Source: Escherichia coli
GTDB lineage: Bacteria > Pseudomonadota > Gammaproteobacteria > Enterobacterales > Enterobacteriaceae
DNA length: 64,000 bases
Strand: one strand, 5' to 3'
Assembly (NCBI RefSeq): GCF_016903815.1
Contig: NZ_CP069973.1
Shown: positions 1 to 64,000 of the stretch, in pieces
How the letters are laid out: every line of letters starts with the position of its first letter
Numbering within the stretch: position 1 is the stretch's first letter
Notes under the pieces: generated by a model
Told to the model about the DNA's origin: nothing
The model's database searches: none
The model's input: the letters and a program-made list of their open reading frames with translations, nothing else
Translations under genes and position numbers: made by a program

Positions 1-219
1 GCTGGCGGACACTGTACCGGCAAAATCAATGCCTGGCACCATTGGAAAGTGCCGGACGATAGGCCCGCGGCCCGTAATAGCCAGTGCGTCTTTGTAGTTG
101 ATAGATGAACAGTCGACATTGACCTCCACATCCCCCTGTGGCAGCTCGCTTTCAGCGATTTCAGCAATTTGGGCACTGTGGCGGTCATCCATCTTACTGA
201 TTAATAATGATTTAAACAT
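1..219 (-). CDS. Partial CDS (N-terminal part; continues beyond window start): YhdH/AcuI-like MDR-superfamily NADPH-dependent oxidoreductase
   Basis: Reverse-strand translation from ATG at 217-219 reads MFKSLLISKMDDRHSAQIAEIAESELPQGDVEVNVDCSSINYKDALAITGRGPIVRHFPMVPGIDFAGTV, which aligns with the N-terminus of E. coli YhdH/AcuI (SSLNYKDALAITGKG...PMIPGIDFAGTV). Not the K-12 yhdH locus, so probably island cargo. Confidence 0.6.
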   Translation of the reverse strand, partial: MFKSLLISKMDDRHSAQIAEIAESELPQGDVEVNVDCSSINYKDALAITGRGPIVRHFPMVPGIDFAGTVSAS

Positions 220-872
220 TTTTTTTCTCGTCTTTCTGGTTTGATGTCATTGAGCTATAAAGTAGTCAATAAACAATATTGACCGATCGTCTAATAATCA
301 ACGCTGATATCCCAGTGTTTGTCAGAAAACAAGAATTGCTTTTCTTTTCATCAGGTTAAATCTATCTTTTTTGATTTATATCAAACCAGATTCGGTCTTC
401 AATTATATAGGCATCAATGTTAGCGGTCCTACAAGATACGCAGTCGATGCTTCAGGGCGTACTGATGAAATAAAACAAGTAGGCTGAGATTAGTTGGTCT
501 GCTCATCGCTCACAGCGGACCTTCAGCTTCGTTAGCCAAGCGCTGACATAGTTACCGATGTAGCGTGTTAATCTGTCGGGAGCATAGCCGAAATCACTTA
601 ATCCATTAGACTTCACCTAAAACTGCAAAAATTACCGTCTTTGTCACACTCACCGAGTTTAATCAAACTAACACTGTACATAGTGCGAACAAGAGCCAAC
701 CAGAAAGACTGTTCAGCATCAACAGTGAAGTTTTTCCCCGCCACTTCCCCGCAATTCCTCCGCAGTTTTCCCACTAGAGAGTTCGACACATCCCTTGCAT
801 ACCAACGCTTTGATTCAAATCTCGGTAGTGCATCCAATTAGTAGAATATGTGTTTTTCGATAAATGCTCCGA

Positions 873-1232
873 TCACTTTTTCGTGGATCTCAACTGAGCG
901 TGAGAAGCAGATTGTTTACGAGCCAACCGCTTAATGTGGGTGCGTAGCGTCAGATTATTACGCTCAATGCGTTGGGTGAATATTTTGCCGGTCAGATGCT
1001 TATTCTTCGGCACCACCCGGCCATAGCTGTCCCAGTCATCGCTGGTGAGCATGCCGATGTTGAAGGGTGTAAGCAGTGCCAGTAGCTCCCGGCACGTTTG
1101 ATTGGTTCGGGGACCAAAAGTGTAGGCCAGTACACCGCCTGTTTTGGTGTTGTACGCGTACCAGAGCCAGTGTAGCCGGGCTTTACTGCCAACGTAGCTC
1201 CATTGCTCATCAAGCTCGCAGATAAGCGCCAC
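873..1232 (-). CDS. insB: IS1-family InsB-like transposase segment (probably expressed as InsAB' by -1 frameshift, or N-terminally truncated)
   Basis: 119 aa ORF ...CELDEQWSYVGSKARLHWLWYAYNTKTGGVLAYTFGPRT... matches the IS1 InsB catalytic region (compare [25 protein letters not shown]...). Confidence 0.7.
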   Translation of the reverse strand: MALICELDEQWSYVGSKARLHWLWYAYNTKTGGVLAYTFGPRTNQTCRELLALLTPFNIGMLTSDDWDSYGRVVPKNKHLTGKIFTQRIERNNLTLRTHIKRLARKQSASHAQLRSTKK

Positions 1233-1258
1233 ATCAGCATGGGCAACAGGCGAAGAAG

Positions 1259-1531
1259 TTATTTGCGTTGGCGCGAGTTTTTTAAAGTCCGGATGATGGT
1301 GTTAATACCAATTTTCAGTGTCCTGGCGGTATCGCGAACCCCGGCACCATTAAAGGCCATTTCAGTGATCATCTCTTTCATACCCGGCTTACGTGCTTGA
1401 TAAGTATAAGTGAGCTGAAACACACGGTGGCAGTCACGGCAGCGAAATCTGTCACGGCCTTTAGGGTTCTGACCATGGCGGTAAACCTGAGCTGACTGAC
1501 AACGGGGACAATGAATATTAACGCTGGCCAT
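1259..1531 (-). CDS. insA: IS1-family InsA-like protein (zinc-finger/HTH transposition regulator)
   Basis: 90 aa MASVNIHCPRCQSAQVYRHGQNPKGRDRFRCRDCHRVFQLTYTYQARKPG...; CxxC...CxxC pattern and colinearity with canonical IS1 InsA. Confidence 0.8.
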   Translation of the reverse strand: MASVNIHCPRCQSAQVYRHGQNPKGRDRFRCRDCHRVFQLTYTYQARKPGMKEMITEMAFNGAGVRDTARTLKIGINTIIRTLKNSRQRK

Positions 1532-1783
1532 GAGATAACCTCAAAAGCCCGTATTATACATCAGATTCAACCAATTAGAGGCATCACCCTTTCCTACATT
1601 CGTAGGACTTTGATTACATATAGCAAGGGTTAATTCTTATATACATAGAATAAATTAGGAATATAATGAATTTTATCGTGACGACCTTATTTATAATTAA
1701 TTTATATCGTCAGAGAAATTAGTGTCCACAACATGAAGCCTTACAAAGAGATTCTATGATTTAAAAAAAATAAGAGCCAGCTT

Positions 1784-3253
1784 ATGCATATCGATTCGAC
1801 TGAAAAAAATAATAAACAAAAGTTGGGCTTGCTTGCGCTAACATCCATTGTCGTGAGCTCGATGATCGGCAGCGGCGTTGACGGACTCCCCCAGAATATG
1901 GCGGAGAATTCTGCCGTGGGCCCGGTGGCGATAGCATGGATAGTCTGTGGTATCGGCATGTTTTTCATCTCCAGAACTTTTATCGTGCTGTCAAACATTA
2001 GACCTGATCTCCAGTCAGGAGTTTATATGTATGCCCGGGAAGGGTTCGGCCGATTTACGGCATTTAACGTCGCCTGGGGCTACTGGCTGATGACTATATT
2101 CAGCAACGTCGCCTTTGCCATTATGGTGATGGATACGCTGAATTATTTCTTACCAGGTGATTTCAAGGGAGGGAACAATATTCCTTCCGTTATCGGTGCC
2201 TCTTTGCTGATATGGGGATTCAACTTTTTAGTCCTCTCCGGTACCCGCATTGCCGGGTCGATTAACATCGTCGGCACGCTGGCCAAACTGATCCCGCTGG
2301 TGGCCTTTATTATTATTCTCATGCTGTTTATGAAGTACACCACGTTCGCAGATAACGTCTGGGGGCACAGCGCGAGTAAGGCCAGTCAGGACCTAGGCTC
2401 TATTTTCTCACAGGTAACTTCACCGCTTAGCGTGGCACTCTGGAGCTTCATCGGCGTTGAGGGGGCTGTCGCTCTTTCCGGTCGGGCCAAAAATAAACGC
2501 GACGTGGGTAAAGCCACATTCATTGGCTTCGTTGTATCACTGATTATCTGTCTGCTGGTCTCCATCCTGCCGTTTGGCGTGCTGACTCAACATGAGCTCA
2601 GCGCAATTCCAACCCCATCCACCGCCGGTATTCTGAAGATTGTTGTCGGTGAATGGGGGAAGATTATGATTATCTTGGGGGTGCTGATTTCGGTGCTTAC
2701 CAGCTGGCTGGCGTGGACCATCATCTGCGCCGAACTGCCTATGGTGGCCGCGCAGAACGGCACATTCCCGAAACCGTTCAGCAAAAAAAATGTGAAGGGT
2801 TCGGCCTCGGTTTCGCTTTATATAAGCAGTGCGTTTATGCAAATCGTCGTACTTCTGGTCTACTTTTCTAACGATGCCTGGCTTGCAATGCTGGCTATCT
2901 CTACCCTGACCGTTTTACCTGCGTATTTAATGACCACGGCATACCTGTTTAAACTATGTATTAGCGGCGAGTATGCCAGCTATACCACGAATCACAGCCG
3001 CAGCGCCGCGCTGGTCAGCAGTATTATCGGCTTTGTATTCTGCCTGTTTATGTTCTACGCCAGTGAAATCAAATATCTGGCGATGGTTCCGGTGCTGCTT
3101 ACGCTGGGCGTGCCCCTGTTTATCTGGGCAAGAAAAAAAGACGATCGCGCAGATAAAATATTTACGCTACGCGAACTGGCATTTTTTATTTTACTGCTGG
3201 TCCTCGACATCATTGTTTTTATTCTACTGCATTATAAAACGATACATTTTTAG
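1784..3253 (+). CDS. ArcD/YdgI-type basic amino acid/polyamine antiporter (APC superfamily, APA family), copy 1
   Basis: 489 aa; ATG at 1784 with AAGAG RBS; N-terminal KLGLLALTSIVVSSMIGSGV..LPQNMA motif and GVEGAVALSGRAKNKRDVGKAT motif typical of ArcD/YdgI arginine:ornithine-type exchangers; multiple hydrophobic helices. Confidence 0.85.
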   Translation: MHIDSTEKNNKQKLGLLALTSIVVSSMIGSGVDGLPQNMAENSAVGPVAIAWIVCGIGMFFISRTFIVLSNIRPDLQSGVYMYAREGFGRFTAFNVAWGYWLMTIFSNVAFAIMVMDTLNYFLPGDFKGGNNIPSVIGASLLIWGFNFLVLSGTRIAGSINIVGTLAKLIPLVAFIIILMLFMKYTTFADNVWGHSASKASQDLGSIFSQVTSPLSVALWSFIGVEGAVALSGRAKNKRDVGKATFIGFVVSLIICLLVSILPFGVLTQHELSAIPTPSTAGILKIVVGEWGKIMIILGVLISVLTSWLAWTIICAELPMVAAQNGTFPKPFSKKNVKGSASVSLYISSAFMQIVVLLVYFSNDAWLAMLAISTLTVLPAYLMTTAYLFKLCISGEYASYTTNHSRSAALVSSIIGFVFCLFMFYASEIKYLAMVPVLLTLGVPLFIWARKKDDRADKIFTLRELAFFILLLVLDIIVFILLHYKTIHF

Positions 3254-3357
3254 TCCAGATTAATTCACAGCAAGTTAAGGTGACGATAATGTCTGTTTCT
3301 TGGGCATGACATCCTCACAGTTAAATACTATCTGAACAGTAACAGTGGAGACACCTA

Positions 3358-5727
3358 ATGAAATTTAACCACAATCTTTTATTTATTTCCTCACAATATC
3401 TTGATGGCGACAACCCTTCGCAGCAGGTACTGGAAGAGCTTCAAACCGAACTCGCGGAACGCGGTTTTAAAATTCATATCACGCACCAGATCTCTGATGG
3501 ATTAAAAATCATCGAAAAAAGCCCCCAATACAGCGGGATTGGTTTTTACTGGGAGCCAGACAATCCGACCTTTGCAGAAGAGCTACAGCACTTTATCAGC
3601 ATATTCCGCAAAAGAAATGCCACGACGCCGCTGATAATTTTCTCAGAACAGAATATTACCGATCGTATCCCACTCGACGTCTTAAAAGAGGTCAGCGAAT
3701 ATGTTTATCTGTTCTCTGAATCCGCAGCCTTCACTGCCAATCGACTGTACTCCTTAGTCCACCGCTATGCGGATAAGCTTCTTCCTCCCTACTTTAAAAC
3801 CCTTAAGGACTTTACCGAGGACGGTGACTATTACTGGGACTGCCCGGGGCATATGGGGGGAATGGCCTATCTGAAACATCCTGTTGGCATTGAGTTCATT
3901 AACTTCTTTGGCGAAAACATGATGCGCGCTGATATTGGCGTGGCTACCGCGGAGATGGGGGATTATCTGATCCACGCCGGACCGCCTAAAAAATCGGAAG
4001 AAATTGCGGCCCGACTGTTTGGCTCTGATTGGACCTTCTACGGTGTTTCCGGCTCATCGGGGTCGAACCGTATTGTGGCCCAGGCTGCGGTTGGCGCAGA
4101 TGAAATTGCCATTATTGACCGAAATTGCCACAAGTCACTTAATCATGGCCTGACCTTGTCTCAGGCAAGGCCGGTTTACCTGAAACCTACCCGCAACGCG
4201 TGGGGGCTGATTGGGCCTATCCCGACCGGACGCCTGAAGAAGGCCAGTATTGATGCGCTGGTGGCAAACAGCCGACTGGCATCTGGTGCGGTCAGCCAGT
4301 CCCCGTCCTACGCCGTGGTAACCAACTGCACCTATGATGGCTTCTGTTATAACGTGAACGATGTAGTCAGACACCTGGGTGAAAGCGCACCGCGCATCCA
4401 TTTTGATGAAGCATGGTATGCCTATGCGCGTTTCCATCCGCTATACCAGAGTCGCTATGCAATGGACGCGGAGGAAACGCCAAATCGTCCAACCCTATTC
4501 GCCGTACAGTCCACCCATAAAATGCTGCCCTCACTCTCCATGGCCTCAATGATTCATGTGAAGAAAAGCGATCGCGCGCCGCTTAATTTCGATGACTTTA
4601 ACGATGCCTTTATGATGCACGGCACGACCTCACCCTACTACCCGATCATTGCATCAATTGATGTGGCAGTAAGCATGATGGAGGGTGAATCCGGTTATTC
4701 GCTTGTGCAGGAGTCAATTGAAGAAGCGATTGCCTTCCGTAAAGCCGTGGTCAGCGTCAAGCGCCAGCTCCAGGAGCAGGAAGGTGGTGACGCCTGGTTC
4801 TTCGATGTGCTTCAGCCAACCGAAGTGCAGGACAGCGATTCTGGGCAGCGATACAGTTTTGAAGAGGCACCCGTATCGCTGCTGAGCCACAGCGCCGACT
4901 GCTGGTCGCTGCGCTCCGGTGAGCGCTGGCACGGTTTTGCCGATGATGATCTGGTCGAAACCAACAGTATGCTCGATCCAGTAAAAGTGACCCTGACTTG
5001 TCCAGGGATCGGCCCGAAGGGAGAATACCAGAAAAACGGTATTCCGGGATATTTGCTGACCCGTTTTCTCGATGACCGTCGCATTGAAATTGCCCGTACT
5101 GGTGACTACACCGTGCTGATCCTGTTCTCCGTCGGCATCACCAAAGGCAAATGGGGAACTCTGATTGAAAGCCTGCTGGCCTTTAAAAAGCATTACGACA
5201 ATGACGATCTGGCCACAGATGCTATCCCGTCGCTGAAAGCGCATTCTCCACACTACGACACGCTAACCCTCAAGGAGCTATGTCAGATAATGCATGAAAA
5301 AATGGATGAGCTGGAGCTGATGTCGCATATCAACGACGCGGTAAACACCGATCCGGAACCAGTTATGACCCCGGCAGAAGCCTATCAGAAAGTCGTACGC
5401 TACAAAACCGAGCATATCCGGCTGGATGATTTTAGCGGCAGAATTGCCGCCAGCATGCTCGTCCCATATCCCCCAGGCATTCCTGTACTGATGCCGGGCG
5501 AACGGATGCCGCAAGGTAACAAGGGCATTATTGGCTATCTGCGCGCCCTGCAGGAATTCGATAAGCAATTCCCAGGTTTTGAACATGAGATCCAGGGCGT
5601 TAACGTCGATGAAGACGGGGACTTCTGGGTCAGAGCGATTGTGGAAGAAGAACGCGATGGGCAGTCGCTACCCGGCCACATAACCTTTAAACGCCAGGTC
5701 TCTGGTATTAAAAAGGGCCGCCAGTAG
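3358..5727 (+). CDS. PLP-dependent Orn/Lys/Arg decarboxylase, AdiA/CadA/SpeF family (fold-I, with N-terminal wing domain); substrate not assignable from sequence
   Basis: 789 aa; GGAGA RBS before ATG 3358; conserved blocks shared with E. coli AdiA (YWDCPGHMGG, SGSSGSNRIV, DRNCHKSLNHGL, VVTNCTYDGFCYN, HFDEAWYAYARF, STHKML with the PLP-binding Lys, ASIDVAVSMMEG, MLDPVKVTL, KGKWGTL, PYPPGIPVLMPGE, FPGFEHE). Longer than AdiA (755 aa) with a distinct C-terminal tail. Confidence 0.9.
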   Translation: MKFNHNLLFISSQYLDGDNPSQQVLEELQTELAERGFKIHITHQISDGLKIIEKSPQYSGIGFYWEPDNPTFAEELQHFISIFRKRNATTPLIIFSEQNITDRIPLDVLKEVSEYVYLFSESAAFTANRLYSLVHRYADKLLPPYFKTLKDFTEDGDYYWDCPGHMGGMAYLKHPVGIEFINFFGENMMRADIGVATAEMGDYLIHAGPPKKSEEIAARLFGSDWTFYGVSGSSGSNRIVAQAAVGADEIAIIDRNCHKSLNHGLTLSQARPVYLKPTRNAWGLIGPIPTGRLKKASIDALVANSRLASGAVSQSPSYAVVTNCTYDGFCYNVNDVVRHLGESAPRIHFDEAWYAYARFHPLYQSRYAMDAEETPNRPTLFAVQSTHKMLPSLSMASMIHVKKSDRAPLNFDDFNDAFMMHGTTSPYYPIIASIDVAVSMMEGESGYSLVQESIEEAIAFRKAVVSVKRQLQEQEGGDAWFFDVLQPTEVQDSDSGQRYSFEEAPVSLLSHSADCWSLRSGERWHGFADDDLVETNSMLDPVKVTLTCPGIGPKGEYQKNGIPGYLLTRFLDDRRIEIARTGDYTVLILFSVGITKGKWGTLIESLLAFKKHYDNDDLATDAIPSLKAHSPHYDTLTLKELCQIMHEKMDELELMSHINDAVNTDPEPVMTPAEAYQKVVRYKTEHIRLDDFSGRIAASMLVPYPPGIPVLMPGERMPQGNKGIIGYLRALQEFDKQFPGFEHEIQGVNVDEDGDFWVRAIVEEERDGQSLPGHITFKRQVSGIKKGRQ

Positions 5728-5745
5728 GCGGGGGAAAGAACAATA

Positions 5746-5771
5746 CCGTCGGATCGCCTGCAATCCGACGG
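5746..5771 (+). promoter_or_regulatory. Intercistronic stem-loop between the decarboxylase and the downstream antiporter (possible attenuator or mRNA processing/stability element)
   Basis: Inverted repeat CCGTCGGAT-cgcctgca-ATCCGACGG (9-bp stem) in the 74-bp spacer; no strong T-run follows. Confidence 0.4.
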
Positions 5772-5801
5772 CAATATTATAGAATAGCTGAGGGAAACGT
5801 T

Positions 5802-7301
5802 ATGGCAGAGCAATCTTCAGATGTAAAAAATAGTGACAATAGCGCCGGAGGACATAAGCTGGGGCTTATATCCCTCATCGCTATTGTCGTTAGCTCCATG
5901 CTGGGAGGCGGCGTTTTCAGTCTGCCGCAAAACACGGCGGCCTCTTCTGCACTAGGGCCAGTAATCATTGCATGGATTATTGCCGGGATCGGTATTTATT
6001 TTATCGCAAACTCCTTTCGCGTACTATCAGATCTGCGCCCGGACCTTCAGGCTGGAGTGTATATGTATGCCCAGGAAGGTTTTGGTTCCTTTATTGGCTT
6101 TAACGTCGCCTGGGGCTACTGGCTGATGACCGCATTTGGCAACGTTGCCTTTGCGGTAATTTTAATGGATGCTTTTAATCAGTTTATGCCGGGGGTTTTT
6201 ACGGATGGTAATAATCTGAACTCCATTATCTGCGGCTCAGTGCTGATCTGGGGCTATAATTTTCTTGTTCTGTCCGGGACGAAAGTGGCCGGATTTGTTA
6301 ACACCTTGGGAACCATCGCCAAGCTCGTCCCTCTGATCCTATTCGTATTACTGCTGGGTGTGCTGATCGATTATTCGGACCTGTTTAAAAACTTTTGGGG
6401 AGAATCACCCGCGATCCTCAGTGGCAACGGAAATGACGCCGCACCAGTATCGCTGCTGTCTCAGATTCTGGCACCGATGACCGTAACGCTCTGGGCCTTT
6501 ATTGGCGTCGAGGGAGCGGTTGTTCTATCCGGACGTGCCAAAAATAAACAGGACGTAGGGAAAGCCACACTGATCGGCTTTCTGCTGGCGCTAATTATTT
6601 ATATGTTAATGTCCATTCTGCCGTTCGGTGTAATGCCTCAGGCAGAACTAGCGCAGGTCAGTAACCCCTCTACCGCAGGCGTGCTCGCCCACGTTGTCGG
6701 TCAGTGGGGCGACTGGCTGATGAGCGCGGGGCTGATTATTTCTGTTCTGGCCGGCTGGCTTGCCTGGACCATGCTATGCGCTGAAATACCGATGGTAGCA
6801 GGACAGAAAGGCGCTTTCCCGCGCGCGTTTGCCCGAACGAACAGTAAACAGGCGGCCAATGTGTCACTGTGGGTTAGTAGCTTTGTGATGCAGGCGGCCA
6901 TGTTACTTGTTTATTTTTCAAATAATGCTTGGACCACCATGTATAATATCAGTGCGCTGATGGTTGTTCCGGCCTATATTACCACCACGCTGTATCTGAC
7001 CAGTATTTGCAGAAACGGAAAATATGATCAGTATGCAAAAAAAGGCCGCAGGCTGGCTTTGTCCAGCGGTGTTTTAGGCTCGCTATTCTGTCTGTTTATT
7101 CTTTACGCCAGCCAGATTGAGTATGTTGCATTAATTCCTATCCTGTTGACCTGTGGTCTGCCGGTCTTTATCTGGTCAAGAAAAGAAAAAAATGATGGTC
7201 AGCCGATATTTACCAAAAAAGAGCTGATTTATCTGATTATGCTGTTGCTGTGCGATATTATCGTCGTTGCCCTGTTTATTGGTGGATATTTAAAGGTATA
7301 A
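5802..7301 (+). CDS. ArcD/YdgI-type basic amino acid/polyamine antiporter (APA family), copy 2 (paralog of 1784..3253)
   Basis: 499 aa; GAGGGA RBS; same motifs as copy 1 (KLGLISLIAIVVSSMLGGGVFSLPQNTA, GVYMYAQEGFG, FNVAWGYWLMT, GVEGAVVLSGRAKNKQDVGKAT) with long collinear identity. Confidence 0.85.
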   Translation: MAEQSSDVKNSDNSAGGHKLGLISLIAIVVSSMLGGGVFSLPQNTAASSALGPVIIAWIIAGIGIYFIANSFRVLSDLRPDLQAGVYMYAQEGFGSFIGFNVAWGYWLMTAFGNVAFAVILMDAFNQFMPGVFTDGNNLNSIICGSVLIWGYNFLVLSGTKVAGFVNTLGTIAKLVPLILFVLLLGVLIDYSDLFKNFWGESPAILSGNGNDAAPVSLLSQILAPMTVTLWAFIGVEGAVVLSGRAKNKQDVGKATLIGFLLALIIYMLMSILPFGVMPQAELAQVSNPSTAGVLAHVVGQWGDWLMSAGLIISVLAGWLAWTMLCAEIPMVAGQKGAFPRAFARTNSKQAANVSLWVSSFVMQAAMLLVYFSNNAWTTMYNISALMVVPAYITTTLYLTSICRNGKYDQYAKKGRRLALSSGVLGSLFCLFILYASQIEYVALIPILLTCGLPVFIWSRKEKNDGQPIFTKKELIYLIMLLLCDIIVVALFIGGYLKV

Positions 7302-7443
7302 GTCCGAGTTAAATCTTTACTGGGCTAGTAATGCCGCCTTTTAAACAAGAAGGGCGGCAATCTTACTGAAATTAGTATGCTGCAAATCGGTAATGCTGCC
7401 AACTTACTGATTTAGTGTATGATGGTGATTTTAAGGTGCTTGC

Positions 7444-7719
7444 GTGGCTTCCATTTCCATCAGATGTCCTTCCTGCTCCGCTACTGAAGGCGTGGTGCGT
7501 AACGGCAAAAGCACTGCCGGACATCAGCGCTATCTCTGCTCTCACTGCCGTAAAACATGGCAACTGCAGTTCACTTACACCGCTTCTCAACCCGGTACGC
7601 ACCAGAAAATCATTGATATGGCCATGAATGGCGTTGGATGCCGGGCAACTGCCCGCATTATGGGCGTTGGCCTCAACACGATTTTACGTCACTTAAAAAA
7701 CTCAGGCCGCAGTCGGTAA
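7444..7719 (+). CDS. insA: IS1 InsA
   Basis: 91 aa [91 protein letters not shown]. Confidence 0.95.
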
Positions 7720-8141
7720 CCTCGCGCATACAGCCGGGCAGTGACGTCATCGTCTGCGCGGAAATGGGCGAACAGTGGGGCTATGTCGGGGCTAAATCGC
7801 GCCAGCGCTGGCTGTTTTACGCGTATGACAGGCTCCGGAAGACGGTTGTTGCGCACGTATTCGGTGAACGCACGATGGCGACGCTGGGGCGTCTTATGAG
7901 CCTGCTGTCACCCTTTGACGTGGTGATATGGATGACGGATGGCTGGCCGCTGTATGAATCCCGCCTGAAGGGAAAGCTGCACGTAATCAGCAAGCGATAT
8001 ACGCAGCGAATTGAGCGGCATAACCTGAATCTGAGGCAGCACCTGGCACGGCTGGGACGGAAGTCGCTGTCGTTCTCAAAATCGGTGGAGCTGCATGACA
8101 AAGTCATCGGGCATTATCTGAACATAAAACACTATCAATAA
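7638..8141 (+). CDS. insB: IS1 InsB (expressed as InsAB' fusion by frameshift)
   Basis: 167 aa ORF ...[40 protein letters not shown]...[10 protein letters not shown], canonical IS1 InsB. Confidence 0.95.
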
Positions 8142-8156
8142 GTTGGAGTCATTATC

Positions 8157-8949
8157 TAACCGTAGCGTTTATTACGCGCAGGTGACGCGTCCTGTTAATG
8201 TGCAAAGAATTGACTTACGAAGTCGGGTGAGGGCTTTCCATGCTCTCAGTCGTGGCGCAGCCGGTAGCCGTGCAATCAGTCAGATGTTGCGCCAGAGTAG
8301 CGTTGATGCAGGCCGGTGGCTGGCACGACGACTGATGCGGGAATGCGGGCTGACAAGTCGACAGATGGTTAAACATCACTACCGGGTCAACGAAGACAAA
8401 AGTCCGCCATTGCCAAATTTACTGAACCGGCAATTTCACCCCGCCGCACCAGACCGCGTCTGGTGCGGCGACATCAGTTTTATTCGCCTGCATGACAAAT
8501 GGTGTTAGCTCGCGCTCGTTGTTGATTTATATTCACGGCGGATTACCGGTTCAGCCCTCTCATTAACCGCTGATGCTGAGTTGGTGTGTAGGGCTTTGCG
8601 TAATGCACTGGAAACACGATCACGTGATGGCCGTCTGCTGTTTCATTCAGATCAAGGTGTTCAGTATAAAAGCAATAAATACAGAAAGTTACTCTGGCGT
8701 TATGGGGTAATGCAAAGTATGAGTTGCAGAGGGAATGGCCTGGATAATTCGCCGATGGAAAGAGTCTTTCGCAGCCTTAAAAATGAATGGCTTCCGAAAG
8801 GTGGTTATGGTGATTTTATCCATGCGGTACGTGATATAAACCAGTGGATTAATGGTTATTACAACGTTTATCGACCTCACACGAACAACGATGGTTTACC
8901 GCCTTGCTTACATGAAGAAAAGTGGAAACAGGTTATTCCGGTGTCCTGA
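8157..8949 (+). pseudogene. IS3-family transposase OrfB remnant: 5' part (OrfA and start of OrfB) removed by the IS1 insertion, plus an in-frame TAG at 8506-8508
   Basis: Single reading frame translates ...[49 protein letters not shown]...[11 protein letters not shown]...[13 protein letters not shown]...[15 protein letters not shown], collinear with IS3/IS2-type OrfB; the amber codon sits where family members have Tyr (WLYLAVV). 3' end of the element not precisely located (probably within ~40 bp after 8949). Confidence 0.8.
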
Positions 8950-9166
8950 TTTTGTGAACCACTACAATAATCCTTTTTCACAGACTTGTCAGCAGCCAGC
9001 ATTTATGTTCTTTTACCTGCGGGAATTTATCCGTCTGCCTGTCGGGACTACTCTGTCATACAGAAATCAGGTAGGAATAAATTGTAGTGGAAAGTCGATG
9101 TTTACCGGATGACTGATGCGCGCTTGTACACAGACAGTGTGTTTCAGTAATATGGAGAATAATGAA

Positions 9167-9667
9167 ATGAATAACACAGACACATTAGAAAAAATAATCA
9201 GACACCAAAAAAACAAAGACCCCGCATATCCCTTTCGGGAACATTTGTTGATGCAGCTCTGTATTCGCACAAATAAAAGAATGCAGGATAATATATCTGA
9301 ATTTCTGGGGGCGTATGGAATAAATCACTCAGCATATATGGTTCTCACCACATTATTCGCAGCGGAGAACCATTGTCTGTCACCTTCAGAGATAAGCCAG
9401 AAACTTCAGTTTACCAGAACTAATATTACCCGCATTACAGATTTTTTAGAAAAAGCCGGATATGTAAAAAGGACGGATAGCAGGGAGGATCGCCGTGCTA
9501 AAAAAATCAGTCTGACATCTGAAGGTATGTTTTTTATTCAGAGGCTCACTCTTGCACAAAGCATGTATCTGAAAGAAATCTGGGATTATCTGACTCATGA
9601 TGAACAGGAACTGTTTGAAGTCATTAATAAAAAATTACTGGCACATTTTTCTGATGCCAGCTCATAA
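9167..9667 (+). CDS. MarR-family transcriptional regulator, EmrR/MprA-like (possibly a PapX/SfaX-type 17-kDa regulator)
   Basis: ORF 9116..9667; likely start ATG 9167 after GGAGA. Sequence ...YPFREHLLMQLCIRTNKRM...GINHSAYMVLTTLFAAENHCLSPSEISQKLQFTRTNITRITDFLEKAGYVKRTDSREDRRAKKISLTSEG... aligns with EmrR (winged-helix region [28 protein letters not shown]). Surrounded by AT-rich DNA. Confidence 0.8.
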   Translation: MNNTDTLEKIIRHQKNKDPAYPFREHLLMQLCIRTNKRMQDNISEFLGAYGINHSAYMVLTTLFAAENHCLSPSEISQKLQFTRTNITRITDFLEKAGYVKRTDSREDRRAKKISLTSEGMFFIQRLTLAQSMYLKEIWDYLTHDEQELFEVINKKLLAHFSDASS

Positions 9668-10133
9668 AGTGCGAAATATCTGAGGATGCTGGATAGCTTC
9701 AGGCAAGAGAATAATGATTCTTGCAGATGTGTTTTTCCGGATACAAAAACAAAAGTAAAAAATTGCAGCGCCAGGCCACCTTTCAAAGCAGGGAGGCTTG
9801 TACCGCGTCGAAAATTTCAGCCAGTTAATGTAATTGTCTGAACCAGGCACTTCGCCCGGGCAGGAGAAGGAGCGTGGTTGCGGTCATCCTGTATACTGAA
9901 GTCGTTATGAAGGAATAATACAAATAATTGCCCGTTTTCTCTGTACGATAGAGGCAGGTGTGTATGATTGCATCACTATGTTTTTGTGATATAAAAAACT
10001 AAATGGTGAGATATGCATTTTAAAATATAACAAAAATCACCATGAAATAAGAATAATTATCCACGGAGAACATAAACTGCAGACTGTTACAATGCATGCT
10101 GTTCATCTTGACAATGTCGGTAATGACTCCAAC

Positions 10134-10637
10134 TTATTGATAGTGTTTTATGTTCAGATAATGCCCGATGACTTTGTCATGCAGCTCCACCGATTTTGAG
10201 AACGACAGCGACTTCCGTCCCAGCCGTGCCAGGTGCTGCCTCAGATTCAGGTTATGCCGCTCAATTCGCTGCGTATATCGCTTGCTGATTACGTGCAGCT
10301 TTCCCTTCAGGCGGGATTCATACAGCGGCCAGCCATCCGTCATCCATATCACCACGTCAAAGGGTGACAGCAGGCTCATAAGACGCCCCAGCGTCGCCAT
10401 CGTGCGTTCACCGAATACGTGCGCAACAACCGTCTTCCGGAGCCTGTCATACGCGTAAAACAGCCAGCGCTGGCGCGATTTAGCCCCGACATAGCCCCAC
10501 TGTTCGCCCATTTCCGCGCAGACGATGACGTCACTGCCCGGCTGTATGCGCGAGGTTACCGACTGCGGCCTGAGTTTTTTAAGTGACGTAAAATCGTGTT
10601 GAGGCCAACGCCCATAATGCGGGCAGTTGCCCGGCAT
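10134..10637 (-). CDS. insB: IS1 InsB
   Basis: 167 aa, identical in translation to the InsB at 7638..8141. Confidence 0.95.
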
Positions 10638-10831
10638 CCAACGCCATTCATGGCCATATCAATGATTTTCTGGTGCGTACCGGGTTGAGAAGCGGTGTAA
10701 GTGAACTGCAGTTGCCATGTTTTACGGCAGTGAGAGCAGAGATAGCGCTGATGTCCGGCAGTGCTTTTGCCGTTACGCACCACGCCTTCAGTAGCTGAAC
10801 AGGAGGGACAGCTGATAGAAACAGAAGCCAC
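10556..10831 (-). CDS. insA: IS1 InsA
   Basis: 91 aa [37 protein letters not shown]..., canonical InsA. Confidence 0.95.
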
Positions 10832-11360
10832 TGGAGCACCTCAAAAACACCATCATACACTAAATCAGTAAGTTGGCAGCATCACCCAATCTGCTGACAG
10901 ACGAAGATAATGAACCCGTTATGGTTTTTAACGGAGAGAGGAATGTACTGGCAGACAGTCTGAAACCACAGCCTCTGATTCTTCCGGTCAAGGGAAAATA
11001 AGCGTAATGTTCATCACCAGATTATGTACGATGAGTTTTCCACTGTTTATAGCAATTATCTTGCTAATAACCAGACAGGAGTAACCAGACCAACCGAAAA
11101 CACCGGGAAGGTGATTACCCGCTGGCAGAGGAAATCCGGTTTTTTTTGATGTCAGCCATAACGTGTTTGACAATAAAGCATCATGAAAGGGTGTTAATGA
11201 GTCCATGGGATAATTCATAAAAATAATTTACTGTGTTATCCTTTTCAAAAGAAATATTCAGAAGATAACCCCTGGCTGACAACCAGGGGAAGGGGGCATT
11301 AACAGTGTTATTATTGGTGAATAAATTATTACTTGTGTGCAGGATACACTAATGCAATAT

Positions 11361-12434
11361 CTACTGATACTGTATGCCAGTATGTTTCATGCCTGCCGCT
11401 GAAAACGGCAATATCCAGGGCCAGACATATTCACCATTCATATTTCTGCATTTCTGTACAATTTTCTCAGAAAGCGTCTCATCAATTCTTTCACGCAACT
11501 TCTCCTGCTGTCTTAAAATACTTTCGCATATTTCGAAATCATCTTCCTGCATCAGCATTTCGGCGCATTTAATGATTTCTGCCCGTTCATGCAGCACAGA
11601 GGAATGATTATAGAGCCAGTTTACAAACAGCAATGCTTCCGGATATTGCCCCCATAACGGGTGGTATGTGGCATAATAATCTTCGGCAGTATCCGGACCG
11701 CCTGAAAAGTTATGCCATACAGCAAGTGGAAATGGATGCAGATTTCCGCACAGTATTTCTGCGATGTAAGTATTTGCCGCAAAGCCGCGACGAAATGCAG
11801 TTGCAGCTTTTACCAGTTCCCCATTAAGAAAATGCAGAAGGCCGAGTTCATACCAGTAAGGTGAAAATTCATCTGCATGTTCCTGCAGTATATGGCGTGC
11901 CTGTTCATGAGCGCCAGTGCGTAACAGTTCCGGTCCCAGTAGCCAGCGTGCACCATGATTATCTTCGGGATTGTAATCCAGTATTTTTTCAATGAGCATG
12001 ATGGCATCCTGATGACGCCGTAAATGTGCATTTGCCAGGATTGCCGCATAGAGGGCACGAAGAAAAGGTCGGTTGTCAGGATGTATCCAGATGATTCTGC
12101 CACTGAAACCTTCAGGGATAAGACGATTGCCAACTGCCAGCCCTTTAAGGGCAGCATTCAGCGCCTTACGCGGGGCATTCTGCTCCAGAAATACGTATGC
12201 CAAGTGAGCGTGTACATCAATAAAGTCATTCTCCTGTCGGGCAAGGCGCCTGAGTTTGTTGATGTAACTTGTTTCGCTGATTTCATCCGCATCGTATGCA
12301 TCAATCAGTTCTTCAAACTCATCCAGCAACGAGCCAAACCAGGTTTCCGGAAATATGAAACAGCCCTGGTTATCGTTCACTTCAAAGCGTAATTTGCCAG
12401 TCATATTCTGAACCTGTAAAAAAGGATGGACCAT
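11361..12434 (-). CDS. Hypothetical protein (island cargo next to integrase); helical-repeat (TPR-like) character, function unknown
   Basis: 357-aa ORF (possible internal start at MTGKL...); no family recognised from memory; lies immediately downstream of the integrase region inside the pheU island. Confidence 0.55.
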   Translation of the reverse strand: MVHPFLQVQNMTGKLRFEVNDNQGCFIFPETWFGSLLDEFEELIDAYDADEISETSYINKLRRLARQENDFIDVHAHLAYVFLEQNAPRKALNAALKGLAVGNRLIPEGFSGRIIWIHPDNRPFLRALYAAILANAHLRRHQDAIMLIEKILDYNPEDNHGARWLLGPELLRTGAHEQARHILQEHADEFSPYWYELGLLHFLNGELVKAATAFRRGFAANTYIAEILCGNLHPFPLAVWHNFSGGPDTAEDYYATYHPLWGQYPEALLFVNWLYNHSSVLHERAEIIKCAEMLMQEDDFEICESILRQQEKLRERIDETLSEKIVQKCRNMNGEYVWPWILPFSAAGMKHTGIQYQ

Positions 12435-12616
12435 AACCTGCAGGCTATAAAAATTGTGATGCCTGGCATCGGTGTCCTTTTATTGTCCGGGATTAACGTT
12501 GCCCATGATAATACAGTGAATTCTGTTCTGTGGTAAGACGTTGAGTTATTGAATGAGAACCTCAGCCTGGCTGATGGTTCCGCCGGCATAAAAAAGAAAT
12601 TGATTGAGGCGGGTGC

Positions 12617-12640
12617 TCTTCCCCTTAAGAGGAAGAGCAT
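12617..12640 (-). terminator. Near-perfect 12-bp inverted repeat just downstream of the integrase stop (possible terminator or protein-binding palindrome)
   Basis: GCTCTTCCCCTT/AAGAGGAAGAGC palindrome with one mismatch; T-run on minus strand is somewhat distal. Confidence 0.35.
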
Positions 12641-12659
12641 GTGTGTAAATGGCGTTCAG

Positions 12660-13925
12660 TCACCTTTTCAGTGGATTGTTAACTTTTGCATATTCAAACG
12701 GACTGATACACTCCTCCCTGTTTGCATCCAGAAAATCTGCCCACCATTGCAGCATAAGCCGACGTTCTTCCAGATGTTCTGCTTTATGAATATACGCGGC
12801 ACGTACTCCGTTGCGCTCCTGATGACTCATCTGACGTTCAACCGCATCTCTTGACCATAAGCCGGATTCAATCAATGCACTGCACGCCATCGCCCGGAAT
12901 CCATGGCCACAGACTTCCTTGGTTGTGTCATACCCCATCACCCTCAGGGCTTTATTTACAGTATTTTCACTGATTGGTTTACGCGGGTCATGTGCACCCG
13001 TAAATATCAGACCATTTTCACCTGCCCATGTCTGAAGTTCTGTCAGTATGGCTACAGCCTGTTTACTGAGTGGCACAAGATGTGGTGTCCGCATCTTGGA
13101 GCCCCGGTGTGAGAATTTTACGCCAGGCAGAGGTTCGCGTTCGGCTGGAATAGTCCACATGGCATTGTCAATATCAATTTCAGACCAGCGGGCATATCTG
13201 AGTTCACTGGAACGAATAAAAACCAGTAAATTCAGCATAACGGCAAGCCGGGTGACAGGCTGGCCTTTATAACCGTCAATACGCGACAGAAGTTCAGGCA
13301 GGCGTGAAAGATTCAGAGCGGGGCGATGCTGGCGTTTTACCGTGGTCAATGCACCAGCCATATCCAGAGCCGGGTTATATCTGATGATGCCAGACTGTAC
13401 GGCGTAACGCATTACAGCAGATATTCTTTGCTGCAGACGACTAGCGATTTCATAAATTTGTTTTGCTTCTGCAGCACGAACAGGGATAAGCAGGTCCGGG
13501 GTATTGAGTGTTGTGATATCCCGGTTGCCGATAAAGGGGAAAACGTGTGTCTCGAGGCTTTTGAGTACTTTATCGCTGTGTGATTGTGCCCATTGTTTAT
13601 TACTGGCATGCCAGCGTCGTGCAATATGTTCAAAAGAGAGCTGTAAATCAGGGACTACTTTTTTAACTCTTTTCTGTTCGCAAGGGTCAATCCCCTCTGA
13701 AATCAGTTTTCGGGCCTCATCCCGTTTTGTACGAGCTTCGGAGAGAGAAACTTCTGGATACACACCAAGTGCCAGAGTCTTCTCCTTACCCAGAATACGA
13801 TAACGGAGACGCCAGTAACGGGAACCATTAGGATGAACCAGCAGGAACATGCCGGCCCCGTCAGTGAGTTTATAAGCCTTGTCAGTGGGCTTTGCAGCCC
13901 GGATTTTTGCGTCAGTCAGTGCCAT
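12660..13925 (-). CDS. P4-type (phage/island) tyrosine integrase, tRNA-associated
   Basis: 421 aa MALTDAKIRAAKPTDKAYKLTDGAGMFLLVHPNGSRYWRLRYR..GKEKTLALGVYPEVSLSEARTKRDEARKLI...; C-terminal region with HGFRAMACSALIESG...R and catalytic-type motifs; adjacent to the 3' end of tRNA-Phe. Confidence 0.93.
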   Translation of the reverse strand: MALTDAKIRAAKPTDKAYKLTDGAGMFLLVHPNGSRYWRLRYRILGKEKTLALGVYPEVSLSEARTKRDEARKLISEGIDPCEQKRVKKVVPDLQLSFEHIARRWHASNKQWAQSHSDKVLKSLETHVFPFIGNRDITTLNTPDLLIPVRAAEAKQIYEIASRLQQRISAVMRYAVQSGIIRYNPALDMAGALTTVKRQHRPALNLSRLPELLSRIDGYKGQPVTRLAVMLNLLVFIRSSELRYARWSEIDIDNAMWTIPAEREPLPGVKFSHRGSKMRTPHLVPLSKQAVAILTELQTWAGENGLIFTGAHDPRKPISENTVNKALRVMGYDTTKEVCGHGFRAMACSALIESGLWSRDAVERQMSHQERNGVRAAYIHKAEHLEERRLMLQWWADFLDANREECISPFEYAKVNNPLKR

Positions 13926-14085
13926 AGTTCAGCCTTCTGAATGCGTTAAAGAGGGTATAAATTCTGTCGAACTGGGGTATGCCCACAATTATACCCACAC
14001 AATGAGGTTGATGTGGGGGGAATCTGGTTGAGTTCGGTAGAATTGATTTGGAGGCAGGACGCTTAAATCGTGGCGTCCTGGAATG

Positions 14086-14110
14086 AAAAACGGACCTCCG
14101 TGGAGGTCCG
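14086..14110 (-). terminator. Rho-independent terminator of pheU
   Basis: Palindrome CGGACCTCCG-TGGAGGTCCG followed (on minus strand) by a T-run, immediately 3' of the tRNA. Confidence 0.7.
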
Positions 14111-14122
14111 TTGATATGAATT

Positions 14123-14198
14123 TGGTGCCCGGACTCGGAATCGAACCAAGGACACGGGGATTTTCAATCCCCTGCTCTACCGACTGAGCTATCCGGGC
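14123..14198 (-). tRNA. pheU: tRNA-Phe(GAA)
   Basis: Reverse complement reads GCCCGGATAGCTCAGTCGGTAGAGCAGGGGATTGAAAATCCCCGTGTCCTTGGTTCGATTCCGAGTCCGGGCACCA (76 nt, CCA end, GAA anticodon). Confidence 0.97.
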
Positions 14199-14304
14199 AA
14201 CGGGGCGCATTAAACCGTAATCTGCACATCTCGTCAACCTAATTTCAGTAAAAGCGATTCAACTGCTTAAGATTGCGGCAAATCGCTTCTTTTCTGTGTT
14301 TCTG

Positions 14305-14880
14305 TCAGGTCAAAGCACCACCCTGGCGGCAGCGGGCGAAGCGCAGGATATCTTCCGCCAGCCGATGTGCGGTGTCGACATCCGCCTGGCTACGATTCAC
14401 CAGCATTCGGCTTAAACAGCCTTCCAGCACCAGTTCCATCTGCTTTGCTACCATCGCCGGATCGTCAACTTCCAGTGTGGTTAACAGTTCGTGGGTGAAA
14501 TCGTAGGCCGCGCTTTTTTGCTGATCGGCCAGTTGATGAATAGGGTGGCCAGGATCGGGATAAAACGTACAGGCAGCGATAAACAGACAGCCCGGATAGC
14601 GGTTGTTTTTAACGCACTCCGATAACGCCTGATAACGTGCCAGCAACTTTTGTTCGGCGGTTTGCGTTTCGTCCAGCATCAGCTGACGACGCCAGACATC
14701 TATCTGTTGGCTAAGATAACGCAGCGCATCGTAGAGGATTGCCTCTTTGTCTGGCCAGAAGCGGCGTAGCTCGTCCAGTGGATAATCCACACGTTCAGCA
14801 ACCATCTCCAGCGTGGTGTTGGCAATCCCTTGTAATTCTAATAATTTCAGGGCTTCTCCCAGTACATCTTCACGTTGCAC
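14305..14880 (-). CDS. yjdC: TetR-family transcriptional regulator YjdC
   Basis: ORF 14305..14904; GTG start at 14880 gives 191 aa matching K-12 YjdC (…[30 protein letters not shown]…). Confidence 0.85.
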
Positions 14881-14916
14881 GCTATTTTCCTCCGTCTTTC
14901 CCACTGCAAGTGTCGT

Positions 14917-16614
14917 TCACGGTTGGCGATCGCGCAAATGTGCGCTGAAGGTTTCAGCATCCATAAAGCCCGTGACGCGTGCTTGTGGATGCTCCTGGCC
15001 TTGTCCGTCAAAAAAGAGAATTGTCGGTAGGCCAAGGACATTAAGATGCTTTAACAGCGCCACATCTTGTGCGTCGTTGGCAGTGACGTTGGCCTGAAGT
15101 AATACCGTGTCTGCTAACGCTTTTTGCACCTGCGGGTCGCTGAAGGTGTATTTCTCAAACTCTTTACAGGCGACGCACCAGTCGGCATAGAGATCTAACA
15201 TCACTGGTTTGCCTTTGGCTTCAACGAGCGCCTGATTTAACTCATCTACCGTTTTGATTTGTGTAAAGTTGAGATGCGTCTGAGTTTGCGCGGTATGCGT
15301 CGCACCAAATGCCCAATCCTGAAGTGGGCGCACGCTAACCAATGCCGCTGCCAGCAGGATTATTTGCACCACGCGCATCCAGCCGCGTTTGGCCTGTAGG
15401 CTGGTGATAAAGGCCCAGCCAAAGAATGCGACACCAAGCGCCGACCACAAGCGTAATCCCCATATATCACCAATCACTCGCTCCAGCAGGAAGACCGGCA
15501 GTGCGAGGATCACAAAACCAAACGCGGTTTTGACTTGTTCCATCCACGGGCCGCTTTTCGGCAGCAAGCGGTTACCAAAGACGGTAATTAGCATCAGCGG
15601 CAGGCCCATGCCCAACGCATAGAGATAAAGCGTGCCGCCCCCCAGCCACATGTTCCCGCTTTGGGCGATATACAGCAGAATCGCGCTAAGCGGTGCGGTG
15701 GTGCATGGTGAACAGATCAGTCCGGCAATCGCCCCCATAACAAACACACCGCCAGGTGAGCCGCCCTGTTGGCGATTGCTCATCAGCGTGAGACGTGTTT
15801 GCAGCGAAGAGGGGAGTTGCAGAGTAAACAAGCCAAACATTGACATCGCCAGCAAGGTAAAGACGATAGCGAGGCCAATGAGCACGTATGGGTGCTGTAG
15901 CGCCGCCTGGAACTGTAACCCTGCGGCGGCAACCACCAGACCCAGTGCCGTGTAAGTCAGCGCCATCCCCTGCACATAAATAAAGGTCAGCAACAATGCT
16001 CTGGCAGTGGAGAGCCGCTGTTTACCGCCCAGCACGATACCAGAAATCAGTGGGTACATTGGCAGCACGCATGGCGTAAAGGCGATACCAATACCGATCA
16101 ACAACGCCCAGAGCGCGGAAAAGGGCAATTGCGCGGTGGGCTGCTCTTGCTGCGGAACAGACACAGGCTGTGACGCTGCGTTGTTGGCGACCACTTCGCT
16201 TAACGGAACGGTTTTGGTTTCTGGCGGATAACAGAAACCGGCATCAGCACAGCCCTGGTAGGTGATAGTTAACGTCGCTCCCGCACTCGCCTGGTTGATG
16301 GTGACGGGAAGCGTCAGCCGATCGCGGTAAATCTCGCTTTTGCCGTAAAACTCATCTTCATGCCAGACGCCTTGCGGCAGCTGCACGTCGGCAATTTTCG
16401 CGTGTTCCGGCGTAATGCGGATCTGTTTACGGTAGAGGTAGTAACCGTCTTTGATCTGCCAGGTCAGATTCAGGTCATGTTGGTTTTGCTGAAAATCAAA
16501 AGCAAAGGCTTGATCCGCGGGGACAAATTGTGAACGTCCCGGCGCGTCGAATAATCCGGCAAAAACGGAAGTGCTGCAAAGTAGCAGGATCAGCGTAAAG
16601 ATGCGTTGAGCCAT
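14917..16614 (-). CDS. dsbD: Thiol:disulfide interchange protein DsbD
   Basis: 565 aa from [22 protein letters not shown]...; CxxC thioredoxin-like C-terminal domain (DWCVACK). Confidence 0.95.
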
Positions 16615-16928
16615 GAGAGGTAATCTGTGTCTCCGTGTGTAACAGGTAAAACCAGAAGTTCCGGGGTTTGATATGGATGATGAGACTTCAGGCATTCCAG
16701 CAGTGCCTGCTGGTGAGATACGGTAGTTTTTAAAATCATCTGCACTTCGTATTCTTGCTCCAGCTTACCTTCCCAGTAATAGAGAGAGGTAGCGCCGGGG
16801 ATCAAGGTCGCGCAGGCCGCCAGTTTTTCCGCCAGCACTTTGGCGGCTAAATCCTGGGCTGTCGCTTCATCCGGTGCCGTACATAGCACCACGACAGACG
16901 CGGTATTCGAACTTTTTTCATCAAGCAT
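16590..16928 (-). CDS. cutA: Divalent-cation tolerance protein CutA
   Basis: 112 aa [61 protein letters not shown]... Confidence 0.95.
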
Positions 16929-17042
16929 AAACACCTCGCAAGAACAGATGGAACCGCAAGAGAGAGGTCACTATACAACGGACGGGGGAAGGATGTTAGT
17001 CGGCGGGAAAGAAAGCGGGGCCTGAAGCCCCGCGATTGGTCA

Positions 17043-18344
17043 TTACAGCATGAAGCTACCCAGCACGAAGCCGAAGCAAACGGCAAGGGCAACACCCAGA
17101 GTACCCGGGATGAAGAACGGATGGTTGAAGACGAATTTACCGATACGGGTAGTACCCGTGTCATCCATCTGTACCGCAGCAACCAGCGTCGGGTAGGTTG
17201 GCAGAATGAACAGACCAGACACCGCAGCGAAAGAAGCAACAGCGGTCAGCGGAGAAACGTTCAGTGCCAGAGCCATCGGCATCAGTGCTTTTGCGGTTGC
17301 AGCCTGAGAGTACAGCAGAGCAGAAGCAAAGAAGAAGATGACGGCCAGCAGCCACGGATGACCCTGAATCACTTCACCAGCGGTATCTTTGATCCAGTCG
17401 ATGTTGTTGGAAACGAAAGTATCGCCCAGCCATGCAACACCCAGGATACAAATACAGGCGCTCATACCTGCTTTGAAGGTGCTGGAGTTGAGGATGTTGT
17501 CGGTATCGACTTTACAGATAACGGTGGTCAGAGTTGCAACGCTGAGCATGATGATCAGGATTGCGTTGGTGGTGTTCATCAGCGGTTTTTCAACCAGACC
17601 CATGCTTGGGCTGTTGATGATTGCATAGATAACAACGCCAACTACGCCCAGCAGGAACAGCCAGACGGACGTTTTTGCACCGGATTTGATTTCAATCTGC
17701 TTTTCACCGCGCAGTTCAACCAGGCCTTCTTCCAGACGCTTGCGATAAATCGGATCGTCAGAGAGTTTGGAGTTGAACAGCATAGTGACCAGGAAGGACA
17801 TCACCAGAACCGCCAGCAGGGTGGACGGGATGACCACGGAGAGCAGATGGAGGTAGCTGATGCCATGACCTTCCATTACGGAAGACATGTAAACCACTGC
17901 CGCTGAGATTGGCGATGCGGTGATCGCAATCTGCGCGGATACCACTGCAGTAGACAGCGGACGGCAAGGTTTAACGCCTTGTTCCTTCGCAACTTCAGCG
18001 ATAACTGGCAGTGTCGCCAGAGAGATGTTGCCAGTACCAGCAAAGATAGTCAGGAAATAGGTCACGATCGGTGCGAGGATCGTGATGTATTTCGGGTTAC
18101 GGCGCAGCAGCTTTTCTGTCTGATGAACCAGATAGTCCAGACCGCCAGCAACCTGCATGGCAGAAATAGCGGCGATAACCGCCATGATAATGGAAATGAC
18201 ATCGAACGGGATGTTACCGGGTTTAACGCCAATAGCGGCAAGAACCAGCACCCCCAATCCGCCTGCAAAACCAATACCTATTCCCCCCAATCTGGCGCCC
18301 AAGAAGATCGCCAGCAAAACTATGATGAGTTCTACAACTAGCAT
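17043..18344 (-). CDS. dcuA: Anaerobic C4-dicarboxylate transporter DcuA
   Basis: 433 aa MLVVELIIVLLAIFLGARLGGIGIGFAGGLGVLVLAAIGVKPGNIPFDV... Confidence 0.95.
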   Translation of the reverse strand: MLVVELIIVLLAIFLGARLGGIGIGFAGGLGVLVLAAIGVKPGNIPFDVISIIMAVIAAISAMQVAGGLDYLVHQTEKLLRRNPKYITILAPIVTYFLTIFAGTGNISLATLPVIAEVAKEQGVKPCRPLSTAVVSAQIAITASPISAAVVYMSSVMEGHGISYLHLLSVVIPSTLLAVLVMSFLVTMLFNSKLSDDPIYRKRLEEGLVELRGEKQIEIKSGAKTSVWLFLLGVVGVVIYAIINSPSMGLVEKPLMNTTNAILIIMLSVATLTTVICKVDTDNILNSSTFKAGMSACICILGVAWLGDTFVSNNIDWIKDTAGEVIQGHPWLLAVIFFFASALLYSQAATAKALMPMALALNVSPLTAVASFAAVSGLFILPTYPTLVAAVQMDDTGTTRIGKFVFNHPFFIPGTLGVALAVCFGFVLGSFML

Positions 18345-18409
18345 ATTAGCCTTCCTTGTTTTTTAACAAGTTGATATTAGATTGTTATTTTTAAGTTACT
18401 GCTCACAAG

Positions 18410-18441
18410 AAAAAAGGCACGTCATCTGACGTGCCTTTTTT
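18410..18441 (-). terminator. Rho-independent (bidirectional-type) terminator downstream of aspA
   Basis: AAAAAA-GGCACGTCATCTGACGTGCC-TTTTTT hairpin flanked by A- and T-runs. Confidence 0.8.
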
Positions 18442-18461
18442 ATTTGTACTACCCTGTACGA

Positions 18462-19898
18462 TTACTGTTCGCTTTCATCAGTATAGCGTTTTGCTTTGTA
18501 AGCCGGGTGCATCAGATTCTGTACGGAGAAAATATCGTCAAGTTCCGCTTCAGTCAACAGACCGCGTTCCAGAACGACTTCACGTACACTCTTACCGGTT
18601 TCGGCACAGATTTTACCCACGATGTCACCGTTGTGGTGACCGATGAACGGGTTCAGGTAAGTAACGATACCGATAGAGTTGTAAACGTAACCTTCGCACA
18701 CTTCTTTGTTAGCAGTGATGCCGTTAATGCATTTTTCCAGCAGGTTGTAGCAAGCGTTGGTCAGAATGTGAACGGATTCGAACATAGCCTGGCCAATGAC
18801 CGGCTCCATAACGTTCAACTGCAGCTGACCTGCTTCTGCTGCCATGGTAACAGTGGTGTCGTTACCGATGACTTTGAAGCATACCTGGTTAACCACTTCC
18901 GGAACAACCGGGTTTACTTTAGCTGGCATGATGGAAGAGCCCGCCTGCAGTTCCGGCAGGTTGATCTCGTTCAGGCCGGCACGTGGACCAGAAGAGAGCA
19001 AGCGCAGGTCGTTACAGATTTTGGACATCTTCACAGCCAGGCGTTTCAGCGCGCCGTGAACCATTACATAAGCGCCGCAGTCAGAGGTCGCTTCGATCAG
19101 GTCTTCAGCCGGTACGCATGGGAAGCCAGTGACTTCAGCCAGTTTTTTCACTGCCAGCGGAGAGTACTCTTTCGGCGTGTTCAGACCAGTACCGATTGCT
19201 GTTGCGCCAAGGTTAACTTCCAGCAGCAGTTCAGCGGTACGTTGGATATTTTTCACTTCTTCTTTCAGCAGGATGCTGAAAGCGCGGAATTCCTGACCGA
19301 GGGTCATCGGTACTGCGTCCTGCAGCTGGGTACGACCCATTTTCAGGATGTCCTGGAATTCGACAGCTTTACGTTCAAAGCCTTCACGCAGTTGGTTAAT
19401 CGCATCTACCAGCTTAATCAGGGAAGAGTAAACTGCGATACGGAAACCGGTCGGGTAGGCGTCGTTAGTGGACTGACATTTGTTAACATGGTCGTTCGGG
19501 TTCAGGTACTGATATTCACCTTTCTGGTGACCCATCAGTTCCAGACCGATATTGGCCAGCACTTCGTTGGTGTTCATGTTTACGGAAGTACCTGCGCCGC
19601 CCTGGTAGACGTCTACCGGGAACTGATCCATGCATTTTCCGTTGTTCAGGACTTCATCACATGCGGCAATGATGGCATTCGCTACACTTTTAGGAATGGT
19701 TTGCAGCTCTTTGTTTGCCATAGCTGCGGCTTTTTTAACCATTACCATACCGCGAACAAATTCAGGAATATCACTGATTTTGTTGTTGCTGATATAGAAG
19801 TTTTCAATCGCTCTCAGAGTGTGAACACCATAGTAGGCATCAGCTGGAACTTCCCTGGTACCCAACAGATCTTCTTCGATACGAATGTTGTTTGACAT
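18462..19898 (-). CDS. aspA: Aspartate ammonia-lyase
   Basis: 478 aa from [34 protein letters not shown]...; fumarase/aspartase family signature [10 protein letters not shown]. Confidence 0.97.
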
Positions 19899-20234
19899 GT
19901 GAACCTTCTTTTTCAAGCTGCCAATGATTTGCTTTAAACACACAGAATATATGTGGTTTCGAATGTTTTTCGACCGACGATTATCCCCTGCATCGACCGA
20001 ATACCCGAGATCATATGCTGCTTGAGGATTTCTACCGTAATCTGGATCACTTTAAGTGTCGGTTTTTACCCCTTAATTATTAATTTGTGAAATAGATCAC
20101 CGCTTTGGGATTACTACCAAAAATAGTTGCGCAAACATCTTGAAATTTTGCTAATGACCACAATATAAGCTGAACGCGATTCGCAACCCATTCAGGTAGC
20201 CGGGGTTAACCGGCTGCTATTACAGGAGAAACCT

Positions 20235-20711
20235 TTGCGCTGGTTACCTTTTATTGCCATTTTCCTTTATGTCTATATTGAGATTTCAATCTTTATTCAG
20301 GTTGCCCATGTATTGGGGGTATTGCTGACCCTCGTGCTGGTTATATTCACGTCAGTTATCGGTATGTCACTGGTACGTAACCAGGGCTTTAAGAATTTCG
20401 TGCTGATGCAGCAAAAAATGGCGGCGGGTGAAAACCCAGCGGCGGAGATGATTAAAAGTGTTTCGCTGATCATTGCCGGTTTGCTGCTTTTATTACCGGG
20501 CTTTTTCACCGACTTCCTTGGTCTTCTGCTTTTATTACCGCCGGTGCAAAAGCATCTGACAGTGAAGTTGATGCCACATTTGCGCTTTTCTCGCATGCCA
20601 GGCGGCGGTTTTAGCGCCGGGACCGGTGGCGGTAATACTTTTGATGGTGAGTACCAGCGAAAGGATGATGACCGCGACCGCCTTGATCATAAAGACGATC
20701 GCCAGGATTAA
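20235..20711 (+). CDS. fxsA: FxsA (F-exclusion suppressor) inner membrane protein
   Basis: 158 aa MRWLPFIAIFLYVYIEISIFIQVAHVLGVLLTL...; TTG start codon. Confidence 0.9.
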   Translation: MRWLPFIAIFLYVYIEISIFIQVAHVLGVLLTLVLVIFTSVIGMSLVRNQGFKNFVLMQQKMAAGENPAAEMIKSVSLIIAGLLLLLPGFFTDFLGLLLLLPPVQKHLTVKLMPHLRFSRMPGGGFSAGTGGGNTFDGEYQRKDDDRDRLDHKDDRQD

Positions 20712-20726
20712 TGTCGAAACGCCGGA

Positions 20727-21983
20727 TTATGTGGTTATGCCATTTTCCGGCGTTTTTCGTTTTGGCAGAAACAGCCATAACCCCGCCAGCATGATCAGCG
20801 CATAGAGACTTTTCCAGCCGACCATTGCCAGTAACAGAACGCATAACAGCCCGCCAACCACCGCCAGTAGTCGATAACGTCCTTGCAATAATTTACAGCC
20901 TGCCAGCATGCATAACAGATAAATCATAATAAAGATGCCATTGGCATAGATGATAAGTGCGTCCAGATTGATCTCTAAAGCATGAATCACCAACGTGCTC
21001 ACCACGCAGCAGCCGAGCACCGCATTGAGGGCATTATTCGGGATATGACGAGAAGAGAGGCGTGCCAGGTAGTGGTCAGGATTATGTTGCGCCTGCGACC
21101 AGACCAGGCGGGCGAAGCTCTGTATATAAATGTTGAGGCTGGCAAAGCAGGCCAGATAGCCAATCACGCAGGCAATCCATAACGCTCCTACACCGAACAA
21201 CTGCACTACAATTTTTGGAAGCGATGCTGCTGCCGCCATTTGTTCACCATAGGCGTCGAAGTGTAAGACGACTACCGTACAGCCCCAGTAGACTAATCCT
21301 GCCAGCAGCAGACCAATCATCAAAGCACGAGGAAAATCACGCTCTGGATTTTTAAATTCCGAGGCAAGATGGGCAAATGCTTCCAGACCGACAAAGCACC
21401 AGAACATCACTGATAACGCAGCAAATAACCCGGTAAGTTCGATATTACCAGGTGCAGGGAAGGGGATATTCGCAGGTTTGATATCGCCCGCCCACCAGAT
21501 AGCGACAATCAGCGCGACGATAAGTCCGGCAATAACTGTTTGTAGATTAGCACTGGAACTAGCACCGCGAGTACCGATATACCACACCAGCGCCAGCGTA
21601 CCGAGTTCTGCCAACAACAGTTGCCAGCTATGCCAGCCAAACATTGCCTGGCCGAACCCGGCGGCAATTTGTAGCGCGGCAGGCAAACCCACGGGAATGA
21701 CCGATAAAAACAACCAGCCGGTGACTCGCTCAAGCCGCGAACCAAACGCCATACCGACGAAGTGCGCGACACCGCCTGCGCTGGGATAGTGGCGACCCAG
21801 AATCGCAAACACAATCGCAATCGGGAACACTAAGATAATCAAAACGGGCCACGCCCACAGGCTGTTATTGCCCGCTACCAGCGCAGCTAACGCAGGAACG
21901 GCAAACACGCCAGTGCCTAATAATGACGTCGATAGCAGGCCAATGCCCTGGGCCAGCCCCAGTTCTTGTTTGAGTCTACTCAT
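20727..21983 (-). CDS. yjeH: Amino acid exporter YjeH (APC superfamily)
   Basis: 418 aa from MSRLKQELGLAQGIGLLSTSLLGTGVFAVPALAALVAG... Confidence 0.9.
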   Translation of the reverse strand: MSRLKQELGLAQGIGLLSTSLLGTGVFAVPALAALVAGNNSLWAWPVLIILVFPIAIVFAILGRHYPSAGGVAHFVGMAFGSRLERVTGWLFLSVIPVGLPAALQIAAGFGQAMFGWHSWQLLLAELGTLALVWYIGTRGASSSANLQTVIAGLIVALIVAIWWAGDIKPANIPFPAPGNIELTGLFAALSVMFWCFVGLEAFAHLASEFKNPERDFPRALMIGLLLAGLVYWGCTVVVLHFDAYGEQMAAAASLPKIVVQLFGVGALWIACVIGYLACFASLNIYIQSFARLVWSQAQHNPDHYLARLSSRHIPNNALNAVLGCCVVSTLVIHALEINLDALIIYANGIFIMIYLLCMLAGCKLLQGRYRLLAVVGGLLCVLLLAMVGWKSLYALIMLAGLWLFLPKRKTPENGITT

Positions 21984-22145
21984 GGGTTGATGTCCGATTG
22001 CGCCCAAATTATGGGCAACTGCGTAGATTTTCGATGGTAGCACAATCAGATTCGCTTATGACGGTGATGAAGAAATTGCGATGAAATGTGAGGTGAATCA
22101 GGGTTTTCACCCGATTTTGTGCTGATCAGAATTTTTTTTCTTTTT

Positions 22146-22181
22146 CCCCCTTGAAGGGGCGAAGCCTCATCCCCATTTCTC
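22146..22181 (+). promoter_or_regulatory. Sigma-32 heat-shock promoter of groESL
   Basis: CCCCCTTGAA (-35) ...13-14 bp... CCCCATTTCT (-10) upstream of groES, matching the sigma-32 consensus. Confidence 0.75.
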
Positions 22182-22207
22182 TGGTCACCAGCCGGGAAAC
22201 CACGTAA

Positions 22208-22552
<345 letters not shown>

Positions 22553-22583
22553 TCCGCGCACGACACTGAACATACGAATTTAA

Positions 22584-24242
<1,659 letters not shown>

Positions 24243-24271
24243 TTGCCCTGCACCTCGCAGAAATAAACAAA

Positions 24272-24304
24272 CCCCCGGGCAGAAATGTCTGGGGGTTTTT
24301 CTTT
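24272..24304 (+). terminator. groESL rho-independent terminator
   Basis: ACCCCCGGGCAGAAATGTCTGGGGG hairpin followed by TTTTTCTTTT. Confidence 0.8.
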
Positions 24305-24379
24305 TGGTCATCTTTCTAGTATAAGATTCAGACACGGACGACGCGAGTGGCGTCCAGCTCATTGATTATGGGGAATAAC

Positions 24380-24733
24380 ATGCACGTAAAATACTTAGCA
24401 GGGATTGTCGGTGCCGCGCTACTGATGGCGGGTTGTAGCTCCAGCAACGAATTGAGTGCTGCCGGTCAGAGTGTACGCATTGTGGACGAGCAGCCAGGCG
24501 CAGAGTGCCAGCTGATTGGTACTGCGACAGGTAAGCAAAGCAACTGGCTTTCCGGGCAACACGGTGAAGAGGGCGGTTCTATGCGCGGCGCAGCAAACGA
24601 TCTGCGCAACCAGGCGGCTGCAATGGGCGGTAACGTGATTTATGGCATCAGCAGCCCGTCGCAGGGGATGTTGTCCAGTTTTGTCCCGACGGATAGCCAG
24701 ATTATCGGCCAGGTATATAAGTGCCCGAACTGA
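24380..24733 (+). CDS. yjeI: Lipoprotein YjeI
   Basis: 117 aa from MHVKYLAGIVGAALLMAGCSS (lipobox) ... Confidence 0.85.
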   Translation: MHVKYLAGIVGAALLMAGCSSSNELSAAGQSVRIVDEQPGAECQLIGTATGKQSNWLSGQHGEEGGSMRGAANDLRNQAAAMGGNVIYGISSPSQGMLSSFVPTDSQIIGQVYKCPN

Positions 24734-24782
24734 TGGGATCCAGAGGCTGGATACTTCCAGCCTCGTAGTAAAACAGATGGGA

Positions 24783-25652
24783 TTATTTCGCCTGTGGTGC
24801 AGTTTTGCTGGTGGATTGAACACGTAAGTGATGCAGCGCGCGTAAGCATTGATCCTGGGTTAGCGGTTGGGCGTTATTTGCCGCTACGGTGCGAACATAG
24901 ACCTGACATGGTACACCCGCGAGTTTTTTCAGTCGTGGGCTGAAATCAAGCATTCGGCGAGTGATCGCCTCCACTTCTTTACCCGGCGTTGCTTCACGCG
25001 TTTTCACCACTGCGCCGCTAAATTGTTCTTTGCCACTTTCATCTTTAAAGCGGTAAAGCACCGCCAGATAATGGTTGAACAAGTTATGTTTCCATTCCGG
25101 TTGGGAATAGGTGTCATATTCCAGATTGCCATTGTCCTGGCAGTCAACGTCGTATAACGGCAGGAAATCTAACAGTGAAGTAATACGTAATGCCAGTTCA
25201 CGCATTTCCGCATTATTAATTGCATGAATGATTGCTCGCGCCAGCATTTCAATCTGCAATTCATTGATGACTAACTCACATTTGCTACTGTCATGTAGCG
25301 TTAATACGAAGGTAAGATTTTCACCCTGATTATCGGTAAGTTCCAGCGTGTTAACCCGACGATTAATATCGGCATTTTTAAGCTCATCAACCAGAATTTC
25401 TGGTATATTTTCTGCCATTTTCTTAATGACTTTATCGCGAGCTTGCTCATACTGAAGGCGTGCAGCAGCATCCAGTTTATGCTTTTGATGCAGACGGCTT
25501 TCCAGCGCAATCAGAAGGTCGCGCAGTTCCATGACAGACAGAAAGAACAACGATTCTTTATTGCGAGGCTCTTTAATTTTCAGCGCCAGTGCAATGAAAT
25601 TATTACTCTTGCGAATAACACCGGTATTAACACCCTTGATGCTTATGGCCAT
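24783..25652 (-). CDS. yjeJ: Uncharacterized protein YjeJ
   Basis: 289 aa ORF in conserved position between yjeI and epmB. Confidence 0.8.
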   Translation of the reverse strand: MAISIKGVNTGVIRKSNNFIALALKIKEPRNKESLFFLSVMELRDLLIALESRLHQKHKLDAAARLQYEQARDKVIKKMAENIPEILVDELKNADINRRVNTLELTDNQGENLTFVLTLHDSSKCELVINELQIEMLARAIIHAINNAEMRELALRITSLLDFLPLYDVDCQDNGNLEYDTYSQPEWKHNLFNHYLAVLYRFKDESGKEQFSGAVVKTREATPGKEVEAITRRMLDFSPRLKKLAGVPCQVYVRTVAANNAQPLTQDQCLRALHHLRVQSTSKTAPQAK

Positions 25653-25886
25653 GTAGGTTCTCCCTAACCATTTCTCAATTCAATAATTAATTTTAATTTA
25701 TAAGCCAGATAAATGGGCTTGGTAGTAATAGTTGTTAAAATAACATAAATAGCCGTGCTCACTCTATATAAACAGAAAAGAAAGGTTAATTATTGGTGTT
25801 GGTTATATAAAAAGTAATAACAGCAATGTATATGAATAATTAAAGGTTATGCAACGTGCAAAGATTAAACTTCCCTGTTTAATCAG

Positions 25887-26915
25887 TTACTGCTGGCGTA
25901 GCTGGAGATCCAGCGGCGTTTTGCTGGGTTCGCCGCCAATTTCTCGCGCCAGTTTAGGCACCAGATATCCCGACACCAGTGTCAGCAACTCACGCATAAT
26001 CTGCCGTGCTTCGTCATCACTCACCATAAAATGCGCCGCGCCCTGTACTTTATCGAGCACATGCAGGTAATACGGCATCACGCCGGCATCGAACAACGCA
26101 TTACTCAGGTTTGCCAGCGTTTGTGCGTTATCGTTCACGCCACGTAACAGAACGCTCTGGTTGAGCAAAGTAACGCCTACCCGGCGCAACTTAGCCATCG
26201 CCTGACGGAATGTTTCATCTATCTCATTGGCATGGTTGATGTGATTCACCAGCAAGATTTGCAGCGTAGAATGTGAAAAGCGTTCAACCAGCGCATCTGT
26301 GATGCGTGCCGGGATCACAATCGGCAGACGGCTGTGAATCCGCAGACGTTTGATATGCGGGATGGCTTCCAGTTGTGTGAGCAACCAGTCCAGCTCGTGA
26401 TCTTTCGCCATCAGCGGATCGCCGCCGGAGAAAATCATCTCGTCCAGTTCCGGATGCGCAGCAACATACTCAAGTGCAGTCTGCCAGTTACGCTTGTTGC
26501 CCTGATTTTCGGCATAGGGGAAGTGGCGACGGAAGCAATAGCGGCAATTTACCGCGCAGCCGCCTTTGACCAGCAAAAGCGCCCGGTTGTGGTATTTATG
26601 CAACAAACCTGGCACTACGCTGTGCTGTTCTTCCAGCGGGTCGGTGGAGAATCCGGGCGCGACGACAAACTCATCTTGCGAGGTAATTACCTGACGCAAA
26701 AGCGGATCGTTCGGATTGCCTTTCTCCATGCGATCGATAAATGAGCGGGGCACACGCAGGGCAAACAGCTTTTTGGCGCTGCATCCGGCCAACAGTTTTT
26801 CGTCCGCGTCTATATTCAAAAGACGCAGAAGTTCATCAGGATCGGTCACAACATCGGCAAGTTGCGTTAACCAATCTTCTCTGGATGGGGTATTTAGGGT
26901 TACAATATGCGCCAT
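25887..26915 (-). CDS. epmB: EF-P beta-lysylation radical SAM protein (lysine 2,3-aminomutase-like) EpmB
   Basis: 342 aa; radical SAM CxxxCxxC motif (GGCAVNCRYCFRRHF). Confidence 0.93.
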   Translation of the reverse strand: MAHIVTLNTPSREDWLTQLADVVTDPDELLRLLNIDADEKLLAGCSAKKLFALRVPRSFIDRMEKGNPNDPLLRQVITSQDEFVVAPGFSTDPLEEQHSVVPGLLHKYHNRALLLVKGGCAVNCRYCFRRHFPYAENQGNKRNWQTALEYVAAHPELDEMIFSGGDPLMAKDHELDWLLTQLEAIPHIKRLRIHSRLPIVIPARITDALVERFSHSTLQILLVNHINHANEIDETFRQAMAKLRRVGVTLLNQSVLLRGVNDNAQTLANLSNALFDAGVMPYYLHVLDKVQGAAHFMVSDDEARQIMRELLTLVSGYLVPKLAREIGGEPSKTPLDLQLRQQ

Positions 26916-26956
26916 TTTGTGGCTTAGCTACCAATTAACAAATTTCAGAGGGCCTT

Positions 26957-27523
26957 ATGGCAACGTACTATAGCAACGATTTTCGTGCTGGTCTTAAAAT
27001 CATGTTAGACGGCGAACCTTACGCGGTTGAAGCGAGTGAATTCGTAAAACCGGGTAAAGGCCAGGCATTTGCTCGCGTTAAACTGCGTCGTCTGCTGACC
27101 GGTACTCGCGTAGAAAAAACCTTCAAATCTACTGATTCCGCTGAAGGTGCTGATGTTGTCGATATGAACCTGACTTACCTGTACAACGACGGTGAGTTCT
27201 GGCACTTCATGAACAACGAAACTTTCGAGCAGCTGTCTGCTGATGCAAAAGCAATTGGCGACAACGCCAAATGGTTGCTGGATCAGGCAGAGTGTATCGT
27301 AACTCTGTGGAATGGTCAGCCGATCTCCGTTACTCCGCCGAACTTCGTTGAACTGGAAATCGTGGATACCGATCCGGGCCTGAAAGGTGATACCGCAGGT
27401 ACTGGCGGCAAACCGGCTACCCTGTCTACTGGCGCTGTGGTTAAAGTTCCGCTGTTTGTACAAATCGGCGAAGTCATCAAAGTGGATACCCGCTCTGGTG
27501 AATACGTCTCTCGCGTGAAGTAA
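26957..27523 (+). CDS. efp: Elongation factor P
   Basis: 188 aa [49 protein letters not shown]... Confidence 0.97.
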
Positions 27524-27574
27524 TGCGGTTGTGGTGCGGCCTGCAGGCTGCACCATCACTTATTCAGGTCAGAG

Positions 27575-27700
27575 ATGATGAAACGCCTTATCGTTCTTGT
27601 TTTGCTTGCCAGTGCGCTGCTCACGGGCTGTAACACCGCTCGCGGTTTTGGTGAAGACATTAAACATCTCGGTAATTCCATCTCCCGCGCTGCCAGCTAA
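27575..27700 (+). CDS. ecnA: Entericidin A lipoprotein (antidote)
   Basis: 41 aa MMKRLIVLVLLASALLTGCNTARGFGEDIKHLGNSISRAAS; lipobox LTGC. Not in the ORF track because it is short. Confidence 0.85.
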   Translation: MMKRLIVLVLLASALLTGCNTARGFGEDIKHLGNSISRAAS

Positions 27701-27810
27701 TTTTTCTTCTCTTCCGAAAAATCATCAGATTTCCATCATTTTTGGTGATGTTGTCTATTATTAATTTGCTATAGGCAAACATAAATAACATTACCTAAAA
27801 GGAAGACGTT

Positions 27811-27957
27811 ATGGTGAAGAAGACAATTGCAGCGATCTTTTCTGTTCTGGTGCTTTCAACAGTATTAACTGCCTGCAACACCACGCGTGGCGTTGGTGAA
27901 GACATTTCTGATGGCGGTAACGCGATTTCTGGCGCAGCAACGAAAGCGCAGCAGTAA
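27811..27957 (+). CDS. ecnB: Entericidin B lipoprotein (bacteriolytic toxin)
   Basis: 48 aa [48 protein letters not shown]; paralog of ecnA. Confidence 0.85.
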
Positions 27958-27994
27958 GCAATAACGGTACGACAGTTATGTCGTGCCGTTTGTT

Positions 27995-28700
27995 GTGCAC
28001 AGAAAACCCCCAGCTAGGCTGGGGGTTCCGGAAAGCTTTCAGCTTTGAGCCAGTTATTAAAACCCCTTTTGATTTGTTAAAACACCTTGCGGTCTGGCAA
28101 CTGCAAGTGTCAAACAAGAAATCAAAAGGGGGTCCCAATGGGGAACGAAAAGAGCTTAGCGCACACCCGATGGAACTGTAAATATCACATAGTTTTTGCG
28201 CCAAAATACCGAAGACAGGTGTTCTACAGAGAGAAGCGTAGAGCAATAGGCAGTATTTTGAGAAAGCTGTGTGAGTGGAAAAGCGTACGGATTCTGGAAG
28301 CTGAATGCTGTGCAGATCATATCCATATGCTTGTGGAGATCCCGCCCAAAATGAGCGTATCCGGGTTTATGGGATATCTGAAAGGGAAAAGCAGTCTGAT
28401 GCTTTACGAGCAGTTTGGTGATTTGAAATTCAAATACAGGAACAGGGAGTTCTGGTGCAGAGGGTACTACGTCGATACAGTGGGTAAGAACACGGCGAAG
28501 ATACAGGATTACATAAAGCACCAGCTTGAAGAGGATAAAATGGGAGAGCAGTTATCGATTCCCTATCCGGGCAGCCCGTTTACGGGCCGTAAGTAACGAA
28601 GTTGGATGCAAATGTCAGATCGTGTGCGCCTGTTAGGGCGCGGCTGGTAAGAGAGCCTTATAGGCGCATTTGAAAAACCTCCGGCTATGCCGGAGGATAT
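27995..28700 (+). mobile_element. IS200/IS605-family (IS200-like) insertion sequence; boundaries approximate (+/- ~15 bp)
   Basis: Single Y1-transposase gene flanked by subterminal hairpins: CCCCCAGC-tag-GCTGGGGG (28007-28025) and CCTCCGG-ctatg-CCGGAGG (28678-28696); ~700 bp overall, as expected for IS200. Confidence 0.8.
28138..28596 (+). CDS. tnpA: IS200-family transposase TnpA (Y1 HUH transposase)
   Basis: 152 aa MGNEKSLAHTRWNCKYHIVFAPKYRRQVFYREKRRAIGSILRKLCEWKSVRILEAECCADHIHMLVEIPPKMSVSGFMGYLKGKSSLMLYEQF...; HxH (HIHML) motif and catalytic Tyr region. Confidence 0.92.
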   Translation: MGNEKSLAHTRWNCKYHIVFAPKYRRQVFYREKRRAIGSILRKLCEWKSVRILEAECCADHIHMLVEIPPKMSVSGFMGYLKGKSSLMLYEQFGDLKFKYRNREFWCRGYYVDTVGKNTAKIQDYIKHQLEEDKMGEQLSIPYPGSPFTGRK

Positions 28701-28781
28701 TTATTTTTTTGCGATAGTCACAAAGGTAATAGTTGAAATTCCCCTGCCACCTGGCAAAATATCCGTTCAACCATCAGCTTT

Positions 28782-28824
28782 GCAGGACGACCTGCAAACG
28801 CCTCTTTTCACCGGGGACGGCCCC
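28782..28824 (+). promoter_or_regulatory. Guanidine-II (mini-ykkC) riboswitch in the gdx 5' leader
   Basis: Two short hairpins with ACGR tetraloops: GCAGG-ACGA-CCTGC (28782-28795) and GGGG-ACGG-CCCC (28813-28824), directly upstream of the gdx start codon. Confidence 0.85.
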
Positions 28825-28842
28825 AATTCTCCGGAGCCTGAT

Positions 28843-29160
28843 ATGTCCTGGATTATCTTAGTTATTGCTGGTCTGCTGGAAGTGGTATGGGCCGTTGGCC
28901 TGAAATATACCCACGGCTTTAGTCGTTTGACGCCAAGTGTTATTACCGTGACGGCGATGATTGTCAGTATGGCGCTACTTGCCTGGGCGATGAAATCGTT
29001 ACCAGTAGGGACGGCTTATGCCGTGTGGACGGGTATTGGCGCAGTCGGCGCGGCCATCACCGGCATTGTGCTGCTCGGCGAGTCCGCTAACCCGATGCGC
29101 CTGGCGAGTCTGGCGTTAATCGTATTGGGGATTATTGGTCTGAAACTCAGCACTCACTAA
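28843..29160 (+). CDS. gdx: Guanidinium exporter Gdx (SugE), SMR family
   Basis: 105 aa [105 protein letters not shown]. Confidence 0.95.
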
Positions 29161-29690
29161 CTACCGGGCTGCTGTACCCAAATAAACTTACTGACATCAA
29201 ACCCTTCCTGGGTCGCGACTGCCAGCATCTCCTGTTTCACTTCGTCAGAAATGGTTGGTGTGCGGGAGAGTATCCACAGGTAGTCGCGGTCCGGGCCGCA
29301 AACCAGCGCATGGCGGTATTCCCGATCGAGTGCAATAACGTTATAACCGCCATAGAAAGGACCAAAGAATGACACTTTCAGCGCAGCGCGAGTTGGTGCG
29401 CCGGTAAAGTACGCTTTCCCTTCACTCTGCTGCCACATTTCTCTGTCAGGGTTATAGCCTTTATTAATGACATTCAGGCCGCCGTCATCCCGCAGGCTGT
29501 ATGTTGCGGTGACTTTTTCCAGTCCACGTTCAAAGCGGTGATCAAAACGGGCAATCTCATACCAGGTACCGAGATAGCGTTTAGCATCGAAATTATTCAC
29601 TACGGTCACGCCACGGGGCGGCGTAGGAGAACTGCAGGCAACGACCAGAAATGCAGCTGTCGCTGCGGCAACGAGAGGGAGCAGGCGCAT
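29157..29690 (-). CDS. blc: Outer membrane lipocalin Blc
   Basis: 177 aa [57 protein letters not shown]...; convergent with gdx, stop codons overlapping. Confidence 0.95.
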
Positions 29691-29777
29691 AAATGTTTCC
29701 TTACTGGTTTTTTCTAAGTGTAGATGACAGCAAGGAAAAGCGCAGAAAAGGTCCGAAAATTCGGACCCGATGAAATT

Positions 29778-31333
<1,556 letters not shown>

Positions 31334-31343
31334 CTCAGGCTCC

Positions 31344-32476
<1,133 letters not shown>

Positions 32477-32484
<8 letters not shown>

Positions 32485-34285
32485 TCGCCTTCTCCTTCTT
32501 ATTGGCTGCTTCCGCCTTATCGGCTGCATCCGCTTCGCCACCGTAGACGCGTTTAGCTGGCGGCAGCGTAGTAATCTTCACGTCGCTGTACTCCAGGCGA
32601 GTTGTGCCATCAGCATCGCGGAAGGCGAGGGTGTGTTTGAGGAAGTTGACGTCGTCACGCTCGGTGCAACCTTCGTCCAGACGCTGGTGCGCGCCGCGGG
32701 ACTCTTTACGTGCCATTGCGGAGTGCGCCATACATTCAGCAACGTTCAGACCGTGACCCAGTTCAATGGTGTAGAGCAGGTCGGTGTTGAACACGCTGGA
32801 GGTGTCGGTGATGCGCACGCGCTTGAAGCGTTCCTGCAGCTCAGCCAGCTTGTCGATGGTTTTCTGCATCAGTTCCGGCGTACGGTAGATACCGCAACCT
32901 TCTTCCATAGCCAGGCCCATTTTGTCGCGGATCTTCGCCCAGTTTTCGCCGCCATCCTGGTTAACCAGATCTTTCAGACGTTGTTCAACGCCAGCTGCCT
33001 GCGCTTCAATTGCCGCTTCGTTGCCATTACCGGCAGTTGCTGCACGCTCTGTCGCTTGTTCACCGGCCAGACGGCCGAAGACCACCAGTTCCGCCAGGGA
33101 GTTGGAGCCCAGACGGTTTGCACCGTGCAGACCAACAGAGGAACATTCACCCACGGCGAACAGACCTTTAATGCGGGTTTCACAGTTCTGATCGGTTTCG
33201 ATACCGCCCATGGTGTAGTGTGCGGTCGGACGTACCGGAATCGGTTCTTTAACCGGATCGACGCCAACGTACGCTTTCGCCAGTTCGCAGATGAACGGCA
33301 GACGTTCATGCAGTTTTTTCTCGCCGAGGTGACGCAGGTCGAGATAAACCACATCGCCACGCGGCGTGGAGATGGTGTTGCCTTTACGCCATTCGTGCCA
33401 GAAGGCCTGAGAAACTTTGTCGCGTGGACCCAGTTCCATATATTTGTTTTTCGGCTCGCCCAGCGGAGTTTCCGGGCCCATGCCGTAATCTTGCAGATAA
33501 CGGTAGCCATTTTTGTTGACCAGAATACCACCTTCACCGCGGCAGCCTTCTGTCATCAGGATACCGGAACCTGGCAGACCGGTTGGGTGATACTGAACGA
33601 ATTCCATGTCACGCAGCGGAACGCCGTGGCTTAGCGCCATACCCATACCGTCACCGGTAACGATGCCGCCGTTGGTGTTGTAACGATAAACGCGACCCGC
33701 ACCGCCGGTAGCCATAACGACCGCGTTAGCACGGATCTGCACCAGCGTGCCTTCCATCATGTTCATTGCTACCAGGCCGCGAACATGACCATCATCAACC
33801 AGAATATCCAGCACGAAATGTTCGTCAAAACGCTGGATCTGCGGGAATTGCAGAGAGGTCTGGAACAGCGTGTGCAGCATATGGAAGCCGGTCTTATCGG
33901 CGGCGAACCAGGTACGCTCGATTTTCATGCCGCCGAAGCGACGTACGTTGACGCTACCATCCGGGCGACGGCTCCATGGGCATCCCCACAGTTCCAGTTG
34001 GGTCATTTCGGTTGGGCAGTGGTGGACGAAATAATCCACGACATCCTGCTCACACAACCAGTCGCCACCCGCTACTGTATCGTGAAAGTGATATTCGAAG
34101 CTGTCATGATCCTGCGCGACAGCGGCGGAGCCCCCTTCTGCAGCAACGGTATGGCTACGCATCGGGTATACTTTTGAGATTAGTGCGATTTTTGCATTTG
34201 GATTTGCCTGCGCGGCAGCAATTGCAGCACGTAATCCCGCGCCACCGGCGCCTACAATGGCAAGATCGGCTTGAAAGGTTTGCAC
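32477..34285 (-). CDS. frdA: Fumarate reductase flavoprotein subunit FrdA
   Basis: 602 aa [52 protein letters not shown]...; FAD-binding GxGxxG and histidyl-FAD region. Confidence 0.97.
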
Positions 34286-34609
34286 GACATTCCTCCAGAT
34301 TGTTTTTATCCCACAGCCCCGTACTTCAGGGTAAGTGCCTGAAAGTTACGGTCTGCGAACGCTATTCCACTGCTCCTTTATAGGTACAACAGTATAGTCT
34401 GATGGATAAGTCTGAAATTTGACGAGATCGATTTTTTTAGTGCGCAAGAGGGCTAAATTATCACTGAAGATGATTAATTTAATTACTAAACCATCAGATC
34501 GTGCTTTTTTTAGTCACTGCCCACCCTTGTTTGATTCCTGCGTAAAATTTGTCTCGCCGTCGCGTTGCGAGTAGACTTCGTGCCCTTGTCAAAAACTGGA
34601 GATTTAACT

Positions 34610-35587
34610 ATGAGCGAAACGGCATCCTGGCAGCCGAGCGCATCCATTCCTAACTTATTAAAACGCGCGGCGATTATGGCGGAGATCCGTCGTTTCTTTG
34701 CCGATCGTGGAGTGCTGGAGGTGGAGACGCCTTGTATGAGCCAGGCGACGGTAACCGATATTCATTTGGTCCCGTTTGAGACACGTTTCGTTGGCCCTGG
34801 GCATTCGCAGGGGATGAATCTCTGGTTAATGACCAGCCCGGAATACCATATGAAGCGCCTGCTGGTTGCCGGTTGTGGGCCGGTATTCCAGCTGTGCCGC
34901 AGCTTCCGTAATGAAGAGATGGGGCGTTATCACAACCCTGAGTTCACTATGCTTGAGTGGTATCGACCGCACTATGATATGTACCGGTTGATGAACGAGG
35001 TGGACGATCTCTTACAACAAGTGCTGGACTGCCCGGCAGCAGAAAGCCTTTCTTATCAACAAGCTTTCTTGCGTTATCTGGAAATTGACCCGCTCTCTGC
35101 CGACAAAACGCAACTGCGGGAAGTGGCAGCGAAACTGGATTTAAGCAACGTTGCTGATACCGAAGAAGACCGCGACACGTTGCTACAATTGCTGTTTACC
35201 TTTGGCGTAGAGCCAAATATTGGCAAAGAAAAACCGACCTTTGTGTACCACTTTCCAGCCAGCCAGGCATCACTGGCGCAAATCAGTACCGAAGATCATC
35301 GGGTCGCTGAACGCTTTGAGGTTTATTATAAAGGTATTGAGCTGGCGAATGGTTTCCATGAATTGACGGATGCCCGTGAGCAGCAACAACGCTTTGAACA
35401 AGATAACCGTAAGCGCGCGGCGCGCGGTTTGCCGCAGCACCCCATTGACCAGAATCTGATTGAAGCCTTGAAAGTCGGTATGCCTGACTGTTCCGGCGTG
35501 GCATTAGGTGTTGATCGTCTGGTGATGTTGGCGCTGGGCGCGGAGACACTGGCTGAAGTCATCGCCTTTAGCGTTGACCGGGCATAA
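34610..35587 (+). CDS. epmA: EF-P lysine-34 lysyltransferase EpmA (PoxA/GenX)
   Basis: 325 aa from [50 protein letters not shown]...; class II aaRS-like catalytic core. Confidence 0.95.
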
Positions 35588-35805
35588 TTCTGAAAAATTA
35601 CTGAATTAACCGCGAAGAATGGCGTGATAAGCGCCATTCTGTAGCATATGTTTTCATTTTTCCGCTAAAGGCCACAATTTAAGACTGGATATTTGATATC
35701 ATCCAGGTATCAATTCTGTATTGGTTTTTACGCTGCCCGCTCAATGTTGGGCAGTGCAGTTCAGTGGGCGCGTTTTATACACGCGCTGAAATGAAGGATG
35801 GTTTC

Positions 35806-37308
35806 ATGCCTCACACGATAAAAAAGATGAGTCTGATAGGACTCATATTGATGATCTTTACTTCCGTATTTGGATTTGCCAATAGCCCATCGGCTTATTA
35901 CTTAATGGGTTATAGTGCGATTCCCTTTTATATATTTTCTGCATTGTTATTCTTTATTCCATTCGCCTTAATGATGGCTGAAATGGGAGCTGCTTATCGC
36001 AAAGAAGAAGGCGGTATCTATTCCTGGATGAATAATAGTGTCGGACCACGTTTTGCCTTCATTGGCACATTTATGTGGTTTTCCTCTTATATCATCTGGA
36101 TGGTGAGTACCTCCGCGAAAGTTTGGGTACCGTTCTCAACATTCCTCTATGGTAGCGACATGACCCAGCACTGGCGTATTGCCGGACTGGAGCCTACGCA
36201 GGTGGTTGGTCTGCTGGCAGTGGCATGGATGATTCTGGTCACCGTCGTTGCTTCAAAGGGGATTAATAAAATTGCCCGCATTACTGCGGTGGGCGGTATT
36301 GCAGTAATGTGTCTGAATTTAGTATTGCTGTTAGTAAGCATTACTATTTTGTTATTAAATGGTGGGCATTTCGCGCAGGATATTAATTTCCTTGCATCAC
36401 CGAACCCAGGTTATCAGTCCGGTCTGGCAATGCTATCGTTTGTGGTATTTGCTATTTTTGCCTATGGCGGAATTGAAGCGGTTGGTGGTCTGGTCGATAA
36501 AACGGAAAATCCAGAAAAGAACTTTGCCAAAGGTATTGTTTTTGCCGCTATTGTTATTTCAATCGGTTATTCGCTGGCAATATTTTTATGGGGCGTCAGC
36601 ACAAACTGGCAGCAGGTATTAAGTAATGGTTCCGTTAACCTCGGCAATATTACCTATGTGCTGATGAAGAGCCTCGGGGTGACGCTGGGTAACGCACTGC
36701 ATTTGTCACCAGAAGCGTCATTGTCGCTGGGCGTATGGTTTGCGCGTATTACCGGACTTTCGATGTTCCTCGCTTATACCGGTGCGTTCTTTACGCTTTG
36801 CTATTCACCGCTGAAAGCCATCATCCAGGGAACGCCGAAAGCATTGTGGCCGGAACCGATGACGCGCCTGAATGCGATGGGGATGCCGTCTATCGCCATG
36901 TGGATGCAGTGCGGGCTGGTTACTGTCTTCATCCTGCTGGTTTCGTTTGGTGGCGGTACCGCATCGGCGTTCTTTAACAAGCTGACGCTGATGGCGAACG
37001 TGTCTATGACGCTTCCTTACTTGTTCCTCGCGCTGGCTTTCCCATTCTTTAAAGCACGTCAGGATCTCGACAGACCGTTTGTGATTTTCAAAACGCGTAT
37101 GTCGGCAATGATTGCGACGGTGGTTGTCGTTCTGGTGGTGACATTTGCGAACGTCTTCACCATTATTCAGCCTGTGGTTGAAGCCGGAGACTGGGACAGC
37201 ACATTGTGGATGATTGGCGGCCCTGTCTTCTTCTCGCTGTTAGCGATGGCGATTTACCAGAACTATTGCAGTCGCATGGCGAATAAACCTGAGTTAGCTC
37301 TCGACTGA
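35806..37308 (+). CDS. yjeM: Inner membrane transporter YjeM (APC superfamily)
   Basis: 500 aa from MPHTIKKMSLIGLILMIFTSVFGFANSPSAYYLMGYSAIPFYIF... Confidence 0.88.
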   Translation: MPHTIKKMSLIGLILMIFTSVFGFANSPSAYYLMGYSAIPFYIFSALLFFIPFALMMAEMGAAYRKEEGGIYSWMNNSVGPRFAFIGTFMWFSSYIIWMVSTSAKVWVPFSTFLYGSDMTQHWRIAGLEPTQVVGLLAVAWMILVTVVASKGINKIARITAVGGIAVMCLNLVLLLVSITILLLNGGHFAQDINFLASPNPGYQSGLAMLSFVVFAIFAYGGIEAVGGLVDKTENPEKNFAKGIVFAAIVISIGYSLAIFLWGVSTNWQQVLSNGSVNLGNITYVLMKSLGVTLGNALHLSPEASLSLGVWFARITGLSMFLAYTGAFFTLCYSPLKAIIQGTPKALWPEPMTRLNAMGMPSIAMWMQCGLVTVFILLVSFGGGTASAFFNKLTLMANVSMTLPYLFLALAFPFFKARQDLDRPFVIFKTRMSAMIATVVVVLVVTFANVFTIIQPVVEAGDWDSTLWMIGGPVFFSLLAMAIYQNYCSRMANKPELALD

Positions 37309-37322
37309 TCCTATGAAATCCT

Positions 37323-37353
37323 GCAACTCATCGTCTCTCCGACGATGAGTTGT
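37323..37353. terminator. Convergent-gene hairpin between yjeM and mscM (likely bidirectional terminator)
   Basis: Perfect 12-bp stem CAACTCATCGTC-tctcc-GACGATGAGTTG. Confidence 0.6.
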
Positions 37354-37458
37354 CAGGAAGTAATGCGTATGGATGATACTCTCCAGGGCCGGTGATAACT
37401 GAAGATGATGTTAAGCTGCTAAATGAGCCACGTTGACATCATTTGGCAGCTTCATGCA

Positions 37459-40400
37459 TTACAAACTTCCCGCCTGACGACCTTTGCCCGCAGACGTCAG
37501 CGTTCTCCCCGTTTGTTTACCGTTGAGGCTTTCCAGACGCATCTGGAAGGGCGGGAATGGCATATCGATACCGTGGGCGTGGAAGCCTGCCAGAATTAGC
37601 TGGTGGATCTCATGGCGTAGCGGCATACGGTGACCCATCTCAGCGGCGTAAATACGCAGCTCGAAAATCTGAATCCCCTGTTGCAGATCCACCAGGAAGA
37701 CTTCCGGTGCCGGGTTGTCGATCACCAGCGAGCAGCGACGCGCTGCGGTGAGCAGGATTTCCGTCACTTCTTCACTGTTGGCATCGGCAGGGGCCGGAAT
37801 CGTCAACACCACGCGCGTGACCGAGTCAGAGAGCGACCAGTTGATAAACTGCTCGGTAATAAATGCCTTGTTCGGCACGATTATCTCTTTACGGTCCCAG
37901 TCGCTGATGGTGGTGGCACGGGTGTTAATTTTCGTCACGCTACCAGTAAGATCGCGGATCGTTACCGTATCGCCAATGCGAATCGGTTTTTCGAACAGGA
38001 TGATCAGGCCAGAGATAAAGTTGGCGAAAATTTCCTGCAAACCAAAACCGAGACCAACACCGAGCGCGGCAACCAACCACTGCAATTTCGACCACTCAAT
38101 ACCAATCATTGAGAAGCCGACCAGCCCGCCAATCAGCATCAGCAGATATTTGGTGATGGTGGTGATGGCGTAGCCCGTACCCGGCGTTAAATCCAGGTGC
38201 TGCAAAATCGCCAGTTCCAGCAGCGCGGGCAGGTTGCGCACCAGCTGCGTGGTGATGATAAATACCAGAATGGCAATCAGCACCGCACCGAGGGTAATCG
38301 GCTCCAGACTTTCCACGCCCTGTACCGTGGAAGTGACATCCCACAGCGAAATATTTTCAAGGAAGCCGAAAGCGGAATGGATTTCTGACCACAGCACAAT
38401 GACCGAAAGCAGGGCGATCAACATCAAAATTGAGCGCACCAGCCGCAAGGATTGCGCACTGATGGCATCGAGATCGACTTCGCTTTCATCGACTTCAATT
38501 GCCCCTTCGGGGCTACTGTGATGATGCGCTTCCTCTTCGCCACGCGCACGTTGCGCTAACATCTCTGCCCGGCGATGCTTCGCCCGGTCAAACGCCAGTC
38601 TGCGTCGCTGGATCAGCATCCAGCGGCGGATAACGTGATAAACCACCAGTAGCAGGAACCAGATGGCAACCGAGGTTTCAAGCCTCGCTAACAGCGCCTG
38701 CGCCGTTGCCAGATAACCCACCGCCGACGCCAGAATGGCAACCAGCGGTGCGCCAATCATCATGTTCCACAGCATATGGTTGGTAATGTTGTCGCCGCTG
38801 CCTTCTTTGTTGAGATACAGCGGGATCCCGGCCTTTTTCAGACTGAGGGTGACTACTGCCAGTGCACCGCAAATGAGGATAAAGCAAAGCCGTCCCAGCG
38901 AACCGGAGAATTCACGGTCGTCGAGATTATCGAACATCATCAGCGCCATAATCAGCGGCACGATAAGCCCAATGCTCATCAGGTAGTAGCGCATCCCACG
39001 GGAAACCCGTTCGCGCGGCCAGCCAAAATGAGCGATAAACAAGCCGTTCGGGCGGGCAAAGGTAGCGCAAATCATCACTACCCATAGCAGCGGTACGGTG
39101 GCTGTTACGCCATCACCAATCGCTACCGCCAGCGGATAAGGCCACGCCTCGCGCAAGCCGTAACCCAGCGTCATCCACAGCACCGGGAGCGGTGACGCGA
39201 CGAGAATCGACCAGAAAAGAGTGCGCAACGTCAGCCAAAAGTGATCCTGAGTCACTTTGCCGACTTTCGCCGCCGAACGTTCAAGAAAACGGGTGAAATA
39301 GCGGCGCGAGTAAATACTGCAACCGACCAGAATCAACGCGCCAAACAGCGGCAAAATTGTCTCTTTGCTGGTCAGCATCATCACACTGGCTTTGCCCAAC
39401 TGACTGAAGGTGTCCAGCGAAATGAGACGACGCAGATCCTGGGCGATCTCCAGCGGCCAGGCGATGGTCATCGGGCGCACGTCAGAGGTCCAGAACAGAT
39501 AGCGGTGCGTCGCTTCGTTCACCTCTTTCAGCGCATCCTCCAGTTGCCCGTTGGAGACTTTCAGCTTGGTCAGTTCCAGCAGTAGCGTGTCGCCACCCTG
39601 CAACAATGAGTTCAGCAACTCACGCTGAGTGCGTAGCTGTGCTTCCAGAATACGGTTTTGCTCGGCGGTCAGCGGCTGACCGTCGGCCTGATGGATTTGC
39701 CTTAGCAGCGGCTGTTTATTTAGCAGATCCTCATAACGTAACCGTTGCACACGCAACTGCGCCATTTCGGTATCAAGCTGTTGTGGTTTTGGCATTTCCG
39801 GTAGCCGTGCCACCTGCGCCCGCAACGCTTCACCGAGCAGGTTGGACGATCCCAGCCATTGCGACTGTTCACGCAGCGTATTCAACGCCTGCCGGACCTG
39901 TAACGTCTGGCTGGCAGCCTGACGCTGTTGCGAGGCAACGAGATCCATCCGCTGCGCCTGTTGATTCAGCGCCGCCGATAGTTCGCGGTTAATTTTGAAT
40001 TGCGCGACGATATCTTTCGGCAAATCGGCGCTGTTTTCTGCCAGCAATTCGGTACTTTCCAGCGCCCGCTCCGCCTCAAGCTGACGTTGGCTGTTCAACT
40101 GATTACGTAAGGCCTGCAAATACGCATCCAGTTGCTGGCTCTCTTTTTCCGCCAGCTCTGAGCGTAAGCGCGCTAATTCCTGGCGGTTATTGGCGGACAG
40201 CTGCGCCAGTTCCAGTTCATCGACGAGCGCTTTCAGGCGTGCGGAGTCAGACTGCAACGCGAAATTTTGTGCCTGATTGAGCGGGGAATTGCCGGTAAGC
40301 GTCCCCAGGCGGCGCTCGATTTCATTTAACTGACGGCGGGCATCGGTTTGCTGTTGCGGCAGTTGATTCAGCGAATCGGCAATCTCGCGGGCGCGTTCCT

Positions 40401-40782
40401 GCTCTTGCTGGGCCTGACGGCTTTTATCCAGCAACTGGCTGCTGACCTGGAGAATTTCCTGATTCAGCGCGTCGGTAGACATTCCCGGTGACACGCTGCG
40501 CGGCTCGTCACGCATGTTGTTTAATTGCGCGCGCAGAGTAGCGGAGAGTTTCGGATAATTATCAATGACTTCTTGATATTGCTTGATGCGCTCAAGGGAA
40601 CCTTTCCGTTCCTCAAGCGCATTTAAGGCAGACTGGAGCGCCTCTACGACTTCCGGTTGCGCGGGTTTCGCCGCTTTTGCCTGCTCCAGTTCTTGTGAGA
40701 TTTGTTTGCTATCGGGGGCCGTCGCGGCGTACGCCCCCCAACTGAGGCACCAGGCCATCAGAAAAGTGATAATCAGGCGCAC
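37459..40782 (-). CDS. mscM: Miniconductance mechanosensitive channel MscM (YjeP)
   Basis: 1107 aa; N-terminal signal, long coiled-coil periplasmic region, C-terminal MscS-like channel domain. Confidence 0.93.
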   Translation of the reverse strand: MRLIITFLMAWCLSWGAYAATAPDSKQISQELEQAKAAKPAQPEVVEALQSALNALEERKGSLERIKQYQEVIDNYPKLSATLRAQLNNMRDEPRSVSPGMSTDALNQEILQVSSQLLDKSRQAQQEQERAREIADSLNQLPQQQTDARRQLNEIERRLGTLTGNSPLNQAQNFALQSDSARLKALVDELELAQLSANNRQELARLRSELAEKESQQLDAYLQALRNQLNSQRQLEAERALESTELLAENSADLPKDIVAQFKINRELSAALNQQAQRMDLVASQQRQAASQTLQVRQALNTLREQSQWLGSSNLLGEALRAQVARLPEMPKPQQLDTEMAQLRVQRLRYEDLLNKQPLLRQIHQADGQPLTAEQNRILEAQLRTQRELLNSLLQGGDTLLLELTKLKVSNGQLEDALKEVNEATHRYLFWTSDVRPMTIAWPLEIAQDLRRLISLDTFSQLGKASVMMLTSKETILPLFGALILVGCSIYSRRYFTRFLERSAAKVGKVTQDHFWLTLRTLFWSILVASPLPVLWMTLGYGLREAWPYPLAVAIGDGVTATVPLLWVVMICATFARPNGLFIAHFGWPRERVSRGMRYYLMSIGLIVPLIMALMMFDNLDDREFSGSLGRLCFILICGALAVVTLSLKKAGIPLYLNKEGSGDNITNHMLWNMMIGAPLVAILASAVGYLATAQALLARLETSVAIWFLLLVVYHVIRRWMLIQRRRLAFDRAKHRRAEMLAQRARGEEEAHHHSSPEGAIEVDESEVDLDAISAQSLRLVRSILMLIALLSVIVLWSEIHSAFGFLENISLWDVTSTVQGVESLEPITLGAVLIAILVFIITTQLVRNLPALLELAILQHLDLTPGTGYAITTITKYLLMLIGGLVGFSMIGIEWSKLQWLVAALGVGLGFGLQEIFANFISGLIILFEKPIRIGDTVTIRDLTGSVTKINTRATTISDWDRKEIIVPNKAFITEQFINWSLSDSVTRVVLTIPAPADANSEEVTEILLTAARRCSLVIDNPAPEVFLVDLQQGIQIFELRIYAAEMGHRMPLRHEIHQLILAGFHAHGIDMPFPPFQMRLESLNGKQTGRTLTSAGKGRQAGSL

Positions 40783-40803
40783 GTCAGCGTTTCCTTTGAT
40801 GGA

Positions 40804-41772
40804 TTAGACCTGGTCTTTTTTGTCGTCAACCAATGGGCTGGCGTCGTGTTCTGCTTCGATCTCTTCAGCAGGAAGCGGGGCGGGTTCAGCGTCTGGCGTA
40901 ACAAAGGTTTCGGTAGATACTGCCAGCGGCTGACCAATTTTCGTAACAGACAGGCTTTCCAGTTGCTCAACCAGATTCACTTTACCTGGTGCAAACAGGT
41001 TGATAACGGTAGAGCCAAGTTTAAAGCGGCCCATTTCTTGGCCTTTCAGCAGTGCCACAGAACCGTCGTTTTCCCCGGCAGGCCAGGTCCAGCGCTTGAT
41101 GATGCCTTCGCGCGGCGGCGTAATGGTGCCCGCCCAGACCGTCTCAATGCTGCCAACAATCGTCGCCCCGACCAGAATCTGCGCCATTGGGCCAAATTCG
41201 GTATCGAACAGGCAGATCACGCGTTCGTTACGGGCAAACAGATTCGGCACGTTCTGAGCGGTGAGATGGTTAACGGAGAAGAGATCGCCTGGCACGTAGA
41301 TCATCTCACGCAGAATACCGTTGCACGGCATGTGTACGCGGTGGTAGTCACGCGGGGAGAGGTAAGTGGTCACAAACGTACCGTTGCGGAACAGGTCCGC
41401 CATCAGATAGTTGCCTGCCAGCAGGGCTTCGAGGCTGTAGTTGTGGCCTTTGGCTTGCAGGATTTTATCTTCTTCGATTTTACCCAACTGGCTGATAACG
41501 CCATCGGCAGGCATAACCAGGACATTCGGATCGGTATCGATTGGGCGTACTTCGTCACGCAGCGGACGGACAAAGAATTCGTTAAAGGTGCGGTAGCTGG
41601 CGGTATCCGGCTTTTGCGCCTCTTTCATGTCGACCTTGTAGTATTTAACGAACAGATCGATAACCAGTTTTGTCAGCCATCCTGCCCGCTTGCTTGCGCC
41701 CCAACCCGCCAGGCGAGTAAGCCATAGTTTCGGCAGAATGTACTGTAGCGAAAGTTTAAATGAATTTAACAA
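40804..41772 (-). CDS. psd: Phosphatidylserine decarboxylase proenzyme
   Basis: 322 aa [56 protein letters not shown]...; LGST self-cleavage motif ([11 protein letters not shown]). Confidence 0.96.
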
Positions 41773-41868
41773 GGTAGCCTCCAGGCCATTGTTTTGTCGT
41801 TCCTGATCCGGCCTACATGCCGGATCCTGAAAAAAAGGGGACGATTCTAACGACGGTTAGCTTAATTG

Positions 41869-42921
41869 TCAGTCATCCGTATCAGAAAAGTTTTTACGCG
41901 TTTTTACCTGCGCCATGCTTTCCAGAATACGGTGATAGTTTTCGAAACGGGTTTCCGCGATTTTTCCTTCCTCAACCGCTTCCCGGATAGCGCAGCCCGG
42001 ATCGGTATCGTGTTTGCAATCGCGATATTTACACAGACCTAAGTAGTCATGGAATTCGACAAAGCCCTGAGTGATTTGTTCCGGCTCCAGGTGCCAGAGG
42101 CCGAACTCACGCACTCCTGGGGAGTCAATCACATCACCGCCGTGCGGGAAGTGATACAGCCGAGCGGCGGTCGTGGTGTGCTGACCGAGCCCCGAGTTGT
42201 CAGAGACATCGTTGGTCAGGATCTCTTTTTGCAGCCCCAGCAACGCGTTCAGCAGGCTGGATTTACCAACGCCAGACTGGCCGGCAAAAATGCTGATGCG
42301 CCCGGTCAACGCCTCTTCCAGCGGTTTCAGCCCATCCTGAGTATGGCTGGAAACCATCAATACGCGATAACCGATATTGCGGTAGATATCCATCTGCTCG
42401 TTGACGAACTCCATACCTTCGTCGTCCAGCAGGTCTATCTTGTTGAGCACAATAATCGGCTCAATCTGTAAGGTTTCGCAGGCCACCAGGTAACGGTCGA
42501 TAATATTGAGCGACAGCTCCGGCAAAATGGCGGAGACAATGACAATCTGATCGATGTTGGCGGCAATAGGTTTCACGCCGTCGTAGAAATCCGGACGCGT
42601 CAACACCGAGGTGCGCTCATGCACCGCTTCCACGATCCCTTTGACATTTACGCCTTCCGCCGCCGGTTTACCCGGACGCCAGACTACGCGGTCGCCGGTC
42701 ACCAGCGAACGGATGGTACGGCGAATATTGCAGCGGTGAACGTCGCCATCTGCGGATTCCACATCAGCGTGCATACCAAAGCGGCTGATGACGATACCTT
42801 CATCAGGCTCGCCAAACAGATTGTCGTCGTAGTCGGGCTTCTCCTTAGACGTTTTAAGACGACGCTGGTGATTGGCGTTCACGCGGCGCTGCTGGCCTTT
42901 GGAGAGTTTATTTTTACTCAA
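41869..42921 (-). CDS. rsgA: Ribosome small-subunit biogenesis GTPase RsgA (YjeQ)
   Basis: ORF 41869..42954; probable TTG start at 42921 giving ~350 aa ([22 protein letters not shown]...); GTPase motifs ([14 protein letters not shown]) and C-terminal zinc-finger Cys residues. Confidence 0.9.
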
Positions 42922-43015
42922 TCGTACAGACTCCTGGTCGCCCCTGATGGGCAAAACATCTATGATACACGCAATTGTGGATCAATATAGTCACTGTGAA
43001 TGGGTGGAAAATAGC

Positions 43016-43561
43016 ATGAGTGCCAATGAAAACAACCTGATTTGGATCGATCTTGAGATGACCGGTCTGGATCCCGAGCGCGATCGCATTATTGAGATTG
43101 CCACGCTGGTGACCGATGCCAACCTGAATATTCTGGCAGAAGGGCCGACCATTGCAGTACACCAGTCTGATGAACAGCTGGCGCTGATGGATGACTGGAA
43201 CGTGCGCACCCATACCGCCAGCGGGCTGGTAGAGCGCGTGAAAGCGAGCACGATGGGCGATCGTGAAGCTGAACTGGCAACACTCGAATTTTTAAAACAG
43301 TGGGTGCCTGCGGGAAAATCGCCGATTTGCGGTAACAGCATCGGCCAGGATCGTCGCTTCCTGTTTAAATACATGCCGGAGCTGGAAGCCTACTTCCACT
43401 ACCGTTATCTTGATGTCAGCACCCTGAAAGAGCTGGCGCGCCGCTGGAAGCCGGAAATTCTTGATGGTTTTACCAAGCAGGGGACGCATCAGGCGATGGA
43501 TGATATTCGTGAATCGGTGGCGGAGCTGGCTTACTACCGCGAGCATTTTATCAAGCTGTAA
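43016..43561 (+). CDS. orn: Oligoribonuclease
   Basis: 181 aa from [45 protein letters not shown]...; DEDDh exonuclease motifs. Confidence 0.96.
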
Positions 43562-43771
43562 ATTATTTCCTGGTCACGTAAGCGTCGGAATCCACTTGCG
43601 GTGGCGTGATTTTGACGCTAAATTGAACGCCTTGCTGATAATTTCAGCACTTGAGATAAAAACTCAAAAAAAATTTTTTAGGGGGGTTGCAGAGGGAAAG
43701 ATTTCTCGTATAATGCGCCTCCCGTAACGACGCAGAAATGCGAAAATTACGAAAGCAAAATTAAGTAGTAC

Positions 43772-43847
<76 letters not shown>

Positions 43848-44004
43848 AAATTTGAAAAGTGCTGCAAAGCACAGACCACCCAATCGCAGTATTTCGAATT
43901 GCGACAAGGCGGCAACTGAACGAATCCTTGGGAGCTTACAAAAGTAAGTGACTAAGGTGAGTGAAGGCAGCCAAGGCAGTAGCGGTTCGAAAGACGAAGA
44001 TTAA

Positions 44005-44080
<76 letters not shown>

Positions 44081-44115
44081 AAATTTGAAAGTGCTGTAAA
44101 GCACAGACCACCCAA

Positions 44116-44191
<76 letters not shown>

Positions 44192-44460
44192 AATTCTTCT
44201 CTCAATAAAATATCCACAGCGACGCGATGCGTTATTGCTGGTTTTTGTTGTCTCTGACAAACTCTTGTAAACAGAGTTATCCACAGTCTCAGGCTGTAAT
44301 CTTAATTTCAAAGAAACTTCGCACGGTGAATAGTATTTTTTTAACCTATTGATAGATAAGTTAAAAATTAAGATTTCGTTTTGTCGTATCGATCACTTGA
44401 CGATTTTTTCCGGCTTGAATTGCAATGCGTTTTTATTTTTATTCACAAGCTGTGGATGAA

Positions 44461-45598
44461 TCAGGCGTCACGCGGTAACCCTTTTTCAATCACCCGAACC
44501 AGACGCTGTTTTTTCGGTAATTGCACTTCGACCACGCACGCATTTCGCCTCTCGATTTGCTGCGCAATCGCCCACGCTATGTGCTCATCGAGAAGTGGGT
44601 GCTCACCTTTACGACTTTCCAGCGCTGTCAAAATCGTTTCATCCCAGGGGGCATTGCCTAATGCTACGGCGATATTACGCAGCCAACGCAGGTGACCTAT
44701 ACGGCGAATCGCCGAACCTTCCGTGACTTTTAAAAACTTCTCTTCACTCCAGGCGAATAACTCAATGAGTTCCGGTGCGTGTAGCGGCTTACGCGGGCTG
44801 AAATCGTCTTCTGTAGTGAGTTGCGAATAGCGATTCCACGGGCAGATAAGCTGGCAGTCATCGCAACCGTAAATACGGTTTCCCATTAACGGTCGCAACT
44901 CTTCCGGGATCGCCCCCTCCAGTTCGATGGTGAGATAAGAGATACAGCGGCGAGCATCGACGGTATATGGCTCGACGATGGCTCCGGTCGGGCAAATCGT
45001 CATACAGGCCACGCATTTACCGCATCCTTCCTCGACTGGTTGATCCACGGGCAGAGGAATATCGACCAGCAATTCGCCTAAAAAGAAGAATGAACCGGCC
45101 TCGCGATTGAGGATAAGTGAGTGCTTACCTGTCCAGCCAAGTCCTGCTTTTTCAGCTAACGGGCGCTCGAGAATAGGCGCAGAATCGACAAACGGTCTAA
45201 AATTCAGCGAAACACAATGTTGCTGAATCATCTCGCCCAGCTTTTTGAGTCGGTTGCGCAGAAGCTTGTGATAGTCACGGCCCAGCGCATAACGGCTAAC
45301 ATAGCCGAGTTTGGGATTTTTCAGCGTGCTGGCAAATGCGGCGTTAGCAGGAAGGTAATTCATCCGCACGCTGATCACGCGCAGCGTACCGGGCAATAAT
45401 TCGTGAGGACGAGCACGCAGCATACCGTGACGCGCCATCCAGTCCATTTCGCCGTGGTATTGTTTGTCCAGCCATGCTTGCAGTTTGGGCTCGGACGCGC
45501 TGAGATCGGTATCGGTAATACCTACCTGCTGAAAGCCCAGTTCCAGCCCCCACTGTTTAATTTTTTGCGCTAACTGATTGAGATCGAGGGGCTCTGAC

Positions 45599-45600
<2 letters not shown>
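44461..45600 (-). CDS. queG: Epoxyqueuosine reductase QueG (YjeS)
   Basis: 379 aa from MSEPLDLNQLAQKIKQWGLELGFQQVGITD...; 4Fe-4S ferredoxin-type Cys clusters (CGKCVACMTICP, CDDCQLICPWN). Confidence 0.93.
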
Positions 45601-47579
<1,979 letters not shown>

Positions 47580-47597
47580 CCTTTGAAAGGTGGCGGG

Positions 47598-48935
47598 ATG
47601 ATGTATCGCATCAGAAATTGGTTGGTAGCGACGTTGCTGCTGCTGTGCGCGCCGGTGGGTGCCGCGACGCTCTCTGATATTCAGGTTTCTAACGGCAACC
47701 AACAGGCGCGGATAACGTTGAGTTTTATTGGCGATCCTGATTATGCGTTTAGCCATCAAAGCAAACGCACCGTGGCGCTCGATATCAAACAAACGGGCGT
47801 GATTCAGGGACTGCCGTTGTTGTTCAGCGGCAATAATCTGGTGAAGGCGATTCGCTCTGGAACGCCTAAAGATGCACAAACGCTACGGCTGGTGGTCGAT
47901 CTTACCGAAAATGGTAAAACCGAAGCGGTGAAGCGGCAGAATGGCAGCAATTACACTGTCGTCTTTACGATTAACGCCGATGCGCCGCCACCGCCTCCTC
48001 CGCCGCCTGTGGTTGCGAAACGCGTTGAAACGCCTGCGGTTGTCGCACCGCGCGTCAGCGAACCGGCGCGCAATCCGTTTAAAACGGAAAGTAACCGCAC
48101 TACGGGTGTTATCAGCAGTAATACGGTAACGCGTCCGGCAGCGCGTGCGACGGCTAACACAGGCGATAAAATTATCATCGCTATTGATGCCGGACACGGC
48201 GGTCAGGATCCTGGCGCTATCGGCCCCGGTGGTACGCGGGAGAAAAATGTCACCATCGCCATCGCGCGTAAATTGCGTACTTTGCTCAATGACGATCCGA
48301 TGTTTAAAGGCGTTTTAACTCGTGATGGGGATTACTTTATTTCGGTGATGGGGCGCAGCGATGTGGCACGTAAGCAAAACGCCAATTTCCTCGTGTCGAT
48401 TCACGCTGATGCCGCACCAAACCGCAGTGCGACTGGCGCTTCCGTATGGGTGCTCTCTAACCGTCGTGCAAACAGCGAGATGGCAAGCTGGCTGGAACAG
48501 CATGAGAAACAGTCGGAGCTATTGGGCGGAGCGGGCGATGTGCTGGCGAACAGTCAGTCTGACCCCTATTTAAGCCAGGCGGTGCTGGATTTACAGTTCG
48601 GTCATTCCCAGCGGGTAGGGTATGATGTAGCGACCAGTATGATCAGTCAGTTGCAACGCATTGGCGAAATACATAAACGTCGGCCAGAACATGCCAGCCT
48701 TGGTGTTCTGCGTTCGCCGGATATCCCGTCAGTACTGGTCGAAACCGGTTTTATCAGCAACAACAGCGAAGAACGTTTGCTGGCGAGCGACGATTACCAA
48801 CAACAGCTGGCAGAAGCCATTTACAAAGGCCTGCGCAATTATTTCCTTGCGCATCCGATGCAATCTGCGCCGCAGGGTGCAGCGGCACAAACGGCCAGTA
48901 CGGTGACGACGCCAGATCGCACGCTGCCAAACTAA
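47598..48935 (+). CDS. amiB: N-acetylmuramoyl-L-alanine amidase AmiB
   Basis: 445 aa from [27 protein letters not shown]...; Amidase_3 domain ([20 protein letters not shown]). Confidence 0.95.
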
Positions 48936-48944
48936 GGATTATTG

Positions 48945-50792
48945 ATGCCAATTCAGGTCTTACCGCCACAACTGGCGAACCAGATTGCCGCAGGTGAGGT
49001 GGTCGAGCGACCTGCGTCGGTAGTCAAAGAACTGGTGGAAAACAGCCTCGATGCAGGTGCGACGCGTATCGATATTGATATCGAACGCGGTGGGGCGAAA
49101 CTTATCCGCATTCGTGATAACGGCTGCGGTATCAAAAAAGATGAGCTGGCGCTGGCGCTGGCTCGTCATGCCACCAGTAAAATCGCCTCTCTGGACGATC
49201 TCGAAGCCATTATCAGCCTTGGCTTTCGCGGTGAGGCGCTGGCGAGTATCAGTTCGGTTTCGCGCCTGACGCTCACTTCACGCATCGCAGAACAGCAGGA
49301 AGCCTGGCAGGCCTATGCCGAAGGGCGCGATATGGACGTAACGGTTAAACCGGCGGCGCATCCGGTGGGAACGACGCTGGAGGTGCTGGATCTGTTCTAC
49401 AACACCCCGGCGCGGCGCAAATTCCTGCGCACCGAGAAAACCGAATTTAACCATATCGATGAAATTATTCGCCGCATTGCGCTGGCGCGTTTCGACGTCA
49501 CGATCAACCTGTCGCATAACGGTAAAATTGTGCGTCAGTACCGCGCAGTGCCGGAAGGCGGGCAAAAAGAACGGCGCTTAGGCGCGATTTGCGGCACCGC
49601 TTTTCTCGAACAAGCGCTGGCGATTGAATGGCAACACGGCGATCTTACGCTGCGCGGCTGGGTGGCAGATCCGAATCACACCACGCCCGCACTGGCGGAA
49701 ATTCAGTATTGCTATGTGAATGGTCGCATGATGCGCGATCGCCTGATCAATCACGCGATCCGCCAGGCCTGTGAAGACAAACTGGGGGCCGATCAGCAAC
49801 CGGCATTTGTGCTGTATCTGGAGATCGACCCACATCAGGTGGACGTCAACGTGCACCCTGCCAAACACGAAGTGCGTTTCCATCAGTCGCGTCTGGTGCA
49901 TGATTTTATCTATCAGGGCGTGCTGAGCGTGCTACAACAGCAACTGGAAACGCCGCTACCGCTGGACGATGAACCACAACCTGCACCGCGCGCCATCCCG
50001 GAAAACCGCGTGGCGGCGGGGCGCAATCATTTTGCTGAACCGGCAGTTCGTGAGCCAGTAGCTCCGCGTTACACTCCTGCGCCCGCCTCAGGCAGTCGTC
50101 CGGCTGCCCCTTGGCCGAATGCGCAGCCAGGTTACCAGAAACAGCAAGGTGAAGTGTATCGCCAGCTTTTGCAAACGCCCGCGCCGATGCAAAAACCAAA
50201 AGCGCCAGAACCGCAGGAACCTGCACTTGCGGCGAACAGTCAGAGTTTTGGTCGGGTACTGACTATCGTCCATTCCGACTGTGCGTTGCTGGAGCGCGAC
50301 GGCAACATTTCACTTTTAGCCTTGCCAGTGGCAGAACGTTGGCTGCGTCAGGCGCAACTGACGCCGGGTGAAGCGCCAGTTTGCGCCCAGCCGTTGCTGA
50401 TTCCGCTGCGGCTAAAAGTTTCTGGTGAAGAAAAATCGGCATTAGAAAAAGCGCAGTCTGCCCTGGCGGAATTGGGTATTGATTTCCAGTCCGATGCGCA
50501 GCATGTGACCATCAGGGCCGTGCCTTTACCCTTACGCCAACAAAATTTACAAATCTTGATTCCTGAACTGATAGGCTACCTGGCGAAGCAGTCCGTATTC
50601 GAACCTGGCAATATTGCGCAGTGGATTGCACGAAATCTGATGAGCGAACATGCGCAGTGGTCAATGGCACAGGCCATAACCCTGCTGGCGGACGTGGAAC
50701 GGTTATGTCCGCAACTTGTGAAAACGCCGCCGGGTGGTCTGTTACAATCTGTTGATTTACATCCGGCGATAAAAGCCCTGAAAGATGAGTGA
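48945..50792 (+). CDS. mutL: DNA mismatch repair protein MutL
   Basis: 615 aa [50 protein letters not shown]...; GHKL ATPase motifs. Confidence 0.97.
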
Positions 50793-51735
50793 TATCAGTA
50801 AGGCGAGCCTGCCTAAGGCGATTTTTTTGATGGGGCCGACGGCCTCCGGTAAAACGGCGTTAGCCATTGAGCTGCGTAAAATTTTACCAGTAGAGTTGAT
50901 AAGCGTTGATTCTGCCCTTATTTACAAAGGGATGGATATCGGGACGGCGAAGCCGAACGCTGAAGAGTTACTCGCCGCGCCGCACCGATTGCTGGATATT
51001 CGCGATCCGTCGCAGGCTTACTCGGCTGCTGATTTTCGCCGCGATGCGCTGGCGGAAATGGCCGATATCACCGCGGCGGGGCGGATCCCACTGTTAGTGG
51101 GCGGTACTATGTTGTATTTCAAGGCATTGCTGGAAGGGTTGTCGCCGCTACCGTCGGCAGACCCGGAAGTGCGGGCCAGAATTGAGCAACAGGCGGCAGA
51201 GCAAGGTTGGGAGTCATTGCATCGTCAACTTCAGGAGATCGATCCGGTTGCGGCAGCAAGGATTCATCCAAATGATCCACAAAGGCTTTCCCGGGCACTG
51301 GAAGTTTTTTTCATTTCGGGTAAAACTTTAACGGAACTGACGCAAACGTCAGGAGACGCTCTACCGTATCAGGTGCATCAGTTCGCCATCGCCCCGGCGA
51401 GCCGTGAACTGCTCCATCAACGAATTGAGCAGCGTTTTCATCAGATGTTGGCTTCAGGTTTTGAAGCAGAAGTCCGGGCGCTTTTTGCCCGAGGAGATTT
51501 GCATACGGACTTGCCTTCCATTCGTTGCGTGGGTTATCGCCAGATGTGGTCTTACCTTGAAGGCGAAATCTCATACGATGAAATGGTTTATCGAGGTGTT
51601 TGCGCCACGAGACAGTTGGCGAAGCGGCAGATAACCTGGCTGCGTGGTTGGGAAGGGGTTCACTGGCTTGACAGTGAAAAACCAGAACAAGCGCGTGACG
51701 AAGTATTACAGGTTGTTGGTGCTATCGCAGGCTGA
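50785..51735 (+). CDS. miaA: tRNA dimethylallyltransferase MiaA
   Basis: 316 aa; P-loop GPTASGKT; overlaps the mutL stop. Confidence 0.96.
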
Positions 51736-51808
51736 ATGTGTACAATTGAGACGTATCGTGCGCAATTTTTTCAGAATCGAAAGGTTCAAAGTACAAATAA
51801 GCATATAA

Positions 51809-52129
<321 letters not shown>

Positions 52130-52204
52130 GGTTTCGGGCTGTTTTTTTACACGGGGAGCCAGCGATCCTGCGTTCCCCGCTGATCTATTTAGAGGGTTAT
52201 ACGC

Positions 52205-53485
52205 TTGTTTGACCGTTATGATGCTGGTGAGCAGGCGGTACTGGTACACATCTATTTTACGCAAGACAAAGATATGGAAGACCTCCAGGAGTTTGAATCT
52301 CTGGTCTCTTCCGCCGGTGTCGAAGCATTGCAGGTGATTACCGGTAGCCGTAAAGCGCCGCACCCAAAGTATTTTGTAGGTGAAGGTAAAGCAGTTGAAA
52401 TTGCGGAAGCTGTCAAAGCGACGGGTGCTTCGGTCGTTCTTTTTGACCATGCCCTGAGCCCGGCGCAAGAGCGTAACCTGGAGCGTTTGTGCGAGTGTCG
52501 TGTCATCGACCGCACCGGCCTTATTTTAGATATTTTCGCCCAACGTGCCCGTACCCATGAGGGTAAGTTGCAGGTTGAGCTGGCGCAGCTGCGCCATCTG
52601 GCTACGCGCCTGGTGCGTGGCTGGACCCACCTTGAAAGACAGAAAGGCGGGATAGGTTTGCGTGGTCCGGGTGAAACCCAGCTCGAAACCGACCGTCGTT
52701 TGTTGCGTAATCGCATCGTGCAGATACAGTCGCGCCTGGAAAGAGTTGAAAAGCAGCGTGAGCAGGGGCGGCAATCGCGTATCAAAGCCGACGTTCCTAC
52801 TGTTTCGCTGGTGGGATATACCAACGCCGGTAAATCTACCCTTTTCAATCGCATCACCGAAGCGCGGGTCTACGCGGCAGACCAGTTGTTTGCCACCCTC
52901 GACCCGACGTTGCGGCGTATTGACGTCGCAGATGTCGGTGAAACCGTGTTGGCAGATACCGTAGGGTTTATTCGCCACCTGCCGCACGATCTGGTGGCGG
53001 CATTTAAAGCCACGTTACAAGAGACGCGGCAAGCCACATTGCTGCTGCACGTCATTGATGCGGCGGATGTACGTGTACAAGAAAACATCGAAGCGGTGAA
53101 TACGGTTCTTGAAGAGATCGACGCTCACGAGATCCCAACCCTGCTGGTGATGAACAAGATCGATATGCTGGAAGATTTCGAACCGCGTATTGATCGGGAC
53201 GAAGAGAACAAACCGATCCGTGTCTGGCTTTCCGCACAGACCGGAGCGGGGATACCACAGCTTTTTCAGGCTTTGACGGAGCGGCTTTCCGGCGAGGTGG
53301 CGCAGCATACATTGCGTCTGCCACCGCAGGAAGGGCGTCTGAGAAGTCGTTTTTATCAGCTTCAGGCAATAGAAAAAGAGTGGATGGAGGAGGACGGCAG
53401 CGTAAGTCTGCAAGTTCGTATGCCGATCGTTGACTGGCGTCGCCTCTGTAAACAAGAACCGGCGTTGATCGATTACCTGATCTAA
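52205..53485 (+). CDS. hflX: GTPase HflX
   Basis: 426 aa; G-domain motifs ([21 protein letters not shown]). Confidence 0.96.
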
Positions 53486-53570
53486 CGGCGTAGCGTCTGA
53501 AGCGTGGAGTCATATCCTCTGGCGTCGAAAGACAACAGGGATCACCGCATAACAAATATGGAGCACAAAC

Positions 53571-54830
53571 ATGGCGTGGAATCAGCCCGGTAATAACGGA
53601 CAAGACCGCGACCCGTGGGGAAGCAGCAAACCTGGCGGCAACTCTGAGGGAAATGGAAACAAAGGCGGTCGCGATCAAGGGCCACCTGATTTAGATGATA
53701 TCTTCCGCAAGCTGAGCAAAAAGCTCGGTGGTCTGGGCGGCGGTAAAGGCACCGGATCTGGCGGTGGCAGTTCATCGCAAGGCCCGCGCCCGCAGCTTGG
53801 CGGTCGTGTCGTTACCATCGCAGCGGCAGCGATTGTCATTATCTGGGCGGCCAGTGGTTTCTATACCATTAAAGAAGCCGAACGTGGCGTGGTAACACGC
53901 TTTGGTAAATTCAGCCATCTGGTTGAGCCGGGTCTGAACTGGAAACCGACGTTTATTGACGAAGTCAAACCGGTGAACGTGGAAGCCGTGCGTGAACTGG
54001 CAGCTTCTGGTGTGATGCTGACGTCGGACGAGAACGTAGTGCGCGTTGAGATGAACGTGCAGTACCGCGTCACCGATCCGGAAAAATATCTGTATAGCGT
54101 GACCAGCCCGGATGACAGCCTGCGTCAGGCTACCGACAGCGCCCTACGCGGGGTTATCGGTAAATACACCATGGACCGCATTCTGACGGAAGGTCGTACC
54201 GTGATTCGTAGCGATACTCAGCGCGAACTGGAAGAGACGATTCGTCCGTATGACATGGGTATCACGCTGCTGGACGTCAACTTCCAGGCTGCTCGTCCGC
54301 CGGAAGAAGTAAAAGCGGCGTTTGACGATGCGATTGCCGCGCGTGAAAACGAACAGCAATACATTCGTGAAGCAGAAGCGTATACCAACGAAGTTCAGCC
54401 GCGTGCGAACGGTCAGGCGCAACGTATCCTCGAAGAGGCGCGTGCGTACAAGGCCCAGACCATCCTGGAAGCTCAGGGTGAAGTGGCGCGCTTTGCTAAA
54501 CTTCTGCCGGAATATAAAGCCGCGCCGGAAATTACTCGCGAGCGTCTGTATATCGAGACGATGGAAAAAGTGTTGGGCAACACCCGCAAAGTGCTGGTTA
54601 ACGATAAAGGTGGCAACCTGATGGTTCTGCCATTAGACCAGATGCTGAAAGGTGGTAACGCCCCTGCGGCGAAGAGCGATAACGGTGCCAGCAATCTGCT
54701 GCGTCTGCCGCCAGCCTCTTCCACCACAACCAGTGGAGCAAGCAACACGTCGTCCACCAGTCAGGGCGATATTATGGACCAACGCCGCGCCAACGCGCAG
54801 CGTAACGACTACCAGCGTCAGGGGGAATAA
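53571..54830 (+). CDS. hflK: FtsH protease modulator HflK (SPFH/band-7 family)
   Basis: 419 aa MAWNQPGNNGQDRDPWGSSKPGGNSEGNGNKGGRDQGPPDLDDIFRKL... Confidence 0.96.
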   Translation: MAWNQPGNNGQDRDPWGSSKPGGNSEGNGNKGGRDQGPPDLDDIFRKLSKKLGGLGGGKGTGSGGGSSSQGPRPQLGGRVVTIAAAAIVIIWAASGFYTIKEAERGVVTRFGKFSHLVEPGLNWKPTFIDEVKPVNVEAVRELAASGVMLTSDENVVRVEMNVQYRVTDPEKYLYSVTSPDDSLRQATDSALRGVIGKYTMDRILTEGRTVIRSDTQRELEETIRPYDMGITLLDVNFQAARPPEEVKAAFDDAIAARENEQQYIREAEAYTNEVQPRANGQAQRILEEARAYKAQTILEAQGEVARFAKLLPEYKAAPEITRERLYIETMEKVLGNTRKVLVNDKGGNLMVLPLDQMLKGGNAPAAKSDNGASNLLRLPPASSTTTSGASNTSSTSQGDIMDQRRANAQRNDYQRQGE

Positions 54831-54832
54831 CG

Positions 54833-55837
54833 ATGCGTAAGTCAGTTATCGCGATTATCATCATCGTGCTGGTAGTGCTTTACATGTCTGTCTTTGTCGT
54901 CAAAGAAGGTGAACGCGGTATTACGCTGCGTTTTGGTAAGGTACTGCGTGACGATGACAACAAACCTCTGGTTTATGAGCCGGGTCTGCATTTCAAGATA
55001 CCGTTCATTGAAACGGTGAAAATGCTCGACGCACGTATTCAGACCATGGACAACCAGGCCGACCGCTTTGTGACCAAAGAGAAGAAAGACCTGATCGTCG
55101 ACTCTTACATCAAATGGCGCATCAGCGATTTCAGCCGTTACTACCTGGCAACGGGTGGTGGCGACATTTCGCAAGCGGAAGTGCTGTTGAAACGTAAGTT
55201 CTCTGACCGTCTGCGTTCTGAAATTGGTCGCCTGGACGTGAAAGACATCGTCACCGATTCCCGTGGTCGTCTGACCCTCGAAGTACGTGACGCGCTGAAC
55301 TCCGGTTCTGCGGGTACAGAAGATGAAGTTACTACCCCGGCAGCAGATAACGCCATTGCCGAAGCGGCAGAGCGCGTAACGGCTGAGACGAAGGGTAAAG
55401 TTCCGGTCATCAACCCGAACAGTATGGCGGCGCTGGGTATTGAAGTTGTCGATGTGCGTATTAAGCAGATCAACCTGCCGACCGAAGTGTCTGAAGCGAT
55501 CTACAACCGTATGCGCGCCGAGCGTGAAGCGGTAGCGCGTCGTCACCGTTCACAAGGTCAGGAAGAAGCGGAAAAACTGCGTGCGACTGCCGACTATGAA
55601 GTGACCAGAACGCTGGCAGAAGCTGAGCGTCAGGGCCGCATCATGCGTGGTGAAGGCGATGCAGAAGCAGCCAAACTGTTTGCTGATGCATTCAGTAAAG
55701 ATCCGGACTTCTACGCATTTATCCGTAGCCTGCGTGCTTATGAGAACAGCTTCTCTGGCAATCAGGACGTGATGGTCATGAGCCCGGATAGCGATTTCTT
55801 CCGCTACATGAAGACGCCGACTTCCGCAACGCGTTAA
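54833..55837 (+). CDS. hflC: FtsH protease modulator HflC (SPFH/band-7 family)
   Basis: 334 aa MRKSVIAIIIIVLVVLYMSVFVVKEGERGITLRFGKVLRDDDNKPLVYEPGLHFKIPFIE... Confidence 0.96.
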   Translation: MRKSVIAIIIIVLVVLYMSVFVVKEGERGITLRFGKVLRDDDNKPLVYEPGLHFKIPFIETVKMLDARIQTMDNQADRFVTKEKKDLIVDSYIKWRISDFSRYYLATGGGDISQAEVLLKRKFSDRLRSEIGRLDVKDIVTDSRGRLTLEVRDALNSGSAGTEDEVTTPAADNAIAEAAERVTAETKGKVPVINPNSMAALGIEVVDVRIKQINLPTEVSEAIYNRMRAEREAVARRHRSQGQEEAEKLRATADYEVTRTLAEAERQGRIMRGEGDAEAAKLFADAFSKDPDFYAFIRSLRAYENSFSGNQDVMVMSPDSDFFRYMKTPTSATR

Positions 55838-55866
55838 TATAACGACTGCGGTACAGGTCAATAAAG

Positions 55867-55903
55867 CCACCGCATCCTCAGGGATGTCGGTGGTTTTCTT
55901 TTT
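55867..55903 (+). terminator. Rho-independent terminator after hflC
   Basis: CCACCGCATCC-tcag-GGATGTCGGTGG hairpin followed by TTTTCTTTTTCT. Confidence 0.8.
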
Positions 55904-55918
55904 CTATAAGGATAATGA

Positions 55919-56116
55919 ATGAATTCGACAATCTGGCTGGCGCTTGCCCTGGTTTTGGTACTGGAAGGTTTAGGGCCGATGCTTTACCCGAAGGCATGGA
56001 AGAAGATGATCTCTGCGATGACCAATTTGCCCGATAATATTTTACGTCGTTTTGGCGGTGGACTTGTGGTTGCGGGCGTTGTGGTCTACTACATGTTGAG
56101 GAAAACGATTGGCTGA
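55919..56116 (+). CDS. yjeT: Small inner membrane protein YjeT (DUF2065)
   Basis: 65 aa MNSTIWLALALVLVLEGLGPMLYPKAWKKMISAMTNLPDNILRRFGGGLVVAGVVVYYMLRKTIG. Confidence 0.85.
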   Translation: MNSTIWLALALVLVLEGLGPMLYPKAWKKMISAMTNLPDNILRRFGGGLVVAGVVVYYMLRKTIG

Positions 56117-56216
56117 ACAAAAAACAGACTGATCGAGGTCATTTTTGAGTGCAAAAAGTGCTGTAACTCTGAAAAAGCGATGGTAGAATCCATTTTTAAG
56201 CAAACGGTGATTTTGA

Positions 56217-57518
<1,302 letters not shown>

Positions 57519-57722
57519 TTCTGGTACGCCTGGCAGATATTTTGCCTGCCGGGCTAACAGTGTGATACATTGCTGTGTCGGGTAAGCCATTACGCTATCC
57601 GACACAGTGTTAAATCCTCGCTTTTTTCCTTCCCCGAACTGAAATAAATTAGCGACACAGCTTGTGGCTGGTTTATCATCAATATAAATGTATTTTTTCC
57701 CGATTTCCCTTTTGAGGTTGAT

Positions 57723-58148
57723 GTGCAGTTAACGAGTTTCACTGATTACGGATTACGTGCGCTGATCTACATGGCGTCATTGCCAGAAGGGCGGATGACC
57801 AGTATTTCTGAAGTGACTGACGTCTACGGCGTCTCCCGTAATCATATGGTCAAAATAATCAATCAACTTAGTCGTGCCGGCTACGTGACTGCTGTTCGTG
57901 GAAAAAATGGCGGCATTCGTCTGGGTAAACCGGCGAGTGCGATACGTATTGGTGATGTGGTGCGCGAGCTGGAGCCCTTATCGCTGGTGAATTGCAGCAG
58001 TGAGTTTTGCCACATTACACCTGCCTGTCGGTTGAAACAGGCACTTTCTAAGGCCGTGCAAAGTTTTCTTACGGAACTGGATAACTACACGCTTGCCGAT
58101 TTGGTTGAAGAGAATCAACCGCTTTATAAATTATTGCTGGTGGAGTGA
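57723..58148 (+). CDS. nsrR: Nitric-oxide-sensing transcriptional repressor NsrR (Rrf2 family)
   Basis: 141 aa (GTG start) [64 protein letters not shown]...; three C-terminal Cys for the Fe-S cluster. Confidence 0.95.
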
Positions 58149-58186
58149 CGAAAATCTTCATCAGAGATGACAACGGAGGAACCGAG

Positions 58187-60628
58187 ATGTCACAAGATCC
58201 TTTCCAGGAACGCGAAGCTGAAAAATACGCGAATCCCATCCCTAGTCGGGAATTTATCCTCGAACATTTAACCAAACGTGAAAAACCGGCCAGCCGTGAT
58301 GAGCTGGCGGTAGAACTGCACATTGAAGGCGAAGAGCAGCTTGAAGGCCTGCGTCGCCGCCTGCGCGCGATGGAGCGCGATGGTCAACTGGTCTTCACTC
58401 GTCGTCAGTGCTATGCGCTGCCGGAACGCCTCGACCTGGTGAAAGGTACCGTTATTGGCCACCGTGATGGCTACGGCTTTCTACGGGTTGAAGGACGTAA
58501 AGATGATTTGTATCTCTCCAGCGAGCAGATGAAAACCTGCATTCATGGCGATCAGGTGCTGGCGCAACCGCTGGGCGCTGACCGTAAAGGTCGTCGTGAA
58601 GCGCGTATTGTCCGCGTACTGGTGCCAAAAACCAGCCAGATTGTTGGTCGCTACTTTACCGAAGCGGGCGTCGGCTTTGTGGTTCCTGACGACAGTCGTT
58701 TGAGCTTCGATATCTTAATCCCGCCCGATCAGATCATGGGCGCGCGGATGGGCTTTGTGGTGGTGGTTGAACTGACCCAACGCCCGACTCGCCGTACCAA
58801 AGCGGTGGGTAAAATCGTCGAAGTACTTGGCGACAATATGGGCACCGGCATGGCGGTTGATATCGCTCTGCGTACCCATGAAATTCCGTACATCTGGCCG
58901 CAGGCTGTTGAGCAACAGGTTGCCGGGCTGAAAGAAGAAGTGCCGGAAGAAGCAAAAGCGGGCCGTGTTGATCTGCGCGATTTACCGCTGGTCACCATTG
59001 ATGGCGAAGACGCCCGTGACTTTGACGATGCAGTTTACTGCGAGAAAAAACGCGGCGGCGGCTGGCGTTTATGGGTCGCGATTGCCGACGTCAGCTACTA
59101 TGTGCGTCCGCCAACACCGCTGGACAGAGAAGCGCGTAACCGTGGTACGTCGGTGTACTTCCCTTCGCAGGTTATCCCGATGCTGCCGGAAGTGCTCTCT
59201 AACGGTCTGTGTTCGCTTAACCCGCAGGTAGACCGCCTGTGTATGGTGTGCGAGATGACGGTTTCGTCGAAAGGCCGCCTGACTGGCTACAAATTCTATG
59301 AAGCGGTAATGAGCTCTCACGCACGTCTGACCTACACCAAAGTCTGGCATATTCTGCAGGGCGATCAGGATCTGCGCGAGCAGTACGCCCCGCTGGTTAA
59401 GCATCTCGAAGAGTTGCATAACCTCTATAAAGTGCTGGATAAAGCCCGTGAAGAACGTGGCGGGATCTCATTTGAGAGCGAAGAAGCGAAGTTCATTTTC
59501 AACGCCGAACGCCGTATTGAGCGTATCGAACAGACTCAGCGTAACGACGCACACAAGTTAATTGAAGAGTGCATGATTCTGGCGAATATCTCGGCGGCGC
59601 GTTTCGTTGAGAAAGCCAAAGAACCAGCACTGTTCCGTATTCACGACAAGCCGAGCACCGAAGCGATTACCTCTTTCCGTTCAGTGCTGGCGGAGCTGGG
59701 GCTGGAATTGCCGGGCGGTAACAAGCCGGAACCGCGTGACTACGCGGAGCTGCTGGAGTCGGTTGCCGATCGTCCTGATGCAGAAATGCTGCAAACCATG
59801 CTGCTGCGCTCGATGAAACAGGCGATTTACGATCCGGAAAACCGTGGTCACTTCGGTCTGGCATTGCAGTCCTATGCGCACTTCACTTCGCCGATTCGTC
59901 GTTATCCTGACCTGACGCTGCACCGCGCCATTAAGTATCTGCTGGCGAAAGAGCAGGGGCATCAGGGCAATACCACTGAAACCGGTGGTTACCATTATTC
60001 GATGGAAGAGATGCTGCAACTGGGTCAGCACTGTTCGATGGCGGAACGTCGTGCCGACGAAGCAACACGCGATGTAGCTGACTGGCTGAAGTGTGACTTC
60101 ATGCTCGACCAGGTAGGTAACGTCTTTAAAGGCGTAATTTCCAGCGTCACTGGCTTTGGCTTCTTCGTCCGTCTGGACGACTTGTTCATTGATGGTCTGG
60201 TCCATGTCTCTTCGCTGGACAATGACTACTATCGCTTTGACCAGGTAGGGCAACGCCTGATGGGTGAATCCAGCGGCCAGACTTATCGCCTGGGCGATCG
60301 CGTGGAAGTTCGCGTCGAAGCGGTTAATATGGACGAGCGTAAAATCGACTTTAGCCTGATCTCCAGCGAACGCGCACCGCGCAACGTCGGTAAAACGGCG
60401 CGCGAGAAAGCGAAAAAAGGCGATGCTGGCAAAAAAGGCGGCAAGCGTCGTCAGGTCGGTAAAAAGGTAAACTTTGAGCCAGACAGTGCCTTCCGCGGCG
60501 AGAAAAAACCGAAGCCGAAAGCGGCGAAGAAAGACGCGAGAAAAGCGAAAAAGCCATCGGCTAAAACGCAGAAAATAGCCGCAGCGACCAAAGCGAAGCG
60601 TGCGGCGAAGAAAAAAGTGGCAGAGTGA
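58187..60628 (+). CDS. rnr: Ribonuclease R (VacB)
   Basis: 813 aa from [30 protein letters not shown]...; RNB catalytic domain, S1 domain and Lys-rich basic C-terminal tail. Confidence 0.97.
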
Positions 60629-60665
60629 TCATAACCCTCTTCAAACAGAAGAGGGTGAATTATCC

Positions 60666-60695
60666 GTAGGCCGGGCAAGCGTGGCGCTCCCGGCA
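60666..60695. repeat. REP-like palindromic element between rnr and rlmB
   Basis: GTAGGCCGGGCAAGCGTGGCGCTCCCGGC resembles the E. coli REP consensus (GTAGGCCGG...CCGGC). Confidence 0.45.
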
Positions 60696-60718
60696 AAACG
60701 TAAACAACGAGTACATTA

Positions 60719-61450
60719 ATGAGCGAAATGATTTACGGCATCCACGCAGTGCAGGCCCTGCTGGAGCGCGCCCCTGAACGTTTTCAGGAAGTCTTTATTT
60801 TAAAAGGCCGTGAAGATAAACGTCTGTTACCGCTGATTCACGCCCTTGAGTCCCAGGGCGTGGTTATCCAGTTGGCGAACCGTCAGTATCTCGACGAGAA
60901 AAGCGACGGTGCCGTGCATCAGGGCATTATCGCCCGTGTGAAGCCAGGACGGCAGTATCAGGAAAACGATCTGCCGGATCTGATCGCTTCGCTCAATCAA
61001 CCGTTCCTGCTGATCCTCGACGGCGTAACCGATCCGCACAACCTCGGCGCGTGCCTGCGTAGCGCGGACGCCGCTGGTGTTCATGCGGTGATTGTGCCGA
61101 AAGATCGCTCCGCACAGCTCAACGCCACGGCGAAAAAAGTGGCCTGTGGTGCGGCAGAAAGCGTTCCGCTGATTCGGGTGACTAATCTGGCGCGCACCAT
61201 GCGTATGTTGCAGGAAGAGAATATCTGGATCGTCGGTACGGCAGGTGAGGCGGATCATACACTTTATCAGAGCAAAATGACCGGACGGCTGGCACTGGTG
61301 ATGGGCGCGGAAGGTGAAGGTATGCGTCGCCTGACTCGTGAACATTGCGACGAGTTGATCAGCATCCCAATGGCAGGAAGCGTTTCTTCCCTGAACGTTT
61401 CGGTTGCGACAGGGATTTGCTTATTTGAAGCGGTGCGACAGCGCAGCTAG
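60719..61450 (+). CDS. rlmB: 23S rRNA (guanosine2251-2'-O)-methyltransferase RlmB
   Basis: 243 aa; SpoU/TrmH family motifs ([36 protein letters not shown]). Confidence 0.96.
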
Positions 61451-61470
61451 TTCCTCTGAATTATGAAAAG

Positions 61471-61497
61471 CCATCCAGATTTGGATGGTTTTTTTTT
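61471..61497 (+). terminator. Rho-independent terminator after rlmB
   Basis: CCATCCAGA-TTTGGATGG hairpin followed by a run of 9 T. Confidence 0.85.
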
Positions 61498-61576
61498 GTG
61501 TTTAGCTGGTAAGATAATTACGTACTGCAAATATTCATTTTGTTAATATTTAAACTAAATCTATATGGAATAATAT

Positions 61577-61978
61577 ATGACATGGAATCCGTTGGCGCTG
61601 GCGACGGCGCTGCAAACTGTACCTGAACAAAATATTGATGTAACAAATAGCGAGAACGCATTAATTATTAAAATGAATGATTATGGCGATTTGCAAATCA
61701 ATATTCTTTTTACTTCCCGCCAAATGATTATCGAAACCTTTATTTGTCCGGTGAGTAGTATCAGCAATCCAGATGAATTTAATACCTTCTTATTAAGAAA
61801 TCAGAAGATGATGCCGTTGTCATCGGTAGGGATCTCCAGCGTACAACAGGAAGAGTATTACATTGTTTTCGGGGCGTTATCGCTTAAATCTTCTCTTGAA
61901 GATATCCTGCTTGAGATAACCTCGCTGGTAGATAACGCATTGGATCTGGCTGAAATTACAGAAGAATATTCACACTAA
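61577..61978 (+). CDS. yjfI: Uncharacterized protein YjfI (DUF2170)
   Basis: 133 aa ORF in conserved position ahead of yjfJ. Confidence 0.8.
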   Translation: MTWNPLALATALQTVPEQNIDVTNSENALIIKMNDYGDLQINILFTSRQMIIETFICPVSSISNPDEFNTFLLRNQKMMPLSSVGISSVQQEEYYIVFGALSLKSSLEDILLEITSLVDNALDLAEITEEYSH

Positions 61979-61996
61979 TTACAAGGACGGGTATTT

Positions 61997-62695
61997 ATGG
62001 GAATTTTAAAAAGTTTATTTACGCTGGGGAAATCGTTTATCTCCCAGGCGGAAGAATCCATTGAAGAAACCCAGGGCGTGCGCATGCTGGAACAGCATAT
62101 TCGTGACGCTAAAGCTGAACTCGATAAAGCCGGAAAATCTCGCGTTGATCTGCTGGCGCGGGTGAAATTAAGTCACGATAAGCTGAAAGATTTACGTGAG
62201 CGCAAAGCCAGTCTGGAAGCTCGTGCGCTGAAAGCGTTAAGCAAGAACGTTAATCCGTCGTTGATTAACGAAGTTGCTGAAGAAATCGCGCGCCTTGAGA
62301 ATCTCATTACCGCTGAAGAGCAAGTGTTGTCGAATCTGGAAGTCTCTCGTGATGGCGTGGAAAAAGCAGTTACAGCGACAGCGCAGCGTATCGCTCAGTT
62401 TGAGCAGCAAATGGAAGTCGTTAAAGCCACTGAAGCCATGCAGCGTGCACAACAGGCTGTAACGACCTCTACCGTTGGCGCATCTTCCAGCGTTTCGACA
62501 GCGGCAGAATCCTTAAAACGCCTGCAAACGCGTCAGGCCGAACGTCAGGCTCGTCTGGATGCTGCTGCACAGTTGGAAAAAGTCGCAGACGGTCGCGATC
62601 TTGATGAAAAGCTGGCGGAAGCCGGAATAGGCGGTAGCAATAAAAGTAGCGCCCAGGATGTATTAGCAAGACTGCAACGCCAACAGGGCGAGTAA
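61997..62695 (+). CDS. yjfJ: PspA/IM30-family protein YjfJ
   Basis: 232 aa, coiled-coil rich (MGILKSLFTLGKSFISQAEESIEETQGVRMLEQHIRDAKAELDKAGKSR...). Confidence 0.88.
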   Translation: MGILKSLFTLGKSFISQAEESIEETQGVRMLEQHIRDAKAELDKAGKSRVDLLARVKLSHDKLKDLRERKASLEARALKALSKNVNPSLINEVAEEIARLENLITAEEQVLSNLEVSRDGVEKAVTATAQRIAQFEQQMEVVKATEAMQRAQQAVTTSTVGASSSVSTAAESLKRLQTRQAERQARLDAAAQLEKVADGRDLDEKLAEAGIGGSNKSSAQDVLARLQRQQGE

Positions 62696-62702
62696 TTTTT
62701 TT

Positions 62703-62730
62703 GCCAGCCTCACTGCAAGGCTGGCAACTA
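62703..62730 (+). terminator. Stem-loop after yjfJ (possible terminator/attenuator)
   Basis: GCCAGCCT-cactgca-AGGCTGGC hairpin then AACTATTTT. Confidence 0.5.
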
Positions 62731-62745
62731 TTTTAAGGATAAAAT

Positions 62746-63405
62746 ATGTCTGGTTTTTTCCAGCGTCTGTTTGGCAAGGATAATAAGCCTGCTATCGCTC
62801 GCGGTCCGCTGGGTCTGCATCTCAATAGTGGTTTTACGCTCGACACGTTAGCGTTTCGTTTGCTGGAAGATGAATTGCTGATTGCGCTGCCGGGTGAGGA
62901 ATTTACGGTAGCCGCCGTCAGTCACATCGATCTGGGCGGCGGTAGCCAGATTTTCCGCTACTACACTTCGGGCGATGAATTTCTGCAAATCAATACCACC
63001 GGCGGCGAAAATATTGATGACATTGATGATATTAAGCTCTTTGTCTATGAAGAGAGCTACGGTATCAGTAAAGAGAGTCACTGGCGCGAGACGATCAATG
63101 CCAAAGCGATGGGGGCAATGACCTTAAACTGGCAGGAAAAACGCTGGCAGCGATTTTTTAACAGCGAAGAACCGGGAAATATCGAACCCGTCTACATGCT
63201 GGAAAAAGTAGAAAATCAAAACCATGCCAAATGGGAAGTACATAATTTTACCATGGGCTACCAACGGCAAGTAACCGAAGATACTTACGAATATTTGCTG
63301 CTAAATGGTGAGGAATCTTTTAACGATCTCGGCGAGCCAGAGTGGTTATTTTCGCGCGCGTTGGGTGTCGATATCCCGCTGACATCACTTCATATTATTG
63401 GTTAA
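62746..63405 (+). CDS. yjfK: Uncharacterized protein YjfK (DUF2491)
   Basis: 219 aa ORF in conserved position. Confidence 0.8.
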   Translation: MSGFFQRLFGKDNKPAIARGPLGLHLNSGFTLDTLAFRLLEDELLIALPGEEFTVAAVSHIDLGGGSQIFRYYTSGDEFLQINTTGGENIDDIDDIKLFVYEESYGISKESHWRETINAKAMGAMTLNWQEKRWQRFFNSEEPGNIEPVYMLEKVENQNHAKWEVHNFTMGYQRQVTEDTYEYLLLNGEESFNDLGEPEWLFSRALGVDIPLTSLHIIG

Positions 63406-63422
63406 TTACAAGGACGTTTACA

Positions 63423-63821
63423 ATGCATATACTGGATTCAATTCTTGCCTTTAGTGCCTATTTTTTTATTGGCGTGGCTATGGTGATTATTTTTCTGTTT
63501 ATCTATTCTAAAATTACACCGCACAACGAATGGCAGTTAATCAAAAACAATAATACCGCGGCGTCCCTGGCGTTCAGCGGTACATTGTTGGGTTACGTGA
63601 TCCCGTTATCCAGTGCGGCAATCAATGCGGTGAGTATTCCAGACTATTTCGCCTGGGGCGGGATCGCACTGGTGATTCAGTTACTCGTTTTTGCTGGCGT
63701 CAGACTTTATATGCCCGCATTAAGCGAAAAAATTATTAATCACAATACCGCAGCAGGAATGTTTATGGGAACCGCCGCACTGGCTGGCGGTATTTTTAAC
63801 GCAGCTTGTATGACATGGTAA
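63423..63821 (+). CDS. yjfL: Inner membrane protein YjfL (DUF350)
   Basis: 132 aa from MHILDSILAFSAYFFIGVAMVIIFLFIYSKITPHNEWQLIKNNN... Confidence 0.85.
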   Translation: MHILDSILAFSAYFFIGVAMVIIFLFIYSKITPHNEWQLIKNNNTAASLAFSGTLLGYVIPLSSAAINAVSIPDYFAWGGIALVIQLLVFAGVRLYMPALSEKIINHNTAAGMFMGTAALAGGIFNAACMTW

Positions 63822-63830
63822 TGGACGATC

Positions 63831-64000
63831 ATGGCCAGAAAACGCAAATCAAGAAATAACAGTAAAATTGGTCACGGAGCGATCAGTCGCATTGGTAGAC
63901 CGAATAATCCTTTTGAACCGCGTCGCAATCGTTACGCACAAAAATACTTAACGTTGGCGCTAATGGGCGGTGCCGCTTTTTTCGTATTGAAAGGTTGTGG
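63831..64000 (+). CDS. yjfM: Partial CDS (5' part; runs off window end): YjfM-like protein (DUF1190)
   Basis: Translation MARKRKSRNNSKIGHGAISRIGRPNNPFEPRRNRYAQKYLTLALMGGAAFFVLKGC... continues past position 64000. Confidence 0.7.
   Translation, partial: MARKRKSRNNSKIGHGAISRIGRPNNPFEPRRNRYAQKYLTLALMGGAAFFVLKGC

Follow-up and report, generated by a model that had tools for sequence, protein, structure and literature searches.

The integrase-proximal end of a PAI-pheU-type genomic island of about 75 kb in Escherichia coli

Introduction

The phenylalanine tRNA gene pheU of Escherichia coli is a classical insertion hotspot and is also known as a site for elements of the ICEEc2 type. The closest catalogued occupant is PAI-S88-pheU of E. 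coli S88 (NC_011742, 4621378-4684940, 64 kb), listed with PapX as its determinant (PMC7545054). PapX is a MarR-family repressor of flhDC (PMC6246914, PMC7545054). Other islands at the same gene include PAI II of CFT073 (52 kb), which carries a P pilus and IreA, as well as SHI-3 and LEE variants (PMC7545054). At the paralogous gene pheV, the GI-pheV/intP4 islands carry a P4-type integrase beside a tRNA-Phe gene and have a mean size of 75 kb when attR is present (PMC11537424). The satellite phage P4 itself targets the 3' end of a tRNA-Leu gene; its attachment core ends at the tRNA CCA and is accompanied on both sides by tandem 12-mer arm-like repeats, at distances close to those in the island described here.

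Here we analyse a stretch of 64,000 nt of an E. coli chromosome (the window), whose first 14 kb had been proposed to be part of an island at pheU. We found no literature describing this particular island. We conclude that positions 1-14198 are very probably the tRNA-proximal, integrase-bearing end of an island of about 75 kb, of the same kind as the intP4 and PAI-pheU islands.

Results

ARAGORN and Rfam alike called a tRNA-Phe(GAA) gene on the minus strand (Table 1), identical in sequence to K-12 pheU in the alignment. To its right lie dicD/yjdC, dsbD, cutA and dcuA, and window positions 14009-19571 are collinear with K-12 at 99.1%; this flank identifies the tRNA gene as pheU. On the other side, everything from 1 to 14122 consists of insertion sequence copies and patchily distributed cargo, in keeping with the preliminary description, which had regarded all DNA left of the tRNA as accessory. 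At 10 nt past the CCA end lies a terminator-like hairpin. It falls to the island side of the crossover, and the same hairpin is found 3' of the far repeat described below and 3' of pheU in K-12.

Table 1. Features of the island end and its attachment site, in window coordinates
Feature	Position	Strand	Basis
Alcohol dehydrogenase pseudogene fragment, 3'-truncated, running off the left end of the window	1..219	-	Annotation of an identical genome (31493-31837, its locus coordinates)
Divergent IS1-family element, frameshifted transposase (CDS 838-1531)	824..1588	-	Annotation; terminal inverted repeats read
Basic amino acid/polyamine antiporter, 489 aa	1784..3253	+	TIGR00905, 487 bits
AdiA-like Orn/Lys/Arg-family PLP decarboxylase, 789 aa	3358..5727	+	NCBIfam
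Basic amino acid/polyamine antiporter, APC family, 499 aa	5802..7301	+	TIGR00905, 493 bits, above cutoff
IS1 copy, 768 bp	7389..8156	+	Annotation; inverted-repeat and end-sequence comparison
IS3-family transposase fragment, pseudogene	8158..8949	+	Annotation of an identical genome
Orphan papX allele	9116..9667	+	Nucleotide identity; NCBIfam MarR/MprA-like
IS1A copy, 768 bp, inverted relative to the IS1 at 7389-8156	10119..10886	-	blastn, end sequences, annotation
Small hypothetical ORF, 76 aa	10988..11218	-	Annotated in an identical genome
TPR-like protein adjoining int, 347 aa annotated, ORF to 12434	11361..12404	-	Weak Pfam TPR matches only
P4-type tyrosine integrase, intact, ATG start, 421 aa	12660..13925	-	Pfam domains; identity to P4 Int
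Two tandem 12-mers, GTGTGGGTATAA TTGTGGGCATAC, resembling P4 arm-type Int-binding sites (candidate)	13977..14000	-	Comparison with P4 annotation
Terminator-like hairpin, 10-bp stem then T run	14089..14112	-	Consensus scan
attL core: last 23 nt of pheU, near copy of the direct repeat	14123-14145	-	Single 23-mer match in the window
pheU, tRNA-Phe(GAA)	14123..14198	-	ARAGORN; Rfam RF00005, 68.3 bits; alignment with K-12

The integrase, which had been described as P4-type and adjacent to the 3' end of tRNA-Phe, is so on both counts. Its gene shares the strand of the tRNA and begins 197 nt past the CCA end. The protein contains the Pfam domains Arm-DNA-bind_3, Phage_int_M and Phage_integrase, and shows 55% identity with phage P4 Int across 410 aa (E = 4e-174). 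Its segments RSSELR, HGFR and AAYIH, picked by eye in the translation, fit the R, HxxR and Y positions of tyrosine recombinases. The tandem 12-mers are candidate int-side arm sites of the attachment site. They lie 122 nt from the core, against 112 nt for their counterpart in P4, and E. coli strain 7/2 has a matching pair 52 nt inward of the far repeat (53 nt in P4); the search pattern was built from the two sites themselves, so that its uniqueness is partly circular. The island also holds a Vis/AlpA-like gene, a candidate excisionase, whose product is 36% identical to P4 Vis.

With up to 3 mismatches allowed, the 64-kb window contains the 23-nt tRNA 3' end a single time, and an indel-tolerant search of the strain 7/2 sequence matching window positions 1-17383 likewise gave no second copy; the preliminary description had spotted none in positions 1-14000. 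The far boundary was located in the strain 7/2 chromosome, which differs from the window by 1 SNP in 17,383 nt; positions 1-16000 are 100% identical in at least 11 complete genomes. A mismatch-only search (up to 3 mismatches) of the adjoining 50 kb gave no match. The far repeat, TTCGATTCCGAGTCCGG-CACCA, matches 22 of the 23 nt and was missed by that search because it differs by a 1-nt gap; it was located by reading the cadC-proximal spacer and by an indel-tolerant search. Counted from window position 1, it is some 60.8 kb to the left, so that the direct repeat anticipated to the left exists and the island, predicted to exceed 14 kb, spans 74.9 kb in strain 7/2 between the two copies of the tRNA 3' end, the only two in 98 kb around the site. 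Many intP4 islands at pheV are listed with exactly this sequence as their attR type (PMC11537424 Table 1).

The island thus continues leftward of position 1, and its left 60.8 kb, which lies outside the window, was reconstructed from near-identical genomes. Out of 126 genomes that share window positions 1-16000, 106 also contain 80% or more of the adjoining 25 kb, and the far junction is present at 99% identity or more in 148 genomes. Past the far repeat, strain 7/2 is collinear with the K-12 spacer between pheU and cadC, and contains an integrase relic of the K-12 type (like yjdQ) followed by cadCBA, which is intact beyond the island.

In K-12, the flanks of the site are contiguous and the order is pheU, integrase relic, cadC. 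There cadC lies 616 nt from pheU on this side, bearing out the earlier statement that cadCBA adjoins pheU in K-12 and that here the tRNA is followed by the island instead. The relic (yjdQ) is an internally deleted P4-type integrase, hence this 'empty' site is not pristine. With only a 114-nt relic of the region in K-12-like genomes, the island integrase is not a core gene. The uninterrupted cadC-pheU arrangement occurs in about two thirds of complete E. coli genomes (~64-73%, a rough range taken from rank positions, since occupied sites still cover 82% of the query). The accessory stretch of the window as a whole was found in 126 of 5426 complete E. coli genomes. The GC content of the island is 48.2%, compared with 51.8% in the core part of the window.

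Within the 14 kb there are three IS1-family copies and an IS3 fragment. The IS1 copies at 7389-8156 and 10119-10886 form an inverted repeat with 98% complementarity. No matching 9-mers were found as target-site duplications of these two copies in either the direct or the crossed arrangement, and the direction of the inversion relative to S88 (see below) is therefore not polarisable. Between them, papX has 99.5% nucleotide identity to genes annotated as papX and 95.5% to papX of CFT073, while neither the window nor the strain 7/2 island has an annotated pap operon or pap structural genes. Homologues of the TPR-like protein occur on other mobile elements. A defence function is conceivable for the TPR gene and the 76-aa ORF next to int; neither has a match in PADLOC or PHROGs.

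The cargo includes an IS-flanked module (1556-7388), with the divergent IS1-family element as its left flank. Amino-acid-dependent acid resistance systems of the Adi/Cad type combine a decarboxylase with a cognate substrate/product antiporter, an equivalog score identifying the substrate. The genes at 1784-7301 have this architecture, a wing-domain PLP decarboxylase with antiporters, and their substrate-level scores are below the cutoffs. For the decarboxylase, the best NCBIfam match is arginine decarboxylase (AdiA), at 740 bits below the cutoff of 1167; the nearest solved structures are biodegradative arginine decarboxylases, and homologues with 75-77% identity are found in Hafnia, Proteus and Providencia, the nearest seen outside E. 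coli. The two antiporters on either side of it are ArcD-type paralogues with 55% pairwise identity; both score under every equivalog cutoff, and the one at 1784..3253 is distant from AdiC. The module was found in 494 of the 5426 complete E. coli genomes (~9%). ATCC 8739 also has it, in another context, with homology starting at 1556. A plasmid origin of the module was considered and dropped, as no plasmid match was found. It is possible, though we hold this tentatively, that the module is a functional, uncharacterised additional system for amino-acid-dependent acid resistance or amine production that has been moved between islands by insertion sequences.

Outside the window, the strain 7/2 island holds a glycyl-radical propanediol microcompartment locus, T6SS fragments, a group II intron and a CP4-type toxin-antitoxin/antirestriction module. 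The T6SS fragments hint at the pheU island of EAEC 042 (aai T6SS), which we take to be a possible lead.

The island is closely related to PAI-S88-pheU, which shares its insertion site and integrase family and has a far repeat with the same 22-nt core, including the 1-nt gap. Over the part in the window, the two are 98.6-99.8% identical. Starting from pheU, they share the order int, TPR protein, IS1, papX, IS1, antiporter-decarboxylase-antiporter, IS1-family element and ADH fragment, broken only by one inversion of an IS1-bounded segment (8157-10118) that contains the IS3 fragment and papX. PAI-S88-pheU also has the grp microcompartment locus and a CP4-type distal module, and in all aligns with 69% of the strain 7/2 island. 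The strain 7/2 island has in addition a pseudouridine-utilisation cluster of about 7.6 kb, and its central ~13.5 kb (exonuclease, IS2, PAPS reductase, IbrB-like genes, a PerC-family regulator and the group II intron) stands where PAI-S88-pheU has Qat and SLATT defence genes.

PAI II CFT073 and the other pheU islands have the same attachment site and are the same kind of element, and neither the window nor the strain 7/2 island has annotated LEE or aerobactin genes. The GI-pheV/intP4 islands have an identical attR type and a similar size, and are likewise mosaic and rich in insertion sequences, but they sit at pheV instead of pheU and their cargo differs. P4 differs in its tRNA target; the island is six times its size and lacks the other P4 genes.

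Discussion

The position and strand of the integrase, the far direct repeat, the empty site, the base composition and the mobility genes are all those of a P4-type island integrated at a tRNA gene. The likeness to P4 in Int, in the Vis-like gene and in the architecture of the attachment site would also suit an integrated P4-like satellite prophage. We rejected this reading, to which we give next to no probability: tblastn with all 13 P4 proteins against the whole 75-kb island found int and vis only, with no alpha primase, sid, psu, delta, cI or epsilon, and the P4 genome, at 11.6 kb, is far smaller than the island. Just as implausible is an integrative conjugative element, even though both pheU and pheV are reported as insertion hotspots for such elements (PMC11537424); among the 100-odd features annotated in the strain 7/2 island, on which this rejection is based, there is no relaxase, coupling protein or type IV secretion gene. 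It is also very improbable that nothing was inserted and that the segment is ancestral E. coli DNA lost from K-12 and others. The integrase relic at the K-12 site does indicate that deletions have happened there, but in strain 7/2 a relic of the same type lies outside the far repeat, the segment carries an integrase and has the tRNA 3' end repeat and P4-like arm sites at both ends, and its cargo is patchy across genomes with a GC content below that of the core.

A different question is whether the island in the source genome matches that of strain 7/2 throughout. It could differ in length or in its left part, being for instance of the 64-kb S88 type or truncated, given that islands of this family are mosaic, that strain 7/2 departs from the window by one SNP, and that, of the 126 genomes sharing positions 1-16000, 20 contain less than 80% of the 25 kb that follow. 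We consider this unlikely, since a single SNP across 17.4 kb points to one clone and since the adjoining 25 kb and the far junction are so widely shared.

An inserted genomic island thus remains our preferred reading. The anatomy of this end, the island limits in a complete genome almost identical to the window, the homology of the integrase to P4 Int, the attachment architecture resembling that of P4, the empty site of K-12 and the close relationship to PAI-S88-pheU are observed; the recombination mechanism we infer as follows. An ancestral element that encoded a tyrosine integrase of the P4 type and bore a duplicate of the final 23 nt of tRNA-Phe would have recombined into the 3' end of pheU. 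The element's own copy of the tRNA end would have rebuilt a functional tRNA, while the other copy of the repeat and the chromosome downstream of it, including the older integrase relic and cadCBA, would have been displaced to the far end. Insertions, deletions and inversions mediated by IS1 and IS3, together with exchange of modules, would later have reshaped the island where it sits. The orphan papX may be all that remains of a pap operon, if one ever existed. Since 31% of the island falls outside the alignment with PAI-S88-pheU, and since ATCC 8739 has the decarboxylase module in different surroundings, the island as it now stands is not the product of a single integration. As a secondary possibility, it may still be competent for excision, as its parts include an intact int, the Vis-like gene, both cores and both predicted arms; no transfer genes are annotated in it.

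The element is a textbook, already catalogued kind of E. coli genomic island that has since been scrambled by insertion sequences. It is a mosaic related to a catalogued pathogenicity island and contributes no new biology. Its practical value is correct annotation, namely of the island end, of the intact cadCBA and of the mostly decayed cargo in the window. The decarboxylase/antiporter module and the TPR gene adjoining int are uncharacterised accessory genes present in many clinical isolates, and they are the only parts of the island that might repay experiments.

Boundaries of the island

A tRNA-Phe(GAA) gene was found at 14123–14198 on the minus strand by ARAGORN, and Rfam concurred. To its right lie dicD/yjdC, dsbD, cutA and dcuA, and 14009–19571 of the window is collinear with K-12 at 99.1% identity, which identifies the tRNA as pheU and means that the foreign DNA ends, on its right, at the tRNA itself. 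On the strand of the tRNA, starting with an ATG 197 nt past its CCA end, is a 421-aa integrase ORF. It carries Arm-DNA-bind_3, Phage_int_M and Phage_integrase, the domain trio of P4/CP4-type integrases, and matches phage P4 Int at 55% identity along 410 residues (E = 4e-174); stretches fitting the R, HxxR and Y positions of tyrosine recombinases were picked by eye rather than from a reference alignment. The preliminary description had proposed this arrangement, with accessory DNA to the left of the tRNA, and IS elements and non-core cargo do occupy these 14 kb. It had also placed the K-12 cad genes on the island side, and in K-12 cadC is 616 nt from pheU, opposite dicD/yjdC–dcuA. The core part of the window holds three tRNA-Gly(GCC) genes (43772–44191) that have no relation to the island.

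With up to 3 mismatches allowed, the 23-nt tRNA 3′ end has a single copy in the 64-kb window, and an indel-tolerant search likewise gave one copy in the matching sequence of strain 7/2, covering 1–17383, in agreement with the earlier failure to spot a second copy in 1–14000. Strain 7/2 (NZ_CP023820.1) differs from the window by 1 mismatch in 17,383 nt, and its accessory DNA extends about 61 kb further left. A mismatch-only search of this genome did not find the far repeat, which carries a 1-nt gap: its cadC-side spacer reads TGGTG-CCGGACTCGGAATCGAA, 22 of the 23 nt of the tRNA 3′ end (19813–19834 of L002, a stretch of the strain 7/2 record). In an indel-tolerant search of 98 kb of strain 7/2, this repeat and the tRNA were the only two copies; they are 74.9 kb apart, with the far one some 60.8 kb to the left of window position 1. 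Past it comes DNA that is collinear with the K-12 pheU–cadC spacer, and then intact cadC, cadB and cadA. In strain 7/2, leftward extension yielded the direct repeat, bore out a length above 14 kb and showed that cadCBA is kept past the island.

Window 1–16000 has a 100% identical match in at least 11 complete E. coli chromosomes, and 126 of 5426 genomes carry 80% of it or more. The next 25 kb to the left has at least 80% coverage in 106 genomes, and the far junction is present at 99% identity or more in 148. What uncertainty is left comes mainly from the left 61 kb, which were read from near-identical genomes and not from the source genome.

Attachment sites and mobility

On the tRNA strand the far repeat is TTCGATTCCGAGTCCGG-CACCA, exactly an attR type that Table 1 of PMC11537424 lists for many intP4 islands, there at the paralogous gene pheV; this type, with its 22-nt core and 1-nt gap, is the commonest attR of pheV islands in the literature. 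Since the identical type occurs at so many islands, the gap is a family trait and not private decay. It may have been inherited from the attP of the element, or integrated islands carrying it may have spread through homologous recombination in their flanks.

Close to the far repeat, on its island side, strain 7/2 has a 12-mer pair, CTGCGGGTATAA and TTGAGGGTACAT, matching the pair near pheU. The island 12-mers look like the arm repeats annotated in P4 attP (TTGGGGGCATAA and similar). The search pattern was built from these two sites, which makes it partly circular to cite its being unique in 163 kb; what speaks independently for candidate arm sites is that their sequence, orientation and spacing are like those of P4.

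Features of the island end of the window and of its putative attachment site
Feature	Position	Remark
Terminator-like hairpin	14112–14089	10 nt past CCA
Two tandem 12-mers, GTGTGGGTATAA + TTGTGGGCATAC	13977–14000	candidate arm sites
12-mer distance from core, int side		122 nt here, 112 nt in P4
12-mer distance from core, far side		52 nt in strain 7/2, 53 nt in P4
int	12660–13925	nearest tRNA; cargo runs leftward from here
TPR-like protein, 347 aa	11361–12404	
Small ORF, 76 aa	10988–11218	
IS1A	10119–10886	
papX	9116–9667	
IS3-family fragment	8158–8949	
IS1	7389–8156	
Antiporter	5802–7301	
Decarboxylase, 789 aa	3358–5727	
Second antiporter	1784–3253	
Divergent IS1-family element, frameshifted	824–1588	
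Alcohol dehydrogenase pseudogene end	1–219	

Strain 7/2 also encodes, some 40 kb to the left of the window, a 77-aa Vis-like protein with 36% identity to P4 Vis. The other 11 P4 proteins have no homologue anywhere in the island, which rules out a satellite prophage, and the strain 7/2 annotation of the island contains no conjugation genes, which rules out an ICE. With its arms, int and the Vis-like gene, and with no conjugation genes, the element is an island that does not transfer itself and whose P4-type integration module looks complete. The best-supported account is that an intP4-type element integrated site-specifically into the 3′ end of pheU, as the preliminary description held, and then stayed long, being remodelled by IS elements. 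The preliminary description was right both in its observation and in its reading. The sequences show the anatomy, the boundaries, the homologies and the empty site, while the recombination chemistry and any present-day mobility would follow the P4 paradigm.

Cargo

The int-adjacent TPR-like and 76-aa genes gave no PADLOC, PHROG or strong Pfam match. Homologues with 50–55% identity have a Tn3-family transposase and resolvase as neighbours in Morganella, and Fic, helicase, DprA-like and type I RM genes in Azovibrio; this may be a mobile-element accessory, or a defence gene, of a kind so far uncharacterised.

A papX allele accounts for the MarR-family gene, which is 99.5% identical to annotated papX genes and 95.5% to CFT073 papX. 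PapX is an flhDC repressor encoded by the pap operon (PMC6246914; PMC7545054). Here papX is an orphan among IS elements and the pap structural genes are absent, consistent with loss of the operon through IS elements; the orphan could still affect motility regulation.

The decarboxylase is nearest to biodegradative arginine decarboxylases, yet well under the NCBIfam equivalog cutoffs, and belongs to a group of about 790 aa whose nearest relatives are 75–77% homologues in Hafnia, Proteus and Providencia. The ArcD-type antiporters flanking this AdiA-like enzyme are paralogues (55% identity). The IS-flanked module (1556–7388) is present at 99% identity or more in 494 of 5426 E. coli genomes; no plasmid matched it. 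In ATCC 8739 it has a different IS-bounded context, adjoining fec genes (homology from 1556 to 7778), which marks it as an IS-mobilised cargo unit.

Further left, strain 7/2 holds a complete grpA–S glycyl-radical propanediol microcompartment locus (record 4740109–4760463; L001/L002), with reverse-transcriptase-domain genes interrupting it after grpO and before grpP. The central segment of the island (17600–31500 of L001, about 4762600–4776500 of the record) contains T6SS fragments (ImpA-N, VasL, POTRA), IS2, PAPS reductase and IbrB-like genes, a PerC-family regulator, and a group II intron (ltrA) within IS3 debris. The T6SS fragments recall the pheU island of EAEC 042 with its aai T6SS, a possible link.

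Relationship to other pheU islands

Insertions at pheU are classical; the site is used by PAI II CFT073, PAI-CE10-pheU, PAI-ED1a-pheU, LEE variants and SHI-3, and by the 64-kb PAI-S88-pheU, whose listed determinant is ‘PapX’ (PMC7545054). The present element is of this known kind and closely related to PAI-S88-pheU, to which 69% of the strain 7/2 island is alignable. The two share int-proximal gene order (98.6–99.8% identity), the grp locus, a CP4-type distal module, and a far repeat with the same 22-nt core and 1-nt gap (S88 record 4621491–4621512). They differ in that strain 7/2 has an additional pseudouridine-utilisation cluster and that the central segment is exchanged, S88 having Qat and SLATT defence genes there. 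In addition, 8157–10118 (the IS3 fragment and papX, between inverted IS1 copies) is reversed relative to S88 and APEC E18006 (O1:K1:H7), likely through recombination of the two IS1 copies; no target-site duplications remain around IS1 or IS1A in either arrangement.

The empty site of K-12

The K-12 pheU–cadC spacer contains the yjdQ pseudogene (7192–7354 of L003, a K-12 stretch), in which tblastn revealed codons 1–11 of a P4-type integrase joined to codons 359–420, an internal deletion. Strain 7/2 has an integrase relic past the far repeat (about 19460–19620 of L002), and the first 114–133 nt after the tRNA are 88–91% identical among the window, K-12 and the strain 7/2 stretch past the far repeat. 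This identity and the yjdQ relic indicate that an older related element was once at pheU. The present island lies between the tRNA and the older integrase relic, and the textbook ‘empty’ pheU site of K-12 is itself a scar, left behind by a related island of older date.

Follow-up and report, generated by a model that had tools for sequence, protein, structure and literature searches.

The core acrylyl-CoA reductase of Escherichia coli, AcuI (YhdH), belongs to the MDR012 subgroup (Todd et al. 2012, PMC3338564). Its gene adjoins csrD; of 5426 complete E. coli genomes, 5425 carry it. In Rhodobacter sphaeroides, acuI lies beside a TetR-family gene, acuR, within an acuR-acuI-dddL operon. The acuR promoter of this operon has been proven by mutation, and comprises the elements TTGATT, TATTAT and TAATAGAC-n6-GTCTATTA (Sullivan et al. 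2011, PMC3017554).

A mobile relative of the core gene, here termed acuI', lies tail-to-tail (convergent) with acuR on Enterobacteriaceae plasmids and in four E. coli genomes. As in R. sphaeroides, a TetR-family AcuR gene stands beside the reductase gene; in contrast to the Rhodobacter operon, the enterobacterial genes converge, dddL is absent, and the predicted operator and promoter precede acuI' rather than acuR (no AcuR-type operator was seen upstream of acuR in E. coli KFu015, which carries an intact acuI' homolog). Both KFu015 proteins score above the cut-offs of their family models: the reductase reaches 477.8 bits against the NF051456 equivalog (cut-off 440) and 410.7 against the YhdH subfamily model TIGR02823 (cut-off 297), and its neighbor 266.6 against the AcuR equivalog (cut-off 247). 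The acuR-acuI' pair is kept on plasmids and in other species; within E. coli, 1198 genomes carry parts of the module, whereas just 4 of the 5426 complete ones retain it whole.

Here we describe the left edge of a 64,000-nucleotide stretch of E. coli DNA (the window), which we consider very probably to hold the wreckage of such a horizontally acquired acrylate-detoxification module, lodged in a pheV genomic island. The features discussed below are collected in Table 1.

Table 1. Features at the left edge of the window, with strand and the evidence for each.
Feature	Coordinates	Strand	Basis
acuI' stub, codons 1-73 (acrylyl-CoA reductase family)	1..219	-	Translation, YhdH identity, NCBIfam match
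Segment A, native non-coding acuI' upstream region, 36% GC	220..504	-	Co-linear with plasmid copies
Putative leader, about 47 nt, with Shine-Dalgarno-like GACGAG (232-227)	220..272	-	Upstream alignment
Predicted acuI' core promoter and AcuR-type operator	273..301	-	Conservation, match to R. sphaeroides acuR promoter
Perfect FNR-type box TTGAT-N4-ATCAA (TTGATTTATATCAA)	371..384		Motif match and conservation
Joint of segments A and B; 8 nt (ATCGCTCA) common to both parental sequences	505..512		Four-way alignment, flank comparison
Segment B, non-coding pheV integrative-element backbone, 46% GC	506..823		Context, annotation, substitutions
Weak 11-bp tandem repeat (TTCCCCGCAA), 2.9 copies	734..764	+	Tandem Repeats Finder score 37
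Divergent IS1-family element, 765 bp, transposase frameshifted	824..1588	-	Ends, ORFs, RefSeq

The reverse complement of positions 1-219 translates without a stop (MFKSLLISKMDDRHSAQIAEIAESELPQGDVEVNVDCSSINYKDALAITGRGPIVRHFPMVPGIDFAGTVSAS), giving the N-terminal 73 residues of a protein of AcuI/YhdH type, as an earlier reading of the sequence without database searches (the sequence-only reading) had recognized. Aligned with E. coli YhdH/AcuI, this fragment shows 59% identity over residues 2-72 (E=9e-29); against the NCBIfam AcuI model it covers model positions 1-72 (E=3.4e-28, 98.4 bits). At the nucleotide level it shares ~69-74% identity with core yhdH. The intact form aligns end to end with the core protein, retains the GASGGVG nucleotide-binding motif, and is 50% identical to YhdH over its full length, placing the two in the same enzyme family. 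KFu015 is 97% identical to the window in nucleotide sequence over positions 1-823, a segment carried by 402 E. coli genomes. The copy in the window shows neither near-identity to core yhdH nor synteny with csrD: it lies in the IS-rich pheV island, and its nearest relatives are plasmid genes of Enterobacter and allied genera. The sequence-only reading had proposed an island-borne paralog, to be abandoned in favor of a rearrangement if the fragment proved identical to chromosomal yhdH; the comparison found no such identity, and these results support assignment of the copy as an island-borne paralog distinct from the core gene.

The direct relatives of window positions 1-512 are the plasmid and chromosomal acuR-acuI' modules (among them Enterobacter pE76_001, Leclercia pLEC-1cb1 and a Plesiomonas plasmid), which share 74-93% nucleotide identity with it, an identical 25-nt operator block, and equal spacing of that block to an FNR-type box and to the start codon. 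These relatives are intact, but the window copy lacks both codons 116-327 and acuR; where intact, the pair encodes a 327-aa reductase and a 218-aa AcuR, and acuI' has acuR as its neighbor, which the window copy does not. The gene had been described as partial at the window edge, and partial it is, but the edge of the window is not the whole cause: in window-identical genomes acuI' continues a further 126 bp to the left and ends at nucleotide 345 of 984, the break falling after codon 115, where the inverted repeat of an IS3-family element begins. In strains 7/2 and 219, the 12 kb and 20 kb to the left of the window, respectively, contain no annotated acuR. The Rossmann NADPH-binding domain (GASGGVG, residues about 145-151) is absent from the 115-codon genomic copy, and the 73-aa window fragment, whose match is confined to model positions 1-72, falls short of the NF051456 cut-off of 440 bits. 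Judged from its reading frame, this copy is dead: a truncated stub without the NADPH-binding domain, it therefore cannot act as a reductase, and in this it departs from the functional core AcuI/YhdH. The RefSeq annotation of hundreds of genomes calls it a truncated pseudogene.

Upstream of the stub, the alignment of segment A with Enterobacter plasmid pE76_001 runs as far as position 512 at 92.8% identity, and those with other Enterobacteriaceae plasmids as far as positions 386-479 at 74-81%; because single-nucleotide indels separate the lineages, a coding function for this segment is excluded. Within it, positions 301-273 read TTGATT-ATTAGACGATCGGTCAA-TATTGT, in which we predict a -35 element (TTGATT, 301-296) and a -10 element (TATTGT, 278-273; TATTAT in most relatives) separated by 17 nt. 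The spacer region carries an imperfect palindrome, TATTGACCGATCGTCTAATA (277-296), and the 25 nt at 275-299 are invariant in all 12 homologous loci, forming the longest invariant run of the upstream alignment. A 27-mer from the predicted promoter/operator is unique within the window, and a 21-mer from the operator block recurs in six further species, always ~55 nt upstream of the acuI' start codon. The start codon itself lies 73-75 nt after the start of the operator core and is preceded by a conserved Shine-Dalgarno-like ACGAG(G), of which ACGAG (231-227) is invariant across lineages.

By sequence resemblance, this arrangement corresponds to that of the R. sphaeroides acuR promoter: the hexamers TTGATT and TATTAT are shared, and an AT-rich inverted repeat with GAC/GTC cores lies between and over them. 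The acuI' palindrome differs in being imperfect, with a center of 5 nt rather than 6 nt. Whereas the Rhodobacter transcript is leaderless, beginning at the AUG of the first gene, the predicted acuI' start would yield a leader with a Shine-Dalgarno sequence; both the transcription start and the leader are placed here by sequence features. The -35 hexamer is unconserved in 4 of the 12 loci (CCGATT, GCAATT, CCAATT, ATGATT), given which the true promoter may lie elsewhere than TTGATT-17-TATTGT, one possible alternative being TTGTGT-16-GATAGT upstream of the operator. A different palindrome, GTCAATA-N5-TATTGAC (266-284), was rejected as the operator, its promoter-distal arm being unconserved in the E. 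hormaechei and Plesiomonas copies. By analogy with Rhodobacter, and given the invariance of the 275-299 block, we infer that in intact copies AcuR would bind the imperfect palindrome filling the spacer of the TTGATT-17-TATTAT promoter, and that acrylate would release it, as shown for Rhodobacter.

A further difference from R. sphaeroides is the FNR-type box in the acuI' upstream region. The 64 kb contain no other match (0.10 would be expected), and the box is perfect in 10 of the 12 loci, with a single mismatch in the other two; its 4-nt spacer varies, and its center lies upstream of the operator core at a constant distance of 83-85 nt in all 12. This conservation suggests that FNR may bind the box in intact copies, adding anaerobic control. 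FNR activates canonically from about -41.5, or from class I positions. The box is centered at about -112 relative to the preferred predicted promoter, and at about -79 relative to the alternative; a position near -112 is non-canonical for FNR activation, and counts against the proposed scheme.

Similarity to the plasmid modules gives way to segment B at the joint. Segment B is present in 435 genomes, with no match in plasmid and phage collections. Its left edge falls at 505-507 in three unrelated contexts, and the IS1-family element truncates it on the right. Its relatives sit between variable cargo and a P4-type integrase; in intact contexts 630-780 bp separate it from a downstream integrase that has an arm-DNA-binding domain, and it directly adjoins a cargo slot occupied by HNH, PD-(D/E)XK and similar genes. 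Rfam searches of window positions 1-1800 and of an intact segment B context (L015, 6300-7600) gave chance-level hits only (E about 0.7-0.9), and predicted folding of 505-823 was no better than that of shuffled sequences on either strand (z = +0.32 and +0.37). In CFSAN064036, the last nine residues of an IS66 TnpA (a truncated HTH_Tnp_1 protein) are read from segment B; the intact ISEc23 tnpA, tried as an explanation of that junction, belongs to a different IS66-family member and was uninformative.

The integrase context, the identical left edge and the tandem 11-bp repeats (at which one relative carries a 10-residue insertion) raise the prospect that segment B is functional, as the outer attachment or regulatory region of a P4-type-integrase element, with the TTCCCCGC repeats serving as arm-type sites of the integrase and the 505-507 edge as a recombination boundary. 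We regard this as unlikely, though it fares best of the alternatives to an inert backbone fragment: the repeat is short and low-scoring, its motif (TTCCCCGCMA) is not clustered elsewhere in the window (11 matches vs. 9.6 expected), and neither a second copy of the edge nor a tRNA-Phe 3'-end repeat that might serve as an att site was present in the DNA examined. Even were such a role real, segment B is truncated in the window and apart from its cognate integrase, and would thus be a relic here.

Less probable still is the reading that 506-823 preserves what is left of a small minus-strand gene, encoding 94-107 aa in its complete form, which lost its 5' end to the IS1-family element. The longest ORFs in 220-823 are of 74 aa (613-837, minus) and 66 aa (641-841, plus), and both run into that element; in contigs without it, the minus-strand frame over 616-822 extends to 94-107 aa, and public collections hold ‘hypothetical protein’ entries 78-94% identical to it. 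All of these matches, however, are to near-identical enterobacterial sequences, and the open frame may merely reflect recent common descent. Against two more distant relatives, substitutions in segment B are spread evenly over the codon positions (10/10/10 and 13/11/11), and indels of 1-2 nt break the frame in both. It is at the 11-bp DNA repeat that the relatives differ in length; a Pfam search of four candidate ORFs and peptides gave no match for those of segment B; and in about 435 genomes RefSeq leaves 513-823 without any annotated feature. Neither codon-position bias, frame conservation nor a family match was found in 506-823, and a small gene there, its frame being open in several close relatives, keeps only a slim chance.

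The sequence-only reading had correctly described 220-823 as holding only short, weak ORFs, and no credible gene was found there; it had also suggested decayed gene remnants, none of which is recognizable in what is a composite of the acuI' control region and non-coding backbone. Its other suggestion, a divergent promoter, would have driven a plus-strand gene now broken by IS1; we consider this very improbable. The region is AT-rich and contains one sigma-70-like plus-strand match (270-298), but shuffled sequences lead one to expect 1.7, and this hit merely overlaps the palindromic operator. In plasmids and other species, DNA beyond the conserved upstream region varies from locus to locus (umuDC, IS1, hypothetical genes), so that there is no conserved divergent partner; the frame of the plus-strand ORF at 641-841 is unconserved in relatives, and the DNA to the right of the IS1-family element belongs to an antiporter gene. 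That the fragment is the core yhdH/acuI gene itself, displaced by a chromosomal rearrangement with no second copy, has nothing beyond family membership in its favor and can be considered refuted, given 59% amino acid and ~70% nucleotide identity to a core gene that stands beside csrD and is present in nearly every genome, and closest kin on Enterobacter and allied plasmids.

The element that bounds segment B on the right, labeled ‘IS1 family transposase, frameshifted’ in RefSeq, has inverted repeats (GGTAGTGC... / ...GCATCACC) and InsA/InsB-like ORFs. It shows no 9-bp target duplication, its flanks (TCAAATCTC and CTTTCCTAC) being different, which indicates that it lies at a rearrangement joint rather than at a simple insertion; the DNA on its right is native to the region upstream of the antiporter. 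An IS1 composite transposon was also considered and rejected, since no DNA similarity was detected between the element and either IS1A copy (7389-8154, 10121-10886), and it lacks a target duplication. The first ~14 kb of the window are island DNA, ending at an integrase and tRNA-Phe pheV (14123-14198), and contain IS1, IS3 and IS66 remnants and pseudogenes. This is the same class of content as in other mosaic, IS-ridden E. coli pheV islands, with nothing unusual about it, and the junction of acuI' stub, segment B and IS1 is nearly identical in about 400 sequenced genomes.

We propose that the module – acuR, encoding a TetR-type acrylate-responsive repressor, convergent with acuI' – would have circulated on Enterobacteriaceae plasmids before its upstream flank was joined, at the 8-nt overlap, to the backbone of a pheV element. 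The IS1-family element would then have cut this backbone, linking it to an antiporter-decarboxylase-antiporter module, and an IS3-family element would later have cut acuI' after codon 115, with loss of the remainder of the gene and of acuR; this order is suggested by a handful of genomes. Left in the window, on this reconstruction, would be a stub of 73 codons (115 in the genome), an orphaned control region and an inert scrap of backbone.

The window edge is an instance of ordinary genomic-island decay. Its correct annotation is a pseudogene, an orphan promoter/operator, a recombination joint, a fragment of island backbone and an IS1-family boundary; the consequences for this DNA are slight, because the stub encodes no reductase, acuR has been lost, and the pseudogene is already marked as such in RefSeq. 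A broader reading can be offered only tentatively: that acuI' modules are mobile units gated by acrylate and anoxia, and that segment B marks a cargo-exchange boundary of pheV elements. If so, the operator and FNR box predict that acuI' would be expressed only where acrylate is present and oxygen absent, as in gut-like conditions, and the fixed 505-507 edge beside the cargo slot would define that boundary. The literature consulted yielded no account of either the AcuR-operator/FNR arrangement or the segment B edge, both of which are relics in the window. The conserved AcuR-type operator and FNR-type box upstream of mobile acuI' in Enterobacteriaceae may be of use to those who study acrylate toxicity or the architecture of genomic islands, as may the finding that E. 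coli genomes nearly always carry the acuR-acuI' module in degraded form.

Read on the minus strand, window positions 1-219 comprise 73 codons without a stop (start ATG at 219-217); the translation fits the NCBIfam AcuI model over its positions 1-72 and is 59% identical to residues 2-72 of E. coli YhdH/AcuI, in keeping with the partial minus-strand reductase gene recognized in the sequence-only reading. Also upheld is the view that this gene, here acuI', is an island-borne paralog and not a rearranged core yhdH: core acuI (yhdH), which adjoins csrD, occurs in 5425 of 5426 genomes, so that both copies are carried wherever the window segment is found, and nucleotide identity between the two is only ~69-74%, over short stretches. 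E. coli KFu015 has an intact 984-bp version (97.2% identity to the window over 1-823), whose protein is 50% identical to core YhdH and scores 477.8 bits against the AcuI equivalog cut-off of 440. When strain 7/2 (NZ_CP023820.1) is aligned with KFu015, acuI' identity holds up to nt 345, where it gives way abruptly to TGAAGTGGCACACTGAATTTGGCCACC... and then to an ORF that begins MKKRNFSAEFKRESAQLVV; here an IS3-family element, presumably IS911-like, sets in with its terminal repeat and first gene. The element is annotated intact in strain 219. RefSeq lists the 345-bp remainder as a pseudogene without a C-terminus. As the break (codon 115) precedes the GASGGVG nucleotide-binding motif (residues 145-151 of intact AcuI'), the stub cannot be a reductase.

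Many complete E. coli chromosomes, among them that of strain 7/2 (identical over the first 12.8 kb of the window), match positions 1-823 at 100% identity, and the segment is present in 402 of 5426 complete genomes, almost always as a single chromosomal copy. In annotated relatives the region is an island attached to tRNA-Phe (pheV). Strain 219 shows, from left to right, the IS3-family element, the truncated dehydrogenase gene, ~600 bp unannotated, a frameshifted IS1-family transposase, an antiporter-decarboxylase-antiporter module, IS1, an IS3 remnant, a MarR gene, IS1, two hypothetical genes, integrase, tRNA-Phe, then yqgA and speC. Given the position of pheV in the window and an integrase gene expected just inside it (roughly 12660-13925, from co-linear strains 7/2 and 219), the first ~14 kb are pheV-island DNA. 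The 5' part of tRNA-Phe also matches three 20-nt stretches at 95% (43778-43797, 44011-44030, 44122-44141), which suggests that other tRNA genes are clustered around 43.7-44.2 kb.

Coordinates of features in the window and of one related remnant
Feature	Position	Strand	Remark
acuI' stub	1-219	minus	
Predicted acuI' promoter with putative AcuR operator	273-301		
FNR-type box	371-384		TTGATTTATATCAA
Joint	505-512		ATCGCTCA
Segment B	506-823		
IS1-family element	824-1588		IS1-type ends, InsA/InsB-like frames; transposase frameshifted (RefSeq)
Basic amino acid/polyamine antiporter	1784-3253		
Orn/Lys/Arg decarboxylase	3358-5727		
Second antiporter	5802-7301		
tRNA-Phe (pheV)	14123-14198	minus	100% identical to KMi029 copy
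O104:H4-type acuR-acuI' remnant	L014 (relative's DNA) 7001-8014		

Positions 220-504 are the native upstream region of acuI', correcting the suggestion of a divergent promoter within 220-823. Plasmid pE76_001 is 92.8% identical to the window through position 512, and other plasmids are 74-81% identical through 386-479; single-nucleotide indels between lineages show that there is no conserved coding frame. Across a five-lineage alignment, 47% of the non-coding columns are invariant, and the longest standout run spans 25 nt (299 to 275, GATTATTAGACGATCGGTCAATATT). A 21-mer from this block, scanned by exact match in one genome per species, recovered six more species; in all six the block lies upstream of acuI', with 73-75 nt from the beginning of its operator core to the start codon, and acuR, the TetR-type repressor gene, is convergent wherever the fetched DNA was long enough. 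The block comprises, in gene orientation, TTGATT, a 17-nt spacer containing TAGAC-GATCG-GTC, and TATTGT (TATTAT in most relatives). In Rhodobacter, the promoter hexamers are TTGATT and TATTAT, and the AcuR operator is TAATAGAC-n6-GTCTATTA, mutations in which lead to constitutive expression (PMC3017554). By analogy with these hexamers and this operator, we read the block as a predicted acuI' promoter with a putative AcuR operator in its spacer. The -35 hexamer differs in 4 of 12 loci, and the palindrome is imperfect (77% complementarity), with a centre of 5 nt, not 6 nt as in Rhodobacter; unlike the leaderless Rhodobacter transcript, that of acuI' is predicted to begin with a leader that includes a Shine-Dalgarno sequence, ACGAG(G). 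KFu015, the one E. coli genome with an intact acuR-acuI' module to be examined, has a G-to-T change within the otherwise invariant operator block (TTATACG vs TTAGACG; ~8294 in its fetched DNA, L002, corresponding to window 292), which could weaken AcuR repression there.

Farther upstream lies a perfect TTGAT-N4-ATCAA, the sole match in the 64-kb window against 0.10 expected. Its half-sites are perfect in 10 of 12 loci and have one mismatch in the other two, its four spacer bases vary freely, and its centre stays 83-85 nt away from the operator core in all 12. Such a pattern is the footprint that a real FNR site would be expected to leave; the box would sit at about -112 with the preferred promoter or about -79 with a possible alternative one, and since both positions are non-canonical we infer its function only provisionally. 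In the window, the predicted promoter, operator and box are orphaned, because the gene is broken and acuR absent.

Elsewhere the module is mobile and found intact. A TetR-family gene that passes the NCBIfam AcuR equivalog cut-off (266.6 vs 247) stands tail-to-tail with acuI' in KFu015, on Enterobacter, Leclercia, Citrobacter, Klebsiella and Plesiomonas plasmids, as well as on chromosomes of several further species. Genes for a BCCT transporter and a DUF2254 protein are frequent neighbours, joined on some plasmids by an alkene reductase gene and frmRAB (electrophile/aldehyde detoxification). In E. coli the module has very seldom stayed whole: of 5426 complete genomes, 1198 have pieces of it and only 4 have it intact (at least 80% of acuR plus acuI'). 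A common remnant, as in O104:H4, consists of BCCT-DUF2254-acuR and the last ~300 nt of acuI' beside an IS66 element; only the first 345 nt of acuI' are kept in the window form. The two remnants are complementary, the middle 340 nt being absent from both.

The window tracks pE76_001 up to ...GGTCTGCTCATCGCTCA and belongs to a different sequence family from ATCGCTCACAGCGGACC... on, the 8 nt at 505-512 being shared by both parental sequences and marking their joint. Segment B, which follows, is unrelated to acuI'. In each of three unrelated contexts its left edge falls at 505-507: beside the acuI' upstream region (window, KFu015), a truncated IS66-family tnpA (CFSAN064036, WP7-S17-ESBL-04) and an HNH-domain gene (contigs of other assemblies). 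It had no match among the plasmids or phages searched, and in the 435 E. coli genomes that carry it no feature is annotated across it.

The longest ORFs in 220-823 are indeed short (74 and 66 aa), and both enter the adjoining IS1-family element. Segment B is probably not the decayed gene that had been suspected there: a minus-strand ORF at 616-822 reaches 94-107 aa in close relatives and is called a hypothetical protein by some pipelines, but in comparisons with the two less similar relatives (83% and 77% identity) substitutions fall evenly by codon position (10/10/10 and 13/11/11), the frame is broken by 1-2-nt indels, Pfam gives no match, and a 10-residue insertion in one relative falls at a weak 11-bp tandem repeat (TTCCCCGCAA, 734-764). 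The segment's repeat motif is not enriched elsewhere in the window, Rfam returned no family for segment B, and its folding energy is unremarkable.

Where the IS1-family element does not cut it, segment B runs on rightwards, upstream of a P4-type integrase (arm-DNA-binding domain) and 630-780 bp away from it; a DUF927 protein comes next. The opposite side of segment B, up to pheV, holds variable cargo (HNH_2, PD-(D/E)XK nuclease or hypothetical genes). We conclude that segment B belongs to the non-coding backbone of a pheV integrative element and is an inert, truncated relic in the window; in intact elements it could conceivably mark a boundary of the cargo or provide arm sites for the integrase. 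No second copy of its edge and no tRNA-derived repeat were found in the window and relatives. Fetched elements of this kind (L015-L018, ~5170-10998; L005, 3142-8976) run from pheV through cargo, segment-B homolog and ~630-780 bp to the integrase, and on to a 203-aa protein, the DUF927 protein and a second integrase-like gene; cargo between tRNA and integrase is an unusual placement. In the river isolate E. coli 1008S13 (L006, 706-8567), defence genes and fragments (a dptF remnant; type II Zorya zorA2, partial, zorB2 and zorE; a PD-(D/E)XK nuclease) adjoin the homolog, interleaved with IS1 copies.

The IS1-family element is so divergent that blastn showed no DNA similarity to either IS1A-type copy (7389-8154, 10121-10886). 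No 9-bp target duplication is seen in its flanks, TCAAATCTC and CTTTCCTAC, and segment B does not continue on its right, where the DNA is the upstream region proper to the antiporter gene; a simple insertion is thus rejected, and the element marks a rearrangement joint. The three-gene module between it and the first IS1A-type copy looks like an accessory acid-resistance/decarboxylase-antiporter system, and accompanies segment B in all genomes examined (7/2, 219, KFu015, CFSAN064036, WP7-S17-ESBL-04).

From these comparisons we infer a three-step history. A plasmid-type acuR-acuI' module would have been joined at 505-512 to pheV-element backbone, which an IS1-family element would then have linked with the antiporter-decarboxylase-antiporter module; KFu015, in which intact acuI' is kept with segment B and that module, may preserve this stage. 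An IS3-family element would finally have truncated acuI' at codon 115, with loss of the distal part and acuR, giving the arrangement common to ~400 genomes.

Positions 1-823 are thus a case of ordinary island decay, with a pseudogene already annotated by RefSeq. What is mildly new, though present in the window only as relics, is the sharp edge of segment B and the conserved architecture of predicted AcuR-operator and FNR-box sites in mobile acuI' genes, in which the box, if functional, would predict anaerobic control of acuI'.

Follow-up and report, generated by a model that had tools for sequence, protein, structure and literature searches.

The 64-kb stretch of Escherichia coli DNA analysed here (the window), which is 100% identical to the corresponding locus of strain 7/2, carries a three-gene operon tightly enclosed by insertion sequences and, to the right of these, one end of a genomic island (Table 1). 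As described in the initial annotation, the segment 1589-7388 lies between two IS1-family elements in inverted orientation, and indeed three open reading frames occupy it, leaving 195 bp of non-coding DNA before the first gene and 87 bp after the last. Here we name the two elements IS1-A and IS1-B. The third element, IS1-C, is inverted relative to IS1-B, and blastn and tblastn searches of the whole window with IS1 revealed no copies in addition to these three. At the island boundary a tyrosine recombinase gene is found beside a tRNA gene, the arrangement by which tRNA-associated islands are recognised; the tRNA gene is the pheU copy, which adjoins dicD-dsbD-cutA-dcuA. The distal end of the island falls beyond the window, to the left of position 1.

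Table 1. Features of the operon, the surrounding IS1-family elements and the island end in the 64-kb window.
Feature	Position	Strand	Basis
Zinc-type alcohol dehydrogenase gene, 5' remnant, pseudogene	1..219	-	RefSeq annotation of strain 7/2 locus, converted coordinates
IS1-A, divergent IS1N-like IS1-family element, pseudogene, 765 bp	824..1588	-	Alignment, Pfam, annotation
AT-rich upstream region, 195 bp, between IS1-A and antiporter 1	1589..1783	+	Sequence
Antiporter 1, basic amino acid/polyamine antiporter, APC superfamily, ArcD-like, 489 aa	1784..3253	+	NCBIfam TIGR00905
Orn/Lys/Arg-family PLP-dependent decarboxylase, 789 aa, nearest to biodegradative arginine decarboxylase AdiA	3358..5727	+	NCBIfam, structure alignment
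Antiporter 2, basic amino acid/polyamine antiporter, 499 aa	5802..7301	+	NCBIfam TIGR00905, 493 bits, above cut-off
IS1-B, chimeric IS1, 768 bp	7389..8156	+	Multi-genome alignment of B and C copies; ORFs; ends
B-C unit (IS1-B, IS3 remnant, marR, IS1-C), invertible and excisable	7389..10886	.	Genome comparison
IS3-family transposase remnant, 5'-truncated, abutting IS1-B	8157..8949	+	Annotation
MarR-family (MprA/EmrR-like) regulator gene, between IS1-B and IS1-C	9116..9667	+	NCBIfam MprA model, 120.7 bits, below cut-off
IS1-C, canonical IS1, 768 bp, inverted relative to IS1-B	10119..10886	-	98.2% identical to IS1-B; insA and insB intact
Phosphoethanolamine-transferase gene (island), last 115 nt	10887..11001	+	Collinear with 3' end of longer copy in M16807 (L100)
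Tyrosine recombinase, P4-type island integrase	12660..13925	-	ORF, annotation, Pfam Arm-DNA-bind_3 / Phage_integrase
tRNA-Phe (GAA), pheU copy, island attachment site	14123..14198	-	ARAGORN, annotation

The central gene of the operon encodes a member of the Orn/Lys/Arg decarboxylase family, that is, a fold-type I PLP enzyme with a wing domain: it matches PF03709, PF01276 and PF03711 (OKR_DC_1_N, OKR_DC_1 and OKR_DC_1_C) and aligns over its full length to the AdiA structures 7P9B (E 4e-191) and 2VYC (3.5e-187), with the PLP-lysine motif S-T-H-K in register. The equivalog model NF011603 for AdiA, the decarboxylase of acid resistance system 3, is matched below its threshold (740.3 bits, cut-off 1167). 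Antiporter 1 is recognised by TIGR00905 (486.7 bits, cut-off 409), with every substrate-specific NCBIfam equivalog model below its cut-off, and is approximately 55% identical to antiporter 2, a paralogy seen also in the tblastn cross-matches. In the upstream region a consensus scan picked out a promoter-like match (10/12) at 1640-1667, a type of evidence that is weak when the scan stands alone. From these assignments the operon is most likely an amino-acid decarboxylase/antiporter system, predicted to be proton-consuming or polyamine-producing. Like AdiA/AdiC, CadA/CadB and SpeF/PotE, it combines an Orn/Lys/Arg-family PLP decarboxylase with adjacent APC-family antiporter genes. Unlike in the AdiA, CadA and SpeF systems, however, the decarboxylase reaches the cut-off of none of the NCBIfam equivalog models, the enzyme gene is flanked by two ArcD-like antiporter genes instead of being accompanied by a single antiporter gene of the AdiC, CadB or PotE type, and no AdiY- or CadC-like regulator gene is adjacent.

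Members of the IS1 family are approximately 768 bp long, have inverted repeats starting with GGT(G/A)(A/G)TG and encode insA and insB' with Zn_ribbon_InsA, HTH_Tnp_IS1 and DDE_Tnp_IS1 domains. All three elements conform in length, terminal repeats, genes and Pfam domains, with the exceptions that IS1-A is frameshifted and that the outer (IRR) tip of IS1-B is mutated to GATAATG from GGTAATG. IS1-A had been described as a divergent IS1 isoform. Divergent it is, but not an isoform as the term is normally used, as it is 52.7% identical to IS1-B at the nucleotide level (52.7-53.5% to B and C), and its InsA shares 39 of 91 residues (43%) with IS1 InsA. The nearest named type in the RefSeq annotation is IS1N (92% over 200 nt), and PF03811, PF12759 and PF03400 match the called genes. 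The outer IRR ends of IS1-A and IS1-B agree at 14 of 23 positions, in comparison with 17-18 of 23 for the two ends of one element. Relative to an intact 766-bp copy in another lineage (L003), IS1-A has lost one nucleotide, which puts the C-terminal part of InsB' out of frame; it is annotated as frameshifted in the strain 7/2 locus and is the sole copy of its type in that genome.

IS1-B, for its part, had been taken for a canonical IS1. This holds for nucleotides ~178-766, which are identical to IS1-C, while the first ~160 nt come from an older isoform, approximately 91% identical to canonical IS1, placing the breakpoint of the chimera at nt ~160-178. When the segments were compared separately with the copies in L003 and L086, identity was 99.4% over nt 1-160 and 91-92% over nt 161-768; the old isoform is the one found beside the operon in lineages devoid of IS1-C. 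The insA and insB reading frames of IS1-B are intact.

None of the three elements is framed by a 9-bp direct repeat, in agreement with the initial annotation: the flanks are TCAAATCTC / CTTTCCTAC for IS1-A, CTGCAAATC / TAACCGTAG for IS1-B and GACAATGTC / CAATCTGCT for IS1-C. Nor was a 9-bp duplication found around the IS1-A to IS1-B segment (TCAAATCTC on the left versus TAACCGTAG on the right) or around the B-C unit (CTGCAAATC versus CAATCTGCT), and direct repeats were lacking both in the present arrangement and with the B-C segment inverted on paper. The only word of at least 6 nt common to the 15-nt flanks was CAAATC, present in the two left flanks, where about one such word is expected by chance (an estimate); the outer flanks of the IS1-A to IS1-B segment share none of that length.

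While the left junction of IS1-B is constant, at least six different sequences follow the element on its right among the lineages. In the window this sequence is the IS3-family remnant, and in a pap-carrying island lacking the operon (L129) the IS3 sequence runs uninterrupted across the point at which IS1-B abuts it. In islands of this operon-less kind the marR gene adjoins pap genes, and collinearity with them extends over the whole stretch that begins at the IS3 remnant, includes marR and IS1-C and ends in the transferase remnant. IS1-C truncates the phosphoethanolamine-transferase gene, the upstream (5') part of which is absent from the window. IS1-B and IS1-C flank 1.96 kb as inverted copies, and this segment occurs in both orientations among the genomes, being inverted in APEC O1, ATCC 11775 and strain 631, with both breakpoints within the IS1 copies (L002, L087, L112). 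The orientation of the window was found in only 89 of the 267 genomes with an IS1/IS3-remnant junction (lower bounds in IS1-rich genomes). Sixty-three genomes have in place of the B-C unit a 20-bp IS1 end, AGTAAGTTGGCAGCATCACC (seen in L089, L091, L093 and L095). This remnant corresponds to the terminal 20 nt of IS1-C, and the join falls at a microhomology of 5 nt, AAATC, copies of which are located at 7384-7388 and 10862-10866. The locus is eroded further in YPE3, S. dysenteriae and L122.

Among 5,426 complete E. coli genomes, the decarboxylase gene was detected at 510 places in 508 records, representing 507 genomes (approximately 9%). The operon is single-copy per genome and chromosomal, save for one plasmid-typed record with part of the decarboxylase gene, and no match to the module was found among the PLSDB plasmids. 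The comparison with related genomes suggested earlier for the 1589-7388 segment gave the same type of island in every E. coli context examined, namely a Phe-tRNA island at pheU or pheV. A block of at least 14 kb is located at pheU in the window, APEC O1 and ATCC 11775, and at pheV in strains 631 and 4/2-1, and thus the module travels with the island. The inner junctions hardly vary: the left one was found in at least 481 genomes and the right one in at least 447, in addition to the 63 with the 20-bp remnant; the left outer junction, with a constant outer flank, was found in at least 378, all these counts being lower bounds in IS1-rich genomes. In approximately 13 operon-bearing genomes nothing matched the left inner junction at 80% or more. 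In the fetched E. coli and Shigella loci the left boundary, where present, was the IS1-A end in 28 of 28, and the right boundary was the IS1-B end in 28 and the remnant in nine. The alcohol dehydrogenase remnant is the constant left neighbour of the module and is found left of IS1-A also in APEC O1, L003, L004, strain 631 and ATCC 11775. The inner junctions are old, since both are kept in the L003/L004 lineage, the operon genes of which are 98.7-99.4% identical to those of the window.

Orthologous operons with 70-86% amino acid identity are found in other genera and on two plasmids. No IS1 was detected by tblastn within approximately 10 kb of the three-gene operon at the chromosomal loci of Citrobacter, Klebsiella sp., Proteus, Providencia, Commensalibacter, Bordetella and Alcaligenes, and none is annotated beside the decarboxylase gene on the Salmonella and Providencia plasmids. 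In E. coli, the IS1 ends adjoin unrelated genes in truncated form, namely the IS3-family and transferase remnants. It had been proposed that the occurrence of the cluster elsewhere without flanking IS1, with IS1 ends interrupting unrelated genes, would indicate independent insertions instead of a composite unit. Both observations were made, the former among orthologues at 70-86% identity and the latter in E. coli itself, so that the composite unit is contradicted in part.

We consider that the bracketed operon is a cargo module of the island, the edges of which have been reshaped by deletions and inversions that IS1 brought about and by IS1-IS1 recombination, and that it is not a working composite transposon, a reading to which we assign a probability of roughly 85%. 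The operon would have been acquired horizontally as cargo of an integrase-bearing Phe-tRNA island, here at pheU and in other strains at pheV, and its junctions with two different IS1-family elements would have been fixed once, early in the history of the module in E. coli. IS1 would then have caused adjacent deletions on the outer sides of the elements, and homologous recombination between IS1 copies probably brought the module together with another island end, which comprises the IS3 remnant, marR, IS1-C, the transferase remnant and the integrase gene. A flip-flop inversion, with B and C as the inverted copies, would account for the two orientations, and loss of the entire B-C unit at a microhomology for the 20-bp remnant. 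The anatomy, the conserved inner and variable outer junctions, the chimeric IS1-B, the inversion and the 20-bp remnant are direct observations, whereas we infer the order of these events, as well as adjacent deletion combined with IS1-IS1 crossover as the route to each junction. The absence of target duplications would be due to such rearrangements, which IS1 brought about at a later stage on the outward-facing sides of the elements. The initial suggestion of IS1-mediated recombination or deletion instead of simple insertions, leaving the cluster stranded by rearrangement, is thereby well supported by the chimeric IS1-B, the variable right flank, the B-C inversion and the transferase gene truncated by IS1-C.

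It is conceivable, if unlikely, that the bracket is the fossil of an IS-mediated delivery, in which one or both IS1 elements brought in the operon by composite transposition, one-ended transposition or cointegrate resolution and subsequently lost both the duplications and the mobility. The tight bracket (195 bp and 87 bp) looks like IS-mediated capture and keeps ancient delivery among the readings to be weighed; both junctions are older than the divergence of the L003/L004 lineage, the operon genes of which differ by 0.6-1.3%, and beyond E. coli and Shigella the nearest orthologue reaches only 81% amino acid identity. Against this, IS1-A and IS1-B are different members of the family, for which joint action is therefore unlikely, neither a donor nor an intermediate carrying IS1 was found, the orthologous loci of the other genera being without adjacent IS1, and on present data such a delivery looks the same as two independent insertions beside the operon. 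It is very unlikely that IS1-A and IS1-B, at approximately 53% identity, are nevertheless cross-recognised by a canonical IS1 transposase acting in trans, so that the 7.3-kb unit would be a composite transposon with heterologous ends that moves rarely. A second and separate notion of this kind is that the B-C inversion is a recombinational switch, which might act on marR or on read-through out of the operon.

IS1-based composite transposons are well known: Tn9 has direct IS1 copies and carries cat, Tn1681 has inverted copies and carries the heat-stable enterotoxin gene, and in both cases two near-identical IS1 copies, 9-bp duplications and demonstrated transposition are on record. The module resembles them in that a cargo of a few kb lies between two IS1-family elements, and Tn1681 also in their inverted orientation, but its elements are approximately 53% identical, one of them carries a frameshift, a duplication is lacking and it has been seen in a single genomic context. 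[quoted passage not shown] On ColV-type and IncF plasmids the aerobactin (iuc/iut) region is enclosed by like IS1 copies and is reportedly transposable in experiments, whereas the decarboxylase module is chromosomal, island-bound and flanked by unlike elements. That the cluster could be mobilisable as a unit had been one of two initial suggestions, and one could suppose that the outer ends of IS1-A and IS1-B are recognised by an IS1 transposase provided in trans, which moves the 7.3-kb unit: the two inverted elements formally bracket the cargo, InsA and InsB are intact in B and C, and approximately 12 IS1 copies are present in the matching genome. This is highly improbable. The ends are heterologous, IS1-A is damaged and alone of its type, and the outer tip of IS1-B is mutated. 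Of what characterises an IS1-type composite transposon, the same element on both sides is contradicted by the 52.7% identity of A and B, the InsA comparison (39/91) and the outer repeats (14/23); a flanking 9-bp duplication is lacking; and occurrence in at least two unrelated contexts was not seen, the module being single-copy in 507 genomes with a constant left neighbour, in Phe-tRNA islands in all examined contexts and without a match in PLSDB. That the B-C unit is itself a real composite (98% identical inverted copies around 1.96 kb, both IRL ends outward) inserted beside the operon, with the 63 genomes lacking it as the empty site, is extremely improbable, because the supposedly empty allele retains 20 nt of IS1-C joined at AAATC and is thus a deletion product and not an unoccupied site, no duplication frames the unit, the stretch from IS3 to the transferase remnant continues collinearly in operon-less islands with IS3 uninterrupted, and the first 160 nt of IS1-B belong to the old isoform found beside the operon where IS1-C is missing.

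The IS1-reshaped edges of the module also have parallels among known rearrangements. IS1 reportedly gives rise to adjacent deletions and inversions, and transposons with inverted repeats, such as Tn10, are said to undergo 'nearly precise excision'. Similarly to the former, the module has one fixed IS junction with a varying other side, and an inversion between inverted copies. Similarly to the latter, the palindromic B-C unit would have dropped out by way of short direct repeats that lie close to the base of its inverted repeats, a short IS end being left behind. We see no difference in kind from these processes; the module is a case from natural populations, with events deduced from genome comparison.

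The presence of IS elements of one family on either side of an operon does not by itself count as evidence for a composite transposon, and caution is needed in such assignments. According to the comparative data the bracket is fixed and decayed within a Phe-tRNA island, and in this sense the case is an ordinary one. It is at the same time a clear natural example of IS1 reshaping the ends of an island, with a chimeric IS1, a flip-flop inversion, an inverted IS pair that was lost at a microhomology and one-sided deletions into neighbouring genes. The cargo consists of an uncharacterised AdiA-like decarboxylase and two ArcD-like antiporters, its carriers include the type strain ATCC 11775 and APEC O1, and the operon, judged from its gene content, may serve as an accessory acid-resistance or polyamine system.

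From position 1 to approximately 14,200 the window covers the integrase-proximal end of a genomic island whose insertion site is pheU, the tRNA-Phe gene that adjoins dicD-dsbD-cutA-dcuA. Segment 1589-7388 and every queried junction are identical (100%) to the E. coli 7/2 chromosome. The core-genome part of the window contains three tandem tRNA-Gly(GCC) genes (43772-44191), an ordinary tRNA cluster.

Features of the island end, with the 9-bp sequences flanking each IS1 copy
Feature	Position	Strand	9-bp flanks
Truncated alcohol dehydrogenase gene	1-219		
IS1-A	824-1588	-	TCAAATCTC / CTTTCCTAC
Three-gene operon (antiporter 1, AdiA-like decarboxylase, antiporter 2)	1784-3253, 3358-5727, 5802-7301	+ (all)	
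IS1-B	7389-8156	+	CTGCAAATC / TAACCGTAG
IS3-family transposase remnant, 5'-truncated	8157-8949		
marR-family gene	9116-9667		
IS1-C	10119-10886	-	GACAATGTC / CAATCTGCT
Phosphoethanolamine-transferase gene, final 115 nt only	right of IS1-C		
Two hypothetical genes	between transferase remnant and integrase		
Integrase	12660-13925	-	
tRNA-Phe	14123-14198	-	

Searches of the whole window with IS1 (blastn and tblastn) detected exactly three IS1-family copies, at the coordinates and in the orientations given by the initial annotation. Two of its designations need revision. IS1-A, described as a divergent IS1 isoform, is 52.7-53.5% identical to IS1-B and IS1-C, and its InsA is identical to IS1 InsA at 39 of 91 positions; rather than an isoform, it is a different IS1-family member. 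A copy 92% identical to IS1-A (search match H127) is named IS1N in RefSeq. Compared with the intact 766-bp copy of strain 600029 (locus L003), IS1-A has a 1-nt deletion, through which the C-terminal ~30 residues of InsB' are replaced. Strain 7/2 carries only one element of this type. The element was also observed at at least 40 places in one cattle isolate, SMN013SH2 (H111, H208-H219), and as a truncated fragment on pO157-type plasmids.

The second designation, canonical IS1 for copy B, holds for nt ~161-768 and not for nt 1-~160. The ORFs of IS1-B are intact and its outermost bases are GATAATG, not GGTAATG. Four of the compared loci (L003, L085, L086, L102) have, at the B position, an IS1 isoform ~91-93% identical to IS1 throughout. 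Nucleotides 1-160 of the window's IS1-B are 99.4% identical to that older isoform, and nt 161-768 only 91-92%, yet the latter are identical to IS1-C. As judged from these alignments, IS1-B is a recombinant: an isoform ~91% identical to canonical IS1 supplied nt 1-~160, whereas the remainder is canonical. In APEC O1 and strain 631, private substitutions are common to B and C within each genome, which argues for B/C exchange within genomes and points to concerted evolution of the two copies in individual genomes.

The initial annotation had reported no 9-bp duplication around any IS1 copy, and comparison of the flanks bears this out, also for the composite from IS1-A to IS1-B: no direct repeats of 9 bp or shorter were found for A, B, C, A to B or B to C. 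Nor did the same flanks fit the repeat patterns expected after B-C inversion or duplicative inversion. The outer ends of the putative composite (the IRR of IS1-A at 824 vs. that of IS1-B at 8156) share 14 of 23 positions, compared with 17-18 of 23 for the paired ends of a single IS1 element. In form, the arrangement of IS1-A, operon and IS1-B is similar to Tn1681 and to the aerobactin region flanked by IS1; target duplications have likewise been noted to be absent around the aerobactin region (PMC4707298). Of four features by which a composite transposon is defined, three are lacking: two IS copies of one kind, a target duplication and occurrence in more than one context. As to the fourth, a cognate transposase for both ends, IS1-A is frameshifted and the IS1-B ORFs are intact, and canonical IS1 transposase may or may not act on the ends of IS1-A. 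The proposal that the operon could be mobilisable as a unit finds no support in its unlike IS copies, missing duplication and single context. The other possibility raised earlier, that it was stranded by IS-mediated rearrangement, is well supported by the recombinant IS1-B, the B-C inversion and the variable DNA to the right of B, and the arrangement fits what IS1 is well known to cause, namely adjacent deletions, inversions and recombination among its copies. A literature search (pheU/pheV, decarboxylase, antiporter, IS1) returned nothing specific to this operon or island module.

Of the 5,426 complete E. coli genomes compared, 494 contain the 5.8-kb segment at a coverage of at least 80%; the best matches are chromosomal, and megablast against PLSDB plasmids gave zero matches. 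A 1.2-kb internal decarboxylase probe identified 510 places in 508 records and 507 genomes, and the gene is therefore single-copy. One of these places lies on a plasmid-typed record of the E. coli RefSeq set; PLSDB (2024) holds no such match. The IS1-A/operon junction occurs in 481 genomes (approximately 13 operon-positive genomes are without this left inner junction), the operon/IS1-B junction in at least 447 and the dehydrogenase-side/IS1-A junction in 378; none of the matches listed has the dehydrogenase-side left flank without IS1-A. In the fetched E. coli and Shigella loci the left boundary of the operon is the IS1-A end in 28/28, and the right boundary is either the IS1-B end (n = 28) or a 20-bp IS1 remnant (n = 9). 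Both inner junctions are kept in the diverged lineage represented by loci L003 and L004, with operon genes 98.7-99.4% identical to those of the window, so the bracket is old. An ancient IS-mediated delivery of the operon into the island is a less likely possibility. A block of at least 14 kb is found at pheU in the window, APEC O1 and ATCC 11775, and the same block is found at pheV, adjoining yqgA-speC, in strains 631 and 4/2-1, indicating that the operon block moves with the island and not by IS1.

The left junction of IS1-B is constant, and the DNA to its right varies among at least six lineages. The window has the IS3 remnant there and the inverted form has the marR side; L086, L107 and L108 have an IS600 fragment, L003 and L004 a different transferase remnant, and L085 and L102 two further sequences. 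APEC O1, type strain ATCC 11775 and strain 631 carry the B-C segment in inverted form, with both breakpoints inside IS1 copies. Since inversion preserves the inner junction sequences, orientation is not resolved by junction queries with 200 + 200 nt around the inner ends of IS1-B and IS1-C, and the count was redone with a 1,768-nt query covering the operon tail, IS1-B and the IS3 remnant. The window orientation was found in only 89 of the 267 genomes having the IS1/IS3-remnant junction, which leaves approximately 178 with the opposite one. As the 3.5-kb segment (7389-10886) occurs both ways, the orientation of marR relative to the operon changes.

A total of 63 complete E. coli genomes lack IS1-B, the IS3 remnant, marR and all of IS1-C except its final 20 nt, AGTAAGTTGGCAGCATCACC, which directly follow the operon tail. 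The remnant in one such locus (L089, 10032-10051) corresponds to window position 7388 followed by 10867-10886, and the two parts meet at an AAATC microhomology (7384-7388 and 10862-10866) that matches at 9/10 positions if extended. This allele is a deletion product and not an empty site. Nearly precise excision is known for inverted-repeat transposons, and the natural loss of the inverted IS pair B-C resembles it.

IS1-C is positioned 115 nt ahead of the transferase gene stop; the transferase gene of M16807 has additional upstream sequence, which the window lacks. In a pap-carrying pheV island without the operon (L129), the stretch with IS3, marR, IS1-C, transferase remnant and integrase aligns collinearly to the window at 99.6%, and the IS3 element is continuous across the point where IS1-B adjoins the remnant in the window. 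Given the chimeric IS1-B and a right-hand island end that exists without the operon, a crossover within IS1 is the most parsimonious explanation; it would have joined a module of operon and old B to the other island end.

The operon itself is also interrupted or partly lost in some genomes. In YPE3 the decarboxylase is truncated by canonical IS1, and in locus L122 the decarboxylase and antiporter 2 are lost. In Shigella dysenteriae (L101, CM136162.1, 8774-11194) 33 nt of IS1-A are left, antiporter 1 is truncated by canonical IS1 and the other two genes are gone; a Qat defence locus comes next. In L133 (AP021935.1, 4274-8022) the unit of IS1, IS3 remnant, marR and IS1 adjoins a truncated nupG in an orientation wrong for the pheV neighborhood, which suggests a larger IS1-mediated rearrangement extending into core genes.

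The 90%-identity protein clusters consist almost entirely of E. coli or Shigella members. When one genome per species was scanned, the closest decarboxylase relatives were found in Klebsiella sp. (81%) and Citrobacter sp. (79%), followed by Providencia and Proteus (78%) and Commensalibacter (77%). The antiporter-decarboxylase-antiporter order is kept in all of these and in Bordetella and Alcaligenes, and tblastn detected no IS1 InsA/InsB within ~10 kb on each side of the orthologous operons of other genera. Plasmid orthologues (tblastn, 74-75% identity) come only from Salmonella and Providencia: the Salmonella Macclesfield IncFIB megaplasmid has only the downstream antiporter annotated alongside the decarboxylase, the Providencia rettgeri plasmid has all three genes, and neither has IS1 annotated next to the decarboxylase. 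An operon without flanking IS1 had been named in the initial annotation as the case that would speak against a composite unit; it is found among orthologues in other genera and on plasmids, and the E. coli loci keep their IS1 ends. The conserved IS1-free order elsewhere indicates that the operon is an old, self-contained unit of which IS1 is not the definer. More distant decarboxylase homologues (40-66% identity) reach Victivallis, Acidobacteria and methanogens.

Only coding sequence aligns between the E. coli operon and the orthologous loci; the non-coding flanks gave no alignment upstream or downstream, and the extent of the original promoter region is thus not reconstructable. Upstream of the operon in Klebsiella sp. 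and Citrobacter sp. there are three conserved opposite-strand genes (342, 570 and 326-327 aa). Loss of a regulator through IS1-A insertion was considered and provisionally rejected, as the ORF lists of these two contain no candidate between the upstream genes and the operon.

The 789-aa protein has three Orn/Lys/Arg decarboxylase domains and aligns with AdiA structures over its full length, including the PLP-lysine motif. Its score against the AdiA equivalog model is 740 bits, below the cut-off of 1167. Each transporter scores above the cut-off of the "basic amino acid/polyamine antiporter" subfamily model and below those of all substrate-specific models. A trace of antiporter paralogy is seen at the DNA level, a 117-nt stretch of 81% identity (2003-2118 vs. 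6039-6154). The three-gene operon is uncharacterised yet widespread, its order being kept across Enterobacterales, Commensalibacter, Bordetella and Alcaligenes, and its likeliest role, as predicted from these domain and family matches, is that of a decarboxylase/antiporter system for proton consumption or polyamine production.

Follow-up and report, generated by a model that had tools for sequence, protein, structure and literature searches.

In Escherichia coli, the promoters of the acid-inducible decarboxylase/antiporter operons cadBA and adiA are reportedly repressed by H-NS, and CadC and AdiY act as the activators of these systems. Another decarboxylase/antiporter operon, speFL-speF-potE, is controlled through a leader peptide. 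Insertion sequences can enter into the control of silenced operons as well: IS1 and IS5 insertions are said to occur upstream of the H-NS-silenced bgl operon, and IS1 insertions, which prefer AT-rich targets, can create or activate promoters, bgl being an example. For horizontally acquired DNA, the closest genome-wide data are those of Hustmyer et al. 2022 (PMC9765446), who mapped H-NS, StpA and RNAP in strain CFT073 by ChIP-seq; about 33% of the CFT073 lineage-specific genes were H-NS-bound in that study.

We analyzed a 64-kb stretch of E. coli DNA (the window), in which an IS1-family element is followed by a 195-bp leader and by an operon with the gene order antiporter-decarboxylase-antiporter (Table 1). 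Both antiporters are ArcD-like; the first matched TIGR00905 above the cut-off, at 486.7 bits, and against the AdiC model the two scored 145-155 bits, below its cut-off of 574. The decarboxylase matched the NCBIfam models for AdiA, LdcC, CadA and SpeF, with scores below the cut-offs for AdiA (740 of 1167 bits), CadA (562 of 1056 bits) and SpeF (425 of 1310 bits). Like cadBA and adiA, the locus has an AT-rich upstream region before an Orn/Lys/Arg-family decarboxylase that is linked to an APC-superfamily antiporter, and H-NS is present on it in vivo, as read from per-gene averages of the published CFT073 ChIP-seq. Unlike them, it has two paralogous antiporters placed around a decarboxylase that scores below the AdiA, CadA and SpeF family cut-offs, an IS1 directly upstream, and no CadC- or AdiY-type regulator gene adjacent to it. 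The initial annotation had compared the region with the cad and adi operons; this comparison holds for the gene families, which are all that the analogy draws on, but not for the individual proteins or for a neighboring regulator, and it is by this analogy that acid or lack of oxygen might be expected to induce the operon.

Table 1. Features of the leader, the operon and its flanks (positions are those of the window unless an orthologous locus is named)
Feature	Position	Strand	Basis
IS1-family insertion sequence, 765 bp	824..1588	-	NCBIfam transpos_IS1; alignment with plasmid copies
Leader/promoter region of the operon, putatively shortened from a longer native control region	1589..1783	+	Composition; orthologous spacers
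Short hairpin TCCTAC-ATTC-GTAGGA followed by CTTTGATT, predicted, weakly terminator-like	1592..1607	+	Terminator scan; inverted repeat
Best sigma-70-like candidate promoter (P1), TATACA-16-TATAAT	1640..1667	+	10/12 consensus matches
18-codon ORF (MNFIVTTLFIINLYRQRN), AGGA 5 nt upstream	1666..1722	+	Sequence
Diverged counterpart of the orthologue block, GTGACG-19 nt-TATATC	1678..1708	+	Leader alignments; direct repeat
Shine-Dalgarno-like AAGAG, 7 nt upstream of the start codon at 1784	1772..1776	+	Sequence
First antiporter, 489 aa, basic amino acid/polyamine antiporter family (CFT073 c4502; WP_001331566.1)	1784..3253	+	TIGR00905
Orn/Lys/Arg-family decarboxylase, 789 aa (c4501)	3358..5727	+	NF011603; closest to AdiA
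Second, paralogous antiporter, 499 aa (c4500)	5802..7301	+	TIGR00905, 493 bits
GC-rich hairpin past the last gene, probable operon terminator	7332..7359	+	Sequence
Canonical IS1, 768 bp, closing the operon unit	7389..8156	+	IRL facing the operon; NCBIfam match, ORF 7638-8141
AraC-family regulator genes of orthologous loci	L004 3022-3807; L006; L054; L007 5169-5975; L009 1616-2407		Cupin + HTH_18

The segment from 1400 to 3400 matches CFT073 at 100% identity (NC_004431.1, about 4.288-4.290 Mb), as it does numerous further ExPEC genomes; the leader corresponds to 4,289,716-4,289,910 of NC_004431.1. In CFT073, the operon unit lies in an island beside yicI/yicJ, where we assigned locus tags by gene length and order with exact matches: the antiporter genes are those of 1500 and 1470 nt, and c4495 (1302 nt) and c4497 (2383 nt) likewise match the lengths of the MFS gene and of a frameshifted yicI, respectively. 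Of 5426 complete E. coli genomes, 495-509 (~9%) contained the leader and the start of the first gene at an identity of at least 99%, and the nearest protein outside E. coli is 89% identical. The distribution and the IS-flanked island bear out the xenogeneic origin that had been assumed for the region. Our literature search with the CFT073 locus tags c4494-c4505 and the protein accessions, and in GI-selC papers and CFT073 TSS maps, returned nothing on the operon. The same island of CFT073 carries defense-system cargo: ~7-10 kb upstream of the operon (L001 3176-5217 and 5770-7681) are Qat anti-phage genes (qatC, qatD and a KAP NTPase), and the stretch also holds a SLATT-domain/nucleotide-binding pair.

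The leader begins immediately after the end of the IS1-family element and ends immediately before the ATG of the first antiporter. Its left limit was set by alignment with plasmid copies of the IS1; on the right, the 489-aa ORF has its first start codon at 1784, and alignments with orthologous proteins begin at residue 1. These limits agree with those of the initial annotation, and both of the AT runs quoted there were found, TTTATAATTAATTTATATCG at 1690-1709 and ATTTAAAAAAAATAAGAG at 1759-1776. The description of the ~200 bp between IS1 and ATG as strikingly AT-rich was also correct: the leader has 28.2% GC compared to 50.9% over the whole window, and a GC content this low or lower occurred in just 0.17% of all 195-bp segments in a scan of the 64 kb. 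TpA steps make up 13.4% of its dinucleotides vs. 4.6% window-wide, placing it in the top 0.34%. The low-GC patch itself extends slightly past the leader, spanning ~1552-1845 (~300 bp) and overlapping the final ~35 bp of the IS1 and the initial ~60 bp of the first antiporter gene. Elsewhere in the 64 kb, GC falls to 30% or below at just three places, 184-396, 9967-10162 and 25624-25894, the first of them upstream of a truncated alcohol-dehydrogenase gene and just to the left of the IS1. Along the leader and the operon, whose body is 49-51% GC (51% in the decarboxylase gene), the GC profile shows AT-rich patches at 1550-1850 (31%), 3050-3500 (39-40%) and 6950-7400 (40-43%).

An AT-biased spacer of unusual length upstream of the first antiporter was found in 14 of 14 orthologous loci. 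These spacers measure 434-801 bp at 18-38% GC, 11-22 points below the GC content of their own operons, in hosts of about 36-54% GC; the long, AT-rich spacer is therefore a conserved property of the operon, and by its length the E. coli leader would therefore be a truncated remnant of one. The antiporter-decarboxylase-antiporter order is kept in Citrobacter, Klebsiella sp., Proteus, Providencia, Hafnia, Commensalibacter, Alcaligenes and Bordetella, and metagenomic relatives of the operon reach 89% identity. Order and spacing are conserved across Enterobacterales, Alcaligenaceae and Commensalibacter. In one metagenomic orthologue (L102, 76% identical; region 1-1237), IS3-family transposase genes lie 263 bp upstream of the first antiporter, in what looks like an independent instance of an IS-flanked operon.

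We detected no homology between the E. coli leader and the orthologous leaders, even that of the 89% identical relative, the best matches being 11-mers with E-values of about 0.3, and no match of the leader to plasmids. Because no orthologous leader aligns, we describe the leader as native from its position and composition; its donor is unsampled. One of the 11-mers, AGGGTTAATTC, occupies 1626-1636 in the distal leader and equals the ribosome-binding-site context right before the Citrobacter antiporter ATG (L002, -14 to -4); it is near-identical in Proteus, lies ~150 bp before the E. coli ATG, and has an E-value of 0.27 in a small database. In Proteus and Alcaligenes, the operon is directly preceded by AraC-family genes, encoding a cupin and an HTH_18 domain; in Bordetella trematum such a gene is found ~4 kb away on the opposite strand. 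These neighbors are candidate native regulators. The E. coli unit and the Klebsiella/Citrobacter-type loci do not contain an AraC-family gene.

The IS1-family element upstream of the leader carries insA-like and insB-like ORFs on the minus strand, with NCBIfam transpos_IS1 matches to the ORFs 1259-1531(-) and 873-1232(-), and its IRL end abuts the leader. Two plasmid copies, 99% identical to it, define its ends, the match starting with GGTAGTG at 824 and stopping with ...GGCATCACC at 1588. Comparison of the flanks, TCAAATCTC at 815-823 and CTTTCCTAC at 1589-1597, revealed no target-site duplication, whereas a 99% identical plasmid copy (L099) does carry an 8-bp duplication, CTTTTCCT. The junction therefore points to an IS1-mediated rearrangement and not to a simple insertion. 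The same junction was present in every complete E. coli genome that bears the operon. The DNA to the left of the IS1 (221-823) lies upstream of the truncated alcohol-dehydrogenase gene; we considered it as the missing distal part of the leader and rejected this, as it has no similarity to any orthologous locus. This left flank is present in 402 genomes, compared to about 495-509 for the operon.

The IS1 elements on either side of the operon are different members of the family, both with IRL inward. A composite transposon was likewise rejected, since the flanking elements differ and both the inner and the outer junctions lack target duplications. Downstream of the operon, two canonical IS1 copies (7389-8154 and 10121-10886), 98% identical and inverted, enclose ~2 kb. 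Some E. coli strains have acquired extra IS1A or IS3 insertions in or beside the leader. In NT1F25 (L090), an IS1A is situated ~10-25 bp before the antiporter ATG and an IS2 lies within the decarboxylase gene; in one E. coli lineage or more, decay of the operon is under way. In MINF_9A an IS1A, and in E21 an IS3-family element, is located at or inside the old IS1 (loci L092 and L093).

For protein binding at the locus, we used the CFT073 values (PMC9765446 Data set S1E), which are per-gene averages over coding regions and not leader-resolved, and in which genes count as H-NS-bound above a cut-off set at 0.07 of the highest per-gene signal (PMC9765446 Text S1). The H-NS occupancy of c4502 (1470 nt), the first antiporter gene, is 0.106 in the wild type, 0.096 without rfaH and 0.089 without stpA, and it is 0.020 without hns and 0.016 without hns and stpA; StpA occupancy of the gene is 0.084. 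For c4500 (1500 nt), the second antiporter gene, H-NS occupancy is 0.116. As in the xenogeneic silencing described for CFT073 (PMC9765446), both genes are on the list of H-NS/StpA-bound genes; unlike it, their occupancy of 0.106-0.116 is low compared to about 0.3-0.4 in strongly bound islands, and the middle gene of the operon, c4501, is missing from the list of H-NS-bound genes. By way of comparison, the values for araC and yicJ are 0.089 and 0.33 (PMC9765446). Occupancy on the operon is modest, that of c4502 being 1.5 times the cut-off, and the pattern of bound and unbound genes mirrors the GC profile, with AT-rich patches around the 51%-GC decarboxylase gene. Extended H-NS filaments are not expected here, because the AT patch is ~300 bp long and the coding DNA is about 50% GC; for the latter reason, binding looks patchy and centered on short AT-rich spacers rather than spread as a multi-kb filament.

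The high-affinity H-NS 10-mer TCGATAAATT was not notably enriched. The leader region contains a single match with two mismatches (1670-1679, minus strand), and window-wide the 10-mer was barely enriched, with 76 matches vs. 60.9 expected and 4 of 100 shuffles reaching 76; such a match is a supportive criterion for H-NS binding and not an obligatory one. Thus, of the proposal of an H-NS-bound promoter, the binding part is upheld by the ChIP-seq signal of c4502, which exceeds the cut-off, depends on hns and is accompanied by StpA, but not by motif content. The leader stands out against its surroundings, while the operon body, at 49-51% GC, is not AT-rich. The best sigma-70-like match of the leader, P1, is at chance level: a score of 10/12 was reached by 12% of random 195-mers of the same first-order composition in a simulation, so the match is not evidence by itself. 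P1, with a predicted start near 1675 and a 5' UTR of ~109 nt, is nonetheless a plausible promoter from its sequence.

We consider it probable, though well short of certain, that the leader is an IS1-truncated promoter and leader region that acts as a short nucleation patch for H-NS and StpA and so keeps the operon quiet in laboratory culture. Positions 1589-1783 would be what is left of the original 5' control DNA of an acquired operon of three genes, cut to 195 bp by the IS1-mediated rearrangement, with the loss of the distal part of a spacer of the orthologous size and of any adjacent regulator gene. The remnant would have kept a ribosome-binding site together with one or more candidate promoters of the sigma-70 type, of which P1 is the best. 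Its extreme A+T and TpA content would make it the nucleation patch, and together with the weaker patches within the operon unit it may hold nucleoid proteins over both antiporter genes, whose transcription H-NS and StpA would keep low under laboratory conditions. The composition of the leader, the IS1 junction and the longer orthologous leaders are observations from the genomes, and the occupancy of c4502 and c4500 is established for CFT073 by published ChIP-seq. From these data we infer that H-NS binds the leader itself; repression of a leader promoter by H-NS, the use of P1 or another start, and a signal that relieves repression, if there is one, are further suppositions of the model.

The alternative that survives best is that the leader is a generic AT-rich, promoter-bearing spacer, in which case its AT content would explain the landings of IS elements and the weak H-NS signal would be non-functional background binding. 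The low occupancy relative to the cut-off would fit such a spacer, as would an H-NS motif that is not enriched, a promoter match not above chance and the IS1A and IS3 insertions in or beside the leader of some strains, given the preference of IS1 for AT-rich DNA. However, the GC content of the leader is 22 points under that of the operon, a larger difference than is the norm between E. coli genes and the DNA between them; each of the 14 orthologues, from hosts of differing GC content, again has an unusually long spacer with a strong AT bias; and the H-NS signal is hns-dependent and mirrored by StpA. We judge a generic spacer unlikely.

We think it improbable that the operon is transcribed from the IS1, either from an outward promoter in the IS1 end or by read-through, with the leader serving as a mere 5' UTR. 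The IS1 does contain an outward site on the plus strand, ATGAGA-16-TATTAT at 1530-1557, which points toward the operon, and the fixation of the junction in every operon-bearing genome and the known capacity of IS1 to create or activate promoters, as at bgl, would both suit transcription from the element. However, this site matches the consensus at 9/12 positions, a score that is common by chance, and the leader's own candidate is better. The hexamer at the IS1 end, TTAGAG (1575-1580), is poor as a -35 element and merely 14 nt from the nearest -10-like hexamer, TACATT, and the predicted hairpin with its T-rich tail comes straight after the IS1 end, where it may act as a terminator. The likeness to bgl is that an IS1 end lies ~50 bp upstream of a candidate promoter, within an AT-rich, H-NS-prone control region. 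Unlike at bgl, H-NS is still found on the adjacent gene and activation by the IS1 is putative; moreover, the element is fixed in all carriers and came with the rearrangement instead of a simple insertion.

A block common to six orthologous leaders bears on a further alternative. It has the form TTTACR-17 nt-TATAYN, is located about 65-100 bp before the antiporter ATG, and might serve as a promoter that depends on an activator or as a site for a regulator. Across the six loci (L002, -100 to -62; L005; L096; L101; L102; L103), both hexamers are preserved, with a spacer that differs in L102, and the -10-like hexamer often lacks its final T. Its diverged counterpart in E. coli encloses a second TATAAT, at 1692-1697. 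One could thus envision an orphaned, essentially dead promoter, from which the IS1 removed an AraC-type activator and its upstream sites, leaving the operon as a silent, decaying passenger. An IS-bounded unit of three genes with no regulator gene within, AraC-family genes upstream in some orthologues, the degeneracy and 19-nt spacing of the block in E. coli, and IS insertions in the leader and decarboxylase gene of some strains are all compatible with this scenario. It is nevertheless very improbable in our estimation, as none of the three ORFs is disrupted in the window or in almost any of the ~495 genomes, where identity is at least 99%, and the closest relatives of the operon (74-89% identity) likewise lack an adjacent AraC gene.

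Control through a leader peptide or a structured 5' UTR that senses a substrate amino acid, in the manner of SpeFL, can be dismissed as hardly credible: in its favor are the AGGA before the 18-codon ORF and the presence in L005 and L002 of small ORFs that end in ..NLY.. and are about as far from the ATG, but the start of the ORF overlaps the -10 of P1, the same DNA block has no start codon in L096, frames and stops differ in L101, L102 and L002, and the RNA shows no sign of structure, with folding no better than that of shuffles (z = +1.29 and -1.03) and an Rfam scan of positions 1-8000 returning nothing relevant and one chance-level sRNA match elsewhere. The start-less block of L096 and the differing frames therefore indicate conservation at the DNA level, and the apparently synonymous-type changes that had made a conserved leader peptide a candidate were undone by L096, L101 and L102. 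The ORF is probably not a functional leader peptide. Like speFL-speF-potE, the locus combines decarboxylase and antiporter genes in one operon and has a small ORF in the leader; unlike there, orthologues do not preserve the small ORF as a reading frame, no RNA structure is predicted and there is no Rfam match.

Returning to the truncated, H-NS/StpA-held leader, we can extend this reading speculatively. The rearrangement may have cut the module from its native activator and left an 'orphan' promoter held by H-NS and StpA, so that the operon would provide extra acid or stress resistance in ExPEC only once H-NS has been displaced, as might happen in the host, with the IS1 having rewired expression in a bgl-like manner. 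We regard this extension as improbable. If it is true, carriers of the island among ExPEC would gain an amino-acid-dependent acid- or stress-resistance system. The leader itself is a further example of an AT-rich, H-NS-occupied control region of acquired genes and changes no concept. The antiporter-decarboxylase-antiporter operon is of more interest than its leader, being conserved over several families, uncharacterized, and carried by ~9% of complete E. coli genomes, and studies of its regulation must reckon with the loss of most of the native upstream DNA from the E. coli copy through the IS1 rearrangement.

Follow-up and report, generated by a model that had tools for sequence, protein, structure and literature searches.

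The three-gene cluster at positions 1784-7301 of the window (the 64,000-nucleotide stretch of Escherichia coli contig NZ_CP069973.1 analyzed here) probably encodes a histidine decarboxylase flanked by two ArcD/HdcP-like exchangers of histidine and histamine, T1 and T2, which would provide acid resistance and histamine output. This reading was built from sequence comparison and is held with modest confidence. On the same kind of evidence, the cluster is a horizontally acquired decarboxylation/antiport module found in ExPEC and commensal E. coli on pheU/pheV islands. No description of the E. coli T1-decarboxylase-T2 cluster was found in the searchable literature. The features of the module and its surroundings were as follows:

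826-1588, minus strand: IS1-family element, divergent, at the left module boundary (frameshifted InsA/InsB-like ORFs at 1259-1531 and 873-1232; terminal repeats)
1589-1783, plus strand: AT-rich leader of 195 bp, the only native upstream DNA kept (from the sequence)
1784-3253, plus strand: T1, ArcD/HdcP-like APC-family exchanger, accessory paralogue, 489 aa (ORFs, profiles, alignments)
3358-5727, plus strand: decarboxylase, wing-domain AAT-fold PLP enzyme of the "~790-aa" clade, 789 aa (ORFs, profiles, alignments)
5802-7301, plus strand: T2, ArcD/HdcP-like exchanger, 499 aa (ORFs, profiles, alignments)
7328-7366, plus strand: GC-rich hairpin TGCCGCC...GGCGGCA beyond the T2 stop codon; it lacks a T-run and may mark the end of the operon (from the sequence)
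7389-8156, plus strand: IS1 copy at the right module boundary (ORFs, blastn)
about 12660-13925, minus strand: tyrosine-type integrase, island anchor (annotation of strain 7/2, 100% identical, mapped onto the window)
14123-14198, minus strand: tRNA-Phe pheU, island anchor (tRNA found in the window)

All three plus-strand ORFs were intact in the ORF listing, and the RefSeq annotation of hundreds of E. coli genomes contained the same three CDS, confirming the co-oriented cluster proposed in the preliminary description. Spacers of 104 nt and 74 nt separate T1 from the decarboxylase and the decarboxylase from T2, respectively. Shine-Dalgarno-like sequences precede the decarboxylase (GGAG), T2 (GAGG) and, more weakly, T1 (AAGAG). 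The best promoter-like site in the leader was TATACA-16-TATAAT at 1640-1667, a consensus match of a kind no commoner than in shuffled sequence. The terminator scan did not call the hairpin downstream of T2. At the left boundary, the IS1-like terminal repeats (GGTAGTGCATCC... at 826; reverse complement GGTGATGCCTC... ending at 1588) enclose an element annotated as "IS1 family transposase, frameshifted" in related loci. It is of a different type from the right-hand IS1, since blastn with the right copy did not detect it. A second copy of the right IS1, inverted and 98% identical, was located at about 10121-10886.

Integrase coordinates were obtained from strain 7/2 (locus L001) by subtracting 13301 from the position in that locus. 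The tRNA-Phe was assigned as pheU because the integrase of strain 7/2 lies beside this tRNA, followed by dicD-dsbD-cutA. The module is thus island-borne at pheU, as had been suggested, although the site can also be pheV. Roughly 9% of complete E. coli genomes carry the module, the model pathogens CFT073 and S88 among them. The three ORFs were intact in about 500 genomes and their alleles were nearly identical; in strain TO6, T1 was frameshifted. Relative to the TO6 allele, the decarboxylase gene of the window differs at 18 synonymous and 10 non-synonymous codons and T2 at 11 and 5, respectively, and dN/dS for these two genes was roughly 0.15-0.2 between the two allele groups.

The decarboxylase belongs to the wing-domain Orn/Lys/Arg-type superfamily. 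Precomputed Pfam matches of its 99%-identical cluster representative (P0001) were PF03709 (wing), PF01276 and PF03711, an order shared by all homologues listed, and the 789-aa enzyme aligned over its full length with AdiA, LdcI and ODC structures. In the family alignment, the motifs S385-T386-H387-K388, T322-N323-x-T325-Y326-D327-G328, H348-F-D-E-A-W-Y354 and P703-Y-P-P-G-I-P709 were invariant, as were H258, D350, W353, S385 and the PLP-lysine K388, which align with CadA H245, D330, W333, S364 and K367. The wing domain and motifs described earlier were therefore upheld, and the mutated active site that might have spoken against a decarboxylase was not seen in the alignment, in which the catalytic residues are intact. 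The distinct C-terminal tail (762-789) was also confirmed: it extends ~28 residues past the end of AdiA, its ending ...IKKGRQ is kept in the core clade, and residues 780-789 are disordered in the AlphaFold2 prediction.

Within this superfamily the enzyme was orthologous to no characterized E. coli enzyme, as anticipated, and the module proved distinct from adi, cad and speF-potE. Identity was 39% to AdiA, 36% to CadA, 37% to LdcC and 32% to both SpeF and SpeC. No NCBIfam cut-off was reached: the enzyme scored 740 bits on the AdiA equivalog NF011603 (cut-off 1167), 562 and 622 bits on the lysine decarboxylase models NF011929 and NF011928 (cut-offs 1056 and 968), and 429 and 425 bits on the SpeF and SpeC ornithine models (cut-offs 794 and 1310). 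A neighbor-joining tree placed it in a clade apart from all five enzymes. Members of this ~790-aa clade came from Proteus, Hafnia, Providencia, Citrobacter, Klebsiella, Bordetella, Acinetobacter, Photobacterium and Lentisphaeria. The clade lies outside all four groups of wing-domain LAOdc enzymes defined by Carriel et al. 2018 (PMC6257575), who remarked on "hidden paralogy" in the Adc group. Databases name family members "arginine decarboxylase" or "Orn/Lys/Arg" throughout, and none of the database sources examined gave any member the name "histidine decarboxylase" or hdc2.

Residues of the substrate pocket were compared with those of characterized enzymes. In Hafnia alvei LdcI, the pocket for the lysine epsilon-ammonium group consists of T149, S181, S183 and E526 (PMC12091041), and the same T-S-S-E pattern was found in CadA, LdcC and P. 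aeruginosa LdcA (6q6i). SpeF and SpeC carry C-C-A-E, and AdiA carries A-G-E-T (A159, G191, E193, T571). The 789-aa enzyme matched none of the AdiA, Lys or Orn types, having C162, G194, A196 and A579 (C-G-A-A) instead. This pattern was present in 21/21 core-clade loci and A-G-S-A in 63/63 deep-clade loci, with no acidic residue at positions 3 or 4 in either clade. A family-specific aromatic, Y203 (or W), occupies the position of CadA L190. With the AdiA pocket the enzyme has only the second-position Gly in common; with SpeF it shares D161, C162, A196, D202 and the MGD-LIH motif. This signature speaks against a Lys, Orn or Arg pocket of canonical type.

The gene context in Photobacterium points to histidine as the substrate, by analogy with classical histamine clusters. 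In P. kishitanii (L097), a family decarboxylase (P0108) is the middle gene, where classical clusters carry hdc. The permease encoded upstream shares 72-76% identity with the HdcT1 proteins from three classical hdc clusters and scored 738 bits on TIGR04298 (cut-off 750). Downstream lies a hisS paralogue whose product passes the hisS equivalog model and shares 58-59% identity with hdc-cluster HisRS. The gene order is that of the classical clusters, hdcT1-hdc-(hdcT2)-hisRS, and this HdcT1/hisRS context was confined to Photobacterium among the module loci examined. P0108 falls within the core clade, is 62% identical to the E. coli enzyme, has the same C-G-A-A pocket and is identical at the equivalents of D161, E199, D202 and Y203. 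From this identity and shared pocket we infer that histidine may be the substrate of the E. coli enzyme too. The preliminary description held that the substrate could not be read from sequence; the pocket and the Photobacterium synteny now narrow it.

The Photobacterium enzyme may already have been described. PMC8671102 cites Bjornsdottir-Butler et al. 2020 for an alternative histidine decarboxylase, "hdc2", with reported activity, and places hdc2 in 11 P. phosphoreum strains and one P. carnosum strain. The 90% cluster of the Photobacterium member contains proteins of P. phosphoreum, P. kishitanii, P. carnosum and P. toruni. Synteny, species distribution and this secondary citation indicate that hdc2 is probably a member of the present family, which is consequently less novel than first assumed.

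T1 and T2 are paralogues (55% identity) of ArcD/YdgI type, as initially proposed: both are 37-38% identical to the ArcD-like YdgI and just 21-31% identical to AdiC, CadB and PotE. Both passed TIGR00905, the APA subfamily of basic amino acid/polyamine antiporters (T1 487 and T2 493 bits; cut-off 409), which was the sole model passed by T1. An identity as true ArcD arginine/ornithine antiporters was rejected, since both fell below the cut-off of the ArcD equivalog TIGR03810 (441 and 450 bits; cut-off 591) and no arcABC genes were found at any module locus examined. On NF040512, which models histidine-histamine antiporters, T1 and T2 scored as high (437 and 415 bits) as on the ArcD model; on a second such model, TIGR04298, they scored 121-134 bits (cut-off 750). 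T2 was 36% identical to Tetragenococcus HdcC. We infer histidine/histamine exchange by both transporters. Orthologues in other genera were 59-76% identical for T1 and 72-86% for T2. T1 is missing from single-transporter lineages, and a T2-type gene occurs alone in Lentisphaeria, an alphaproteobacterial MAG and Amphritea. T2 is the ancestral and best-conserved transporter partner of the decarboxylase.

The duplicated transporter is not peculiar to E. coli, as had been supposed; T1-decarboxylase-T2 is the usual layout of the ~790-aa clade and is conserved across its proteobacterial members. Co-oriented T1-decarboxylase-T2 or decarboxylase-T2 genes, adjacent as in other decarboxylase/antiporter modules, were found in Enterobacterales, Alcaligenaceae, Acetobacteraceae, Moraxellaceae and Lentisphaeria. 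An AraC-type regulator gene adjoins the module in Proteus, Hafnia and Alcaligenes and is missing in E. coli, Citrobacter and Klebsiella; a FomA-type porin gene present in other genera is likewise missing at the E. coli module. On an Enterobacter-type contig (L100), the module lies beside Slp, YfdX and HdeD-like genes, circumstantial evidence of a possible acid-stress context. The family enzyme adjoins a paralogue with a Lys-type pocket in a MAG (L025), where an ODC-like paralogue is also near, and in Dyella (L090). Such neighbors suggest that the family enzyme has a non-redundant specificity.

In the mechanism we propose, T2 and its paralogue T1 would import histidine while histamine goes out in exchange. 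The PLP enzyme, probably a decameric relative of AdiA and LdcI, would decarboxylate cytoplasmic histidine, with a proton consumed in each cycle. Internal pH would rise and proton-motive force be generated as the amine, which is more positively charged, was exported, and histamine would be released into the surroundings. The system would be acid-inducible and expressed in E. coli despite the missing AraC-type regulator and FomA-type porin; we regard expression there as putative because both genes are missing and T1 is frameshifted in TO6. Several observations run against the histidine reading: AdiA is the best sequence and fold match of the enzyme, database names nowhere call a family member a histidine decarboxylase, the HdcT1/hisRS setting is confined to Photobacterium, the T1/T2 subfamily differs from that of HdcT1, T1 and T2 have counterparts of AdiC Y74 and S357, and 62% identity to the Photobacterium enzyme leaves room for a shift in specificity.

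The main rival, which we consider unlikely, is a second arginine-dependent acid-resistance system, in which an AdiA paralogue would form agmatine and T1 and T2 would be ArcD-derived arginine/agmatine exchangers. It accounts for AdiA being the top match by HMM, PDB sequence and fold, for the Gly shared with the AdiA pocket, for the database annotation of the enzyme as an arginine decarboxylase, and for ArcD-like transporters in which AdiC residues Y74, N101, W293 and S357 all have equivalents. The AdiA equivalog score nevertheless falls far short of its cut-off, AdiA E193 and T571 are replaced by Ala, 39% identity is no higher than the identities separating known specificity classes, and the family member of Photobacterium occupies a histidine cluster. 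In K-12, adi has its own native locus, apart from pheU, so a further arginine module would probably be redundant in E. coli strains that keep adi. We consider it very unlikely that the enzyme acts on ornithine or lysine, or on both, with each antiporter serving one substrate/product pair. The pocket-wall residues shared with SpeF, the binding of ornithine by ArcD-type carriers, a transporter scoring above both PotE cut-offs near a deep-branch Dyella member, and a Lactobacillus three-component Orn/Lys system with a shared antiporter (cited in PMC6257575) are consistent with it. Yet the enzyme lacks both T-S-S-E and the Glu (CadA E526, SpeF E532) present in every Lys/Orn enzyme examined, and the L025 enzyme already adjoins a Lys-pocket paralogue, near an ODC-like one. 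The predicted binding sites of T1 and T2 differ only at AdiC positions 26, 100 and 203, and this near identity does not suggest two different substrate pairs.

The substrate might lie beyond His, Arg, Orn and Lys (e.g., citrulline, or a neutral amino acid such as leucine or valine); in the leucine/valine case, the present gene would account for the orphan leucine/valine decarboxylase activity described in Proteus vulgaris. The uncharged pocket of small residues and the presence of the family in P. vulgaris, P. faecis and P. terrae fit such a substrate, to which we gave very little credence: no gene neighborhood points that way, T1 and T2 are members of the basic amino acid/polyamine antiporter family, Photobacterium synteny singles out histidine, and no usable literature was found on the Proteus leucine/valine enzyme. 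It is also quite unlikely that the module is silent cargo in E. coli, intact but unexpressed and without phenotype, after IS insertions stripped away the regulator and porin. Native upstream DNA is down to 195 bp, the AraC-type regulator and FomA-type porin genes are missing, T1 is frameshifted in TO6, and the near-identical alleles of the roughly 500 genomes suggest recent spread, with little time for decay. Against this stand the intact ORFs in those genomes, the low dN/dS, the Citrobacter and Klebsiella loci that also lack the AraC gene, and the promoter-like site in the leader.

More tentatively, the histidine reading may extend to a fifth, histidine-specific class of wing-domain decarboxylases with an uncharged, aromatic-lined pocket, whereby E. 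coli carriers such as CFT073 and S88 might make histamine. If so, such strains would release histamine in the gut or urinary tract without being picked up by PCR or metagenomic surveys that target hdc, with possible consequences for acid survival, mucosal immunity, visceral pain or asthma-linked dysbiosis. The roles of T1 and T2 would then be separable, for example by pH range or as exchange versus net uptake.

Among known systems, LdcI/LdcC, LdcA and SpeF/SpeC have the superfamily and catalytic residues in common with the E. coli enzyme; LdcI/LdcC and SpeF/SpeC are 32-37% identical to it, and their T-S-S-E and C-C-A-E pockets are absent from it. AdiA-AdiC of E. coli, Salmonella and Providencia has the same fold and domain order (wing, PLP, AAT-like, C-terminal) and the same decarboxylase-plus-antiporter logic, but differs in enzyme sequence (39% identity), pocket, antiporter subfamily and its unduplicated antiporter. 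The adi locus has adiY, whereas in some genera the module has an adjacent AraC-family regulator that is not an AdiY orthologue; no AdiY match was found at any module locus examined. ArcD and E. coli YdgI are the closest nameable relatives of T1 and T2, but T1 and T2 have no arcABC context and are paired with a decarboxylase instead. The Morganella cluster hdcT1-hdc-hdcT2-hisRS (PMC12072131; L091) has the same antiporter-decarboxylase-antiporter layout and predicted chemistry, histidine to histamine with exchange, and contradicts the earlier view of enterobacterial modules as a single decarboxylase with a single antiporter in every case. Classical Hdc is a 378-aa group II PLP enzyme (PF00282) of an unrelated fold class, and HdcT1 and HdcT2 cluster with AdiC, apart from T1, T2 and ArcD. 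The likeness is one of convergent architecture rather than shared descent, as neither the enzymes nor the antiporters are homologous. A classical group II Hdc cluster was rejected for the E. coli module, given the other fold class, the failed TIGR04298 model and the lack of hisS near the module. The putative Photobacterium hdc2 cluster has a single AdiC/HdcT-type antiporter and a hisS paralogue in place of two ArcD/HdcP-type antiporters, and its enzyme (~770 aa) lacks the ~20-residue basic C-terminal tail of the E. coli enzyme, but the two systems share the decarboxylase family, the pocket and an adjacent antiporter gene.

Three co-oriented ORFs make up the module, and the ORF listing returned coordinates identical to those in the preliminary description, which was correct on this point:

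1784-3253, + strand, transporter T1, 489 aa
3358-5727, + strand, decarboxylase (DC), 789 aa
5802-7301, + strand, transporter T2, 499 aa

The spacers measure 104 nt (T1 to decarboxylase) and 74 nt (decarboxylase to T2). Good RBSs had been claimed for all three genes; this holds for the decarboxylase (GGAG) and T2 (GAGG), whereas T1 is preceded by a weaker AAGAG. The surrounding features are as follows:

~826-1588, divergent frameshifted IS1-family element, left flank of the module
7389-8156, standard IS1, right flank of the module
~10121-10886, second IS1 copy, inverted, 98% identical to the copy at 7389-8156
14123-14198, tRNA-Phe

Since the left and right flanking elements are unlike, the module is not a simple composite transposon. 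A composite IS1 transposon was considered and rejected, as blastn with the right IS1 missed the divergent left family member and the true IS1 pair (7389-8156 and ~10121-10886) encloses a MarR gene, not the module. This inverted pair, spanning 7389-10886, holds a fragment of IS3 along with a gene for a MarR-family regulator (9116-9667) that is intact; the matching segment is inverted in S88 relative to the window and is absent from CFT073, where glycoside hydrolase and MFS transporter genes take its place. In strain 7/2 (100% identical), an integrase follows tRNA-Phe, and then dicD-dsbD-cutA-dcuA-aspA; this order identifies the site as pheU, in line with the island location originally proposed. 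The G+C content is 48.8% for the module vs. 51.1% for neighbouring core genes.

The 5.7-kb block was found in 494 of 5,426 complete E. coli genomes (with at least 80% of the query covered), nearly all at 99% identity or above, and the decarboxylase gene alone in 508. In the model ExPEC strains CFT073 and S88 it likewise occupies the pheU island and is bounded by the same IS elements as in the window. The CFT073 decarboxylase has the accession WP_000671170. Some kilobases upstream of the module, both islands (loci L094 and L095, respectively, 1-4000) carry a Qat anti-phage system (qatC/qatD) and two paired genes, one for a SLATT-domain protein and the other for a nucleotide-binding-domain protein. 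Strain TO6 (locus L096) has the IS-bracketed module in the pheV island adjoining yqgA-speC, with T1 frameshifted (4428-5896 of that locus). In many genomes the decarboxylase gene maps to about 0.85-0.97 Mb, an indication that pheV is frequently occupied. The window and TO6 alleles are 98.8% identical. In the decarboxylase 18 codons differ synonymously and 10 non-synonymously, and the corresponding figures for T2 are 11 and 5 (dN/dS roughly 0.15-0.2 for these two genes). RefSeq names are generic ("Orn/Lys/Arg family decarboxylase", "basic amino acid/polyamine antiporter"), and searches of the literature by accession, by pheU with decarboxylase, and by CFT073 with pheU returned no relevant description of the E. 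coli cluster.

The decarboxylase contains wing (PF03709), PLP (PF01276), and C-terminal (PF03711) domains. The cofactor-binding residues H258, D350, W353, S385, and K388 are intact, and the sequence motifs quoted in the preliminary description were invariant across the family alignment. Identity is 39% to AdiA, 37% to LdcC, 36% to CadA, and 32% to SpeF and SpeC, and the distance to AdiA is therefore about equal to that between AdiA and CadA. The protein scored below every curated NCBIfam cut-off, the best being the AdiA model (740 bits vs. 1167). An AlphaFold2 model (mean pLDDT 80.5) confirmed the fold, with AdiA as the best structural match followed by LdcI, LdcA, and ODC; the active-site loops 155-170, 190-207, and 387-394 were of low confidence in the monomer. 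The distinct C-terminal tail noted at first sight was borne out: it is basic, extends ~28 residues past the AdiA end, has a conserved ...IKKGRQ terminus, and comes out as disordered in the prediction.

In an NJ tree the decarboxylase fell in a clade separate from the AdiA, LdcI/C, and ODC groups. The tight core clade comprises ~790-aa homologues of 59-87% identity from Hafnia, Proteus, Providencia, Salmonella diarizonae, Citrobacter, Klebsiella, and Orbus, and also from Commensalibacter, Bordetella, Alcaligenes, Acinetobacter, Ignatzschineria, Photobacterium, Shewanella, and Victivallis and other Lentisphaeria. A deep clade (48-52% identity) includes Acidobacteriaceae, Rhodanobacteraceae, and Methanosarcina, and the nearest deep representatives match LdcA best. 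Carriel et al. 2018 (PMC6257575) divided the wing-domain enzymes into four groups and commented on "hidden paralogy" within Adc; the present clade lies outside these four groups. Members from Methanosarcina spelaei and other Methanosarcinaceae/Euryarchaeota (L027, L028, L030) belong to the deep branch at 52% identity, some with the tail, which suggests inter-domain transfer. A lichen Acidobacteriaceae MAG (L081, L082) carries two deep-branch copies on one 29.6-kb contig. Near the base of the family, the cluster representatives P0122 (794 aa) and P0125 (790 aa) have E or S in place of the PLP-lysine and both lack W333, with P0125 additionally lacking H245; they look like catalytically dead wing-domain pseudoenzymes.

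Gene order around the family decarboxylase by lineage
T1-DC-T2: Enterobacterales, Commensalibacter, Alcaligenaceae
DC-T2-porin-T1: Acinetobacter
DC-T-T: Ignatzschineria, one metagenome contig
DC-T2: Lentisphaeria, one alphaproteobacterial MAG, Amphritea
DC without a nearby ArcD-like transporter: Acidobacteria/Methanosarcina branch

An AraC-family regulator gene lies upstream of the module in Proteus, Hafnia, and Alcaligenes, and a FomA-family porin gene follows T2 in Providencia rustigianii, two Bordetella species, and Acinetobacter. The porin-like protein (~341 aa; NCBIfam NF049910, 405 bits; no match in a Pfam scan) is encoded directly after T2 at L032:12112-13137, L017:12100-13122, L018 ~12098-13117, and L005:11992-13017, and is a possible fourth component serving as outer-membrane channel. 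It is reminiscent of AaxA, the porin of the chlamydial arginine decarboxylase system. The E. coli module has neither the AraC-type regulator nor the porin, and IS elements fill both positions. One Enterobacter-type contig has acid-stress genes next to the module; they encode Slp, YfdX, and an HdeD-like protein. No conserved neighbour offered a functional clue in the Acidobacteria/Methanosarcina deep clade, where the sole "conserved" ORF was an antisense artefact overlapping the decarboxylase gene. In Bordetella avium (L004:10448-16000), a segment consisting of T1-DC-T2, an ABC-ATPase-like ORF, and a D-serine-dehydratase-like gene is apparently inserted between rarA and serS.

T1 and T2 share 55% identity. 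Against YdgI they reach 37-38%, and against AdiC, CadB, and PotE 21-31%. They passed the APA subfamily model and no other. They scored equally on the ArcD model (T1 441 and T2 450 bits; cut-off 591) and on the NF040512 histidine-histamine antiporter model (437 and 415 bits; cut-off 725). T2 orthologues are better conserved than those of T1 (72-86% vs. 59-76% identity) and the transporters of single-transporter lineages group with T2, which makes T2 the ancestral partner of the decarboxylase and T1 a later paralogue. At the equivalents of the AdiC binding site, the two are nearly identical, differing only at AdiC positions 26, 100, and 203, where T1 has S, S, and C and T2 has G, G, and A. Because the predicted binding sites are so alike, we favour two antiporters that would differ in kinetics, pH range, or mode rather than in substrate.

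The substrate pocket was compared using the residues aligned with T149, S181, S183, and E526 of H. alvei LdcI, which bind the lysine epsilon-ammonium in a cryo-EM structure (PMC12091041).

Residues aligned with H. alvei LdcI T149, S181, S183, and E526
T-S-S-E: CadA, LdcC, P. aeruginosa LdcA (6q6i)
C-C-A-E: SpeF, SpeC
A-G-E-T: AdiA
C-G-A-A: core clade, 21/21 loci
A-G-S-A: deep clade, 63/63 loci

Neither the third nor the fourth position is acidic in the family, and a family-specific aromatic (Y203, or W) stands where other groups have Leu. At MAG locus L025 the family enzyme adjoins a Lys-pocket enzyme, with an ODC-like enzyme nearby, and at Dyella locus L090 it again adjoins a Lys-pocket enzyme; these Lys- and ODC-type neighbours argue for a family specificity that would be non-redundant with theirs. 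The adjoining enzymes (L025:10491-12815, L090:10404-12740) match the AdiA model best (900 and 976 bits, below cut-off), yet have the T-S-S-E pocket, as do P0124, P0126, and P0132 from the "AdiA" part of the tree. All five are probably lysine decarboxylases, which an automatic pipeline would label as arginine decarboxylases. This agrees with the Ldc of Burkholderia AIU 395 mentioned in PMC6257575.

Photobacterium provided a genomic context for the substrate. The family enzyme of P. kishitanii (L097) is 62% identical to the E. coli decarboxylase and has the same pocket. Its flanking permease is 72-76% identical to HdcT1 of the P. damselae, Morganella, and K. aerogenes hdc clusters (738 bits on TIGR04298 vs. 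a cut-off of 750), and on the other flank lies a hisS paralogue 58-59% identical to hdc-cluster HisRS proteins. As these flanks match the classical cluster, hdcT1-hdc-(hdcT2)-hisRS, the family enzyme holds the hdc position, and the arrangement suggests that it replaced hdc. A passage of PMC8671102 places hdc2, an alternative histidine decarboxylase, in 11 P. phosphoreum strains and one P. carnosum strain, and cites Bjornsdottir-Butler et al. 2020 for "a novel enzyme ... with histidine decarboxylase activity". At 90% identity, the Photobacterium member falls in a cluster with proteins from P. phosphoreum, P. kishitanii, P. carnosum, and P. toruni. Synteny and species distribution, taken with that passage, strongly suggest that hdc2 belongs to this family. 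Among the aminoacyl-tRNA synthetase neighbours, only the Photobacterium hisS paralogue belongs to a recognisable decarboxylation cluster. The alaS neighbour in the alphaproteobacterial MAG is a single case, and serS in B. avium merely reflects housekeeping context; both were discarded as substrate hints. The housekeeping order in E. coli is ftsK-lolA-rarA-serS. The substrate had initially been considered unreadable from sequence; this view is corrected by the pocket signature, which speaks against canonical Lys, Orn, or Arg pockets, and by the Photobacterium context, which points to histidine. A classical 378-aa hdc gene, 85% identical to Morganella Hdc, is also recorded from an E. coli genome (protein P0332), and the species may therefore have two unrelated histamine routes.

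On balance, we judge it probable that the module comprises a histidine decarboxylase and two histidine/histamine exchangers conferring acid resistance and histamine output. T2 and/or T1 would bring histidine in and histamine out, and the decarboxylase would consume one proton per turnover. As the amine carries more positive charge than histidine, swapping the two would generate membrane potential, with the net effect that the cytoplasm is alkalinised, energy is conserved, and histamine is released. The adi, cad, speF-potE, gad, and hdc systems all operate by this standard precursor/product antiport. For the E. coli module, the analysis shows the set of parts and the comparative evidence, and from these we infer substrate, exchange, and induction.

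Arginine as the substrate would agree with the overall similarity of the decarboxylase to AdiA and with the presence in both transporters of AdiC-like counterparts of Y74 and S357, but both the pocket signature and the Photobacterium context contradict it, and we consider it unlikely. An argument for arginine by elimination, built on the occurrence of the family enzyme alongside Orn-type and "AdiA-like" paralogues, was dropped once the "AdiA-like" neighbours proved to be Lys-pocketed and the histidine context emerged. Ornithine or lysine has very little chance, given the missing pocket Glu and the Lys- and Orn-type paralogues adjoining family members. A non-classical substrate seems similarly improbable; for identity with the orphan Proteus leucine/valine decarboxylase, nothing was found in support and the literature search gave no usable result. 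The missing regulator and porin would also suit a silent cargo gene set in E. coli, but with ORFs intact in about 500 genomes and a low dN/dS we find this quite unlikely.

If the histidine reading is true, a gene listed in databases as "arginine decarboxylase" or "Orn/Lys/Arg decarboxylase" is a histidine decarboxylase, and ~1/11 of sequenced E. coli, including standard uropathogenic and meningitis model strains, would be histamine producers, as would many Proteus, Hafnia, Providencia, Citrobacter, Klebsiella, Acinetobacter, and Bordetella strains. Gut histamine-secretor studies and food-safety PCR, which aim at classical hdc, would miss the family, and hdc-free histamine formers in fish and meat could be explained. 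The enzyme would also be a natural case of an AdiA/LdcI scaffold re-tuned for a non-aliphatic side chain.

Systems of this kind are not new, and food microbiologists have probably characterised one member of the family already. Apparently undescribed are the E. coli/ExPEC module as such, its pair of ArcD/HdcP-type antiporters, its wide spread in host-associated Proteobacteria, the pocket signature marking a distinct specificity class, and the systematic mis-annotation as arginine decarboxylase. Thus, the preliminary description stands in calling the module distinct and uncharacterised in E. coli; its uninferable substrate does not, and neither does its rule of one antiporter per decarboxylase, since Morganella has two in its hdcT1-hdc-hdcT2 cluster (PMC12072131). 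That layout is like the module's, but its carriers are AdiC-type. T1 and T2 were considered as orthologues of Morganella HdcT1 and HdcT2 with the decarboxylase swapped in place, and this was rejected because the HdcT proteins cluster with AdiC. The shared layout is thus convergence and not homology. The T1/T2 pair offers a tractable case for why decarboxylation modules repeatedly evolve two antiporters, the two-antiporter layout of Morganella hdcT1/hdcT2 having been reached independently.

Follow-up and report, generated by a model that had tools for sequence, protein, structure and literature searches.

A stem-loop without a U-tract between the decarboxylase and second antiporter genes of an Escherichia coli operon

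In E. coli operons, intergenic 3' structures such as the one between malE and malF protect the upstream segment of the operon message, and they are conserved between species (PMC5927463). The malE-malF structure and other conserved ones set the stoichiometry of operon products through differential decay of the transcript (PMC5927463). Stable stem-loops that are not followed by a U-rich stretch have also been described at the 3' ends of Rho-dependent E. coli transcripts, which they mark and protect; it was proposed that they do so by blocking PNPase and RNase II (PMC6061677).

We analysed a hairpin located between the decarboxylase gene and the second antiporter gene of an accessory three-gene operon. 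Like the protective intercistronic stem-loops of the malE-malF kind (PMC5927463), it is stable, devoid of a U-tract, placed just 3' of an operon gene, and its structure is kept in orthologous operons. The expected effect would also be shared with the malE-malF REP-type stabiliser, namely greater stability of the upstream than of the downstream segment. However, the hairpin is not a REP copy, being single-copy and of unrelated sequence. Moreover, the protective structures of PMC5927463 lie mostly inside the downstream open reading frame, whereas the E. coli spacer hairpin is intergenic. With the stem-loops of Rho-dependent 3' ends (PMC6061677) it has in common its stability and its lack of U residues, but those hairpins mark transcript ends, whereas this one lies within the operon, with a translated, co-directional gene starting 30 nt further on; for Rho to load immediately beyond it, antiporter 2 would have to be poorly translated. 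Finally, it resembles an intrinsic terminator by its GC-rich hairpin shortly past a stop codon, and differs from it by its position inside the operon and by the absence of a U-tract on the sense strand; only the antisense strand looks like a terminator.

The three-gene module and its spacer

The window, that is, the whole stretch of 64,000 nucleotides that was analysed, contains the module on its + strand. It consists of antiporter 1 (1784..3253), a basic amino acid/polyamine antiporter of 489 aa (TIGR00905), an Orn/Lys/Arg-family decarboxylase of 789 aa (3358..5727), and antiporter 2, of 499 aa (5802..7301). The two antiporters are paralogues, 55% identical, and both fall in the ArcD-like TIGR00905 subfamily. 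With the NCBIfam model for arginine decarboxylase, the decarboxylase reaches 740 bits, short of the cut-off of 1167, and it is a member of an uncharacterised clade of approximately 790-aa proteins, with relatives in Proteus, Providencia, Hafnia, Bordetella, Victivallis, Acidobacteria and methanogens. A literature search on the operon or on the accession of its protein found nothing specific to them.

The module lies inside a tRNA-Phe island of E. coli, between two IS1-family copies, one on the - strand (~873-1591), which is frameshifted and has a divergent inverted repeat, and one on the + strand (from 7390). The module interval, 1589-7387, fits exactly between these two elements. A metagenome contig, L179, is 92% identical to the window over precisely this interval and unrelated to it outside. 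Because the identity covers exactly the segment between the IS1-family copies, it suggests that the three genes move as a unit. In strain 7/2, the upstream part of the island (L001, 7777-9285) encodes a group II intron reverse transcriptase/maturase, and the island also contains IbrB-like and PAPS reductase genes, a PerC-family regulator and many IS fragments.

Among 5,426 complete E. coli genomes, the module was found in about 495-507 (~9%), and it is 100% identical in many of them. Two spacer haplotypes were observed, the main one in 489 records and a minor one, of the TO6 type, in 18. The minor haplotype corresponds to G5771A, in the terminal pair of the stem (18/508 records), and is the sole stem polymorphism seen in E. 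coli; the pair is broken on the sense strand, while the antisense strand acquires a G·U. In strain TO6 (L082), antiporter 1 (558-2026) is annotated as frameshifted.

The decarboxylase reading frame stops with TAG at 5725-5727 and antiporter 2 starts with ATG at 5802, leaving a spacer of 74 nt (5728..5801), annotated in the same way in RefSeq E. coli genomes. From 5' to 3', the sequence leading up to the ATG reads ...aacaata, the 5' arm CCGTCGGAT (5746-5754), the 8-nt loop CGCCTGCA (5755-5762), the 3' arm ATCCGACGG (5763-5771), and caatattatagaatagctgagggaaacgtt, followed by the ATG. The arms were located both by reading the sequence and by pattern search, and the resulting + strand stem-loop (5746..5771) was recovered by folding and by pair probabilities as well. 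Its stem is made of 9 perfect base pairs, of which 6 are G-C. The preliminary description had reported such a stem between the decarboxylase and the second antiporter, and both the arms and the ends of the reading frames were verified. Folding a 41-nt segment gave -15.3 kcal/mol (z = -3.96), and none of 200 shuffled sequences did as well. The hairpin is thus thermodynamically significant. Its first base is 18 nt past the stop codon, out of reach of the terminating ribosome.

How exceptional such a stem is depends on the reference chosen. The hairpin pattern is expected 0.01 times per window from shuffles, and up to 3 mismatches could be tolerated in the search and still only one match was obtained in the window. 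Perfect stems of at least 9 bp with loops of 3-12 nt were matched 27 times in the 64-kb window, with overlaps (~14 distinct sites), versus 2.3 in shuffles. Such hairpins are therefore enriched in real DNA, and one of them landing in a given 74-nt spacer is roughly a 0.3-2% event.

Folded alone, the 74-nt spacer has a minimum free energy structure that does not contain the stem. This is a truncation artefact: the free 5' GCGGG then pairs into the loop. When upstream context from 5700 or earlier was included, the nine pairs had a mean probability of 0.82-0.99. In this context a small 5-bp hairpin, CCGCC/GGCGG, found by folding and by the scan, forms across the decarboxylase stop codon (5718..5731, + strand) and prevents GCGGG from competing for the main loop. 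It is probably incidental. An Rfam scan of positions 1-12000 at a permissive E-value returned no relevant family; the sole match was Xoo8, on the minus strand, which scored 15.5 bits (E = 0.77) where the gathering score is 90.

The stem is followed by a tail, CAAUAUUAUA, in which 3 of the first 8 nt are U, where at least 5 U in the 8 nt directly after the stem were taken as the criterion for an intrinsic terminator, and the consensus scan called no + strand terminator at the spacer hairpin. The absence of a clear U-tract, as first described, is thus established, and a canonical intrinsic terminator was rejected, the GC-rich stem-loop being present and the U-tract missing. Instead, the hairpin gives way to an A/U-rich single-stranded stretch, CAAUAUUAUAGAAUAGCU (5772..5789). 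It carries AU|AUU at 5774-5778, which fits the RNase E motif RN|WUU as given in PMC5927463. Read by eye, R-N-A-U-U is kept at this position in L179, in TO6, and in four other loci (L002, L005, L087 and L090). This short motif is a candidate site for RNase E cleavage or entry.

The Shine-Dalgarno sequence of antiporter 2, GAGGG (5790..5794), is 7 nt before the ATG, and the end of the hairpin is 30 nt from this ATG, leaving the ribosome-binding site free. The scan found no promoter-like site in the spacer. TATTAT (5775-5780) was considered as a -10 element and rejected, as no usable -35 accompanies it and TO6 and L179 do not keep it (TATTAC). Given the lack of a promoter-like site, the good Shine-Dalgarno sequence and an ATG only 30 nt away, the genes appear to be co-transcribed. 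A further + strand hairpin without a U-tract, TGCCGCCTT...AAGGGCGGCA (7332..7359), is located 30 nt past antiporter 2 and is of the same type as those of Rho-dependent 3' ends (PMC6061677). Hairpins found after antiporter 2 in several enterobacterial relatives lack a U-tract too, and the contrast that had been sought between operon-end hairpins with U-tracts and a spacer hairpin with none failed for this reason.

Hairpins at the same position in related operons

Homologues of the decarboxylase having the antiporter-decarboxylase-antiporter gene order were taken from other species and from metagenomes. The comparison set comprised the 22 loci in which the spacer between the decarboxylase and antiporter 2 was at least 40 nt long, spanning Enterobacterales, Alcaligenaceae, Victivallis and Commensalibacter. 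A hairpin was considered significant when the best local hairpin was matched by at most 2 of 200 shuffles. By this measure, 18 of the 22 spacers contain one, and in 14 none of the 200 shuffles was as good. In the spacer between antiporter 1 and the decarboxylase of the same loci, used as a control, this last level was reached in only 1 case out of 17.

The four spacers below significance are those of L007, L056, L085 and L215. Longer nested hairpins are present in L007 and L056, and were missed by the loop-limited finder. The 56-nt spacer of L215 (Salmonella diarizonae) has no hairpin, nor have three shorter spacers, of 11-30 nt (L011, L014 and L016). The element is therefore dispensable.

The stems of related loci have no sequence in common. 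For instance, the arms read GTCCGGCA/TGCCGGAC in Citrobacter, TGCCGCCCGG/CCGGGCGGCA in Bordetella, GCCCCGCC/GGCGGGGC in Victivallis, TATCTGGCACT/AGTGCCAGATA in Proteus and GTCCAGTAC/GTACTGGAC in L090. None of the 18 orthologous hairpins is followed by a U-tract. The full set of spacers could not be aligned with MAFFT, no sequence being conserved across the relatives, and when MAFFT and RNAalifold were applied to nine spacers, the E. coli stem was misaligned to the 3' arms of other loci and no consensus emerged. One subgroup, made of L002, L005, L087 and L090, could be aligned. In this subgroup, 3 of the 8 stem pairs show compensatory double changes and 100% of the cells of the alignment are paired, versus only 16-38% when the registers were slid by 1-3 columns. 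The L179 spacer departs from that of E. coli at 10 of the 56 positions outside the stem and at none of the 18 within it, a difference of marginal significance (Fisher one-sided p = 0.05). One of its changes, A5745G, lengthens the stem to 10 bp. L179 also gains a U·G pair that exists on the sense strand only.

A scan of metagenomes for both arms, with loops of 3-12 nt, yielded over 120 unrelated hairpins that differed in loop and flanks, and L179 as the only true homologue. By a rough estimate, this number of matches is about the chance level for a collection of this size. In three contigs unrelated to the E. coli spacer (L110, at 2683-3027, L113 and L156), two to three palindromes with the same 9-mer arms and loops of 3 or 6 nt were found ~90-240 bp apart, with conserved flanks; these resemble a family of repeats from another organism.

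The hairpin ends 27-32 nt from the ATG of antiporter 2 in most enterobacterial relatives and 58-60 nt from it in Providencia-type loci, and in Bordetella and Victivallis it lies 4-9 nt past the stop codon.

G·U pairs are strand-specific, and folding was compared on the two strands. The sense fold is better by at least 5 kcal/mol in eight loci (L003, L006, L010, L084, L089, L093, L216 and L217), for instance -14.5 versus -2.4 kcal/mol in L093 and -16.6 versus -2.9 in L217, and the antisense fold is better to this extent in two, L009 and the E. coli window. Over 20 spacers, 23 G·U pairs were counted on the sense strand against 13 on the antisense strand. Together, the G·U counts and the fold bias indicate that the signal at the level of the family is a structure of the sense-strand RNA. 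E. coli itself departs from this most clearly: the antisense version has 13 bp and reaches -22.2 kcal/mol (z = -5.6), versus -15.3 on the sense strand. Selection maintains a hairpin between the decarboxylase and antiporter 2 in orthologous operons, in most of them as a structure of the sense strand.

Possible roles of the hairpin

The best explanation, which we hold with moderate confidence, is that the sense-strand hairpin stabilises the antiporter 1-decarboxylase message relative to antiporter 2 by acting as a barrier to exonucleases. The hairpin would form in the polycistronic antiporter 1-decarboxylase-antiporter 2 mRNA, and its stem would oppose the 3'-5' exonucleases PNPase and RNase II. 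Once the transcript had been cut in the A/U-rich stretch just 3' of the hairpin or within antiporter 2, or terminated by Rho further downstream, these enzymes would trim it back as far as the stem and halt there. A stable antiporter 1-decarboxylase mRNA would remain while the antiporter 2 segment decayed, and decarboxylase would be made in excess over antiporter 2.

The preliminary description had left the choice between an intra-operon attenuator and an mRNA-stability element. The stability element is favoured, because a position kept despite sequence turnover, compensatory changes, the lack of a U-tract and a fold borne mostly by the sense strand are the hallmark of the protective stem-loops found between cistrons in E. 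coli (PMC5927463, PMC6061677). For the attenuator there was no support: besides the missing U-tract, no credible antiterminator was found, alternative pairing being seen only in an RNA cut at 5728, and neither a sequence kept across relatives for ligand or protein binding nor an Rfam family was detected. As for the proposal that the element sets the decarboxylase-to-antiporter ratio, it agrees with the data as far as sequence goes, and such an effect may be expected if the barrier operates.

Rather than stopping exonucleases, the hairpin could stop some of the polymerases, as a leaky, non-canonical intrinsic terminator or pause hairpin that lowers transcription of antiporter 2, and the terminated 3' end would be protected as well. 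The outcome would be the same as with an exonuclease barrier, it would agree with the conservation data, and the GC-rich 9-bp stem is found right past a stop codon, with tails that are partly U/C-rich in some relatives (for example UUGUCUCCUC and CGUUUCCUUC in Bordetella). Since hairpins lacking a U-tract are also found after antiporter 2, partial termination at such hairpins is possible, and may even be the usual transcript end of these loci. However, the E. coli tail, CAAUAUUA, has no U at its proximal positions and 3 in 8 overall, no orthologous hairpin out of 18 has a U-tract, and the + strand scan made no call, which together render this reading rather unlikely.

A role directed at the downstream cistron appears more doubtful still. 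The hairpin would then be a 5'-terminal stem-loop guarding the antiporter 2 mRNA from RNase E, of the papBA/ompA type, or an insulator of the ribosome-binding site. Protective 5' structures are documented in E. coli operons (PMC5927463), an unstructured A/U-rich leader does come after the hairpin, and in most enterobacterial relatives the ATG follows at a nearly constant distance (27-32 nt). This constancy can be accounted for by shared ancestry of the tail and Shine-Dalgarno segment, though, and in Providencia-type loci, Bordetella and Victivallis the position of the hairpin tracks the end of the upstream gene as much as the start of the downstream one.

It is improbable that the hairpin goes beyond a passive decay barrier and is a conserved, structure-specific control point of the two-antiporter decarboxylase system. 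It might in that case be the site of a chaperone binding 3' hairpins, or of an RNase, that adjusts the dose of antiporter 2 to conditions. Alternatively, it might be a bidirectional element, which in E. coli would in addition halt antisense transcripts arriving from the IS1 next to it.

That the hairpin has no function at all, being a chance palindrome, a REP-like repeat or the decaying relic of an old terminator, is equally hard to credit. Hairpins of similar size are fairly common in the window (~14 sites), identical 9-mer arms turn up by chance in numerous unrelated contigs from metagenomes, and four related loci are without the hairpin. Against this, the hairpin recurs in 18 of 22 loci with differing sequences and compensatory changes, versus 1 of 17 for the control spacer, and the spacer does not belong to a repeat family: among the 507 E. 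coli genomes with a match, the number of copies has a median of 1 and a highest value of 2, nearly all carriers having a single one, and there is no Rfam match. A REP/BIME element was rejected on this low copy number, despite the extragenic, imperfectly palindromic nature of the sequence.

On the minus strand, the spacer hairpin (5773-5744) forms a 13-bp stem with the tail UUGUUCUUUC (TTGTTCTTTC), and is the top terminator-like match of the scan. A second, small terminator-like hairpin, CCGCCTACTGGCGG (5731-5718), with the tail CCCUUUUUAA (CCCTTTTTAA), follows it. These minus-strand sites are arranged in tandem, yet they do not mark the end of any minus-strand gene. The element could be imagined as an antisense terminator in E. 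coli, keeping transcripts that cross antiporter 2, such as those from the nearby IS1 end, out of the decarboxylase gene. The pairing of the TO6 variant survives on the minus strand only, and a weak promoter-like site (7402-7374) reads leftward from the IS1 end. But there is no minus-strand gene in this place, the promoter-like site is at chance level (9 found versus 8.2 expected), the hairpins of relatives are mostly sense-specific, and L179 has gained a U·G pair on the sense strand only, so that an antisense role seems the least probable of those considered. An RNase III site was ruled out, a 9-bp stem being too short for this enzyme, and an integron attC site was rejected from the sequence, no integron context being seen.

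Significance for the operon

An exonuclease barrier at this place would involve no new principle, as protective intercistronic stem-loops are already well documented. What is added here is that the hairpin is, to judge by the comparison of related loci, an evolutionarily maintained and sequence-free structural feature of a widespread, uncharacterised operon. It offers a natural example of an RNA structure held at one position through full sequence turnover, from Enterobacterales to Burkholderiales and Victivallales. In practice, it can help with annotation and guide the design of constructs for expressing or dissecting an operon present in ~9% of complete E. coli genomes. If the exonuclease barrier is the true explanation, the hairpin would fix the proportion in which an acid-stress-type decarboxylase and one of its two antiporters are made, and no dedicated regulator would be involved.
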